From sequence record SRR31156797_3634: a stretch of 39,335 nucleotides of DNA, one strand, 5' to 3'. Shown piece by piece: positions 1 to 39,335 of this stretch. How positions within the stretch are numbered: the stretch's first letter is position 1; each line of letters starts with the position of its first letter. The position numbers and the translations under genes were made by a program. The notes under the pieces were generated by a model. That model saw only the letters and a list, made by a program, of their open reading frames with translations, was not told the DNA's origin and did not search any database.

Positions 1-30
1 TGAAAGGATATCCTTTCAGGCTCTTGTTTT
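1..30 (+). terminator. 3' part of a probable intrinsic terminator of an upstream gene outside the window
   Basis: Perfect palindrome tgaaagga-ta-tcctttca (1-18) followed by ggctc and a T-rich tract; the stem probably extends beyond the window edge. Confidence 0.5.
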
Positions 31-90
31 ATAAACACGCAGACTTTTTTAGCAAGGTTTCACCCCTAACAGGTCAACTATTCCTTCTAG

Positions 91-119
91 TTGCCATAAT
101 TGTCCTGACACCATATATT
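91..119 (+). promoter_or_regulatory. Putative sigma70 promoter of the Ntn-hydrolase gene
   Basis: TTGCCA-17 bp-TATATT upstream of the AAGGAG RBS and ATG 152. Confidence 0.4.
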
Positions 120-151
120 TCCGACAAATCAAATCAGAGAAGGAGTCATCC

Positions 152-1195
152 ATGTTTCGAAAAACGCACATATTCGCGCTTATAATTCTCACTCTTTTGC
201 TTCAGACGTCACCTGCCGTTTCCTGCACACGCTTCATCTATACGGCAGGCGACAATCAGGTCTTAACAGGCCGCTCCATGGACTGGCTGGAGGATCTGCA
301 CACTGATTTATGGGCGTTTTCTCGCGGCATGGAACGCGACGGTGGCGTGGGCAAAGACTCCATCAAATGGACAGCGAAATACGGCAGTGTCATTGCCTCC
401 GGGTACGACGCAGCCTCGGCAGACGGCATGAATGAAAAAGGTCTGGTCGCCAACCTGCTTTATCTTGCTGAATCCGAATACGGTTCACTCAACAATAAAC
501 CAGGATTGTCAGTGGCCGCATGGGTGCAATACGTGCTTGATAATTACGCCACGGTCAGCGAAGCCGTGGACTCACTGCGCAAAGAACCATTTCGCATCGT
601 AGCTGCCAAGCTCCCCAACGGCTCTGCTCCGACCCTGCATCTGGCCATTTCCGACCCGACTGGCGATTCCGCCATTTTCGAATATATCAAGGGTAGACTA
701 ACCATTCATCACGGCAAACAGTTCAAGGTCATGACCAACTCTCCAATATATGACAGACAACTTGCACTGGATGATTATTGGCAGGAAATAGGTGGCCTGA
801 CCATGCTCCCCGGCACCAACAGGGCCAGTGATCGATACGTCCGCGCCAGTTTTTATGTCGACGCCCTGCCCAAGTTCAAAGACAATCGCATGGCCGTATC
901 CGCCGCATTCAGTGTCATCCGAAACGTCTCTGTTCCCATCGGCATCACTACCCCGGATCATCCGAACATTTCCACCACTATCTGGCGTTCTGTCTCAGAC
1001 CAAAAAAATCTTGTTTATTATTATGAGTCTGCCATCTCTCCCAACATATTCTGGATCGACATGAAGAAAATCGATTTCACTTCGTCCCAGAAGCCTCGAA
1101 AAATAAGCCTGCAAAAACACCCGATCTTCGCTGGCGATGTGTCGGGTAAATTTGTTCCGGCAAAGCCTTTCAAGTGGATGGCTCCTGAAAAATAA
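152..1195 (+). CDS. Exported linear amide C-N hydrolase (penicillin V acylase / choloylglycine hydrolase family, Ntn-hydrolase)
   Basis: Signal peptide followed by catalytic N-terminal Cys (CTRF); GRSMDW, DGMNEKGL, MTNSP and LPG..RASDRYVRA motifs; RBS aaggag. Confidence 0.92.
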   Translation: MFRKTHIFALIILTLLLQTSPAVSCTRFIYTAGDNQVLTGRSMDWLEDLHTDLWAFSRGMERDGGVGKDSIKWTAKYGSVIASGYDAASADGMNEKGLVANLLYLAESEYGSLNNKPGLSVAAWVQYVLDNYATVSEAVDSLRKEPFRIVAAKLPNGSAPTLHLAISDPTGDSAIFEYIKGRLTIHHGKQFKVMTNSPIYDRQLALDDYWQEIGGLTMLPGTNRASDRYVRASFYVDALPKFKDNRMAVSAAFSVIRNVSVPIGITTPDHPNISTTIWRSVSDQKNLVYYYESAISPNIFWIDMKKIDFTSSQKPRKISLQKHPIFAGDVSGKFVPAKPFKWMAPEK

Positions 1196-1215
1196 ACGAT
1201 TCAATTCCAATGAGG

Positions 1216-1254
1216 AGGCCCGAAAGAACACTGTTCTTTCGGGCCTTTTCTTTT
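1216..1254. terminator. Intrinsic terminator between convergent genes
   Basis: Inverted repeat aggcccgaaagaaca / tgttctttcgggcct followed by tttctttt. Confidence 0.85.
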
Positions 1255-1281
1255 ATTCATGTTCAACTTGAACTATTCAAT

Positions 1282-2889
1282 TTAATCCAAAGGAGGCATC
1301 TTCACCTTCTTTTGTTTCATCAATTTTTTTGCCTGCTCCATGGTCCTAAATCGAGAAATTGACAAGGGACCACCATAAGACTCACTCTGAACGGGTCGAG
1401 GAGGATATTTGATAAAGCTGGCCATCACTTTTTCAAGTTCACTGCTCATGATGGGTGCGGCCCACGTTGTCTCAGTCTGAGAATTCATGAAGATATCAAC
1501 TCGTTCCTGAGGGTCCATCATCAAATCGTAGACCTGCGGTACTGTTGCCACATATTTTTCTGCACCGACCCATCCAAGTTGTGGAGCAGAATGTGGCGCA
1601 CCTGGCATTGCACCATTATCACCACGCATATTAAAGACAAACTTTAGCCGTCCAACCCGAATAGCCCCTGGAGACAGTTCTCGTTCAGTAAAATAAAACC
1701 AGGAATCCCGTTCGGATTTTCCCGATCCAAACAAAATTGGAGACATGTCATAACTATCGAAAATAATGGGCTTACCTTCCCGATCCTTTGTAGGCAGTGA
1801 GATTTCAGCCAATTTGGCAAATGTAGCCATAAAATCCAAACCTCCGACGATATCATGCGACTCGCTTCCAGCTTTGATTTTTTTAGGCCACCACGCTATT
1901 GCGGGGACTCTGCTTCCGGCTTCTCGATCCGTACCTTTTGTGCCACGGAAGGGAGTATAACCGGCATCAGGAAGTACATCCTGCCATGCGCCATTATCCA
2001 CAGTATAAAAGACTATTGTATTTTCTTGAATACCCAAATCTTTAACTTTTTTCAGAATTTGACCGATATGGTGATCCAACTCCACCACGCTATCAGCATA
2101 ATCCCACTTACCTGGAGATTTCCCCTTAAACTGCTTGGAAGGTAAATTGGGCTGATGATTCTTACCAAAATTAACATTCATAAAGAAAGGAGCATCACCC
2201 TTTGCATATTTTTCCAAAGACTTAAGGACAGTCTTAGTCATTTCAACATCAAGTTCGGCAATATTTTCATCAGTAATCTTCGCATACTCACGAGCAGGCT
2301 TACCGGCCTCGCCTTCAAGCAAACCGGTTGTGTTCTTCTTAAAAAACTCTCTCAACTTCGGGTCCATGGTTTTATGCCAACTGTCCATTGCATATGTATA
2401 CGCGTTGAGATGATACAAAAAAGTATTCTTCATCTCATCATATCCATGGGCGATAGGGAGAGCATAATCAGATTCACCAAGATGCCATTTCCCGGCAAAA
2501 AAGGTTTTATATCCGGCTTTCTTAAGCACTGACGCTAAAGTCCATTCAGCCTTGGGAAGTCCTCCGCCTTGCCCCTGAAACGCAACAGTTGTCATTCCAC
2601 TCCTGTTGGGGAAGCGGCCAGTCTGCATAGCGGCACGCCCGGGCGTACAGCTCGGTTGGCCGTAAAAAGACCAAAATTGCATACCCTCGTTAGCCATCGT
2701 ATCAAGATTTGGTGTCGGCATTCCGCGCCCCACACCTCCACCGTAAACGCCAAAATCTCCCCACCCTGTATCATCAGATACGAGAAGAATTATATTTGGT
2801 TTTTGAGCGGCGCCAGCCATTGGACTGCCTCCGAAGAGGAAAAAAAAGGACGCAAATAAAAAAACAATAAGAAAACAGACTCTTTTCAT
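1282..2889 (-). CDS. Exported Cys-type arylsulfatase
   Basis: KPNIILLVSDD, SCTPGRAA (CxPxR formylglycine motif), GKWHLG and DNG motifs; signal peptide; start moved to ATG 2889 on the GGAGG RBS. Confidence 0.92.
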   Translation of the reverse strand: MKRVCFLIVFLFASFFFLFGGSPMAGAAQKPNIILLVSDDTGWGDFGVYGGGVGRGMPTPNLDTMANEGMQFWSFYGQPSCTPGRAAMQTGRFPNRSGMTTVAFQGQGGGLPKAEWTLASVLKKAGYKTFFAGKWHLGESDYALPIAHGYDEMKNTFLYHLNAYTYAMDSWHKTMDPKLREFFKKNTTGLLEGEAGKPAREYAKITDENIAELDVEMTKTVLKSLEKYAKGDAPFFMNVNFGKNHQPNLPSKQFKGKSPGKWDYADSVVELDHHIGQILKKVKDLGIQENTIVFYTVDNGAWQDVLPDAGYTPFRGTKGTDREAGSRVPAIAWWPKKIKAGSESHDIVGGLDFMATFAKLAEISLPTKDREGKPIIFDSYDMSPILFGSGKSERDSWFYFTERELSPGAIRVGRLKFVFNMRGDNGAMPGAPHSAPQLGWVGAEKYVATVPQVYDLMMDPQERVDIFMNSQTETTWAAPIMSSELEKVMASFIKYPPRPVQSESYGGPLSISRFRTMEQAKKLMKQKKVKMPPLD

Positions 2890-2964
2890 GCCACAAACCT
2901 CCGTTTTATCAAATTGACATCCCAAAAACATCCATCTTGATCAGCCAGACACACTGACAAAATC

Positions 2965-3831
2965 TTATTCCAAAAATTGCATGTTCAAGCCAAAAAATAC
3001 CTGCCATTTTTCTTGATGGTCCCCACGCCTTGCGGCCGATATTTGAGGTTCCACAAAAAAGTTATAGACGACAGACCCTTTCTTGATAACCTGCCCGATT
3101 CCTATGCCCACCGGGATATTGTAATCTCCGCTTTGCAAATTATAATCGAAGATAGGTGCAGCCCGTAAATATGTTCCACCTCCCAACTGATAAAAACCGA
3201 AAGGCTGAAAGGCTGCCATATTCACATCAGCTTGATCCTCTTTACCCGCAAAACTATGTTGCCAGCTCAATAAATAGCCATACTGAACCGTATGTGACTC
3301 TGCATTAAACAAGACATTGACCAACCCGGCAGACCATTTTTCACTTCCAAGTTGACTTTTGGAAGCGGTCGGCAAAGTGATTTGAGGCCCAATACCAAAA
3401 CTGATTGCAGGGTCGCCGGTATCCAAGAGATAGGCTGCAAACATATTCAAATCACCCACCCCGGTTTCATTACTAAGACTAGATGACGTTGGCATGGAGT
3501 TAACGGGCAACGAAGCTCTCAAAATCCATGGAGTCTTCGCAACTGAAAAAGGCTTGGCATACCGCAACCAAAACTGATTGGCGAAATCATCTGAGTTGGA
3601 AATATCGCCTATGTAATAATTTTGAATATTAAAAGCAGTCATCTTGGCCAAAGGATTATTGGCCTGTGCAGTAGCAGCAGCTTTCTCTTTTGTATCGCTA
3701 ACAACGGTTCCGGCAGGCTGTTGCTCGTTGGCATGGACAAAAGGAACAACCAAGAAAGAAACAAACAACACAAATGACACCAAATTAACTGCTGATGCTT
3801 TGCATTGAGAAAACCGTAGGTTCACAATCAT
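2965..3831 (-). CDS. Putative outer-membrane beta-barrel protein, sulfatase-associated
   Basis: Signal peptide, ANNPLA segment, alternating amphipathic strands, C-terminal aromatic strand (FFGLNMQF); GGAGG RBS; directly upstream of the sulfatase in the same orientation. Confidence 0.6.
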
Positions 3832-4042
3832 GTTGCCTCCACAAAAAGAATATTGATAAAAATTATTACATAAAAAAAAGAATTAAATATAGCCTTATTC
3901 TTTTTTTATAACCTCACCCCAAATATCAAAATCAAAAAGCATCAGCTTTTTAAGTCCATTGGGCTAAATTTCAGCTAAGGGAAAAAGATTTGCCGCCCAC
4001 CCAGAGAGCGGATACAAACGACCGAGCATCAGGAGATTTATC

Positions 4043-4612
4043 GTGTTGATTATTCTCGTCACGGAGATTTGGGGACACACTCCACATGTCGATTTAATGG
4101 CCGAGCCCCTTGGTCGTATCTCGAATGTGGTCGAAGTCGTTGATCCCTATGACGGAACCGACCAACAATTCGCCAACGAAGAGGAAGCATACTCCTCTTT
4201 CATCACACGATGTGGGCATGACGAATATGCCCGACGAGTATCGCACGCAGTTTCAAGAGCCACAGAACCAGTGTTTCTTGTGGGCTTCAGTGCCGGAGCC
4301 GGAGCGGCATGGACTACGGCCTGCGAAGAAGCAACACAAAACGTACAAAGCGTCCTTTGCTTCTACGGGTCATCAATTCGCACCATGCTTGACGCGGTCC
4401 CCTCCGTGCCTGTCGAAATAATTTCCCCCGAGCATGAACCCCATTTCGACGTACAAAACATGCTTCACACGCTACGCGATAAACCAATGACGCAGTGCCA
4501 CACCGTTCCTTATAGTCATGGTTTCATGAATCCATTGTCCGCCAATTATAATCATGAGGGTTATGCGGTCTGGTTAAAATGGATCCAAAACCATTTAATC
4601 TCATTACGTTAA
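4043..4612 (+). CDS. Dienelactone hydrolase family alpha/beta hydrolase
   Basis: GFSAG nucleophile elbow, CFYGS and C-terminal HGF motifs; AGGAG RBS and GTG start. Confidence 0.8.
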   Translation: MLIILVTEIWGHTPHVDLMAEPLGRISNVVEVVDPYDGTDQQFANEEEAYSSFITRCGHDEYARRVSHAVSRATEPVFLVGFSAGAGAAWTTACEEATQNVQSVLCFYGSSIRTMLDAVPSVPVEIISPEHEPHFDVQNMLHTLRDKPMTQCHTVPYSHGFMNPLSANYNHEGYAVWLKWIQNHLISLR

Positions 4613-4716
4613 AACCTCAGTCTCACACGAGAAACAGCCCTTGTCGAAGAATAGCGAGCAGTGTACATGAGCTATTGAATACATGATCCCCTGTAACCCA
4701 CGGCTCGGAGGTCTTC

Positions 4717-6360
4717 ATGAGAACTACCTGCTCTCGTCTTCTTCTCGTTCTGCTTATCATCACGGCACTTCCATCGGCATCCTGCTCCGGTGAAAAACAA
4801 GCAGTCCTGCCCTATTCAACCACTCCCAATTTCTCCACTGATCCCTTTTTTCTAGGACAGGAAGGCGGTGACTTCGGGACAGGATTGGCCCTCGCTGATA
4901 TCAATGGCGACGGCTTCAAGGACATGGTGGTTTCAAGCGGCAATGACAAAGCCCTGCAACACGTTACGGTATATTTAAATCGTCAGGACGGGACCTTTCC
5001 CCAAAGTCCGGACTGGATATCAGACGACACCGACCACCACGGAACCCTTGCCGTGGGAGACATTGACGGTGATGGTTTTAACGATGTCGCTGTTTCGGTC
5101 TTTCTCGGAAAAGGGCTGGAGTATGAAAAAGGTGGAATAAAGGTCTATTACAACCAACGCGGAACGTTGAATCATCAGCCTTCATTTACCGACACAGGCT
5201 ACCCATCCTTTGGATGCGCGCTAGGCGATATTGACGGCGATGGCGACCTTGATCTGGCTGTGGCTTGCGGCGAACCGATTCCCGAAGTGGAAAGTTTTGC
5301 GACACAGGAATGCTCAAGAAACGGAAAAGTTCAACACAAGGAAAAACCGAAGAGCAATCGTACAGACAACCCACAGCCCCCATTCAAAGTACAGAATCGT
5401 ATCTACATCAACCAGAACGGCCGATACTCCTCCCAATCCGGCTCCGTCTGGCTGACAGAAGACTCCTTTGTATCCATGGCCGTAACTTTTGGCGATGTGA
5501 ACACGGACGGGCTTATGGACGTTATTTTTGATTCTGCCCCGGTCCGCCTGTACCTTGGTCGACTTGGAACCACCCCGGCCACAACACCGGGATGGACATC
5601 TGAAGACCAGAACTACTACGGAAACGGCATTGATTATGCGCCGTCCATTCACAAAGAGCCGGCTCAGCCTGACACCGTACCCACCATCGCCTCTTCTTCC
5701 AACTGCTACATGGGAAAAGGACGCGGCGGCTTCTCGCTCTATCGATTCCTGTCCCCGTTCGTAATCCAATATGAACCGCGCACCAGTTGGCCCACATGGA
5801 CATCAAAATACGGCGGATGGGGTTCTGCCATTCGCATGGCCGACCTTAATCAGGACGGCAATCTCGATCTCATCACACACCGCTGGAATCCACCGGGGCG
5901 CAACGAGCTGGCAGGCACCCTGCTGATTTATCTTGGCAACGGCTCAACCTATCCCGAAACCTGGGACTGGAATTCGTCCGACCAATACACCTCGATCATC
6001 GAAGCTATCGATCTGGCTGATCTGGATAAAAAAGCCCTCGCACAAGGTATCTACGAAGCCAATGTCGACGACAGCAATTGGGGAGAAGAACAGGACGGCC
6101 AATCCGTCTTTTATGTTGGTCCACAGATCATTGAAGAATTCACCATGGTCAAACGCTGGAGCCAAGCCAGCGGATGGGTACAGCTCCAGGCTGGCAAGGA
6201 TTACACCTTTGTTCCTGGACGAAGCTGGATTTCTTTTACGGATCCCCTGCGAAGAGGAAACAAGGTACAAATTGTCTTTATGACCTCACCAAAACTGGAC
6301 ATTGTTTATACCAACTGGAATTGCGACAAGGGTAATTACATTTATAATTACCAACGGTAA
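4717..6360 (+). CDS. FG-GAP/VCBS-repeat beta-propeller protein, probably exported or a lipoprotein
   Basis: At least five DxxxDGxxD calcium-loop repeats (DINGDGFKD, DIDGDGFND, DIDGDGDLD, DVNTDGLMD, DLNQDGNLD); hydrophobic N-terminus ending in SASC; GGAGG RBS. Confidence 0.82.
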   Translation: MRTTCSRLLLVLLIITALPSASCSGEKQAVLPYSTTPNFSTDPFFLGQEGGDFGTGLALADINGDGFKDMVVSSGNDKALQHVTVYLNRQDGTFPQSPDWISDDTDHHGTLAVGDIDGDGFNDVAVSVFLGKGLEYEKGGIKVYYNQRGTLNHQPSFTDTGYPSFGCALGDIDGDGDLDLAVACGEPIPEVESFATQECSRNGKVQHKEKPKSNRTDNPQPPFKVQNRIYINQNGRYSSQSGSVWLTEDSFVSMAVTFGDVNTDGLMDVIFDSAPVRLYLGRLGTTPATTPGWTSEDQNYYGNGIDYAPSIHKEPAQPDTVPTIASSSNCYMGKGRGGFSLYRFLSPFVIQYEPRTSWPTWTSKYGGWGSAIRMADLNQDGNLDLITHRWNPPGRNELAGTLLIYLGNGSTYPETWDWNSSDQYTSIIEAIDLADLDKKALAQGIYEANVDDSNWGEEQDGQSVFYVGPQIIEEFTMVKRWSQASGWVQLQAGKDYTFVPGRSWISFTDPLRRGNKVQIVFMTSPKLDIVYTNWNCDKGNYIYNYQR

Positions 6361-6365
6361 CAGAA

Positions 6366-6406
6366 AAGAGGGTATCCAATAAAATGGGTACCCTCTTCAT
6401 TTTTTT
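6366..6406. terminator. Probable bidirectional terminator
   Basis: aagagggtatcca / tgggtaccctctt stem with A-rich 5' and T-rich 3' flanks, between convergent genes. Confidence 0.75.
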
Positions 6407-6434
6407 CTCTAAAAAAATAACGAGAATATCGACC

Positions 6435-6914
6435 TTAAATTTCTCTCATATCCCTGTTGGCATATTCAAAGAACTCGCCCTTCTTGATGTCGAATTCATG
6501 ATCAAAAAAAGCCGATGATATAAGAAACTCGGCAGACGAACGATTGCTGGCTGTTGGAATATTGTACAAAACAGCCAATCGAAGCAAAGCTTTCACATCC
6601 ACATCATGCGGTTGAGGCTCCATGGGATCCCAAAAGAAAAAGAGGATATCGACTTTACCGTCAGCAATCAGGGCACCCATCTGTTGATCACCGCCCAATG
6701 GCCCGGATTTCAGTCGAGTGACCTTCTTGAGGTCATGCTTCTCGCCCCCCTTAGAGATCCTTTCCTTGAACATGATTTCCACCATCTTACCGGTCGTCCC
6801 GGTCGCAATCAGATTGTGCTGCATCATCATGTTCCGATTGCAATCGATGAAATCCAAAAGTTCACCTTTGCAATTGTCATGGGCCACTACCGCTATATTT
6901 TTCATTTTATTCAT
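6435..6914 (-). CDS. mgsA: Methylglyoxal synthase
   Basis: IAVVAHD, ATGTTG, SGPLGGDQQ and FFWDP..QPHDVDVKALLR motifs; start at ATG 6914 after GGAG. Confidence 0.95.
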   Translation of the reverse strand: MNKMKNIAVVAHDNCKGELLDFIDCNRNMMMQHNLIATGTTGKMVEIMFKERISKGGEKHDLKKVTRLKSGPLGGDQQMGALIADGKVDILFFFWDPMEPQPHDVDVKALLRLAVLYNIPTASNRSSAEFLISSAFFDHEFDIKKGEFFEYANRDMREI

Positions 6915-7131
6915 ATCAACTCCAGAGCGTAGCTCAATGTAATAGTCTCTATTGTCACGCCAGAGCCTAATCTGCACCTTTCATTGAGGCACCTCAAGAA
7001 GCAATTGGGTGCAGTCTCAATAATTTTTATCAGATGCGGGCATTCTCTTTAAAACATCTGGTGGACATATACAGTATCTCGAAATTTCTCATATCTTTTC
7101 CGTGACAATTACTGGTGGATATCCCACTCAC

Positions 7132-7177
7132 AAAAAAACGATGACGCCAGGCGGGGCACGCCTGGCGTCATTCTTTT
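7132..7177 (-). terminator. Intrinsic terminator downstream of the MFS gene (end of catabolic cluster)
   Basis: 13-bp perfect stem atgacgccaggcg / cgcctggcgtcat with an A7 tract (U7 on the minus strand). Confidence 0.8.
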
Positions 7178-7240
7178 CATGCCCACTTTCCGAGGTGATG
7201 GGGGCAGTTACGGAGTGTGAGGCTAGGGGGTGTTTCTATA

Positions 7241-8581
7241 TTAACGAGCGGTCGCTGCAACAGTGCTCGGTTTCTTGTGGGCGAATTTGACGGATGTTTC
7301 CGGGGCCCAGATGTGACAAACGATACCGCCTATAATCAGGGTGGCGATACAGGCGCCAAGAGCTGCGTAGATACCAAAGTGTTCATTGACGATGGGGAGC
7401 AGGAATGCTCCACCACCGGCACCGATACGGCTCACTGCGATGGTCAGGCCAACACCGGATGCTCGCAGTTCCGTGGGGAACAACTCGGGCGGGTAGGCAA
7501 ACTCAAGGACAATGGAGATAGCAAGGACGGTTGAGAAGGCAGCAAGCATAATCAGGGACAGCACGCCGGGCATGTCGGTCCACAAGGTCATAATAGTCAG
7601 GACCGCGCCAGCACCATAGAATGTGAACAACAGGAACGCTCTGCGAGAGATTCTATCGATAAGCCATGTACCAATCAGTACGCCGACGATGGTGAAGACA
7701 TTATACATAACGCCGGATGCATACGGATTCTCAATGTGCATGTTTGAAAGAACCAGCGGCAGGAAGATGCTGATAGCAAAGAACGGCAACACCTGACACA
7801 GGAAGAAGACACAAGAGACAAGCGTATTGTAACGAAGTTCGGGGCTAAACAGACGGAACCAGGAAGCGGAAGGAGCTTCTTTTTCCTCTGCAGGCAGGCC
7901 ATACTGCTTACCAAGATACCTGTGGATATTCTCCAAAGCCTTTGCTGTGCGCCCTTTCTGAACCAACCAGCTGGGAGATTCGGGAACGCCAAAACGAAGC
8001 AGCACAGTAATCGCTGCGGGAATAGCGGAGGTACACAGCACCCAACGCCAGCCGTTATCACCAAGGCCGTCCATGAAGAAACCGACGATGTAAGCGATAA
8101 CGTAACCGACTGTCCAGGAAACGAGCAGCCAAGCAAGAAAGCCCGAACGTTTCTTGGTGGGAGTCCACTCACTCAACAAAGCGATACCAACGGTATAGTC
8201 AGCACCGATACACATGCCAAGTACAAAACGCAGTACAGCCAACACCAGCGGGTCGGAAACGACAAACTGAGCCAGGGACAAAGCCAAAGAGGCAAACATG
8301 ACTGTTGCGAACAACGGTTTTCTGCCAATTCGATCAGCCATAGGGCCAGCAACAAAACTTCCAAGCAGAATACCAAACAGGGACGCGGCTCCAAGGACAC
8401 CGAGCCAAAAACTGGTCAGTCCCAAAGGTCCAGTCGCGTAGCTGAGCGCGATACCAACAATGCCGAGAATATACCCATCGGTAATCTGGCCCATGAATGC
8501 ACCAGCGGCGATTTTGCGATGAATCGGGAAAGATGGAGCATCTTCAAAACTTACACCTTGGTGCTTTTGCGTACCCTTCAT
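7241..8581 (-). CDS. MFS transporter, YgcS/YaaU-like (sugar porter-related)
   Basis: About 12 hydrophobic segments; DGY, ADRIGRK, GADY, PESPxWL, ELFPTELRASG and WAPET motifs; start at ATG 8581 after AAGGTG. Confidence 0.88.
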   Translation of the reverse strand: MKGTQKHQGVSFEDAPSFPIHRKIAAGAFMGQITDGYILGIVGIALSYATGPLGLTSFWLGVLGAASLFGILLGSFVAGPMADRIGRKPLFATVMFASLALSLAQFVVSDPLVLAVLRFVLGMCIGADYTVGIALLSEWTPTKKRSGFLAWLLVSWTVGYVIAYIVGFFMDGLGDNGWRWVLCTSAIPAAITVLLRFGVPESPSWLVQKGRTAKALENIHRYLGKQYGLPAEEKEAPSASWFRLFSPELRYNTLVSCVFFLCQVLPFFAISIFLPLVLSNMHIENPYASGVMYNVFTIVGVLIGTWLIDRISRRAFLLFTFYGAGAVLTIMTLWTDMPGVLSLIMLAAFSTVLAISIVLEFAYPPELFPTELRASGVGLTIAVSRIGAGGGAFLLPIVNEHFGIYAALGACIATLIIGGIVCHIWAPETSVKFAHKKPSTVAATAR

Positions 8582-8834
8582 AATTGTCACCTTTTGTAAA
8601 ATTGTCCTGATTACAAATTATTTTTCAAGTCCACCAAAGATTTTCTTAATGAAAACGGCTTTTCTTCTTTGGTGATCGGCATGCGCAACATCCTTTTTTC
8701 AACAACAGTAAAAGCACTGTTATGCATGCAACCGAATAGTCGTGTTAAAATCTGTATTGCCCTCCCCCTTCGTCACTCAAGATAAAATACACTGTATGTT
8801 TTCATCCTTTGCCATCCTATGGACTGCGAAATAC

Positions 8835-9401
8835 CTAACGGTTGTCTTTCCACCGCGCGCAAAGCGAATTATCAATGCGCAGTTGATCGAGAAGACGACC
8901 GGAAAAATGCTGCAACATATCATCAATGGTCGTTTTGGAATCGTAATATGCAGGGCAGAACGGGGCGATAACAGCACCAGCCTCTGTCAAAGTCTGCATG
9001 TTGCGAAGATGAATCATTGTCAGGGGAGTCTCTCTGGGGACAACTATCAACGGTTTGCGTTCCTTCAACGTCACATCAGCCGCACGGTGAATAAGATTCA
9101 TTCCGGCACCGCTGGCGATGGAAGCCAGGGAACTCATGGAACACGGGCAAATAATCATGCCGTCATGCTGCCACGACCCGCTGGACGGACCAGCCATCAT
9201 ATCCTTGATGTCGTAAACCGTGTGTGCATGCTTTTTGAGCGACAAATCACTGCCGCGAAATTCTGATTGCATGACCACCTCAGCACCCGCCGACACGATA
9301 AGATGAACTTCCAGATCCTTGATTCCCGCATAATGACGCAGGAGTTTTTCAGCCAGAGGCATACCGCTTGCCCCAGTCACACCAACAACAATACGATGCA
9401 T
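8835..9401 (-). CDS. ubiX: Flavin prenyltransferase UbiX/Pad1
   Basis: VGVTGASG, SSGS, PCSM, RAADVTLKERKPL and RETP motifs; GGGAG RBS. Confidence 0.93.
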   Translation of the reverse strand: MHRIVVGVTGASGMPLAEKLLRHYAGIKDLEVHLIVSAGAEVVMQSEFRGSDLSLKKHAHTVYDIKDMMAGPSSGSWQHDGMIICPCSMSSLASIASGAGMNLIHRAADVTLKERKPLIVVPRETPLTMIHLRNMQTLTEAGAVIAPFCPAYYDSKTTIDDMLQHFSGRLLDQLRIDNSLCARWKDNR

Positions 9402-9537
9402 AAACACTCCCCTTTCAATTTCGGAATCCTGCCCCGGATTCCGTAAAACTCAACAAATCCTGCCCTCAACACACCTTCCGCCGTGCAGAGCAAGGGGCCA
9501 ACAACGTCAGCCCCTCACCCGCAAACGTATTTTTGAT

Positions 9538-9915
9538 TTATTCAACCACGCAAATTGCATCCATTTCGATCAGGCAGCCGCCAGCAATATTGCTGACTTC
9601 TACGCAGACACGAGCCGGACGATGGTCGCCCATGAAATTGGCGTACACTTCATTAAACGCCTCGAAGTCATCCCAATTTTCGATAAAAACAGTGGTTTTC
9701 GCGATATCGGTGATCTTCAAGCCAGCCTCTTCGAGTACGGCGTTCAGGTTGGCAAGCGTCTGTGCGGCCTGCTCGGCCATGTTTGATCCGACAATAGTTC
9801 CACCAACGGGATGAAACGGAACCTGACCGGAAAAGTAGTAGGTATTTCCGGCTTTCACGGCATGTGAATACGGGCCTACTGAGGCACAGGCTTTAGAAGC
9901 ATGAATAAATTCCAT
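9538..9915 (-). CDS. RidA/YjgF family imine/enamine deaminase
   Basis: GPYS, SGQVP, NEVY and RPAR (catalytic Arg) motifs with C-terminal IE; AAGGAG RBS, start at ATG 9915. Confidence 0.9.
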   Translation of the reverse strand: MEFIHASKACASVGPYSHAVKAGNTYYFSGQVPFHPVGGTIVGSNMAEQAAQTLANLNAVLEEAGLKITDIAKTTVFIENWDDFEAFNEVYANFMGDHRPARVCVEVSNIAGGCLIEMDAICVVE

Positions 9916-9980
9916 GACACTCTCTCCTTGAGGGGGGCGTGTGGCTGCCGTTACGTAAGCAGCCACACACATTGTATATT

Positions 9981-11303
9981 TTAGATTTCGTCTTTGGCGT
10001 TGAATTCTTCCCAGGCAAGACGGACGCGTGCACCGGCAGTACGGAAAGGATCCGGCGGCAACCAGCTGGGTTTGGCAATGCGGCGCAGGAAGTTGAGTTC
10101 TTCACTCTGAACACCACTGATCCACTCAGCAATGTAGTGGCCCATCATGCAGGTCTTCGCCACGCCAGCACCTTCACCACAAGCGGAAGCAAACAGGTTG
10201 GACGATTTCTGCGTCATCAACGGACGGTAGTTCATGGTCATGTTGATCATGCCGCCGTAGACAAACTCAAAGTTGACATGGCGCAGGTTGGGGAACCTGT
10301 TTTCAAATGCCTTGCGCAACTTGGGAATGGAGCGCTGGATACGCTGATGGGAGGTGGTAAGCTGTGAGTTAAAGGCAAAACCGTTACGAACGAAGATGCG
10401 TTGGTCAGCGGTGTAACGCACAGTGGTACCGGCAGGGTGACCAGCTGTACAACCCCAAGGCTCGACGCCTTCGAAGTCTCTCAATTCGTTATCAGTCAAC
10501 TTGCGAGTGAATGCACCGTATGAAAGGACGGGACAGAATACGTTCTTGACGATACCGAACTGTTCAATGAAAGGACCGCCGGTCACGATGACATGCCCAC
10601 CAGTGATGGTTCTGCCGTTTTTCAAAACAACAGACATTGTGCTGCCTTCGTCAATACGCAGGACAGGAGTCTCTTCAAATATTTCAACATTGTCAGGCAG
10701 GGTGGTGCAAAGACCACGAAGTACGTCAGCGGGGTTCACCAGTGTGGAGCCTGCGGTATACAAAGCCTTGGTATAGTACTTGGTACCGAGACGACGGTTC
10801 AACTCTTCGCCTTCGAAAATCTTGTAGTCAACACCCATCTTCTCAAGATCATGCACTTCCGTGTCGATCATCTTGTAGCTACGAGGATGGCAGCAACAGA
10901 CATACTTGCCGCTGTCACGCCAGTCCACATCGATACCACTGTTATTGATGGTGTCACGCATTCTGCCGATGATGGCGGTGTTCAGCTTGAAGTACATCTT
11001 GTTATCTTCAAAAGAAGAACCGCCGGTATCACCAAAGTCATGAGGAACGTCGATAATGAAACCGGCGTTCTTGCCGCTGTCGTTGTTGCCAATCTTGATG
11101 GCTTCGATCAAGGCAATCGACTTGTCAGGGTTCAACTCAGCAAGACGGCTGGCAGCCCCATACCCGCCATAACCAGCGCCAACAATAATGAAATCGTACT
11201 TGTCACTCATATCAGCAGGAGACTTGAATGTATGGTCTTTGTAAGAAGACATTTCAAGCCAGCTCTGCCCGGTAGTCGTTGGAAATAATTTTACTTCATG
11301 CAT
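9981..11303 (-). CDS. FAD-dependent oxidoreductase, DAO / D-amino acid oxidase-like family
   Basis: IVGAGYGG Rossmann motif, SGKNAGF, FEETPV and C-terminal GAGVA; substrate not assignable. Confidence 0.85.
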   Translation of the reverse strand: MHEVKLFPTTTGQSWLEMSSYKDHTFKSPADMSDKYDFIIVGAGYGGYGAASRLAELNPDKSIALIEAIKIGNNDSGKNAGFIIDVPHDFGDTGGSSFEDNKMYFKLNTAIIGRMRDTINNSGIDVDWRDSGKYVCCCHPRSYKMIDTEVHDLEKMGVDYKIFEGEELNRRLGTKYYTKALYTAGSTLVNPADVLRGLCTTLPDNVEIFEETPVLRIDEGSTMSVVLKNGRTITGGHVIVTGGPFIEQFGIVKNVFCPVLSYGAFTRKLTDNELRDFEGVEPWGCTAGHPAGTTVRYTADQRIFVRNGFAFNSQLTTSHQRIQRSIPKLRKAFENRFPNLRHVNFEFVYGGMINMTMNYRPLMTQKSSNLFASACGEGAGVAKTCMMGHYIAEWISGVQSEELNFLRRIAKPSWLPPDPFRTAGARVRLAWEEFNAKDEI

Positions 11304-11421
11304 AATGATGCTTCCCTTGTTTAAAGTAACGCTGTCAAAAGGCAGCTGACAAAAAACCTGTCAGAATACAACCCGTTTTCGAAGCGTCTCTCCCTTTCCT
11401 CACAGCTCCGATCTGGGCGGC

Positions 11422-11458
11422 GTTGCAGAGGCAAGAGCTGCAGCTCCTGCCTCGCAAC
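11422..11458. other. Long intergenic stem-loop inside the catabolic cluster
   Basis: gttgc-agaggca-agagct / agctc-ctgcctc-gcaac imperfect inverted repeat with no adjacent U-tract. Confidence 0.55.
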
Positions 11459-11511
11459 CAATCGGGAGTCTGGGCTTAAGACTACTAATGCCTTATCGCC
11501 CGTCCCTCCGG

Positions 11512-13665
11512 CTAATCGTTGGGGTGCAACACAATCCGTGCATCCGCTACGGCCAGCCCTTTTTCCCATGCGAACACGGGATTCAGATCAACTTCAGCGA
11601 TCTCTCGCAACTCATTCACCATGTGCGAGATCACACATACAGTTTCCGCCAGGGCCTCTTTGTCGCAAGGTGCAGAGCCTCGGGCTCCTTCCAGCAACTT
11701 GTGACCCTTAATTTCTTCCACCATCTGGCGACATGAAGGCATGTTCACCGGTGCGACGCGGAAAGAGATGTCTTTAAGAATTTCCACGAAGATTCCACCC
11801 AAGCCGAACATTACTGTGGGGCCGAATGTGGTATCGTGGCTGGCGCCGATGATGCATTCCACGCCGCCTGGCAGCATGGGGGTCAGCATCACACCAAAGA
11901 TGTCAGCGTCAGATTTATAGTTCAAACCGTTTGCCACAAGTCGTGCGTAAGCTTCGCGAGCGGCTTGTGCCGAATCGATGCTCAATGCAACGCCTCCGGC
12001 GTCGGTCTTATGCAGGATGTCCGGAGACACGATCTTCATGACGACCTTGCCGCCAAGAGTCTCATATTTCTCAGCCGCTTCATCTTCGCTGCTGGCAAGC
12101 AGGCATTCCGCAAGCGGCAGGCCGTAGGCACTCAGCACTTCGCGGGCCTCGGTCTCCACCAGATTGATGCGACCGCTCTCGCGCACTGCACCAAAAATAG
12201 CGTCAACCTTTTCCTTACGATCAGCAGGCAGAGCTGGAAGTTCGGCTTGAGCCTCTTCCTGCAGGGCATGACGATTCTCGCTATAATCAACCAGTGCACC
12301 CATTGTGCGCATGGCAGCTTTGACAGAATCAAATACCGGCACACCCATATCACTGATGTAGGCGAGGCATTCAGGACGCTGCGGAGCATAGATGGAGTGC
12401 ATGACAACTGGTTTGTCAGAAGACTGCACACGAGTGATCATGCTTTTGGCAACATCCATTTCCAATTCCCTGAACTCTTCGGACAGGTCTGCATATCCGC
12501 CGTACAGTCCGACAATCACAACACCATCGATGTCTGGATCATTCAAAAGTACATCAAGGCAGCGATCAAAGACCCACATGTCAGCTTCGGGCGTACCCGC
12601 AAGGTCGACAGGGTTTTTAATGGGACAATGAGGCATCAGGATCTCAGCCAGCTTTGCCTGTGTGGCCTCCGAAAGAACCGGAGCCTCCAACTTGAAGCTT
12701 TCAGCAGAATCCGTGGCCATAACACCGTGACCGCCACCGTCTGTCAGGATAGCGATACGCTTGCCCTGAGCCGGTTTACACTTGGAAAAGGCCTCGGCAA
12801 CATCCAACAATTCGTTGGGACTGTCTACACGGATAATACCAGCCTGATTCAAGGCTGCATCAAAGATCTTTTCACTACCGGCCAAAGAACCGGTATGCGA
12901 TGCAGCGGCTCGAGCGCCGGCAGCACTGCGACCGATCTTGATCGCGGCGATGGGCTTCTTGGCAGCAACTTTCCGAGCGGCTTCAAGGAATTTGCGGCCA
13001 TCTTCTTCAGATTCGACACGCAGGCCTTCCATATAGAGGAGAATGACTTTGGAGATATCATCTTCTTCAAGATATTCCACAAAATCATGAAACCGCAGGT
13101 CCATCTGGTTGCCAATGGTGGCCCAGCAACTGTAACCGAGGTTACGAGCCTTGGCGTTGAAGTTCAGGTCAATGCCGAAGTTTCCACTTTGCAACACGAG
13201 GCTCATGGGACCAGGGGCGAGATCAATGATACTGGCATTCATGCTCACGGCTGCGCTATAGGTTCCCATGCAGTTGGGACCCTGAATACGCATGCCGCCT
13301 TTGCGGGCGGCCTCAAGCATCTGCCGTTCGATTTCCTTGCCCTCGGCACCGGTTTCACCAAAGCCGGTGGAAACCACGATGGCACTTTTCACTCCCTTTT
13401 CCACACACTGCTCCACAACGGGAACAATATATTTGGGGGCAATAGCGATGATAGCGAGATCGACATCCCCTTCCACAGACATGATATCCGGGTAGGTCGG
13501 GTGACCCAGAATTTCTCCGCCAGAGCGGGAAATCAGGTAAATATCGCCTTCGTATTTATTATCAAACAGGCTTTTTGCCGTCCAATAGCCATACTTTTTC
13601 GTATCGCGCGAAGCACCGATCAATGCCACGCTACGAGGGCGGAACAGAGTCTTCAAATCAGACAT
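11512..13665 (-). CDS. ADP-forming acyl-CoA synthetase (acetate-CoA ligase family, fused alpha-beta)
   Basis: PRSVALIGAS CoA-binding domain, GPNCMG, SHTGSLAG phospho-His, NPVDL and ATP-grasp HKTDAGGV / DLNPV motifs; no GNAT extension. Confidence 0.92.
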   Translation of the reverse strand: MSDLKTLFRPRSVALIGASRDTKKYGYWTAKSLFDNKYEGDIYLISRSGGEILGHPTYPDIMSVEGDVDLAIIAIAPKYIVPVVEQCVEKGVKSAIVVSTGFGETGAEGKEIERQMLEAARKGGMRIQGPNCMGTYSAAVSMNASIIDLAPGPMSLVLQSGNFGIDLNFNAKARNLGYSCWATIGNQMDLRFHDFVEYLEEDDISKVILLYMEGLRVESEEDGRKFLEAARKVAAKKPIAAIKIGRSAAGARAAASHTGSLAGSEKIFDAALNQAGIIRVDSPNELLDVAEAFSKCKPAQGKRIAILTDGGGHGVMATDSAESFKLEAPVLSEATQAKLAEILMPHCPIKNPVDLAGTPEADMWVFDRCLDVLLNDPDIDGVVIVGLYGGYADLSEEFRELEMDVAKSMITRVQSSDKPVVMHSIYAPQRPECLAYISDMGVPVFDSVKAAMRTMGALVDYSENRHALQEEAQAELPALPADRKEKVDAIFGAVRESGRINLVETEAREVLSAYGLPLAECLLASSEDEAAEKYETLGGKVVMKIVSPDILHKTDAGGVALSIDSAQAAREAYARLVANGLNYKSDADIFGVMLTPMLPGGVECIIGASHDTTFGPTVMFGLGGIFVEILKDISFRVAPVNMPSCRQMVEEIKGHKLLEGARGSAPCDKEALAETVCVISHMVNELREIAEVDLNPVFAWEKGLAVADARIVLHPND

Positions 13666-13688
13666 TGTATTCCTCTTGACTCTACGGG

Positions 13689-13910
13689 TTAGTCCAACTC
13701 GACGACGCCGATGGCGACATCAGGACAGACGATGCGACACAGGCCGCACAGGACACAATCTTCAGGACGGACCTGTTCCACAACATTATATCCCTGACCG
13801 TTCAGATTCTGGCCGATGGCAAGGGTATCCTTGGGGCAGGCTTCAACGCACAGGCCGCAGGACTTGCAGCGTTCGGCGCAGATAACGTGCTTTTTATTCT
13901 TGGCTTTCAT
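13689..13910 (-). CDS. 2-oxoacid:ferredoxin oxidoreductase delta subunit (2x[4Fe-4S] ferredoxin)
   Basis: Two CxxCxxCxxxCP motifs; position in the OFOR operon. Confidence 0.9.
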   Translation of the reverse strand: MKAKNKKHVICAERCKSCGLCVEACPKDTLAIGQNLNGQGYNVVEQVRPEDCVLCGLCRIVCPDVAIGVVELD

Positions 13911-13914
13911 AGTA

Positions 13915-14466
13915 TTACTCCGCAGCGCTGGCGTAGAGGGCGCGACCCTTTTCCAGGGCTTTCAAGTTCATTTCCAGCAGGGCAGGCTTCTTGACGCCCA
14001 TAAGTTCCCGCAACACTTCTTCCACTGTCTCAAATGTCAGAACCTTGGTGGCTTCCAACACAGCGCCGAGCATGACGATGTTTGCGCAACGCACGGAACC
14101 GAGTTCAACAGCGACATCGGAAGCCGGAATCAAGACCTGCTTCACGCCTTCGCGTTCACGAATTTCCGTAATCAGGGAACTATTTGTCAGCACGAGACCA
14201 CCAATGGCCGAGCCGTCGACGCAACCGTCGTATATAGTGGGGCTGAGAGCGACACTCACATCAGCGTCATTCTCTACAAGCGGGTTACCGATACGGGAGT
14301 CGGACACGACTACATACCCGGTGGAGTCACCGCCACGCTGCTCAATGCCGTAGGTCTGGGTCATCACGACCTGCAGCTCCTGCTTCATGGCACCCTTGCA
14401 AATCAGCTTGGCGAGCAGTGCTGATCCCTGACCGCCGGAACCAGAAAATGTACACTTAGTTCTCAT
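13915..14466 (-). CDS. 2-oxoacid:ferredoxin oxidoreductase gamma subunit
   Basis: GSGGQG, YGIEQRGG and ANIVMLGA motifs; start at ATG 14466 overlaps the end of the beta gene. Confidence 0.9.
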   Translation of the reverse strand: MRTKCTFSGSGGQGSALLAKLICKGAMKQELQVVMTQTYGIEQRGGDSTGYVVVSDSRIGNPLVENDADVSVALSPTIYDGCVDGSAIGGLVLTNSSLITEIREREGVKQVLIPASDVAVELGSVRCANIVMLGAVLEATKVLTFETVEEVLRELMGVKKPALLEMNLKALEKGRALYASAAE

Positions 14467-15217
14467 TCTTCTGCTCCATTTCATTTTTGAAGACCTGTGG
14501 CTCAAAGTACTCAACCATTTTTTCCTTGTTCCACTTGTAGGCGTCCGGCACGGAAAGCTTGAGACCTGTGGGACAAGGGACAATGAATTCAACAAAAGAA
14601 AAACCGAGACCCTTCATCTGACAATCCAAGGCCTTGCGTACACTGCTCGCGGCCTTGCGGATGCTCTTGGCATCACACACGGATTCACGGGCAACGTATT
14701 TAGCGCCACGCATGTCAGCCATCATTTCCGGGACACGCAGGGGGTAACCATGCTGATGCACGTCACGTCCCTTGGGAGTAGTCGAAGTGACCTGTCCTTC
14801 AAGTGTGGCGGGAGACATCTGGCCGCCAGTCATGCCGAACAGGTTGTTATTGATCATGAAACAGGTGACGGGAAGGCCGCGGTTGGCGGTGTGCAACAGC
14901 TCCGCCAAACCAATGGCACTGCAATCGCCGTCGCCCTGATAGGTGTAGACAATGTTGTCCGGGTTCGCGACTTTGTACCCCACGGCAACCGCCGGAGCAC
15001 GACCATGCATGGCCTCAATTGCATCAATATCCATATAGTGATGAGAAAAACCGCCACAACCGATTCCGACAACACTGACCGTGCGCTTGCGGATGCCCAA
15101 AGCTTCAATGGCTTCCGCTACGAGGCGCGTTACAATGCCATGGCCACAGCCGGGGCAGTAACTGAACTTCTTATCCAGCAACAGTGTTTCGCCGTATATT
15201 TTTGCGAGTTCTTGCAT
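14456..15217 (-). CDS. 2-oxoacid:ferredoxin oxidoreductase beta subunit (TPP-binding)
   Basis: YCPGCGHG, GIGC, HGRA, GDGD...NN TPP motif, GMTGGQ and PCPT. Confidence 0.93.
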   Translation of the reverse strand: MQELAKIYGETLLLDKKFSYCPGCGHGIVTRLVAEAIEALGIRKRTVSVVGIGCGGFSHHYMDIDAIEAMHGRAPAVAVGYKVANPDNIVYTYQGDGDCSAIGLAELLHTANRGLPVTCFMINNNLFGMTGGQMSPATLEGQVTSTTPKGRDVHQHGYPLRVPEMMADMRGAKYVARESVCDAKSIRKAASSVRKALDCQMKGLGFSFVEFIVPCPTGLKLSVPDAYKWNKEKMVEYFEPQVFKNEMEQKNEN

Positions 15218-15228
15218 ATCGTCTATCC

Positions 15229-16293
15229 TTACAGCAACGTGTTGATTTTATCGGTCATTTCGGCAAGCGTGCACAGCGGCATGTCGCCTCCGGTTTTACC
15301 AAGGAAATGCACCGGGACACTGCCGTTCACTGCCAGACGCACGTCGTCGACCATCTGACCGTGGTTCATTTCCACCACCAGCATGGACTTCACGGACTCA
15401 GGCAGATTTTCGAAAGGCTTATTCGGGAAAGGCCACAGAGAGATCGGACGAATCAAGCCAACCTTCTTGCCTTCAGCACGCATATTTTCGACCAAATCCT
15501 GACCCATGCGACCATGGATACCGAAAGCAACCAACACCACTTCAGCGTCATCCACTTGAATCTCTTCCCAACGCTGTTCTTTTTCCTGAATACGCTCATA
15601 CTTGGCGAGCAGACGTTGATTCAGCTCTTCACCCTGAGCATGGGTGTAACTGCCGGTCAGCAGGTAACGCTTGGAATGATCGCCCGTACCTGTGTAAGCC
15701 CAGGAAGAGGTATCGAATTCGGCTGCGTAATCATGTGCGTCCGGGAAAATTGCGGATTCAGTCATGGTACAGGTCACGCCATCGACAACAAACAGCACGG
15801 GGGTGCGGTAGGTGTAGGCCAGCTTCACAGCATCCGGCATGATGTCCACGATCTCCTGACCGCTGGCCGGGGCGAGCACGATAACACGGTAATCACCATG
15901 CCCACCGCCACGCGTGGCCTGAAAATAGTTGCTCTGTGCGCCAACGATATCGCCATCACCGGGACCGACGCGCATGGCGTCAAGCATGATGCAGGGCAAT
16001 TCGCCGCCAGCCATAAAGGAAATAGTCTCCTGCATCAGGGACATTCCGGGACCGGATGTGGACGTTGCGCCCAACTTGCCGGTGCAGGCACACCCTGCCA
16101 GTGCGTTGGCAACTGCCAACTCACTTTCCATCTGCACCATCCGCCCACCGTACTGGGGAAGAATAACAGCTGTATGCTTCATCACTTCCGTCGCAGGCGT
16201 AATGGGGTATGCAAAATGATAACGCACCCCGCACCGCACCATTGCCTCAGCAAATGTCTGCGCATTTTTCAGGAACAAAGTCTCTGATTTCAT
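15229..16293 (-). CDS. 2-oxoacid:ferredoxin oxidoreductase alpha subunit (Vor/Kor-like)
   Basis: YPITP, QMESE, TSGPGMSL, GGGHGD and VVEMN motifs; start at ATG 16293 after GAGGG. Confidence 0.93.
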   Translation of the reverse strand: MKSETLFLKNAQTFAEAMVRCGVRYHFAYPITPATEVMKHTAVILPQYGGRMVQMESELAVANALAGCACTGKLGATSTSGPGMSLMQETISFMAGGELPCIMLDAMRVGPGDGDIVGAQSNYFQATRGGGHGDYRVIVLAPASGQEIVDIMPDAVKLAYTYRTPVLFVVDGVTCTMTESAIFPDAHDYAAEFDTSSWAYTGTGDHSKRYLLTGSYTHAQGEELNQRLLAKYERIQEKEQRWEEIQVDDAEVVLVAFGIHGRMGQDLVENMRAEGKKVGLIRPISLWPFPNKPFENLPESVKSMLVVEMNHGQMVDDVRLAVNGSVPVHFLGKTGGDMPLCTLAEMTDKINTLL

Positions 16294-16351
16294 GTAACCC
16301 TCACTTGCACTTGTTTTGAAATTCAACCGATATTTTCATCATTAGTTGAAT

Positions 16352-16452
16352 TCGTACCATATTGTGTTATGCCGTACCACTAATAGAGCTGAAAAAAATC
16401 AGCAAAAGCAATTGGCTACGACTGTCGTACCACATTGTGTTTCGCCGTTCCA
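16352..16452. repeat. Imperfect 28-bp direct repeat, two copies (16352-16379 and 16425-16452); probable operator
   Basis: tcgtaccatattgtgttatgccgtacca vs tcgtaccacattgtgtttcgccgttcca, 24/28 identical, starts 73 bp apart, upstream of the OFOR operon. Confidence 0.75.
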
Positions 16453-16694
16453 TAAAAATCTATTCCTCAATGACCTTTTCGTCAAGGAGTTTCAAAATAA
16501 AAATGTGCTCCTTTATTCAAATTTTTCTCTATCGGTTGCATACAATTAAACTTATCCCCTAAGATAATTGGAAAATCAGAAATCTTGTGCCCACTTCAAA
16601 AAACATGAAAAGGCTTTCATGCGAATATTCTATCGCATAAAAAGCCCTGCCTATGTGCTTTACGTACACCGGGTTTTATTGGGATTCACCTGAT

Positions 16695-16727
16695 AAAAAA
16701 GCAACGACCTTTCAAGATCGTTGCTTT
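16695..16727 (-). terminator. Probable intrinsic terminator of the IclR gene
   Basis: aaaaaa-gcaacga / tcgttgc-ttt inverted repeat, U6 on the minus strand. Confidence 0.7.
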
Positions 16728-16819
16728 CATATTTCAATTCTATATTGGCTGAATCAAACCATGCCACCAACACAGAGAAGATGCAGCCAGACGGATTGCG
16801 CTGGACGAAGTCACTCTTT

Positions 16820-17611
16820 CTATGACTGTTTCTCCGGCGGATAACTGCTGGCACCTAACCGTATCGAAAGTTGTTCTGCGGCCTTAAACAACTCTCGACT
16901 CGCCATTTCACGCACACCAGGAGAAAAACGCACACTCGGCACAGAGGTTCCAATGGCGGCGACAAACTCATCATTGCAATCAAACACAGGCACGGCCACA
17001 CAGCACACGCCTTGGTATATTTCCTCATTGTCATACGCAATGACGTTTTCCCGCGCTGCTTCAATTTCTTTTATAAAATGAGCCATCTCGGCAGGGCCAA
17101 TCGCTCCATCCGATTCTTTTCGAATATTTTCCAACAACGAACCGGACTTCATGGGGTCCAAAAAGGCAAGGCATACCTTCCCGGAAGCCGATTGATATAT
17201 CGGGAATGAACGGCCAACAATTGAATCCTGACGTAACACCTGCTTTGTTACCAGCCTATCCACAACAACCATTTCTGTACCGGAATACACACTGAGATTG
17301 ATTGTTTCGCCGACGGCCTCAAGCAGCCTTCTCCCATATGGTCTGGCCATTTCCTGAATACTTGCATGTTCAGTAACGAGGCTTCCCATTTTAAAAAGCT
17401 TGAATGTCAATGCATACGCACTTTCTTCTTCGCTTTGTGAAACATACCCAAGATCCTGCAAAGTCAATAGAAACCGATGTACCGTTGTTTTTGGGATACC
17501 AACCGCCCGACTCAAGTCGGCAAGTTCCCACTTGTGCTGCTTGGTCATCTGCTCCAAAACAGAAAACACTTTTACTACAGATCCAATTGTATAATATGCG
17601 TCTTTCGCCAT
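16820..17611 (-). CDS. IclR family transcriptional regulator
   Basis: N-terminal wHTH (LSRAVGIPKTTVHRFLLTL..GYV), SASGK and DNEE...GVCCVAVPVFD effector domain; start at ATG 17611 after GGAG. Confidence 0.93.
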   Translation of the reverse strand: MAKDAYYTIGSVVKVFSVLEQMTKQHKWELADLSRAVGIPKTTVHRFLLTLQDLGYVSQSEEESAYALTFKLFKMGSLVTEHASIQEMARPYGRRLLEAVGETINLSVYSGTEMVVVDRLVTKQVLRQDSIVGRSFPIYQSASGKVCLAFLDPMKSGSLLENIRKESDGAIGPAEMAHFIKEIEAARENVIAYDNEEIYQGVCCVAVPVFDCNDEFVAAIGTSVPSVRFSPGVREMASRELFKAAEQLSIRLGASSYPPEKQS

Positions 17612-18397
17612 CTCTTCTCCATTCATATTTTTATGCCTGCATAATGATTCCAGATTCACTAAAAGTATATTCAGCATGAATCCAACAACTATAACTCATC
17701 ACTTGCAGCAATATCTCAACTCATAATTTCATGAAACAAAACACGATCAGGCAATCATCCAGTGACAAAAATCATTGATATGAAAGCCCAAAAGCCTTGC
17801 CCCTTTCATACCAGCTCAAAATGCTGAAACCGGTATAGTGGTGCGCCCAAATTTCGTGATAAACATTGGCATGAATCCAGTCTTTGAAAAAACACTGGAT
17901 CGCTCTGACGAGGACTGGTGAAAGATCAAACAAAAATCATAAAATCAACAGCCAACCAATAATCTGCCATTCTCAACTCAACTCTGCCTTATTCTCAGAG
18001 GACGCTCGTATGTTTCAACACGCCCACGAATTCAAGCAAGAAGCAGCACTGAAAACCGCTTGCGAATTTTTGTAGCTATGGTATCCGTTTCCATATGTCA
18101 AGATAGCGTAACACTCCTCGGTACAAAAGAAAAGTCTATTTTTACACAATATCAAACAAAGCTTTGTCAATACAACCATGGATCATGCTGTTTTTAAAGA
18201 ACTTGAAAAATATCATTTCCAAACATTTCTTTTATAGAACGGCACACTAAAGCTCCCTTGAAGCAACACAAACAATCATCCACACACTGATTGTTCCGTT
18301 GCACTCCCGAAAATATCCTGTATGCTCAAAGAAAATCGAACTCTTTTCGGTCTTTCTGCCACCCGAAGGACAGGCTTCCGAAGGAGGAGTTGAGGGT

Positions 18398-20110
18398 ATG
18401 AAACGTCTCGCTTTGGTCATAATTTGTCTCATAACAATACTTATCGTCGTTCTGGGCACCTATTTCATATCCATGAACCAGCAGGTCGATACCGCGTGGA
18501 ATAATTCCAAAATACAACTTGAAGCATCGCAAAATCTTTTTCTTGATAAAATCAACAAATATAAGCATTTGCCTTTTACTGTCTCCAAAAACAGAACGAT
18601 TCTGAGACTTTTCGAAAACCGTGCCGACCACATCAAAACAGGGATATTGATCAAGGCCATTCAAGTACGGTCAGGCGCGGCTGTCGTTTACATCATGGAC
18701 AAAGAAGGCAACACGATCGCGTCAAGCAATTATGATGAACCAGACAGTTTCGTTGGCAAGAATTATGGATTTCGACCGTATTTTCAACGAGCCATGGATG
18801 GCCGGGAAGGGTCCATGTACGCCATCGGTGCCACGAGTAGCATTCCCGGTTACTATCTCTCCCACCCCATCACGCTGAACTCTAAAATAGTTGGCGTTGC
18901 AGTGGTTAAATTTGAACTCTCGGAACTTCAAAACGCATGGAAAGCCACGAACAACATTGTCATGGCAAAAGACCCAAACGGCGTCATTGTCCTTTCAAGT
19001 CGGGAAGACTGGATCAACAAGACGCTTGCGCCATTACCGAAAGGACTCCTGAAAGCAGCTCGCAAGGGACGTCTGTATAAGGGGGCTCCCCTTGCCCCAC
19101 TTAATGTTTCCACCGGGACAAGTCTGGGCAATCAATGGATCGAAATCAACCAGACACGATATCTGCTCAATGAACAACGGGTCCTCGGCAAACGATGGGA
19201 ACTCATTGTCCTCGTCCCATGGTCCGACATGGTGGACAACAGTCTGCGAAAAAGCCTCATAGCCTTCCTTGCAAGCCTCGCGGCCGCGGCCGGCATACTC
19301 CTCATTCAGGCACACTTCCTCAAAAAACGCATGGAACGCAGGATCGAAAGGGCCAGACGGACCCGACGAATTGACTCTGAAAGAGAGGAATCACTCAGGC
19401 AACTTGCAGATTCCATAGCCCACCAGATTCGCAACCCGCTCATTGGAATCGGAGGCAATGCCAACCTGCTGAAACGGAAAATTCCAGAAGATCAAAGCAT
19501 GGTTGAACATCTCGGAACAATCATGGACTGTTGCCACGATCTGGAACAACTGGTTGTCTCAGTCAGGGATTACATTGACATTATCCCCACACAAACGACT
19601 CTTTTTGACCTAGAAACACTCATTGAAAAATCCCGTTTGGCAGCCATTGAGAGTGTGAAAACTCCACTCGAATCCGTCAATTGGCGTATCAATATCGCAC
19701 CGGTTTCTCTGCCCATGGACGAAGGCCTCATGGGCAAAGCACTCTATGAAATCCTGACTAATGCATTGGAAGCAAGAGACTCCGACACCATTTCCATCGA
19801 AATTATCGGTGAATGGAAGACAACAAAAGAATGCGCCAACAAATTCGAACTCCCCAGCGAGAAATGTTATGTGCTCACAATCTACGACTCAGGCAGTGGT
19901 ATTGACCCAGAAATTTTCAATCATGTCATGGAACCTTTCTTCTCGACCAAACCGCACGGTTCCGGTCTCGGCCTCGCCAAAGCAAAACGCGTCGTACAGA
20001 TATTCAACGGCGAGTTCACAATTGCTTCGCCTGTCCCAGAGCACACGGAATGGAGCACCATGGTACAGTTGACCATGCCATTTTTGGTCGATCTCAAAAT
20101 CGAGCAATGA
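18398..20110 (+). CDS. Membrane sensor histidine kinase with DctB-like Cache periplasmic domain
   Basis: TM, YIMDKEGNTIASSN...SFVGKNYGFRPYF Cache motif, second TM, H-box IAHQIRNPL, and N/G1/F/G2 boxes (NALEA, DSGSGI, FFSTK, GSGLGL); start at ATG 18398. Confidence 0.9.
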   Translation: MKRLALVIICLITILIVVLGTYFISMNQQVDTAWNNSKIQLEASQNLFLDKINKYKHLPFTVSKNRTILRLFENRADHIKTGILIKAIQVRSGAAVVYIMDKEGNTIASSNYDEPDSFVGKNYGFRPYFQRAMDGREGSMYAIGATSSIPGYYLSHPITLNSKIVGVAVVKFELSELQNAWKATNNIVMAKDPNGVIVLSSREDWINKTLAPLPKGLLKAARKGRLYKGAPLAPLNVSTGTSLGNQWIEINQTRYLLNEQRVLGKRWELIVLVPWSDMVDNSLRKSLIAFLASLAAAAGILLIQAHFLKKRMERRIERARRTRRIDSEREESLRQLADSIAHQIRNPLIGIGGNANLLKRKIPEDQSMVEHLGTIMDCCHDLEQLVVSVRDYIDIIPTQTTLFDLETLIEKSRLAAIESVKTPLESVNWRINIAPVSLPMDEGLMGKALYEILTNALEARDSDTISIEIIGEWKTTKECANKFELPSEKCYVLTIYDSGSGIDPEIFNHVMEPFFSTKPHGSGLGLAKAKRVVQIFNGEFTIASPVPEHTEWSTMVQLTMPFLVDLKIEQ

Positions 20111-20125
20111 CAATCAATTGAAAGA

Positions 20126-20593
20126 TTATTTGGCAACACAAGCGAATGAAGCGCGGGTCAACGTCGCAAGATCGTATGGGGAAAGTTCGATATCCACACC
20201 TCTGCGCCCGCCGCTCACAAAGATGGTTTCGTACTCTTCCGCTGAGACATCAATAACTGTCTTAAGCTGCTTTTTCTGTCCGAGAGGGCTCACACCGCCG
20301 ACAACATAACCGGTCACACGCTCGACCACTCCGACATCTGCCATCCCCACTTTCTTCACCCCGATGGCCTTGGCCAACAGCTTCATGTCCAACTGTTTTG
20401 AAACAGGCAGGACTGCCACGGTCAAATCTTTCGCACTGCTCCCGACAACAAGGGTCTTGAAAACTCTTTCAGGGGTAATCATTAATTTTTGAGCCGCTTC
20501 CATGCCATATGATTCGGCAGTTGAGTCATGCTCATATTCGTGAACAAAGAAAGTAATACCGGCCTTTTTCGCCTTATTAATCGCTGGGGTCAT
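20126..20593 (-). CDS. ybaK: Cys-tRNA(Pro) deacylase
   Basis: MTPA N-terminus, VFKTLV, TGYVVGGVSPLGQK and VSGGRRG motifs. Confidence 0.93.
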   Translation of the reverse strand: MTPAINKAKKAGITFFVHEYEHDSTAESYGMEAAQKLMITPERVFKTLVVGSSAKDLTVAVLPVSKQLDMKLLAKAIGVKKVGMADVGVVERVTGYVVGGVSPLGQKKQLKTVIDVSAEEYETIFVSGGRRGVDIELSPYDLATLTRASFACVAK

Positions 20594-20858
20594 AATCTTA
20601 TCCTATAATGTCTTGGCCAGGGGGGGGCTACCACCGCCATGGCGTACAGTTCGGTCCAATTACCACCGAACCATCCCAGACCACAAGCCAGTCAGCCCGT
20701 AAAAAGGATTGATTTGAGCACATCGCAAACGAAAGACAATCCCTGTTGGGATGGAATTATTCAAAACTAAATGATATCGGACAAGAAATACATGGATCAA
20801 AAAAGACACAGGCTGACACTTCGAAAACACCAACCAACCTTCATCAAGGAAGGACCAC

Positions 20859-21962
20859 ATGTCTCATTCACGTTTCAAGGGTACCCTGCTCCTGTTCGTA
20901 GCCTTATTGCTCGCATACCCGCACGCATCACAGGCCTGCACTGGAATGCGCGTTATCGCCAAGGACGGTTCTGTTGCTTTTGGCCGTTCGCTTGAATTCG
21001 GTTTTCCTTCAAAATCCGACATCATGGTTGTCCCGCGCGGCATGACATGGACCGCCTCTGCTCCTGAGGGCAAAGATGGCCTGCAATGGACCAACAAATA
21101 CGCCTTTGTCGGCCCCAATGCTTTTGGGTTAAATCGCCCCCTTGAAGGCATGAACGAAAAAAGCCTGTATGTCGCCGGGTTTTGGATGACAACCGGAGAA
21201 ACCGATTTCCCCAAGGTCAAGCCAACTGATTACCCTAAAGCGATTTCCCAATTAGATATGTGCGCATGGGTTCTCAGCAATTTCGCGACAGTGGCAGAGG
21301 TAAAAAAAGGTCTTTCCAAACAAAAACTGACCGGCGTGGCTCTTGAAGCCATGCACACCACCCCCCTTGCCCATTGGTATGTAATGGACAAGACCGGCAA
21401 GGCAATCGTCATCGAATCCATAGACGGTAAAATTCAATTCTCTGACAATCCTGTAGGCGTTGTCACCAATGCTCCATATTTTGGTTGGCATCTCGACAAC
21501 TTGCGCAACTACATCAACCTACACCCCGCAAATGTTGAGCAATTCAAACTCGGAGAGTATACCGTGCGCCCCTTGGGTGAAGGAACCGGCCTTCTCGGCT
21601 TGCCGGGAGACATGACTCCTCCCTCACGCTTCGTCAGAGCAGCCTTTTTTGCAAACACCGCTATTCAGCCTGCTGACGCGGACGGCGCTGTCACCTTGGG
21701 CATGAACCTGATCGCGAACTTCTCCATTCCCAGAGGGATCACATCATCCGTTGATTCAGAAGGGAAACGCGGCTACGACTATACGCAATGGACAACCGTT
21801 TATGACCTGAGCAGAAAGGCATTGTACTACCGGACCTACATCAACCAAGACTATAAGGTCATATACTTTGACAAACTCCCGCTGGATGGGAAAAAGCAAC
21901 ACATTATCCCCTTGTGGGGCGTCAAGCCTGCTTACGAAGACGTCAGCAAAAATAGTAAATAA
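20859..21962 (+). CDS. Second exported linear amide C-N hydrolase (choloylglycine hydrolase / PVA family)
   Basis: Signal peptide ending SQA, N-terminal CTG, GRSLEF, EGMNEK, TNAP and GLPGD.TPPSRFVRA motifs. Confidence 0.92.
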   Translation: MSHSRFKGTLLLFVALLLAYPHASQACTGMRVIAKDGSVAFGRSLEFGFPSKSDIMVVPRGMTWTASAPEGKDGLQWTNKYAFVGPNAFGLNRPLEGMNEKSLYVAGFWMTTGETDFPKVKPTDYPKAISQLDMCAWVLSNFATVAEVKKGLSKQKLTGVALEAMHTTPLAHWYVMDKTGKAIVIESIDGKIQFSDNPVGVVTNAPYFGWHLDNLRNYINLHPANVEQFKLGEYTVRPLGEGTGLLGLPGDMTPPSRFVRAAFFANTAIQPADADGAVTLGMNLIANFSIPRGITSSVDSEGKRGYDYTQWTTVYDLSRKALYYRTYINQDYKVIYFDKLPLDGKKQHIIPLWGVKPAYEDVSKNSK

Positions 21963-21971
21963 CTAAAAACC

Positions 21972-22013
21972 ACAAGAAAGGCTTGAAAAGAATATCTTTC
22001 AAGCCTTTCTTGT
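21972..22013 (+). terminator. Intrinsic terminator
   Basis: 17-bp stem acaagaaaggcttgaaa / tttcaagcctttcttgt immediately after the stop codon. Confidence 0.8.
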
Positions 22014-22085
22014 ATATCTCCAACAATTGACACCTGTCACCTGATCAGGCAGAGGAATTTCATAAGACTGAATCAAGGAGAGTTG

Positions 22086-22151
22086 ATGATCATTCGTTTT
22101 ATGGATCTTGTGTCTGAAGTTGCCAAAGAGCAAGGCAATCAACAGGCTTAA
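22086..22151 (+). CDS. Possible 21-aa small ORF (MIIRFMDLVSEVAKEQGNQQA)
   Basis: AAGGAG RBS at 22075-22080 directly upstream; TTGACA at 22027-22032; no recognisable homology. Confidence 0.3.
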   Translation: MIIRFMDLVSEVAKEQGNQQA

Positions 22152-22370
22152 ACTGTTTTCCATCCACAGGCCATTGTGGCGTGTAATCAGGTCTCACAGG
22201 CCAGTTTGATGTGTGTTTCTTCCGAAACCACTCATTTATTTTGCCCTCGCTTTGTTGCAACACATTCATCATTGGTTATACTTCCAAAACCTTTGACCTT
22301 GCGTCATGGGTTTTATGACTATGAATCACGGCTGAACTCACAAGCCGCTACAATAAAATGGTGATGACAC

Positions 22371-23480
22371 ATGACAGATCATAACGAATTACAATCAAAT
22401 AAATCCTTCGATCCGACACAGCTCGGCAAATTGGGATGGAATACATACTTTGACCGTCAACTGGCGGACATGGATAGAGGAAACAGTCACATTGCCCGTG
22501 TAATAAGCGTACAGCGTGGACAATTTCTCGTGACAGACGGCCACCACGAACGCCTGTGTTCCGTTGCGGGCAGACTGCTGCACTCAAAAGACCGGGATTA
22601 CCCCATTACGGGGGACTGGATATTGGTTGACGACACCATCATTACCGGCGTCGTCCCCCGCAAGAATATTCTATCCCGTGGCGAAGCAGGCTCTCGTGGC
22701 CACCGAACAAGAACCGCAAAACGCGAACAACCGATTGCCGCCAACCTTGACACAGTCTTCATCGTCTGTGGGCTGGACCGGGACTTTAACACAAGGCGAC
22801 TGGAGCGCTACCTGACGCTGGTCCACAACTATGGACTTCCCCCGGTCGTGGTGCTGACGAAAGCTGACCTCCATGAAAACCCGGAATCGTTTCAACAAGA
22901 CGTTGAAAGCATTGCTTTCGGCGTACCCGTAGTGTTGACATCCATGGAAGATGGAAGAGGTAAGGCCGAACTGGAATGCTACCTCAAACAAGGTCAAACA
23001 GTAGCCATGATAGGTTCGTCCGGTGCAGGGAAATCCACCTTGGCGAATATGCTGCACGGCAGCGACATTCAGGCCACCGGCGCAGTCAGTAATAGCGTCG
23101 GCAAAGGCCGCCATACAACGACAGTGCGAGAAATTATCCGTATGCCGCAAGGTGGATTGCTTATGGACAACCCCGGCATTCGCGAAATAGCATTCCACGA
23201 AGAAGGCAGTGGCATAGAAAACACATTTGCCGACATAGAAGAGTTGGCTACAATGTGCCGCTTTGCCAACTGCTCGCATCAACAAGAACCGGATTGTGCA
23301 GTCCTGCATGCCGTCAAAACAGGCACACTTCTGCCAGAGAGGCTGACAAGCTTCCGCAAGATGCAAAGTGAAATGGACTACATTTCGACACGCCGCACCA
23401 AAAGTGCAGACCGTATCGAAAAAGAACGTTGGCGAGGCGTCTCCCAACGCATAAAGAACATGAAAAAGGACAAAAAATAA
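22371..23480 (+). CDS. rsgA: Ribosome small subunit-dependent GTPase A
   Basis: Circularly permuted GTPase (TKAD, GSSGAGKST, GRHTT, DNPG), N-terminal OB fold and zinc motif CRFANCSHQQEPDC. Confidence 0.95.
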   Translation: MTDHNELQSNKSFDPTQLGKLGWNTYFDRQLADMDRGNSHIARVISVQRGQFLVTDGHHERLCSVAGRLLHSKDRDYPITGDWILVDDTIITGVVPRKNILSRGEAGSRGHRTRTAKREQPIAANLDTVFIVCGLDRDFNTRRLERYLTLVHNYGLPPVVVLTKADLHENPESFQQDVESIAFGVPVVLTSMEDGRGKAELECYLKQGQTVAMIGSSGAGKSTLANMLHGSDIQATGAVSNSVGKGRHTTTVREIIRMPQGGLLMDNPGIREIAFHEEGSGIENTFADIEELATMCRFANCSHQQEPDCAVLHAVKTGTLLPERLTSFRKMQSEMDYISTRRTKSADRIEKERWRGVSQRIKNMKKDKK

Positions 23481-23498
23481 TACACGCCCCACAGGCAC

Positions 23499-23538
23499 AA
23501 AAAAGGCTGAGAAGATTTACCTTCTCAGCCTTATTATT
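23499..23538. terminator. Probable bidirectional terminator
   Basis: aaggctgagaag / cttctcagcctt stem with A/T-rich flanks between convergent genes. Confidence 0.8.
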
Positions 23539-23582
23539 CTGGACACTCACCTCACCAAAAATCAAATTTAAACCATACTCCT

Positions 23583-26500
23583 TCATCCTTTAAACAGATC
23601 CACAGCCCCCTTCAATTTCTGACGAAGCAACGAATCATCGAAACAATTGGCGAGAACAAACTCGGCTGTTAGAAGGACCTTTTTCCAACGAGGTCTCTTA
23701 GGTAGGGTTGTTTCATCAAGATATTTATCCAAAGTCTGCGTTCTAAAATATCCGTCTCTCTCCATATAAACATTCCACAAGCCAGATTGTTCGGCCATGT
23801 CGGCCTTGGTGGTGCCAGTTGACTCGATCCAACAGTCAATAGCCAACCTCATAATTGTGACGGCCAGAGAACGCTTGTTGTCAACCGTATCAAACGATAC
23901 TCGCGAACTCATTCCTTCAAGCAACTGGTCCAAAGATTTCAAATCATCCAAAACCGCCTGCTGATTTTTCACATCACCCGATTCAAGAGAAAGGATGACA
24001 TCCTCCAAATTCACAAATCGTTGCCGGTTTAAATTCAACGCACTATGCAACTGTGTAGAAATAGATGAAGCATGATCCATATTCATGGAACCAGCCGGTC
24101 GAACAATCATCAAACGCAGCGATTCTTCCTCAACTTCTAACCCTGTCACCCAAAAGGAAACCTTAAGTTCACGGCCTTTGCTAACGGATAACAGGACATC
24201 GTCGAACAAATCCGGCATGTCCGACGAAACCGATTCAAAATGCGCAGAATCAAGCAAGGCCACACTCTGTTGCGCCTTGTCATTAACCAGCAATGAAGCA
24301 AGAGGTTGACCGAGCAAGGTGTCGGCAACATTCCCGGTAAGCTCTTCAAAGGGGTGATTACAAAAAGTTATCTCGTTACTTAAATTCACACCGACAATGG
24401 CATCCTCCAAAGAATCCAAAATCTTAGCCAACCTCGCTTGCACAACCCGAAGCCTACTTTCCGTTTTTCGTCGAAGTTCAACTTCACGCTTCAATTTCGC
24501 ATTCTCTTCCAATGCGACATAGGCTTTTTTCAACTTGAGTTGCGTGGCAACACGCGCTCCCAACTCTTCTCGAGAAAACGGTTTCGTAAGATAGTCATTC
24601 GCACCGGCTGCAAAGCCTTTGACGACATCTTCAATCCGATTTTTCACAGTCAGCAAAACTATAGGTAAAATAGAAGCCGGATATTTCTTTCGCAATTCCC
24701 GGCATACCGCATACCCGTCCATAATCGGCATCATAACATCCAGCAGCACCACATCCGGCACGTTACCGTCTTCAATCATCTTTAACGCAATGGGACCGCT
24801 TTCGGCCGTGCGAAAAGATATCTCGGCAAGATTTAAAATGGATGCGACAACCTGCAAATTGACCGGCTCATCATCCACCACCAAAACTTTATAAGCTCCG
24901 TCTGAAGACGTTGTATGACTCTGTAAAGATTCTTCCGTCACAGGAACAGGCAAACTCATTCCTTCCATGAAAGATTCATCAGAATGAAAGGGCTTCGGCA
25001 CGAGAGGCACCGAACCGGGCGGCATGCTCAATAAAAAGGTATCTGCCAAAGGCAGGGAGAAACGAAAGGAGCTTCCCACCCCCTCTTCAGAGACAACTGT
25101 AAGAGCCCCTCCATGCAGTTCCACGAGATGCCCGGCAATTGAAAGTCCAAGCCCTGCCCCCCCGGAACGAGATTCACTTCCTTGGGCATATGCATCGAAT
25201 ATCCATTTCTGATCCTCGGTAGAGATACCCACACCGGTATCAGTGACGACGATTTCCGCAAAACCCTCATGCTGCTCCGCTGAAACAATTATATGACCAG
25301 CTTCGGTAAATTTAAGACTATTTCCAACCAAGTTAAACAAAATTTGTTCAAAACGATCAGGATCTGCTTTTACTGCGGGGAAATCCATCGGGATGCAATT
25401 GATCAATAACATGTCATCATTACGTTTCAAAGCTTCACTCAATGCAAGTACTCGTCGAGCAACCACATACGGCTGGACAGATTCGACCCGCAAAACTACA
25501 TCACGATGCTTCAACCGAGAAAGATCAAGTACATCATTAATAAGCTTTGATAGCCGTTTACCGCTATGAACAATAACCTTCAAATCTCTGGTTGCCGCAT
25601 CGGACAATTCCCTACCACCTCCGGCAAGGAGGGAGTCGGCTATACCGACCATCCCAGCCAATGGCGTTTTCAATTCATGCGTAGTGTTAGCAAGAAATTC
25701 ATCCTTTAATCGGTCCAATTGCACCAGACGAACGTTGGTCGCTTCCAATTCTTCGGAAAGTGCCTCCGTTCGGGCAAACGCATTGGAAAAACGAAAGGCC
25801 AGATAAAAGGCATAAGAAAAGATAAAAACAAAAACCCCAAGAGGACGGAGTAAGGCTGAATTAATAATGTGCAAATCAAAAAGCAGATCAACCAATTCCG
25901 CAAACGCTAGGGCGATATAGCCGACAACAAGTATTCCGATTCCCTTTTCACCACGAAAAAGATCTACAGCGAAACAGCAAAACATATAAACCAATACAAA
26001 ACTACTGATCAAAAAACATGAAAACAAAACGACATCATACGCATTGGGAGGCGTCATGAGAATATAAACAACATAGAGCAGGCCTATGGTCCAATATACA
26101 CGCTCCATGATCCAGCCATATTTCTTGGGGAATAGTCGATGATAAAACATCAACATCAATGGGGCGATCACCCCGTACGGCAACACTGAACAATTGATAT
26201 ACCACTCCCATGAAAGAGACGGAATCAGTATGGTCGCCAAGAACCCGGATGAAGGGCTAAAAATGATCGCAACGCACCAGAATAAACAAAACAATCCAAA
26301 ATAAAGATACTCTCTGCCAGACCGACGCATATAAAAAAGGGCAATATACAAAACACTCAGACAACAAACTGCGCTTGCCATGCATGCACCGAGAAGTCTT
26401 GGCAAAGTATAAAAATCAAGAATTTGGTGAGAAGTGCCGAGAAGTATATCGTTATTCAGACCGCCCTGCACATTATGATAATTGGAAACGCGAAGTTCGA

Positions 26501-27032
26501 TCTCCATGACTCGCCCCGATGCTGGGCATTCTGCAATCACATAATGTCGCATGGGGATTTCGGACTTGAGACTCTTTCCGACGGTGCCGCTCGCTGCGAC
26601 CTTTGTCCCGTTAATCCAGACCTCACAAACCGACATGGCTCCAGCAACCAGAACAGCCATCTGCTCCGGGTGATCGTTGGGCATATTAATACGAAGACGA
26701 TAAATCCCGTTACCCTTCGGGCTCAATACGCGCCCTTGGAAAGTTTCGCCCTCCCACAGGCCAGGTACATGAAAACGATCACTTTTCTCAAAGCCATTCG
26801 TTCGTGTCGAACAAAGGTCTCCGTTCTGCCCACACCACAAAAACTTCCACTCCCCAAAAAGACGCACAGGACCATTGCTGTCAAAATCCCATGAAGAAAG
26901 ATCGATGGCACCACCGAAAGCCCGCGGAGCCGACTCTTGCGGAGTGCACCCCAAAAGAATGAACAACACAGCTGCAGTCAAAAGAATAAAACGAACCGAA
27001 GCCAGATGTGTTCCATTTCTACGCAGCGTCAT
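23583..27032 (-). CDS. Hybrid sensor kinase: 7TM-DISM-type sensor, HisKA, HATPase, REC, PAS and a ChiS-like C-terminal DNA-binding domain
   Basis: Possible lipobox LLGC; extracellular DLSSWDF...GEWKF beta-sandwich; about 7 TM segments; THELKTPL; DTGVGI / GAGLGL; VDDEPVN / LLDVMMP / DYLTKPF; PAS (EDAIVGVN..ITFCN); C-terminal W...SGLWNVY...RTQTLDKYL...PKRPRW. Confidence 0.88.
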   Translation of the reverse strand: MTLRRNGTHLASVRFILLTAAVLFILLGCTPQESAPRAFGGAIDLSSWDFDSNGPVRLFGEWKFLWCGQNGDLCSTRTNGFEKSDRFHVPGLWEGETFQGRVLSPKGNGIYRLRINMPNDHPEQMAVLVAGAMSVCEVWINGTKVAASGTVGKSLKSEIPMRHYVIAECPASGRVMEIELRVSNYHNVQGGLNNDILLGTSHQILDFYTLPRLLGACMASAVCCLSVLYIALFYMRRSGREYLYFGLFCLFWCVAIIFSPSSGFLATILIPSLSWEWYINCSVLPYGVIAPLMLMFYHRLFPKKYGWIMERVYWTIGLLYVVYILMTPPNAYDVVLFSCFLISSFVLVYMFCCFAVDLFRGEKGIGILVVGYIALAFAELVDLLFDLHIINSALLRPLGVFVFIFSYAFYLAFRFSNAFARTEALSEELEATNVRLVQLDRLKDEFLANTTHELKTPLAGMVGIADSLLAGGGRELSDAATRDLKVIVHSGKRLSKLINDVLDLSRLKHRDVVLRVESVQPYVVARRVLALSEALKRNDDMLLINCIPMDFPAVKADPDRFEQILFNLVGNSLKFTEAGHIIVSAEQHEGFAEIVVTDTGVGISTEDQKWIFDAYAQGSESRSGGAGLGLSIAGHLVELHGGALTVVSEEGVGSSFRFSLPLADTFLLSMPPGSVPLVPKPFHSDESFMEGMSLPVPVTEESLQSHTTSSDGAYKVLVVDDEPVNLQVVASILNLAEISFRTAESGPIALKMIEDGNVPDVVLLDVMMPIMDGYAVCRELRKKYPASILPIVLLTVKNRIEDVVKGFAAGANDYLTKPFSREELGARVATQLKLKKAYVALEENAKLKREVELRRKTESRLRVVQARLAKILDSLEDAIVGVNLSNEITFCNHPFEELTGNVADTLLGQPLASLLVNDKAQQSVALLDSAHFESVSSDMPDLFDDVLLSVSKGRELKVSFWVTGLEVEEESLRLMIVRPAGSMNMDHASSISTQLHSALNLNRQRFVNLEDVILSLESGDVKNQQAVLDDLKSLDQLLEGMSSRVSFDTVDNKRSLAVTIMRLAIDCWIESTGTTKADMAEQSGLWNVYMERDGYFRTQTLDKYLDETTLPKRPRWKKVLLTAEFVLANCFDDSLLRQKLKGAVDLFKG

Positions 27033-27241
27033 GTGGAGTTCCCGAAAGCAGTATGTTCAATGCTATATGAATAAATATGATGTGACCCGCCACCTTCAAG
27101 ATGTCTAGTCTTTTCAAACAAAAAGATTCAACAAATCAGCAAACAATATTCGATGTTTCAAAAAAACTTTCCTTTTTCACTCGTATTTACACAATTTAAC
27201 CTTGACGATACTCATACTCAATATGATTTCCCATATAAGTC

Positions 27242-27278
27242 AAAAAAAGAAGGAAAGCCCAAACAGACCTTCCTTCTT
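27242..27278 (-). terminator. Possible terminator after the GT-C-like gene
   Basis: A7 tract plus gaaggaa / ttccttc stem with a long loop. Confidence 0.35.
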
Positions 27279-27377
27279 CATGTGAAAACCACAAGTTCTT
27301 ATCAACCGACTAATGGCAACTATCTAAAATGTCGACACGGCCATACGCCCAATCACGACGATGTTCTCAAAATTCTA

Positions 27378-28823
27378 TTACTCGACTCGAGTTAAGGTTG
27401 GTTGAAACGCCGAATAATCAGATGTGAGGAAATACCACCAATACCAGAAACGGCCTTCCTGATGGAAATCAGTCAACTTAAATTCATACCTCGTATAATT
27501 ATCGCCTGTAGCGTCCTTGGCAAACAACATTTTGCGCTCTTTTTTGTCCACATTGTACAAGTCTTCAAGAGTACCCTTATCCAATTTCATTTTACGGCGC
27601 CAAAAGCCATTCGCCATCCATTCAAGCTTCCCGTATGCCTTATAAAGGCACATGTTTATTGCATAATTATGGACATGACGAGGCCCTTCATACCCAACAG
27701 CTTTAACTGCAACATAACCTGAAGAAGGGGCTTCAACTTGCGAAAATGACTCTGTAAGTGCCTCTTTGAAAACCACGGCAGCGACCTTATGACTATGCCC
27801 TTGATGCTGTAGAACAAGAAAGGCAGCAATAAGCACCCCAGCCACAATAACTCGCGTTTTTTCGGGCCAACGCGATGAAAAATATTGCCCGATGATGACT
27901 AAGCCAAGGGCGCAAGGAATACTCGTCAAATAGGTAAATCGAGAAGTGAAGCTACCGAAAGCGAAAAATCGTAGAGGGCGTCCGACAGCCCAATAAGCAA
28001 GTCCAGAAAAGAAAGCCAAGACGAGGAAGGCCAGCACACATCGTGTAAAATGTTCTTTCTTGTCTTCGCCTGGAAGGAACTTCCTCCCCACAAACATCAT
28101 CCCTAATAGAACAACGGCAAACAGGCCAAAACCTAAGAAATCAGTCAACCTTTCAACGTTAAACGTGTTGTAGTTGCCGCCTTGATGAATGTTGCCAAAC
28201 ATATAAATTGGGATAAAGACACACACAAGAAAGAGACAAAAAGATGCTGTCTTCAACAGCTTCCGCCAAACATTTTCTTTATTCACAGTCATCATGAACT
28301 CTGCACCGGCAAAGCCGACAGCAAAAGCGAATATTGAAAAAAATTGCAGAGAAATAGCAAAAAAGACAAACGCAAGGAGCGGTTTATCCCGCCACAAATT
28401 GACGGCAATCATAAAAAACCAAACACAAAGAATTGATAAGAAAGTGATCCCAGCAGCTAGTGAATGCCAAACAGGAAAAGCAAGAATTATCCAAGCTCCA
28501 AAATATGCATAAGATTCATCGAATCCGAAACGTTTTCTTAAAAGCTTGAACGTTTCTAAAGCTATCCCGCATACAGAGACAACCGTAATCAGATTGACAA
28601 AAACTTTGGGATTCACACCCGTGAAAAGAGAAATTTCATTAAGAGCAAATGAGAGGTAATATTTTACAAATTGAGTCCCTAAATATGGTTTTATGTAAAA
28701 TGGATCTTGTAAATAAAACGCCATTTCCCCCCAAAGCCCGTCCCACATAAAAGTTGTATTAATCAAGAGTGGAGTCAAAGACACGATCCCGACAACAAGA
28801 CTAATCCACTTATATTTATTCAT
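27378..28823 (-). CDS. Polytopic membrane protein, probable GT-C-fold (GtrII/ArnT-like) lipid-linked sugar transferase
   Basis: About 10 hydrophobic segments, WD in the first loop after TM1, soluble C-terminal domain; divergent from the GT2/flippase operon; function inferred from topology and context. Confidence 0.55.
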   Translation of the reverse strand: MNKYKWISLVVGIVSLTPLLINTTFMWDGLWGEMAFYLQDPFYIKPYLGTQFVKYYLSFALNEISLFTGVNPKVFVNLITVVSVCGIALETFKLLRKRFGFDESYAYFGAWIILAFPVWHSLAAGITFLSILCVWFFMIAVNLWRDKPLLAFVFFAISLQFFSIFAFAVGFAGAEFMMTVNKENVWRKLLKTASFCLFLVCVFIPIYMFGNIHQGGNYNTFNVERLTDFLGFGLFAVVLLGMMFVGRKFLPGEDKKEHFTRCVLAFLVLAFFSGLAYWAVGRPLRFFAFGSFTSRFTYLTSIPCALGLVIIGQYFSSRWPEKTRVIVAGVLIAAFLVLQHQGHSHKVAAVVFKEALTESFSQVEAPSSGYVAVKAVGYEGPRHVHNYAINMCLYKAYGKLEWMANGFWRRKMKLDKGTLEDLYNVDKKERKMLFAKDATGDNYTRYEFKLTDFHQEGRFWYWWYFLTSDYSAFQPTLTRVE

Positions 28824-29326
28824 AATTTCCTTTTATTCAAAAAAAAGAACACTTTCAGATAACAAGAAAAGTGCATTAAAATTTAAACGACCAAAAAGTA
28901 TCTATATAATTTCGCAAAACGTCAACGCCTCACGTTCCTGCTGAAAAAGGCAAACATTATTAATGACGCTCAATTCATTATTATCCTTAAAAAAGAAGAT
29001 AGACTAACAAAAAAAGGACTTCCGCCTCCCCTAGGTCTTCAAGGGGTACGCACATTTCATTTGTGCGTACCAATATCTCGACAAGACAGTTGAACATTGA
29101 CTTGCCTGCAAAGTTGCCACACAATTACCAAGGCCGTTCAAGCAAATGGGGCATAACTGCTCAAATCATCAGGTCGCTTCTCAAACGTTTTATTAGGCTA
29201 CAGAAACACAAACAAACATATTGAGAAAAGTGATATCATACGGCATAACGGCACAAAAAAAATCCCAGTACTTTCAATATGAAGCATATAAACGACTTAT
29301 AAAATGTATGCCCACACATAATTGAC

Positions 29327-30259
29327 ATGAAAAACAAAAAATTCAGTGTAGTTATTCCTGTATACAACAGTGCCAAGGTCGTTTCTCTCACGGTAGAACG
29401 AGTTCGTGCCTTTTTTTTAAAACACGATTTTTCATTCGAAATAATTCTCGTGAATGACGGAAGCCCCGATAGCAGTTGGGATGTTATTTCCGAGCTGGCA
29501 CAAAAACATGAAGAAGTCATCGCGATTAATCTGTTGAAGAACTATGGGCAGCACAATGCCAACCTGTGCGGTTTTCGTGCCTCATGCGGGGACTACCTCA
29601 TTACTATGGATGACGATCTGCAAAATCCCCCTGAAGAAATCATCAAACTGATCGAGACCATCGAACAGGGATATGATTTGGTTATCGGCAAATTTGAGAA
29701 AAAAGAGCACTCCTTGTTCCGTTCTCTGGGCAGCAAAACCATAGGGCACATTATTCGTAAAGTCTTTCGTGTCAAAGACAATCTCATCCTTAGCAATTTC
29801 AGAATAATTCGACGAGATGTTGTTGACCGTGTGTGTGAAGATACATCTGTCACCCCATACATTCCAGGGCTTGTCCTTTTATATTCCGTCAATAGATGCA
29901 ATGTCCTTGTCAAGCACAATGCCCGTGAATATGGAACCAGCAATTACAACCTCGTTAAGTTGGCAAGACTGGTAATGACCATACTCTTTAGTCATTCCAC
30001 AATCCCGTTACGCTACGCAGCAGGATTCGGTTTCATAGCATCCATCATAATCTTCTGTCTGGGCCTTTTCTACTTAATTAATGCCATCTCCAGCGGTTCT
30101 GGTGTGCCGGGCTGGCCAACGTTAATAGTTCTCCTATCCTTTTTTAGCACCATTACCATCACATTACTTAGCATCATAGGTGAGTACATCATTCGACTAC
30201 TTCGCGAGACTCACTCTTCCCAAAGTTATATCATCACCAAGATTGTAGGCAAAAAATGA
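29327..30259 (+). CDS. GT2 polyprenol-phosphate glycosyltransferase (ArnC/GtrB-like)
   Basis: SVVIPVYN, VNDGSPD, NYGQHNA and MDDDLQNPP motifs with two C-terminal TM helices. Confidence 0.92.
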   Translation: MKNKKFSVVIPVYNSAKVVSLTVERVRAFFLKHDFSFEIILVNDGSPDSSWDVISELAQKHEEVIAINLLKNYGQHNANLCGFRASCGDYLITMDDDLQNPPEEIIKLIETIEQGYDLVIGKFEKKEHSLFRSLGSKTIGHIIRKVFRVKDNLILSNFRIIRRDVVDRVCEDTSVTPYIPGLVLLYSVNRCNVLVKHNAREYGTSNYNLVKLARLVMTILFSHSTIPLRYAAGFGFIASIIIFCLGLFYLINAISSGSGVPGWPTLIVLLSFFSTITITLLSIIGEYIIRLLRETHSSQSYIITKIVGKK

Positions 30260-31020
30260 ATCAACTGTTCATAGTTGGCGCCCAGCGCTCCGGATCAACC
30301 TATTTATACAAGCTCTTTGACAATCATCACCAAATCTACATGGCTAAACCTATCCGGCCTGAACCCAAATTTTATCTCGACACAAAAAGAATAGAAAAAG
30401 GCAAGATTGCATACGAAAAACAGTACTTCTCCGATGTCCCATCCCAAACCTTATATTGCGGAGAAAAGAGTTCTTCATACTTGGAATCAGCAACCACCGC
30501 CCAAAAGATTTACTCTTTTTATCCAAAAGCGAAAATTCTGGTTATCATTCGGAACCCTATACTAAGAGCGTGGTCCAACTACAAATTTAGCACCCAAAAT
30601 GGGTTAGAAACATTGACCTTTGAAGAAGCTCTTGACCTTGAACCGACTCGTCTGAAGGACGCCAAGTACACCACGTCCGTCAACCCTTTTGCTTATCGGA
30701 CAAGAGGGGAATATATGGATTATATTTCACCGTATGTAGACATCTTCGGTAAAAAGAATGTTAATGTGACGATCTTGGAGGAATTAACGGGAAATATTCA
30801 TAAAATCCAAGATCTTTATTTATGGTTGGGTGTGGACTCAACTGTAAAACCAGCGACATCAAATGATATAATAAATTCATCTGACAACACAAATAAGTGC
30901 TTACCAGATAAGGCAACAATGCAGAACCTCGCAGCAGGCTTCAAAGACTCCCTGTCTCGATTGGAAGCATTTTTAGACCGTCCCATAACATGTTGGCGGG
31001 AACATTGGAGCTCTTTTTGA
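30256..31020 (+). CDS. PAPS-dependent sulfotransferase
   Basis: 5'-PSB GAQRSGST, EPKFY, GEKSSSY and 3'-PB RNPILRAWSNY; ATGA overlap with the GT2 gene. Confidence 0.88.
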   Translation: MNQLFIVGAQRSGSTYLYKLFDNHHQIYMAKPIRPEPKFYLDTKRIEKGKIAYEKQYFSDVPSQTLYCGEKSSSYLESATTAQKIYSFYPKAKILVIIRNPILRAWSNYKFSTQNGLETLTFEEALDLEPTRLKDAKYTTSVNPFAYRTRGEYMDYISPYVDIFGKKNVNVTILEELTGNIHKIQDLYLWLGVDSTVKPATSNDIINSSDNTNKCLPDKATMQNLAAGFKDSLSRLEAFLDRPITCWREHWSSF

Positions 31021-31370
31021 ATCTTCTACCAATACTCTTGGTTTTCATAGCCACCATGTTTGGTATTCTGAGCGCAATCCTGCTCAAATTCACCTCAACC
31101 CTTACCACTGAGTCGCTGTTGCTCATCGGCTTTTTATTTTGTCTAGTTCTTCTTTGTAACTTTGGGAGAATGATCGTCTGGGGATGTATTTATAAACGTT
31201 ACAGCATAAGTTACGCATACCCATTGAGTAGTATTTTCTTCCCCCTCATTTTGGCCGTCAGTTACTTCTTTTATGGAGAAGAAATAACTCTTTTTAAAAT
31301 CGCCGGTGTCACGCTTATTGTGGCAGGAATTATCGTGATAACGAGGGCCGAAGGATCTCCTAATGAATAA
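31017..31370 (+). CDS. Small 4-TM EamA/SMR protein, ArnE/ArnF-like flippase subunit
   Basis: ISYAYPL and GEEIT..KIAGV.LIVAGI motifs; probable TTG start overlapping the upstream TGA after GGAG (alternative ATG 30990). Confidence 0.75.
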
Positions 31371-31920
31371 AATTAATCAGCGACTCTACAAAGACCACTT
31401 TTTAAAAAGCATTGCCAATTCATTATATGTGTATCTCGCATTCCTCTTCCATACTGTCGTCAACTTCCTACCTGGCATACTCAGAGTCTTATGCTTCAGG
31501 CCCTTATTAAAAAAGTGTGGCAAACATGTTTTTTTCGATCACAATATTTACATTAAATATCCATGGCTTGTAACAATGGGAGACTCCGTCGTACTAAACC
31601 GCGGAGTCGAAATATATAATGACTACTTCAGCAAATCAAAAGTTCTCATAGGTTCAAAAGTTCGGTTGGCACCTCATGTCAAAATTCACGGTTCAGGCCA
31701 TGAACTTGAATCCGGAAACATGCACCATGCAGGAGGCGACATCGTTATCAAAGATAATGTATGGATCGGTGCAAACGCAATTGTGTTGGCCGGAGTCACG
31801 ATCGGCGAAGGAAGTGTTATCGCAGCAGGAAGTGTTGTAACAAAAGACATTCCTTCTCACGTCATCGCGGCAGGTATCCCCGCTGTAATCAAACGTAAAT
31901 TATCAGACACGGGTAAATAA
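31363..31920 (+). CDS. Hexapeptide-repeat (left-handed beta-helix) sugar acyltransferase
   Basis: [32 protein letters not shown]...GIPA. Confidence 0.88.
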
Positions 31921-32225
31921 TGGCTCCCATTTATCTATTATGTGCCATCGTCGCCACGGCTTTTGCACAGATCATCTTTAAATATGCCATAACCAAACGT
32001 CACAAAATTTGGCTCGCTACAGCCTTGCTACTCTTTTGTATCGCTCCGCTCATGAGCTGTCTTGCCTTGAAGACTTTGTCTCTTAGTACCGTGTACATGG
32101 CTACCGGATTGACATATGTTCTCGTCATACTGATGGCAAAATGTTTTCTGAAAGAACAGATGACTAAACAAAAAATCTCCGCCATGCTTTTGATCGTGGC
32201 GGGAGTCATCGTTTTCAATATTTAA
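31920..32225 (+). CDS. Small 4-TM EamA/SMR protein, second ArnE/ArnF-like subunit
   Basis: AQIIFK, LSLSTVY and FLKEQM...LIVAGV motifs; TAATG coupling to the upstream gene. Confidence 0.75.
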   Translation: MAPIYLLCAIVATAFAQIIFKYAITKRHKIWLATALLLFCIAPLMSCLALKTLSLSTVYMATGLTYVLVILMAKCFLKEQMTKQKISAMLLIVAGVIVFNI

Positions 32226-32242
32226 TTTCAAACAGGTAACCT

Positions 32243-33391
32243 ATGGGTATTCGATTCAATTTCCCCCATCAAATCGGTAGTGAACTGGATTACATAAAAG
32301 ACTCGCTGACAAACGGAAAACTTGCCGGTGATGGACCTTATACACACAAATGCTCTCAAATCCTTGAGCAATATCTTGGCTCACCAAAAGTTCTGTTGAC
32401 ACATTCTTGTACAGCGGCCTTGGAAATGGCTGCCATCCTTGCCGATGTTCAGCCAGGTGATGAAGTCATAATGCCTTCATATACTTTTGTTTCCACGGCC
32501 AACGCATTTGTACTGCGAGGTGCTGTACCTGTTTTTATCGACATACGACCTGACACGTTGAACATTGACGAATCCCTTATCGAAGCTGCGATCACCCCTA
32601 AAACAAAAGCTATTGTTCCCGTGCATTATGCTGGCGTAGCATGCGAAATGGACACCATTCTCGACATCGCCGCCAAACACGATCTTCTTGTTATTGAAGA
32701 CGCTGCACAAGGATTGGGAAGTTCATATAAAGGACGCAAACTAGGCACATTAGGAGATTTGGCCGCCATCAGTTTCCACGAAACGAAAAACATCGTTTCA
32801 GGGGAAGGCGGAGCCCTTGCGATAAACAACCCAGCTTTCCATGAGCGTGCTGAAATTATCCGCGAAAAAGGAACAAACCGTTCAAAATTTTTCCGTGGAG
32901 AAATAGATAAATATACATGGGTCGACCTTGGTTCTTCATATCTACCAAGCGAATTGGTCGCTGCGTTTCTTTATGGTCAACTCGAAAAGATCGACGAAAT
33001 AAACAGCAAACGTATAGAGATATGGAACCACTATGACAAAGTTATACGCCCTCTGGAAAAACAGGGACTCGTTTCGTTAACTCGGCATCCTGAAGGCTGC
33101 CTGCATAATGCGCATATGTATTACATACTCACGCGTACCCCTCAAATCCAACAAGCTATGCTCAAGGCTCTGAAGAACGCAGGTATTAATGCAGTATTTC
33201 ATTATATTCCATTACACGCCACAGAAGCAGGCATAAAATTCGGGCAAACCGGATCTGCAATGGATGTTACCGATGACGCTCCATGGCGATTAATCAGATT
33301 ACCTATTTATCCAGACTTGGAACGCAAGGAACTCCAATTTATTTGTGAGACTGTGCGTAAAGAAATAAAAAGACTCACTAATCAGAATTAG
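32243..33391 (+). CDS. wecE: dTDP-4-amino-4,6-dideoxygalactose transaminase (DegT family)
   Basis: GDGPYT, THSCTAALEM, EDAAQ, SFHETKN (PLP Lys), REKGTNRS, DKYTW and HYIPLH motifs typical of RffA/WecE. Confidence 0.92.
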   Translation: MGIRFNFPHQIGSELDYIKDSLTNGKLAGDGPYTHKCSQILEQYLGSPKVLLTHSCTAALEMAAILADVQPGDEVIMPSYTFVSTANAFVLRGAVPVFIDIRPDTLNIDESLIEAAITPKTKAIVPVHYAGVACEMDTILDIAAKHDLLVIEDAAQGLGSSYKGRKLGTLGDLAAISFHETKNIVSGEGGALAINNPAFHERAEIIREKGTNRSKFFRGEIDKYTWVDLGSSYLPSELVAAFLYGQLEKIDEINSKRIEIWNHYDKVIRPLEKQGLVSLTRHPEGCLHNAHMYYILTRTPQIQQAMLKALKNAGINAVFHYIPLHATEAGIKFGQTGSAMDVTDDAPWRLIRLPIYPDLERKELQFICETVRKEIKRLTNQN

Positions 33392-33431
33392 AAACTCTCA
33401 ATAAATCTGTATTGGGCGAAAAAAGAATGAG

Positions 33432-33463
33432 ACTGCGGCCAAGATGAACATCTTGACCGCAGT
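33432..33463. terminator. Stem-loop between convergent wecE and acnX genes
   Basis: actgcgg-c-caagatg / catcttg-a-ccgcagt inverted repeat; A-rich tract upstream. Confidence 0.65.
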
Positions 33464-33474
33464 GAATAGACATA

Positions 33475-33900
33475 TCAGGCTACGAAGCTAATCTCGCCAG
33501 CAGTGCTGTTGACCGTGGCCTCTTTCGCTTGACTAAGCATCTCCATCCCCGTCTCATCAATGCAGACTACGGGCATTTCCTTTTTATAAAACTCTCGCAT
33601 AACCAACGGCCCTGTTAAAAGAACCGTATTGGTACGAAGATTCACCAAAGCCTTTGGAGCCTTGCCCACCCGAGCCAGTTCGAGCAATACCAATCCTGCC
33701 CCACTGGAGCCTTTTCCAAAAGGGAATACAAGGATTTTTTCAGCCATGGACTGCCCATATTGATCACTCAGTGGATCCTGTATAATCCCGGTTTCAGGAT
33801 CAACGCCACCTATAAAACTCAATGCCTTGCGAGAAAACAAAACTTCACCAGCGACTTTCCCTTTGACAATACCTTTGCACTCAATTGTGGTTAATGCCAT
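33475..33900 (-). CDS. Aconitase X small (swiveling) subunit, DUF126
   Basis: LSFIGGVDPETG and ILVFPFGKGSS motifs; overlaps the large-subunit stop. Confidence 0.9.
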   Translation of the reverse strand: MALTTIECKGIVKGKVAGEVLFSRKALSFIGGVDPETGIIQDPLSDQYGQSMAEKILVFPFGKGSSGAGLVLLELARVGKAPKALVNLRTNTVLLTGPLVMREFYKKEMPVVCIDETGMEMLSQAKEATVNSTAGEISFVA

Positions 33901-35147
33901 GACTTCACGCTCCTCTTCATTGTGCCAGCAACGGCCGTTTCAACACAATCCTCAAGGCTTCCGTACACAGGTTTTATTCCACTATACGAAAAACAGTACG
34001 TGCTGAATTTACCGGAATTACTCATAATCCCTTTAAAATTCCATTGATCAAACGGCGAAGACATAGGACAGCCGTCGGTGTAAACTTTCACACCACAACG
34101 TCGCAACGCTTCGTACATTCCATTCTTTTCCATATGCTGTTTATTACAACGATTGGTAAATGCCCAAAACTCCATTGATGAATGAACCTTTCGTCCAGCG
34201 AACGTCTTTAATAAACTTTCACACTCGGCATGCGAAAGATGAGGGCAACCAACAGTAACCATATTGATTTCATCAGGTGAGGCATTACTCATACGCTCTT
34301 CTGATTGACGAAGACGCTCAGGAGTAACAATTACGACATCCCCGGGCTTTTCACCATGAAAAGCCATTTCAAGAGTCTGTGCCTCCGGCGTCAAACCAAG
34401 AAGATGAAACAAACCGACACCGCCAGATGAAGCCGAAGTCGCTGAAAAACGCTTTAAACCATCAATCTTACTATGCAGCGGCAACCCTTCCATTGCTCCA
34501 ATTCGATCACCAACGATTTCGCCATGCACATAGCCAAGCATGTCATAAATAGCGTCATCGAGAAAATCGTCTTCTTTGAATCCCTCAAGTTTTATAAGAA
34601 CTTCTGCTTTTCGATTTTCAGGACAATGCAAACCTTGATATGGGACTCGCCCAGTCAAACCAGCACAAAGGTCAAGCAATCCGGCATACCGTTCTGTACG
34701 AGCCCCGATGATGGAATTCACATAATTCGTCGCATTTGATTCTGCCCAAGCAACCTGTTCGCCAAAACGAGGGACAAAACCCGCAAAATAGGGAGCACAG
34801 GTCCAGGATGCAGAAGCACCAAGAGTGGTATGCGCTTTTTCAATACGTTTATGAATCGCATACAACTCGGGATCAAACCTTTGCTCTTGCCACTTTTCCA
34901 AATCCATCAAGCACGAATTCAATGAGGTCGGTACGCAAAACTTCCCACCCAGTTCGACAAGATGCTCAGCGAACTCCAAAGCGGCAAGTCCGCTATACCA
35001 AGCATTGTCATCATGAACCATGGAGATGGAAATCATTTTTTCCGCTCCCATGGTTTCACCAAGATCGGAAAGGATACTCATCCCAATCCGTGCGGCCTCT
35101 CCGCTATCTCCATTCAATAAAGACTTGTCATAATCATTCAAATACAT
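33891..35147 (-). CDS. Aconitase X catalytic subunit, DUF521
   Basis: TCAPY, WAESNA, NSIIGART, FHLLGLTPEA, GCPH, DGC and NSGK motifs. Confidence 0.92.
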   Translation of the reverse strand: MYLNDYDKSLLNGDSGEAARIGMSILSDLGETMGAEKMISISMVHDDNAWYSGLAALEFAEHLVELGGKFCVPTSLNSCLMDLEKWQEQRFDPELYAIHKRIEKAHTTLGASASWTCAPYFAGFVPRFGEQVAWAESNATNYVNSIIGARTERYAGLLDLCAGLTGRVPYQGLHCPENRKAEVLIKLEGFKEDDFLDDAIYDMLGYVHGEIVGDRIGAMEGLPLHSKIDGLKRFSATSASSGGVGLFHLLGLTPEAQTLEMAFHGEKPGDVVIVTPERLRQSEERMSNASPDEINMVTVGCPHLSHAECESLLKTFAGRKVHSSMEFWAFTNRCNKQHMEKNGMYEALRRCGVKVYTDGCPMSSPFDQWNFKGIMSNSGKFSTYCFSYSGIKPVYGSLEDCVETAVAGTMKRSVKSWH

Positions 35148-35702
35148 TCCTTATTTTCTCCTTGCACTATATACCATGTACCATCGTAAATGAGCTAAAA
35201 AGGCAGACGCCATCTTCCCAAATCTTCAGTCTTTTCAATGTGCACACGTCCTTTCGCAACACGATTTCAAGTTGGTCTTTTTTTTGTGTCGACATATATA
35301 CCAAATTAGGTTACGGTGTACCACTTATTGAGATTATTAATATTTCCTAACTATTGTCAACCACTCCAAACAACCTATTGAAAAACATTTAATGAAAATC
35401 AGTTTTTTAGACTCTTTCCGTCAACGACATCTGCCACAAACCGATGTTTCACACGGTAATGCCTCTAAACATAAACTTGTCATCCCTCTTCAAAAGTAAT
35501 AGCCCAACGCCCTAAAGCATTTATTATTGATTCCTCAAATTAATGCCCATCATCAGAAGTGATCATTTTTTCGAAATTGTTATAAAAAAAAATCTTGATT
35601 TTTTTCAAGCTTACGATAAACTCTCTTCAGATACCATAGCACCGCAGTCTGACACGACTGGTTATATTGTTTTTTTGTTCCCCCTTTAAATACTAGGATA
35701 TT

Positions 35703-36419
35703 ATGAAATCTTCCAAAACCCGTGCGCGGATCAAACAACAAAGAATTATTAAATATTTTATAGATGCCGCCAACGAGATCATCAAGAAAGAAGGGGTCGG
35801 AGCTGTCACCATACGTAAGGCCGCAGACCTTGCAGGATATACCAGTGCGACTCTTTATAATTATTTTGACAATTTGCAGCACTTGGTTTTTCTGGCAACC
35901 ATGACATACCTTGAAGAGTACAATGCTGCTCTTCCTCACTATTTAAAAGGTTCCGAAAACTCCATTGAAAGATACATGCTGGTCTGCAAATGTTTTGCAG
36001 AATATTCATTTTCCGAGCCTGAAATTTACGAACTGTTATTTTTCACACATAGCGACGAAAAACTCGAAGAGTATACACAGCAATATTATGACCTCTTCCC
36101 AGAGAAAATCGTTGACGATTGGCCAGCACCTCTCAATAAAATTTATGTTCTGAACAGTATTTACTCGCGTAGCTATATGATGCTTGATGACTGTATTCAG
36201 GACAATCTCATTACGACTGAGAATGCGAGAGACTTTAACGATGTTAATCTCCGCATATACAAAACCATTCTTCAAGACGTACAAAACGGTGAACTCACAA
36301 AAGAAGAAGCCATATCAATGACAATGAAATATTATTTTCAACTCATGGAACATTATATGGAACCAAAAGCCAAACCGCTACTTGAACGCTTTATGAAAAA
36401 CTTGAATAGTGATTCATAA
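35703..36419 (+). CDS. TetR/AcrR family transcriptional regulator
   Basis: HTH VTIRKAADLAGYTSATLYNYF; divergent from acnX. Confidence 0.9.
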   Translation: MKSSKTRARIKQQRIIKYFIDAANEIIKKEGVGAVTIRKAADLAGYTSATLYNYFDNLQHLVFLATMTYLEEYNAALPHYLKGSENSIERYMLVCKCFAEYSFSEPEIYELLFFTHSDEKLEEYTQQYYDLFPEKIVDDWPAPLNKIYVLNSIYSRSYMMLDDCIQDNLITTENARDFNDVNLRIYKTILQDVQNGELTKEEAISMTMKYYFQLMEHYMEPKAKPLLERFMKNLNSDS

Positions 36420-36533
36420 TTCAAATCTCCTGACCAAGCTGTCACGTTCTTCCTAAAAACATAAGATCGTACATGGTTAGATCCTCAACAGACATACCCG
36501 TCTATCAAATCCATACCCTTTGAAAAAAAAGCA

Positions 36534-37151
36534 ATGCAAATACAAAAATTTATTCTCAGCCCATTTCAAACTAATGGGTACTTGCTTTCGAAAAATGGCG
36601 AGGCAATCTTCATCGACCCTGGAGACGACCCGACCAATGTCATCTCCGTTATAAAGCAAGAATCTTTAATACTGACGCATATTCTCATCACGCATATGCA
36701 TAGCGACCATTTTTATGGAGCGGCCAAGCTTGCCAAAGAAACCAATGCAACAATTCTGGGCAGCGCAAACGACGCTTTCATGGTCGATTCCGAAATCACT
36801 GACGCTCCACGCTGGGGCTTTCCTCCTTTAGACGAAGAGTTTTCATTCACGCCAATACAACCCGGTGAACATCAATTTCTCGGGGAAAAATGCCAAGTAA
36901 TTCCCACGCCAGGGCACTCACCTGGTAGTTTGACATTCCACTTTATTGACAACAATTATGCATTTGTTGGCGATCTAATTTTTTATCGGAATATTGGACG
37001 ATCAGATTTTGCTGGCGGCAACCATACCGCCCTTTTGAATTCAGTCAAAAACCATATATTCACTATGCCGGATACAACAATTCTTTACCCCGGACACGCC
37101 AACCCCACCAACGTGGCAGACGAAAAAGCACACAATCCATACTTTCGCTAA
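36534..37151 (+). CDS. Metallo-beta-lactamase-fold hydrolase (glyoxalase II / YcbL-like)
   Basis: IDPG, THMHSDH, TPGHSPG, GDLIF..IGRSD and PGH motifs. Confidence 0.9.
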   Translation: MQIQKFILSPFQTNGYLLSKNGEAIFIDPGDDPTNVISVIKQESLILTHILITHMHSDHFYGAAKLAKETNATILGSANDAFMVDSEITDAPRWGFPPLDEEFSFTPIQPGEHQFLGEKCQVIPTPGHSPGSLTFHFIDNNYAFVGDLIFYRNIGRSDFAGGNHTALLNSVKNHIFTMPDTTILYPGHANPTNVADEKAHNPYFR

Positions 37152-37193
37152 CACCACCGAGACATCGGTGCCCCAAAACAAAGGCAGAACTTT

Positions 37194-37241
37194 AAAGAAG
37201 GCCTGTAAGCTATAACCCCATAGCTTACAGGCCTTCTTTTT
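37194..37241 (+). terminator. Intrinsic terminator
   Basis: aaagaaggcctgtaagctat / atagcttacaggccttcttt perfect 20-bp stem ending in a T tract. Confidence 0.88.
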
Positions 37242-37484
37242 ACGCCCCCCCCTCCTCCAGCTTCCCTCATACAAATAAATTACAGCCCATTCCTTCCCTC
37301 TTCAGTCAGCTCAAACACAAATTAACAAGCTGCCTTGAACCACTCAGAATAAAAAATAACGATAATCTAGGCTAAAAAATGAAAGAAATAGCAAAATATT
37401 TATTAGACTAAGTTATTATAATAACGCGATTATATCATATTTTTCATTTTATGATCATGATTTATTTTTAAAAACGATTGCAAA

Positions 37485-37511
37485 ACAATCGCGATTGTGA
37501 CAAAAATCACT
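37485..37511. promoter_or_regulatory. Perfect 14-bp palindrome overlapping a CRP/FNR-type box upstream of caiT
   Basis: acaatcgcgattgt (37485-37498) and TGTGA-caaaaa-TCACT (37496-37511). Confidence 0.55.
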
Positions 37512-37590
37512 TCAATTAAATGAACGCGATCAATATTCCTCTGGCGATCACATAATCTGTCCACCATGAGGAACCCAAAAACGTTCAAGG

Positions 37591-37661
37591 CAGTTGAGGT
37601 GAGCACACCGAGTGCGCTCAGGGGGTAAGAGCAGTTGTCGGCTGACTCTACACTTTTTTTT
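37591..37661 (+). promoter_or_regulatory. Structured 5' leader of caiT with a terminator-like hairpin (candidate attenuator)
   Basis: Hairpin 37600-37620, hairpin 37625-37651 followed by T8 (37654-37661), just upstream of the RBS. Confidence 0.45.
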
Positions 37662-37684
37662 CTAAATAACGTGGAGTGTTTCGG

Positions 37685-39199
37685 ATGGAACCAAACAAAA
37701 CCAAAAAAGTGAAGATAGACCCAAAGGTCTTTTTCCCTTCACTGACTATTGTGGGAATCCTGAGCTACCTGACCGTCAGGGATCTGGATGCGGCCAACAA
37801 AGCCATTAACACGCTGTTCAGCTATGTCACAAACTCATGGGGTTGGGCGTTCGAATGGTACATGGTTGTTATGCTGGTTGGCTGGCTGTGGATGGTTTTC
37901 GGACCGTGGAAAAACAACAAACTTGGCGAAGGAGAACCTGAGTTCAGCACCGCAAGCTGGATTTTCCTGCTCTTTGGTTCTGCTACTTCCGCTGCTGTCC
38001 TCTTCTGGGGTTCCTACGAAGCATACTGCTATGTTGCCACCCCGCCCTTCGGCTTTGAGCCTTTCTCTACAACCGCAAAAGAATACGGTCTGGCTTACAG
38101 CTTATTCCACTGGGGACCGCTTCCCTGGGCTGGATATGGATTCTTCACCGTTGCCTTCGGTTACTTCCTGTTCGTCAAAAAGATTAATGTCATGCGCCCC
38201 AGCGGTTGTCTGGCTCCAATCATCGGTGAGAAAAACTGCAAAGGCATCATCGGCACGATCATCGACAACATGTACATTGTCGGCCTGATCCTCGCCATGG
38301 GCACAAGCCTCGGCCTGTCCACTCCGCTGGTCACCGAGTGCATGCAGTGGCTCTTTGGCATCCCGCACACTTTACAACTTGATGCATGCATCATTGCCGC
38401 TTGGATTCTCTTGAACGCCATTTGTGTAGCATTCGGACTCTCCAAGGGTATCAAACTGGCCTCTGACTTCAGAAGCTACCTCTCCATCGCAGTACTGCTG
38501 TGGATTTTCGCCATCGGCGGCACAACCTTTATCCTGAATTACTTCACCGACTCTGTGGGAATCATGCTGAACAACTTCTCCCGCATGGTATTCTACACCG
38601 ATCCGATCCGTGAGACTGGTTTCCCGCAGGGCTGGACCGTCTTCTACTGGGCATGGTGGGTCATCTACGGAATTCAGACCTGCTTGTTCCTCGCCCGCGT
38701 TTCCCGCGGTCGTACCGTACGTCAAGTCTGCGTCGGCATGGTTGGCGGCCTGACCGCTACCACCTGGATGATGTGGACCATCCTGAGCGGCAACACCATG
38801 AGCCTCATTCATCAGGGCATCCTCAACATGCCTGAACTTGTCTCAAAGTATGGCGCACCTCGCGCAGTCATTGAAACCTGGGCAGCATTACCGTTCAGCA
38901 CCGTTACCATGGTCGCCTTCTTCGTACTATGCTTCGTAGCAACCGTGACTCTGGTCAACGCCTGCTCTTACACGCTGGCAATGTCCACATGCACCGAAGC
39001 TGATGGTTATAGCGAACCCCCTGTTTGGGTTCGTGTTGGCTGGTCAATTCTGGTCGGCATCATCGGCGTAACTCTGCTTGCTTTGGGTGGCCTCAAGCCC
39101 CTCCAGACTGCAATCATCGCGGGTGGTGGTCTACTCTTCTTCGTGAACCTGATGATCATTACTTCCTTCATTAAAGATGCACGAGCAAACAACTGGTAA
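37685..39199 (+). CDS. caiT: L-carnitine/gamma-butyrobetaine antiporter (BCCT family)
   Basis: Long stretches match E. coli CaiT as recalled ([73 protein letters not shown]); followed by caiA; start at ATG 37685 after GGAG. Confidence 0.93.
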
Positions 39200-39205
39200 T
39201 TAATC

Positions 39206-39238
39206 CGAAGGGGGAAACTCCAAGAGTTTCCCCCTTCG
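39206..39238. other. Intercistronic stem-loop between caiT and caiA
   Basis: cgaagggggaaactc / gagtttcccccttcg perfect stem followed by As rather than Ts on the sense strand. Confidence 0.7.
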
Positions 39239-39260
39239 AAAAAATAGAGGAGATTCTCTC

Positions 39261-39335
39261 ATGGATTTCAGACTTACAGATGAACAAGAATTGTTTGTCG
39301 CGGGCGTCCGCGACCTGATGGAAAGCGAAAACTGG
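39261..39335 (+). CDS. caiA: Crotonobetainyl-CoA reductase (acyl-CoA dehydrogenase family), 5' part, truncated by the window end
   Basis: [25 protein letters not shown] closely matches the recalled E. coli CaiA N-terminus; GAGGAG RBS; follows caiT. Confidence 0.85.

Follow-up and report, generated by a model that had tools for sequence, protein, structure and literature searches.

A conserved gene cluster of Desulfovibrionaceae with a possible role in the catabolism of proline-type imino acids

Gene content and boundaries of the cluster

The window, that is the whole 39,335-nt stretch of DNA that was analysed, contains ten genes in one orientation on the minus strand, between positions 7241 and 17677. 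An earlier note on this DNA had listed ten co-oriented genes and given each a family; all ten were confirmed on the minus strand, and Pfam and NCBIfam upheld every family assignment (IclR, the alpha, beta, gamma and delta subunits of a 2-oxoacid:ferredoxin oxidoreductase (OFOR), an ADP-forming acyl-CoA synthetase (ACD), DAO, RidA, UbiX and MFS). The end of the cluster had been placed at 17611, which lies inside the longest IclR frame; this frame extends to 17677, and translation may begin at a later ATG. The features are:

7141-7171, minus: intrinsic terminator closing the cluster, 13-pair stem with 9 G-C pairs, then a T-run
7241-8590, minus: MFS transporter of the metabolite/aromatic-acid:H+ symporter type (Sugar_tr 154.8 bits, MFS_1 136 bits)
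8835-9407, minus: UbiX-family flavin prenyltransferase (PRK06029, 215.9 against a cut-off of 188)
9538-9918, minus: RidA-family imine/enamine deaminase (Ribonuc_L-PSP 121.5 bits; TIGR00004, 134.3 against a cut-off of 106.25)
9981-11303, minus: DAO-family FAD-dependent dehydrogenase (PF01266, 120 bits, residues 37-394)
11304-11511, minus: ACD-DAO spacer of 208 nt, with a weak hairpin at 11364-11346
11512-13665, minus: fused alpha-beta ADP-forming (NDP-forming) acyl-CoA synthetase, ACD, with four Pfam domains
13689-13910, minus: OFOR delta, 2x[4Fe-4S] ferredoxin-like (Fer4 and Fer4_7 matches)
about 13915-14466, minus: OFOR gamma (POR domain, 115 bits)
14456-15217, minus: OFOR beta, predicted to bind thiamine diphosphate and an Fe-S cluster (TPP_enzyme_C, 72 bits)
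15229-16326, minus: OFOR alpha (POR_N 150 bits, PFOR_II 79 bits)
16327-16819, minus: regulatory spacer with a TTGACG promoter-like element and two ACACAATRTGGTACG copies
16820-17677, minus: IclR-family transcriptional regulator (HTH_IclR 48 bits, IclR_C 129.5 bits), start codon uncertain
33475-35147, minus: two-subunit aconitase X, AcnX (large subunit 33891-35147, swivel 33475-33900; AcnX 420.5 bits)

The strong terminator reported earlier is real: the hairpin with its 13-bp stem and T-run (7171-7141) is found 70 nt past the MFS stop codon. The G + C content of the cluster (0.508; 0.526 from OFOR to RidA) does exceed that of the rest of the window (0.451), as had been claimed, and the difference is modest; that of the other genes in the window ranges from 0.38 to 0.52. 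The description as a self-contained ten-gene operon held for the co-orientation. It did not hold for a single operon, since IclR is separated by 493 nt from OFOR alpha ahead of a conserved promoter-like region and UbiX was present in only 6/21 complete related loci. Further spacers separate ACD from DAO (208 nt; 37-220 nt in orthologous loci), RidA from UbiX (130 nt) and UbiX from MFS (244 nt), and given these four gaps it is co-orientation that is established, and not a single operon.

The IclR gene is probably a transcription unit of its own. Its position and orientation vary in related loci, and the nearest genome has, at another site, an 84%-identical paralog adjoining a BCCT gene. A promoter scan placed the conserved TTGACG element at 16485-16457, and the two ACACAATRTGGTACG copies (16440-16426 and 16367-16353) are candidate operator sites. 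Only 0.08 copies of the motif would be expected in the window, and 0/100 shuffles reached the two that are present; it is conserved in one related locus (L002) and partly so in another (L003). IclR would control the OFOR promoter through these repeated boxes. The MFS gene may have its own promoter at 8628-8601.

All four OFOR subunits could be assigned. The translation of beta contains a GDGD...NNN stretch and four cysteines, which we take to be the defining TPP/Fe-S motif, and delta has two CxxCxxCxxxCP motifs. The start of gamma was set at an ATG that gives an 11-nt overlap with beta; in the longest frame the POR domain begins at residue 54 and the NCBIfam alignments at residue 44. The best solved relatives of alpha are the alpha subunits of Pyrococcus 2-keto acid:ferredoxin oxidoreductase and of 2-oxoglutarate synthase. 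ACD consists of ATP-grasp_5 (250.6 bits), Succ_CoA_lig (158.9), CoA_binding_2 (75.8) and Ligase_CoA_2 (23.8) domains, and its best solved relative is a 4-hydroxybutyrate--CoA ligase [ADP-forming] (420 bits). Together, the solved relatives fit only weakly with what would be a C5 2-oxo acid and a C4 omega-substituted acyl group.

No NCBIfam model reached its cut-off for the DAO-family protein, which we propose to be an imino-acid dehydrogenase of the D-proline or hydroxyproline type. The longest RidA frame begins at 9972. The UbiX protein is covered over its full length by UbiX/Pad1 matches in the PDB. The single UbiD of the nearest genome has a separate UbiX at a distance of 2 kb, and a search with this UbiD as query found no UbiD partner in any fetched locus; the UbiX of the cluster is an accessory second copy. 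The MFS protein is proposed to import the substrate or export the product, and its homologs adjoin DAO homologs in loci of Pseudomonas, Bartonella and Enterobacterales.

Conservation in Desulfovibrionaceae

Among the fetched loci, 27 had a DAO with 52% identity or more. OFOR alpha, beta, gamma and delta and ACD were present in 21/27, the complete loci; 4 of the remaining 6 were cut by contig ends. Such recurrence of one gene set far exceeds what chance would give. Within the 21 complete loci, RidA was found in 19, MFS in 20 and a BCCT gene in 13; in the nearest genome the BCCT ortholog lies 235 kb from the cluster.

In a census of 401 Desulfovibrionaceae genomes (related genomes, which are not independent samples) a DAO ortholog was present in 33. 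Co-conservation, whose absence would have refuted the idea according to the earlier note, was strong: all 33 also contained an ACD ortholog, at a distance of at most 3.3 kb in 32 of them. ACD orthologs (at least 63% identity; paralogs reach at most 42%) were found in 38/401 genomes. The core gene order is common to at least 14 genera, in two different arrangements, and the back end is kept where the front end is swapped. The long spacers (493, 244, 208 and 130 nt) would suit genes that are neighbours without a shared pathway, but this explanation is contradicted by the synteny census, by the order held in these genera and by the back end that stays when the front end is exchanged, and we give it hardly any credence.

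The gene set had not been recognised as a characterised pathway in the earlier note, and the literature search likewise found no published description of it. The cluster is conserved in marine and gut sulfate-reducing bacteria and appears to encode a route that is undescribed so far. The general logic put forward before, in which flavoprotein and RidA supply a 2-oxo acid, OFOR converts it to acyl-CoA and ACD yields acid plus ATP, is supported by the families and their co-conservation. This generic scheme, from an amino or imino acid to acid plus ATP, is very probably correct.

Alternative front ends and the putative substrate

In the DAO tree, the OFOR-linked proteins, that of the window included, formed one clade of 29 rows (SH-aLRT 98). 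A Sutterella locus also belongs to this clade; its DAO is accompanied by RidA, IclR, two BCCT genes and a proline-racemase-family gene. The sister clade (support 97) takes in all nine DHDPS-linked loci, five of them with an aldehyde dehydrogenase. Genes of the proline racemase family, of the OCD family and for AcnX occur there once each, and together these neighbours make up the gene set of hydroxyproline catabolism.

Five Desulfovibrionaceae genomes (G366, G289, G309, G146 and G129) have ACD and OFOR orthologs without this DAO. In G366, G289 and G309, a two-subunit DAO-type dehydrogenase comes after OFOR-ACD-RidA-MFS (type checked for G366 and G309), and in G366 and G289 the next gene has proline racemase as its best model (for G366, 506.5 bits, below the cut-off of 556). 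In G146 the same back end is followed by AcnX. RidA is retained beside the back end in 3/3 well-formed front-end variants. The fifth DAO-less variant, in the fragmented genome G129, does not fit an imino-acid reading: a D-2-hydroxyacid dehydrogenase comes after OFOR-ACD there, the context is a housekeeping one, and neither RidA nor MFS is present at OFOR-ACD.

The AcnX of the window lies 16 kb from the cluster. Its ortholog in G146 is 91% identical and located 1 kb downstream of OFOR-ACD-RidA-MFS, with 950 bp of repeats between the MFS gene and AcnX. Orthologs with at least 65% identity occur in 7 Desulfovibrionaceae genomes of 5 genera, and all 7 carry the OFOR/ACD module, which is present in 38/401. 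According to PMC5144071, AcnX forms pyrroline-2-carboxylate by dehydrating cis-3-hydroxy-L-proline, with an enamine as intermediate. The AcnX in the window is a probable second source of pyrroline-2-carboxylate. Of the two known pyrroline-2-carboxylate reductase families, OCD was found in 2/4 genomes and Ldh_2 in 0/4; in G146 and G300, both with AcnX, neither was found as an alternative sink for pyrroline-2-carboxylate.

An aromatic substrate, as suggested in the earlier note, leaned on UbiX and the MFS type and had no other support; the comparative context speaks for proline-type imino acids, and the substrate is probably a cyclic imino acid. The suggestion of a D-isomer is compatible with the evidence. 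The nearest genome lacks a proline-racemase-family gene, so that the source of D-proline is not evident, and it has PutA and an OCD-family gene, so that other proline routes exist. DAO relatives in Succinivibrionaceae are located within MetNIQ-type ABC operons and more distant ones beside Rieske/PurU demethylation genes; the substrates of the DAO family are therefore not uniform.

The same architecture could also act on an open-chain substrate (a branched-chain amino acid, methionine, or a D-amino acid such as D-glutamate or D-alanine), to give isobutyrate, succinate or the like plus ATP. OFOR alpha just passes the cut-off of the subfamily named VorB (PRK07119, 405.6 against 399 bits), a match that suggests branched-chain 2-oxo acids, although VorB is a subfamily label and not an equivalog. 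RidA classically pairs with flavoprotein oxidases of open-chain amino acids, and the MetNIQ-type operons, the 2-hydroxyacid dehydrogenase of G129 and the 2-oxoglutarate enzymes among the solved OFOR relatives point the same way. However, no conserved neighbour indicates an open-chain substrate, whereas the proline-racemase-like gene, the two-subunit dehydrogenase, AcnX and the hydroxyproline-type gene set of the sister clade all indicate cyclic imino acids; we regard an open-chain substrate as possible, if rather unlikely.

Doubtful, and more so, is an N-methylated proline derived from proline betaine or hydroxyproline betaine through BCCT uptake and MttB-family demethylation, with N-methylproline converted via 5-(methylamino)-2-oxopentanoate to N-methyl-GABA plus ATP. 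It would account for the frequent BCCT genes, and MttB-family, dimethylamine-methyltransferase-family and corrinoid-protein genes adjoin DAOs of both the 29-row clade (L022, L025) and the sister clade (L026, L029, L036). In L025, BCCT-MttB is followed on its own strand by OFOR alpha and beta genes with 75% and 73% identity. N-methylproline is the established product of proline betaine demethylation (PMC3950512). Against this, the cluster has no MttB-family gene in this window and genome, the BCCT ortholog is distant, and the AcnX and proline-racemase front ends involve no methyl groups.

Proposed pathway and comparison with known systems

All front ends are known or expected to yield pyrroline-2-carboxylate, and we therefore propose a route from this compound to GABA plus ATP. 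The substrates of all enzymes of the cluster are deduced from gene neighbourhoods. MFS, in relatives also BCCT, would move the substrate in or the product out. The DAO flavoprotein would oxidise the ring C-N bond of D-proline, or of a hydroxy- or N-methyl relative, to pyrroline-2-carboxylate, and RidA may accelerate the enamine/imine step and the hydrolysis that opens the ring to 5-amino-2-oxopentanoate, the open-chain 2-oxo acid. The four-subunit OFOR would then decarboxylate this acid and, with CoA, form 4-aminobutyryl-CoA, reducing ferredoxin, and the ADP-forming synthetase would release GABA (or its hydroxy or N-methyl analogue) with formation of ATP. Two properties of the intermediates count against this pathway: pyrroline-2-carboxylate strongly prefers the ring form, and 4-aminobutyryl-CoA readily cyclises to 2-pyrrolidone, so that the thioester would be wasted. 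A ring-opening role of RidA on pyrroline-2-carboxylate is unprecedented; no paper joining both terms was found.

In principle both OFORs and NDP-forming synthetases can work in either direction, and anaerobes are known to carboxylate acyl-CoAs reductively. The module might thus run in reverse for biosynthesis or salvage, the synthetase activating an acid, OFOR carboxylating the acyl-CoA to a 2-oxo acid and amination following. DAO-type flavoproteins and RidA, however, work towards deamination, the loci examined share no conserved gene for an aminotransferase or an amino-acid dehydrogenase, and the patchy spread (38/401 genomes) fits an optional catabolic trait; a reversed module is highly improbable. 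We give even chances to an energy-conserving catabolic core for a proline-type cyclic imino acid or pyrroline-2-carboxylate in Desulfovibrionaceae. If true, this would be an undescribed route from a proline-type amino acid, via a 2-oxo acid and a CoA thioester, to ATP.

Pairs of a flavoprotein dehydrogenase and RidA are known, and here too a DAO-family enzyme adjoins a RidA-family gene, as it also does in distant DAO relatives of Pseudomonas and Burkholderiaceae. The known systems, such as the D-arginine or D-amino-acid dehydrogenases of Pseudomonas with their Rid proteins, feed aerobic metabolism and, to our knowledge, include neither a ferredoxin-linked decarboxylation nor an ATP-yielding step at substrate level.

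Bacterial hydroxyproline/D-proline catabolism (Lhp/Hyp) comprises an epimerase, D-hydroxyproline dehydrogenase, a DHDPS-type deaminase and 2-oxoglutarate semialdehyde dehydrogenase, and also covers 3-hydroxyproline dehydratases and pyrroline-2-carboxylate reductase. The front-end families are shared (DAO-family dehydrogenase, proline racemase family and AcnX), as is the proposed intermediate, pyrroline-2-carboxylate or its 4-hydroxy form (PMC5144071). In the known routes, deamination gives 2-oxoglutarate semialdehyde, or the imine is reduced to L-proline. The enzymes concerned (DHDPS-type deaminase, aldehyde dehydrogenase and reductase) are missing from the cluster, which has RidA, OFOR and ACD instead.

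Proline betaine and hydroxyproline betaine catabolism proceeds through N-methylproline and proline, and PutA finishes the proline in the described pathway (PMC3950512). As in these systems (Hpb of Paracoccus and Rhodobacter; the MttB-family MtpB in anaerobes), transporters (BCCT or other) and demethylases lie by DAO-family genes in relatives. For this pathway PMC3950512 describes no OFOR or ACD step, and the cluster lacks a demethylase.

In its energy logic the back end resembles the peptide fermentation of Thermococcales (POR, VOR, IOR and KGOR with ADP-forming synthetases), in which 2-oxo acids likewise yield acyl-CoA and reduced ferredoxin, then acid and ATP, with an OFOR of the same four-subunit alpha-beta-gamma-delta type. 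Thermococcales obtain these 2-oxo acids through transaminases and glutamate dehydrogenase, and their genes for the route are dispersed. Here, in contrast, the 2-oxo acid would be supplied by flavoprotein and RidA, by AcnX, or by racemase and dehydrogenase; the synthetase is a single fused polypeptide, and the genes are bacterial and clustered with transporters and an IclR regulator.

Organisation and predicted regulation of the cluster

ORF listing and profile searches confirmed the ten co-oriented genes that an earlier note on this DNA had described. They are located on the minus strand of the window and are arranged as follows:

7241-17677, minus strand: ten genes, in order of transcription IclR-family regulator; 2-oxoacid:ferredoxin oxidoreductase (OFOR) alpha, beta, gamma and delta; ADP-forming acyl-CoA synthetase (ACD); DAO-family flavoprotein (DAO); RidA; UbiX-family protein; MFS transporter
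Spacer IclR to OFOR alpha: 493 nt
Spacer ACD to DAO: 208 nt
Spacer RidA to UbiX: 130 nt
Spacer UbiX to MFS: 244 nt

The OFOR and ACD genes lie close together, at intervals of -11 to 23 nt. The strong terminator claimed at the end of the cluster was recovered as a hairpin of 13 pairs (9 of them G-C) with a T-run, 70 nt past the MFS stop codon. The G + C content of the cluster (0.508), and of the part from OFOR to RidA (0.526), was higher than that of the rest of the window (0.451), in line with the note's remark that the cluster is GC-richer than its flanks. This enrichment is real and modest; single genes elsewhere in the window reach up to 0.52.

The 493-nt spacer between IclR and OFOR alpha contains a promoter-like TTGACG-17-TAGATT element and, upstream of OFOR alpha, a direct repeat consisting of two copies of ACACAATRTGGTACG (window 16353-16367 and 16426-16440). 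No further copy is present in the window, where 0.08 copies are expected, and none of 100 shuffles attained two. Both the element and the repeat are kept, at least partly, in the two closest orthologous loci. Because of this spacer with its conserved element and repeat, the IclR gene is read as a separate unit that would control an OFOR-led operon, with the ACACAATRTGGTACG repeat as candidate IclR operator. Of the proposed single ten-gene operon, the co-orientation therefore stands, but the single transcription unit is not supported. MFS, and likewise DAO-RidA-UbiX, may be driven by separate promoters.

A dCache_1 sensor histidine kinase gene (window 18299-20110) is divergent from IclR. Amino acids or amines are often bound by dCache domains, so this kinase may sense the substrate of the cluster. 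The window, whose host is a marine sulfate reducer, also carries two choloylglycine-hydrolase-family genes and a sulfatase gene (152-1195, 1282-2931 and 20859-21962).

Protein families encoded by the cluster

The OFOR subunits gave Pfam matches of 150, 79, 72, 115 and 42 bits, including POR_N and domain II for alpha, the thiamine-diphosphate fold for beta and POR for gamma. Alpha exceeded the NCBIfam cut-off of PRK07119 (405.6 against 399 bits), and the translation of delta contains two CxxCxxCxxxCP motifs, i.e. two 4Fe-4S motifs. These structural features place the predicted enzyme among the four-subunit OFORs. In NCBIfam no equivalog cut-off was attained for the pyruvate, 2-oxoisovalerate, 2-oxoglutarate, indolepyruvate, oxalate or phenylglyoxylate enzymes.

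ACD is a fused protein of 717 aa with CoA-binding (75.8 bits), succinyl-CoA-ligase-like flavodoxin (158.9), ligase-CoA (23.8) and ATP-grasp (250.6) domains in Pfam. It aligns over its full length with solved ADP-forming ligases and belongs to the NDP-forming acyl-CoA synthetases. The translation contains the stretches SHTGSLAG and LHKTDAGGV, which may be the catalytic-histidine loops (phosphohistidine loop and beta-domain). RidA exceeded the cut-off of TIGR00004 (134.3 against 106.25 bits) and is a member of that subfamily.

The flavoprotein (440 aa) is a DAO-family FAD-dependent oxidoreductase (full-length PF01266 fold, 120.1 bits, residues 37-394; N-terminal VGAGYGG motif of the GxGxxG type) and shares 90% identity with a Maridesulfovibrio ferrireducens protein. 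It attained the cut-off of no named NCBIfam model: the best match was TIGR03329 (96.1 bits against a cut-off of 632.8), the model of the pipecolate oxidase AmaA gave 86.4 bits against 600, and the archaeal D-proline dehydrogenase model was absent from its NCBIfam matches. Judged by these scores, DAO would fall outside the characterised D-proline, D-hydroxyproline, pipecolate and aminophosphonate oxidoreductase families. Its sole match in a PDB sequence search was glycine oxidase (E = 3.6e-4); the ESM Atlas yielded just generically named DAO clusters, and the plasmid collection only 'FAD-binding oxidoreductase' entries of at most 39% identity.

No 4-hydroxyproline epimerase, DHDPS-type deaminase or 2-oxoglutarate semialdehyde dehydrogenase was found in the cluster with Pfam, and PF05544 was absent from G001, the nearest genome, in a genome search. 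Companion genes of the known hydroxyproline (Lhp/Hyp) pathway accompany only DAOs of a sister clade (see below). By gene content, the cluster does not appear to be an instance of that pathway.

Conservation of the gene set and neighbourhoods of DAO relatives

One genome per species was scanned with a DAO alignment; the best 80 of 245 tblastn-confirmed stretches were kept and searched with the ten window proteins. Among these best 80 loci, 27 have a DAO of at least 52% identity, and 21 of these 27 contain all four OFOR subunits and ACD.

Other genes in the 21 complete loci
RidA: 19 of 21
MFS transporter: 20 of 21; the 21st has a partial MFS gene at a contig end
BCCT transporter: 13 of 21
UbiX (at least 52% identity): 6 of 21

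ACD was missing from loci L004, L008, L015 and L020, which are cut by contig ends (L020 stops inside OFOR alpha). It was also missing from L025, where OFOR alpha and beta lie 8 kb off at the contig start, and from L022, which has methyltransferase genes in its place. Two gene orders were found, OFOR-ACD-DAO-RidA and MFS-DAO-OFOR-ACD-RidA-MFS.

In a separate census of 401 Desulfovibrionaceae genomes, DAO of at least 54% identity was present in 33. The ACD identities were bimodal, being at least 63% in 38 genomes and at most 42% in the remainder. The synteny check called for in the earlier note showed that the gene set is co-conserved: all 33 DAO genomes also have ACD, on the same contig and at most 3.3 kb away in 32 of them, the exception being a 170-contig assembly. 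Phylum-wide, 401 sampled genomes yielded no ACD of more than 43% identity outside the Desulfovibrionaceae. The combination of DAO with the OFOR-ACD module covers at least 14 genera, including Bilophila wadsworthia ATCC 49260 (locus L005), in genomes that are related and not independent. On the opposite strand after the B. wadsworthia locus (16335-20186) are PlsX-like (FA_synthesis), DUF5940/FabH-like and thioredoxin-reductase-like genes, a trio which we take to resemble glycine/sarcosine/betaine reductase components.

The entire cluster stretch is present in G001 at 99% identity. At 235 kb from the cluster this genome has a BCCT-IclR-IclR trio (locus L092, G001:C1:2176000-2195000, 9159-12834). 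Its BCCT (82-87% identical) and one IclR (69-76%) correspond to the pair divergently upstream of OFOR in other Maridesulfovibrio/Pseudodesulfovibrio loci, and the other IclR is 84% identical to that of the window. The trio looks like what is left of a genus-typical locus whose operon has disappeared or given way to the GC-richer one of the window.

A quick maximum-likelihood IQ-TREE run on 78 DAOs gave three groups, and the neighbours in all loci were clustered and the recurrent clusters annotated. Clade 1 (29 entries, support 98) contains all 22 truly OFOR-linked entries and four contig-cut ones; L041, with an OFOR match of only 26% identity, was not counted as OFOR-linked. The clade also holds L022 and L025, beside MttB-family, dimethylamine-methyltransferase-family and corrinoid-protein genes, and L032 from Sutterella, where RidA, IclR and two BCCT genes accompany a proline-racemase-family gene. 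In L025 the OFOR alpha/beta pair comes after BCCT-MttB, and loci of the L022/L025 type may represent an anaerobic proline betaine route into the same downstream enzymes.

The sister clade (support 97) contains all nine loci with DAO adjoining a DHDPS-family gene, variously with aldehyde dehydrogenase, proline-racemase-family, ornithine-cyclodeaminase-family, aconitase X (AcnX), MttB-family and BCCT genes. Hydroxyproline catabolism employs an epimerase, a D-hydroxyproline dehydrogenase, a DHDPS-type deaminase and a semialdehyde dehydrogenase, and by its gene families the DHDPS-linked set corresponds to this set. Also in the sister clade are the Succinivibrionaceae DAO homologs (L039-L048, L052 and L080), often two paralogs, within MetN/MetI/NlpA-type (MetNIQ-type) ABC transporter operons, a context that suggests a different, possibly methionine-like, substrate. 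The outer group consists of DAOs of aerobic Proteobacteria beside Rieske oxygenase/reductase, M24, PurU and LysR genes. The scheme of hydroxyproline catabolism is outlined in passages of PMC5144071, and the Rieske and MttB neighbours of DAO relatives recall the proline/hydroxyproline betaine demethylation treated in passages of PMC3950512.

Exchangeable front ends and a proposed pathway

Five of the 38 module genomes lack this DAO (G366, G289, G309, G146 and G129), and all five loci were fetched. In G366, G289 and G309, which belong to the genus of the window, the genes run OFOR alpha-beta-gamma-delta, ACD, RidA, MFS. Domain scans of G366 and G309 revealed, after MFS, a protein of 473-482 aa with Pyr_redox_2, BFD-[2Fe-2S] and sarcosine-oxidase-alpha A3 domains, and in G309 also a DAO-family protein of 399 aa; G289 was examined by tblastn only. 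We take this pair to reflect the subunit composition of heteromeric dehydrogenases acting on proline, hydroxyproline and opines. In G366 and G289 the next gene belongs to the proline racemase family, and its product in G366 has proline racemase as its best model (506.5 bits against a cut-off of 556).

In G146 (locus L098) a BCCT-IclR pair adjoins OFOR-ACD-RidA-MFS. MFS is followed by a spacer of 950 bp of repeats (6509-7459) without a predicted terminator, and beyond it lies a two-subunit AcnX sharing 91% identity with one in the window. Within the spacer a unit of about 150 nt recurs several times, and its copies read as short look-alike ORFs that start with MxMPF. The window AcnX is part of a second proline-related island (33475-39199):

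33475-35147, minus strand: two-subunit AcnX
35703-36419: TetR regulator
36534-37151: metallo-beta-lactamase-fold protein
37676-39199: BCCT transporter, just 22-28% identical to the BCCTs of OFOR loci

AcnX of at least 65% identity was found in seven of the 401 family genomes, from five genera, and all seven carry the module. Among four AcnX-holding genomes checked, PutA (Pro_dh) was found in all four, OCD/mu-crystallin in two (G001 and G342) and Ldh_2 (DpkA type) in none; in G146 and G300 the known pyrroline-2-carboxylate reductase families (OCD and Ldh_2) were thus not found with the queries used. According to passages of PMC5144071, AcnX converts cis-3-hydroxy-L-proline to pyrroline-2-carboxylate via an enamine; the enzymes characterised there are fused, whereas the window AcnX is split into large and swivel subunits. 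It scored 339.9 bits (model positions 146-555) against the cut-off of 700 of the NCBIfam equivalog, whose model derives from fused enzymes.

The front end thus comes in three kinds, namely monomeric DAO, racemase with heteromeric dehydrogenase, and AcnX, each combined with the same back end, which comprises RidA, OFOR, ACD and transporter. The gene families, their co-conservation and the exchange of front ends are hereby established. The variant in G129 (380 contigs), where OFOR-ACD precedes a D-2-hydroxyacid dehydrogenase gene in housekeeping surroundings and RidA and MFS are absent, does not fit the pathway proposed below.

Pyrroline-2-carboxylate is the known or expected product of each of these front ends, and on the most economical interpretation it is also what the back end uses up. 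We tentatively propose, with the balance of probability somewhat against it, that Desulfovibrionaceae including the gut bacterium B. wadsworthia have an undescribed pyrroline-2-carboxylate:ferredoxin oxidoreductase pathway. Its interchangeable front ends would be an imino-acid dehydrogenase of one subunit, a two-subunit D-proline dehydrogenase working together with a proline racemase, and AcnX as 3-hydroxyproline dehydratase. RidA would help the enamine/imine conversion and the hydrolytic opening of the ring to 5-amino-2-oxopentanoate, from which OFOR would form 4-aminobutyryl-CoA, CO2 and reduced ferredoxin; ACD would then convert 4-aminobutyryl-CoA to 4-aminobutyrate (GABA) and ATP. A 4-hydroxy or N-methyl substrate would give the matching GABA analogue. 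Every substrate, the role of RidA and the direction of transport are what we infer from this arrangement.

The solved relatives of OFOR are 2-oxoglutarate-type enzymes and the closest solved relative of ACD is 4-hydroxybutyrate--CoA ligase, which agrees weakly with the proposed chemistry. Several points count against it. G001 contains no racemase and thus no evident origin of a D-substrate, and it has other proline routes (PutA and an OCD-family gene). The subfamily label of OFOR alpha is VorB. 4-Aminobutyryl-CoA is chemically labile, and for pyrroline-2-carboxylate the ring form is favoured. Moreover, contexts vary across the wider DAO family, and all inference comes from related genomes.

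The earlier note had suggested a possibly aromatic substrate; this was rejected as the main reading because UbiD was found neither in the window (profile searches) nor in the fetched loci (G001 UbiD as query). The cluster UbiX itself is a bona fide family member, exceeding the NCBIfam cut-offs (PRK06029, 215.9 against 188; TIGR00421, 188.8 against 108.9) and giving full-length PDB matches to UbiX/Pad1. A UbiD-linked decarboxylation was likewise rejected as the main reading: the single UbiD of G001, 620 kb from the cluster, has E. coli UbiD as its best solved relative and its own UbiX 2 kb away, of which the cluster UbiX is a second copy (48% identical).

UbiX adjoins the cluster in differing positions in two DAO sub-clades, and distant homologs (41-43% identical) adjoin IclR in two loci of a third (L013 and L014), which argues against pure chance. 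Under the pyrroline-2-carboxylate proposal, the recurrent orphan UbiX hints at an added prenyl-FMN-dependent step or at removal of a side product such as pyrrole-2-carboxylate. This compound arises from 4-hydroxy-pyrroline-2-carboxylate by spontaneous dehydration and is acted on by a UbiD-family decarboxylase; a link of UbiX to the cluster through it is speculative.

If the proposal is true, sulfate- and sulfite-reducers of sediment and gut would gain one ATP by substrate-level phosphorylation from derivatives of proline and hydroxyproline, whose sources are collagen, plant cell walls, osmolytes and peptide antibiotics, and would release GABA-type products. Pyrroline-2-carboxylate would acquire a new anaerobic fate, OFOR and ACD a new class of substrates and, with ring opening by RidA, the Rid family a new task and role. 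Proline compounds of diet or host, growth of Bilophila and Desulfovibrio, and gut GABA would also be connected in a concrete way that can be tested. Even with another substrate, the cluster forms a clearly bounded catabolic module that is widely conserved, occurs with alternative front ends and has so far received generic annotation only.

The earlier note did not recognise the gene set as a characterised pathway. In agreement with this, a literature search covering few subscription journals and no supplements found no publication on the gene set, nor on an OFOR acting on pyrroline-2-carboxylate. None of the literature found contains the combination, be it flavoprotein or dehydratase front ends that supply RidA-OFOR-ACD, or the substrate and the role of RidA proposed here. 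The parts belong to known families, and the energy logic is shared with archaeal peptide fermentation.

Follow-up and report, generated by a model that had tools for sequence, protein, structure and literature searches.

The gene at positions 23583 to 27032 of the 39,335-nucleotide stretch of DNA analysed here (hereafter the window) is, as read from its sequence, a Pseudodesulfovibrio seven-transmembrane (7TM) receptor joined to a histidine kinase, a receiver and a ChiS-type DNA-binding tail, and it probably acts as a transmembrane one-component transcription regulator of the ChiS family. The gene is a single open frame on the minus strand with an ATG start (ORF list and translation), and a homologue search returned a full-length protein with 99% identity that is named for an uncultured Pseudodesulfovibrio sp. 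The order of parts along the 1149-aa product is a lipobox-type signal, a GH2-N-like beta-sandwich, 7TMR-DISM_7TM, HisKA, HATPase, REC, PAS, a linker and a C-terminal domain (Table 1), and the conservation counts given below refer to a set of 43 aligned sequences. An initial annotation, made without searches, had proposed HisKA-HATPase-REC-PAS followed by an extra C-terminal domain, and this layout is confirmed by Pfam and by the phmmer match of the tail to 7kpo_A.

Table 1. Features of the kinase gene and its surroundings, in window coordinates.
Feature	Position	Strand	Basis or detail
Whole gene (P0001)	23583..27032	-	hybrid sensor kinase, 1149 aa, ChiS-family DNA-binding tail
Signal sequence ending in lipobox-like L-L-G-C, residues 1-29	26946..27032	-	hydropathy and conserved columns; pattern reading
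Extracytoplasmic GH2-N-like jelly-roll sensor domain, residues 30-212	26397..26945	-	AF2 model, Foldseek, sub-threshold Pfam
Seven-helix membrane module 7TMR-DISM_7TM, residues 213-415	25788..26396	-	Pfam PF07695 and hydrophobic stretches
Histidine kinase core (HisKA with His452, Thr456; HATPase_c), residues 443-663	25044..25706	-	Pfam
Receiver with Asp765, residues 716-828	24549..24887	-	Pfam Response_reg, 97.6 bits
PAS domain, residues 867-970	24123..24434	-	Pfam PAS and weak Diguanyl_cycl_sensor
Linker from PAS to DNA-binding domain, residues 971-1050	23883..24122	-	without family match
ChiS-family DNA-binding domain (helix-sheet-helix), residues 1051-1149	23586..23882	-	phmmer, AF2, Foldseek
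Bidirectional terminator-like hairpin, kinase gene / convergent rsgA	23503..23532	.	12-13 pair stem, both strands
Presumed own promoter region of kinase gene, AT-rich	27033..27245	-	between upstream hairpin and ATG
Terminator-like hairpin between upstream membrane-protein gene and kinase gene	27246..27279	-	15-pair stem, then T-run
Upstream membrane protein	27378-28823		
Divergent intergenic region	28824-29326		503 bp
Divergent glycosylation cassette	29327-33391		

By sequence and by predicted fold, the tail is a ChiS-family DNA-binding domain. When the last 180 aa were searched with phmmer against all PDB chains (E ≤ 10), 7kpo_A alone was returned (E 4e-17, 66 bits), with 83 aligned residues spanning positions 82-164 of the 180; the same 180 aa match zero Pfam or NCBIfam models even at E ≤ 10. 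The data-availability statement of Klancher et al. (2021) and the PDB title identify 7KPO, a crystal structure, as the DNA-binding domain of Vibrio cholerae ChiS (ChiS 1024-1129). ChiS is a hybrid sensor kinase and activates the chb operon directly. In an AF2 model of the tail (105 aa, pLDDT 91.5), helices 32-39 and 55-59 flank a beta-hairpin with strands 45-46 and 52-53, as in the helix-sheet-helix fold, a trihelical bundle whose turn gives way to a beta-hairpin, and Foldseek aligns it with 7kpo at E 1.5e-8, TM 0.86/0.85 and an rmsd of 1.5 Å over 98 columns. No other PDB fold reached E ≤ 0.001, the runner-up standing at E 0.51. The initial annotation had likened the tail to the ChiS domain and put it at about 23583-23880; the sequence and structure comparisons bear out both the identity and, to within a few nucleotides, the position (about 23586-23882).

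Five DNA-binding residues have been described in ChiS (R1068, R1074, K1078, R1090 and R1092), of which K1078 and R1090 were termed very well conserved (Klancher et al. 2021, mBio 12:e03287-20). Transferred by hand along the phmmer alignment to 7kpo_A, three are identical here (R1068 as R1092, with R/K in 38/43; K1078 as K1103, with K/R in 43/43; R1090 as R1115, with R in 39/43), one is conservatively replaced (R1092 as K1117, with R/K in 27/43) and one is changed (R1074 as Q1099). A near-invariant arginine, R1097 (R/K in 42/43), lies two residues upstream of Q1099. The glutamine at the R1074 position, which is also present in 39 of the 43 aligned sequences, would count against DNA binding of the ChiS type, and it could mean that the tail no longer binds DNA and has another role, such as dimerisation or protein contact. 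We give such a loss very little credence, as the K1078 equivalent is basic throughout and the R1090 equivalent is nearly always arginine, the model of the helix-sheet-helix has high confidence and overlays 7KPO closely, and the domain is strongly conserved across the 924 cluster representatives that match at E ≤ 1e-10, out of 989 found to carry it in our census. Twelve tail columns are invariant among the 43 sequences, and conservation of the tail equals that of the catalytic core.

The census also shows how this domain is deployed. We classed the architectures of 150 sequences (the 149 best census representatives and the present protein) with profiles cut from a full-length alignment (A1), which detect only modules resembling those of the present protein. 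Thirty-seven of them, the present protein included, have the full ecto-7TM-HK-REC-PAS-tail architecture, 19 join the same sensor to the tail and lack both kinase and receiver (14 ecto-7TM-PAS and 5 ecto-7TM), and 42 were classed as 'none' (median 175 aa, possibly fragments). The distance from the end of the domain to the C-terminus is at most 10 residues in 146 of the 150 and exceeds 40 in none, in agreement with its description as 'exclusively C-terminal' (Klancher et al. 2021). In a separate set of 120 homologues, 75 bear the tail, the bulk of them from Desulfovibrionales; the relatives include Maridesulfovibrio and Solidesulfovibrio proteins. A tblastn search of annotated plasmids with the tail gave five records (Aeromonas, Rhizobium and Pararhizobium), with no evident 7TM-class member among them.

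The novelty implied by the initial annotation does not survive comparison with the literature, since a 2021 study had already catalogued this exact architecture, in a dataset that also includes Pseudodesulfovibrio proteins. Klancher et al. 2021 (mBio 12:e03287-20, Fig. 5A, Data Set S1) gave a name to the group with this domain order, a bioinformatic list of 39 accessions from Oleiphilus, Marinobacter, Spiribacter, Guyparkeria, Halothiobacillus, Thioalkalivibrio, Desulfuromonas and Geobacter. They did not assign the Desulfovibrionales clade to a group, and Pseudodesulfovibrio sp. S3, P. aespoeensis and Desulfovibrionaceae CG1_02_65_16 stand on their 'unassigned hits' sheet. In our literature searches, neither a member of that group nor any other ChiS-tail protein outside Vibrio turned up in a functional study. 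The present protein adds an ordinary member to a known class and no new principle.

The resemblance to ChiS extends well beyond the tail. From residue 429 to 1145 the protein aligns collinearly with the ChiS homologue of a Vibrio locus (L004), with 244/735 positions identical (33%, E 6e-114), and the N-terminal 428 residues gave no alignment to it. Homology shows the cytoplasmic part to be an end-to-end ChiS homologue, and a predicted jelly-roll and a 7TMR-DISM bundle to take the place of the periplasmic/HAMP sensor. Shared with V. cholerae ChiS are the cytoplasmic order HisKA-HATPase-REC-PAS-linker-DNA-binding domain, the tail fold (TM 0.86), the phospho-sites and the H+4 Thr, which excerpts of the ChiS preprint describe as required for phosphatase activity. 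Pfam places HisKA at 443-509 and HATPase_c at 557-663, both above cutoff, and the hybrid histidine kinase signature (H-box His, N and G boxes, receiver Asp, acidic pocket, Thr and Lys) is complete: H452, T456, N567, D598, G600, G602, G625, G627 and G629 of the kinase and D720, D721, D765, T795 and K817 of the receiver are invariant in 43/43 sequences. The PAS match (31.8 bits) covers 867-926, with the weak Diguanyl_cycl_sensor match extending to residue 970, and the linker has a gapped alignment to the corresponding part of the Vibrio homologue.

A fully conserved kinase and receiver would be equally expected of a phosphorelay to an unlinked Hpt or response regulator, and the portion of the genome inspected here is 39 kb. 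The protein could accordingly be a conventional hybrid kinase, in which Asp765 signals to an Hpt protein and a response regulator encoded elsewhere and the tail is an accessory, serving for example in autoregulation or localisation. The 45 tail-less proteins among the 120 homologues are in keeping with such an arrangement, as they include SpoIIE, GGDEF, LytTR and cyclase outputs on the same ecto-7TM-HK-REC chassis. We nevertheless regard it as unlikely. A Pfam scan of 34 window ORF translations (33 of them at least 100 aa) found REC or Hpt in none besides the kinase gene and chitin-related families in none at all, so that the absence of an adjacent response regulator and of chitin genes noted in the initial annotation holds for the window ORFs scanned. 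ChiS itself, with the same conserved sites, acts without a partner and works in E. coli, according to excerpts of the preprint; the tail is conserved to the same degree as the catalytic domains; and the 19 relatives described above retain sensor and tail without HK-REC, which fits an output path from sensor to DNA with phosphorylation as a modulator.

The sensor is where the protein departs from ChiS. The ChiS type has two transmembrane helices, a periplasmic domain and HAMP, whereas here there is a putative lipobox signal, a predicted jelly-roll and seven transmembrane helices; Pfam found no HAMP in the 1149 aa and 7TMR-DISM in its place. The ChiS-type ORFs of the Vibrio locus and of a Pelagibacterium locus (L013) both have HAMP, and the Vibrio homologue lacks the 7TM module, in line with the earlier suggestion of a different sensor. 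A hydropathy peak at residues 10-28 leads into L-L-G-C29, a lipobox by pattern reading only, with Cys29 in 34/43 and Gly28 in 37/43 sequences. The AF2 model of the ectodomain is a beta-sandwich (pLDDT 83.5) with 287 Foldseek matches in the PDB at E ≤ 0.001, and all of those listed are GH2-type glycosidases (TMq 0.47-0.60). Glyco_hydro_2_N falls below threshold at residues 58-166 (19.5 bits against a cutoff of 28); it likewise appears below cutoff in 4/8 ectodomains, in which the other families gave only one weak BetaGal_gal-bd match. PF07695 (7TMR-DISM_7TM) scores 47.7 bits against a cutoff of 29 over residues 222-412, covering profile positions 11-203 of 205, and seven hydrophobic helices can be picked out by eye across 213-415, only some of which were separated by a strict hydropathy scan. 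These data sustain the N-terminus foreseen in the initial annotation (a possible lipoprotein signal, a beta-sandwich and about seven transmembrane helices). Its 'carbohydrate-type' sensor holds as a sugar-binding-type jelly-roll; on the model and the fold matches, that term describes the fold and not the ligand.

We also considered whether the ectodomain is a true 7TMR-DISMED2 domain. That family belongs to the same structural superfamily as the GH2-N-like jelly-roll found here, but at the sequence level the match fails: PF07696 was not found in the full protein at E ≤ 1 or in any of the eight ectodomains at E ≤ 0.1. Regulators of the ToxR, TfoS and CadC type carry winged-helix or AraC-type DNA-binding domains, and are not known to have a kinase-receiver pair. 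With the present protein they share an inner-membrane-tethered DNA-binding domain and an outward-facing sensor (PMC11856585). Pseudomonas aeruginosa RetS and LadS, as treated in excerpts of a review, are similar in having a beta-sandwich, a seven-helix bundle, a kinase and one or more receivers with a carbohydrate-binding-module-type sensor; they differ in acting on the GacS network and in lacking a DNA-binding domain, and the ectodomain here differs in its want of a 7TMR-DISMED2 match. The same excerpts describe LadS as binding calcium through its 7TMR-DISMED2 sensor, and RetS as responding to mucin glycans. RetS was absent from the ectodomain fold matches listed.

If it behaves like V. cholerae ChiS, the protein would remain in the inner membrane while its C-terminal helix-sheet-helix binds specific promoter DNA directly. 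The ectodomain/7TM module would read an external cue and shift the kinase/phosphatase balance at His452/Thr456; this balance would set phosphorylation of Asp765 in the protein's own receiver, and with it the affinity for DNA, and a separate response regulator would not be needed. In excerpts of the preprint, ChiS is membrane-embedded, binds Pchb directly and loses affinity as the D772E phosphomimic, such that phosphorylation lowers its DNA binding, though the sign may differ here. A legend in the same preprint reports that the isolated ChiS tail binds DNA and fails to activate transcription, so activation needs more than the tail. Membrane retention and the sign of phospho-control are inferred from Vibrio. 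A chitin-sensing orthologue of ChiS would be expected to have a two-TM periplasmic sensor with HAMP, under the control of a chitin-binding solute-binding protein, and linked chitin or chitobiose genes; HAMP is absent from the protein and such genes from the window ORFs scanned; the window further differs from the V. cholerae arrangement in lacking a gene for a solute-binding-protein partner, and the protein differs in the R1074 to Gln change.

The kinase gene seems to form a transcription unit by itself. A shared operon with the membrane-protein gene upstream was rejected because of a 345-bp gap and the intervening hairpin. The intergenic DNA upstream of the kinase gene has a GC content of 0.36, and a promoter scan placed no consensus promoter within 27033..27245. 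At the other end, a repeat search found an inverted repeat (23500-23535) at the hairpin shared with rsgA. Look-alikes of the upstream membrane protein are all 'hypothetical protein' clusters, one of them with Glucos_trans_II in 14% of its members, which we record as a lead only.

The initial annotation had put forward the neighbouring glycosylation cassette as a candidate target, and the regulator might directly control both this cassette and the upstream membrane protein from the intergenic region between them. A glycan-type sensor fold beside glycan-modifying genes makes a coherent pairing, and within that region lie a perfect 10-bp palindrome (29045-29071) and, 92 bp apart, the two copies of a 16-nt direct repeat. 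There is also precedent for a regulator lying beside its target in the Pelagibacterium locus, where the ChiS-type gene is divergent to an SBP_bac_5/ABC-transporter operon. The evidence to the contrary is heavier, and we consider direct control of these genes improbable. The repeat search of the three intergenic regions gave, beside the one perfect palindrome, short two-copy repeats in AT-rich DNA, and we take none of these for binding sites. The case for the cassette is one of adjacency, and hairpins bracket the kinase gene, a strong terminator-like one setting it apart from these neighbours. Variable surface-polysaccharide islands are often low in GC, and the Arn/Gtr-like cassette is like them in this respect (0.41-0.44, against 0.48-0.51 for the genes that flank the kinase gene on its far side). 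A search for related loci with two generic kinase/receiver motifs gave at least 76 loci and reached the tail in four among the matches listed (L004, L012, L013 and L014), none of the four from Desulfovibrionales; among L004, L013 and L014, the 7TM class was confirmed for L014 alone. At L014 (30% identity) the neighbours are a TRAP transporter, a lipase and an amidase, and glycosylation genes are absent within 10 kb on either side of this one distant orthologous locus.

A more ambitious idea, to which we attach only a slim chance, is that the Desulfovibrionales clade forms a self-contained circuit that senses the surface and remodels it. The lipid-anchored, glycan-reading ectodomain and 7TM module would drive the tethered ChiS-type domain onto the adjoining divergent promoter, switching on an undecaprenyl-phosphate-linked aminosugar/sulfation cassette together with an unannotated periplasmic transferase. 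If true, this would provide the first regulon and the first signal for a ChiS-family regulator outside Vibrio.

ChiS set the precedent of a hybrid kinase that is itself a transcription factor, and hundreds of proteins outside Vibrio carry the same tail. The gene described here is a clean and complete example from a lineage of sulfate reducers: its phospho-sites are intact, its sensor is of another kind, and the window ORFs scanned include no partner regulator. Annotation gives tail-bearing homologues no more than the names 'response regulator' or 'ATP-binding protein', generic labels that follow from the lack of a Pfam or NCBIfam model for the tail and by which annotation pipelines miss the output; a family model for the tail would correct roughly a thousand cluster-level annotations.

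The kinase gene is a single ORF that encodes 1149 aa from an ATG start, and its database matches leave the C-terminus uncovered: NCBIfam gave generic hybrid-kinase matches alone, all far under their cutoffs, and the last 180 residues matched no Pfam or NCBIfam model even at E<=10. A phmmer search of these 180 residues against all PDB chains returned a sole match, 7kpo_A (E 4e-17), from the ChiS DNA-binding domain deposited as 7KPO (Klancher et al. 2021). A model of residues 1045-1149, built from an alignment of nine tails (the kinase's own, seven homologue sub-stretches, and that of L014, a Marinobacteraceae locus), has a pLDDT of 91.5 and places a beta-hairpin between helices two and three. 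Foldseek ranked 7kpo at the top of its PDB matches to this model (E 1.5e-8, TM 0.86/0.85, rmsd 1.5 A over 98 columns with 39% identity), and it is the only one at E<=0.001, the second having E 0.51. The initial annotation, which had likened this tail to the ChiS DNA-binding domain and named a profile or structure comparison as the check, was correct, both by sequence and by predicted fold.

DNA binding by ChiS needs five basic residues, according to Klancher et al. (2021), and we mapped these by hand along the phmmer alignment with 7kpo_A, where the distances between them agree with a chain-to-ChiS offset of 1021. Conservation was read from a full-length alignment of the kinase with 42 relatives, chosen among 120 listed homologues for full length and identity spread. 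ChiS R1068 corresponds to R1092 (R/K in 38/43 sequences), R1074 to Q1099 (Q in 39/43), K1078 to K1103 (K/R in 43/43), R1090 to R1115 (R in 39/43), and R1092 to K1117 (R/K in 27/43); a clade-specific arginine, R1097 (R/K in 42/43), lies two residues ahead of Q1099.

The combination of this tail with a 7TM sensor has been described as an architecture. The Fig. 5A legend of Klancher et al. (2021) lists 7TMR-DISM among the ChiS-family-domain architectures, and the 'unassigned hits' sheet of their Data Set S1 includes proteins of Pseudodesulfovibrio sp. S3, P. aespoeensis, and Desulfovibrionaceae bacterium CG1_02_65_16, the last of which is also the organism name borne by our homologue P0042. The same source counts 3,829 proteins with the domain, 587 of them with non-ChiS-like architecture, and places the domain always at the C-terminus. 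The kinase is a member of this published class, and the original observation is confirmed. In the literature outside subscription journals, we saw no functional work on any member of the 7TM class: the papers that name ChiS together with 7TMR-DISM are versions of the Klancher et al. work, and the ChiS papers among those listed, judged by title and abstract, concern Vibrio or use the ChiS-family term in passing.

A BLASTP comparison of the kinase with the ChiS-type ORF of a Vibrio locus (L004) gave a single collinear alignment over residues 429-1145 (244/735 identical, E 6e-114), and no part of the kinase N-terminal to residue 429 aligned. The kinase, receiver, PAS, linker and DNA-binding domain thus form one ChiS-like unit, and the sensor alone differs. 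Residues H452, T456, D720, D721, D765, T795 and K817, together with the N box and the G boxes, are invariant in all 43 aligned sequences. T456 is at H+4, the position equivalent to ChiS T473, which a 2020 preprint describes as required for phosphatase activity.

The sensor was described at the outset as unlike that of ChiS, with a putative lipoprotein signal, a beta-sandwich and about seven TMs, and the sequence reads in line with this, the lipoprotein signal still as a putative one. The N-terminus has a hydrophobic stretch followed by L-L-G-C29, with Cys29 kept in 34 of the 43 sequences; a model of residues 30-212, built from eight ectodomains, is a beta-sandwich (pLDDT 83.5); and seven hydrophobic helices follow, from reading of the sequence and from the Pfam 7TMR-DISM_7TM model, a module that is part of what takes the place of the ChiS sensor here. 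An exported N-terminus and seven helices would place the kinase domain in the cytoplasm. The ectodomain model gave 287 PDB matches at E<=0.001 (best E 1.1e-6); its structural neighbours are sugar-binding domains from the N-termini of GH2 glycosidases, with TMq 0.47-0.60 among the matches listed. In sequence-level Pfam searches, Glyco_hydro_2_N was touched by 4/8 ectodomains, below cutoff, and 7TMR-DISMED2 by 0/8. The description of a carbohydrate-type sensor holds for the predicted fold, a 'glycan-type module', but not as a statement on the ligand. The 7TMR-DISMED2 domain of LadS binds calcium (review), and the sensor domain of RetS is a carbohydrate-binding module, with mucin glycans eliciting a response (review).

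The closest database relative of the kinase is 99% identical and is named for an uncultured Pseudodesulfovibrio sp.; other full-length relatives are 31-69% identical and come mostly from Desulfovibrionales. The tail is present in 75 of the 120 listed whole-protein homologues and absent from 45, many of which carry other Pfam outputs (SpoIIE, GGDEF, LytTR, cyclase, His_kinase). A ChiS-type tail could not be detected in two close relatives, P0051 (1187 aa, 44% identical) and P0004 (941 aa, 82% identical, P. nedwellii), the latter perhaps shortened by truncation or a frameshift.

Among 1.84 billion cluster representatives, a profile built from the nine tails matched 989 at E<=0.001, of which 924 reach E<=1e-10 and 123 reach E<=1e-30. 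We examined 149 of the best 150 of the 989 (one 91-aa match was dropped) together with the kinase, and called the architectures ahead of the tail with profiles cut from the full-length alignment. In 146 of these 150, at most 10 residues separate the end of the domain from the C-terminus; in 4 the distance is 11-40 residues, and in none is it greater. The full ecto-7TM-HK-REC-PAS arrangement precedes the tail in 37/150, the kinase included, with ecto-7TM-HK-REC in 3 and 7TM-HK-REC-PAS in 2; HK-REC-PAS and REC-PAS are found in 11 each, PAS only in 12, 7TM-PAS in 6, and other combinations in 7, and no module was recognised in 42 (median 175 aa, possibly fragments). In 19/150 examined representatives, kinase and receiver are absent and the same ectodomain and 7TM are joined to the tail, 14 as ecto-7TM-PAS (such as P0124-P0126 and P0131) and 5 as ecto-7TM (such as P0127, P0132, P0147 and P0153).

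Features of the kinase and of the window (residue numbers refer to the kinase, all other positions to the window)
Feature	Position	Strand	Remarks
Kinase gene	23583-27032	-
Glyco_hydro_2_N	residues 58-166		Pfam, sub-threshold
7TMR-DISM_7TM	residues 222-412		Pfam
HisKA	residues 443-509		Pfam
HATPase_c	residues 557-663		Pfam
Response_reg	residues 716-828		Pfam
PAS	residues 867-926		Pfam
Terminator-like hairpin	27279-27246	-	Kinase gene's own strand, upstream of its start
Bidirectional terminator-like hairpin	23503-23532	both	Other side of kinase gene
CBAH-family gene	152-1195	+
Sulfatase	1282-2931	-
Second sensor kinase	18299-20110	+	dCache_1-HisKA-HATPase, no receiver
CBAH-family gene	20859-21962	+
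P0122, polytopic membrane protein	27378-28823	-	481 aa, soluble C-terminal part; upstream of kinase gene, same strand
Perfect 10-bp palindrome, 7-nt spacer	29045-29071		Divergent 503-bp intergenic region
16-nt direct repeat, two copies	29150-29165 / 29242-29257		Same region; 88% identical, 92 bp apart
Arn/Gtr-style cassette	29327-33391	+	Divergent from P0122 gene
ArnC-like GT2			In cassette; closest to undecaprenyl-phosphate aminoarabinose transferase model, 190 bits, under 529-bit cutoff
Sulfotransferase			In cassette
Two small ArnE/F-like membrane proteins			In cassette
WcaF-like acetyltransferase			In cassette
WecE-type dTDP-4-amino-4,6-dideoxyhexose transaminase			In cassette; 587 bits, cutoff 375
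Aconitase-X large subunit and swivel-domain pair	33475-35147	-	Adjoins cassette

With terminator-like hairpins on both sides, the kinase gene looks monocistronic. Downstream lies a convergent rsgA, and to the left of this a choloylglycine-hydrolase-family gene, a YbaK-like gene, the dCache histidine kinase and an IclR regulator. Scanning of 34 window ORF translations, of which 33 are 100 aa or longer, found no REC besides that of the kinase gene, no Hpt and no chitin-related family, in agreement with the early reading that neither an adjacent response regulator nor chitin genes are present; nor is there a response regulator for the dCache_1 kinase anywhere in the window. The GC content is 0.46 in the kinase gene, 0.41-0.44 in the cassette genes, and 0.48-0.51 in the genes on the kinase's other side. 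A sulfotransferase is unusual inside an Arn/Gtr-style cassette; the same 39 kb also holds a sulfatase and two paralogous choloylglycine-hydrolase-family (CBAH) genes. The aconitase-X pair next to the cassette is apparently unrelated to the kinase.

P0122 has no Pfam or NCBIfam match, and the Atlas clusters that resemble it are labelled 'hypothetical protein'; in one of them, 14% of the members carry Glucos_trans_II. The adjoining Und-P-sugar cassette hints that P0122 is a periplasmic glycosyltransferase (GtrC/ArnT-like) that has escaped annotation. The palindrome and direct repeat in the divergent region may be operators or RNA elements. Adjacency has a precedent in a Pelagibacterium locus (L013), where the ChiS-type gene and an SBP_bac_5/ABC-transporter operon are divergently oriented. 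L014 (30% identity), the one orthologous locus of the 7TM class compared, has no glycosylation genes around the 7TM-class gene, its flanks encoding a TRAP-transporter binding protein and permease, a TetR regulator, a GDSL lipase, an amidase and a subtilase. The cassette, proposed in the initial annotation as a candidate target, is a possibility, for or against which this single distant locus says little. Within L014 (6621-13039), the 7TM-DISM/ChiS-tail gene is 99 bp downstream, on the same strand, of genes for an AdeT-like TRAP solute-binding protein and a DctM permease, an arrangement that recalls the control of ChiS by a transporter's binding protein.

To judge from its homology, the kinase is most likely a regulator embedded in the membrane that senses an external cue and itself binds DNA. 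As described in the 2020 preprint, ChiS needs no partner to activate its promoter in E. coli, requires two 13-bp sites, and is proposed to contact the RNA polymerase alpha subunit; its kinase activity is present, yet dispensable for activation. In that account, an allele defective in phosphatase function loses both activity and occupancy of DNA, as does the D772E phosphomimic. By the same logic, the state of the sensor would set the kinase/phosphatase balance at H452/T456, this balance would set the phosphorylation state of D765, and the latter would alter DNA affinity, in either direction. The 19 of 150 relatives that join sensor to tail without kinase or receiver suggest a sensor-to-DNA path independent of phosphorylation, which would then act as a modulator. 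These shorter, kinase-less relatives represent a natural 'deletion series' for the contribution of the phospho-module.
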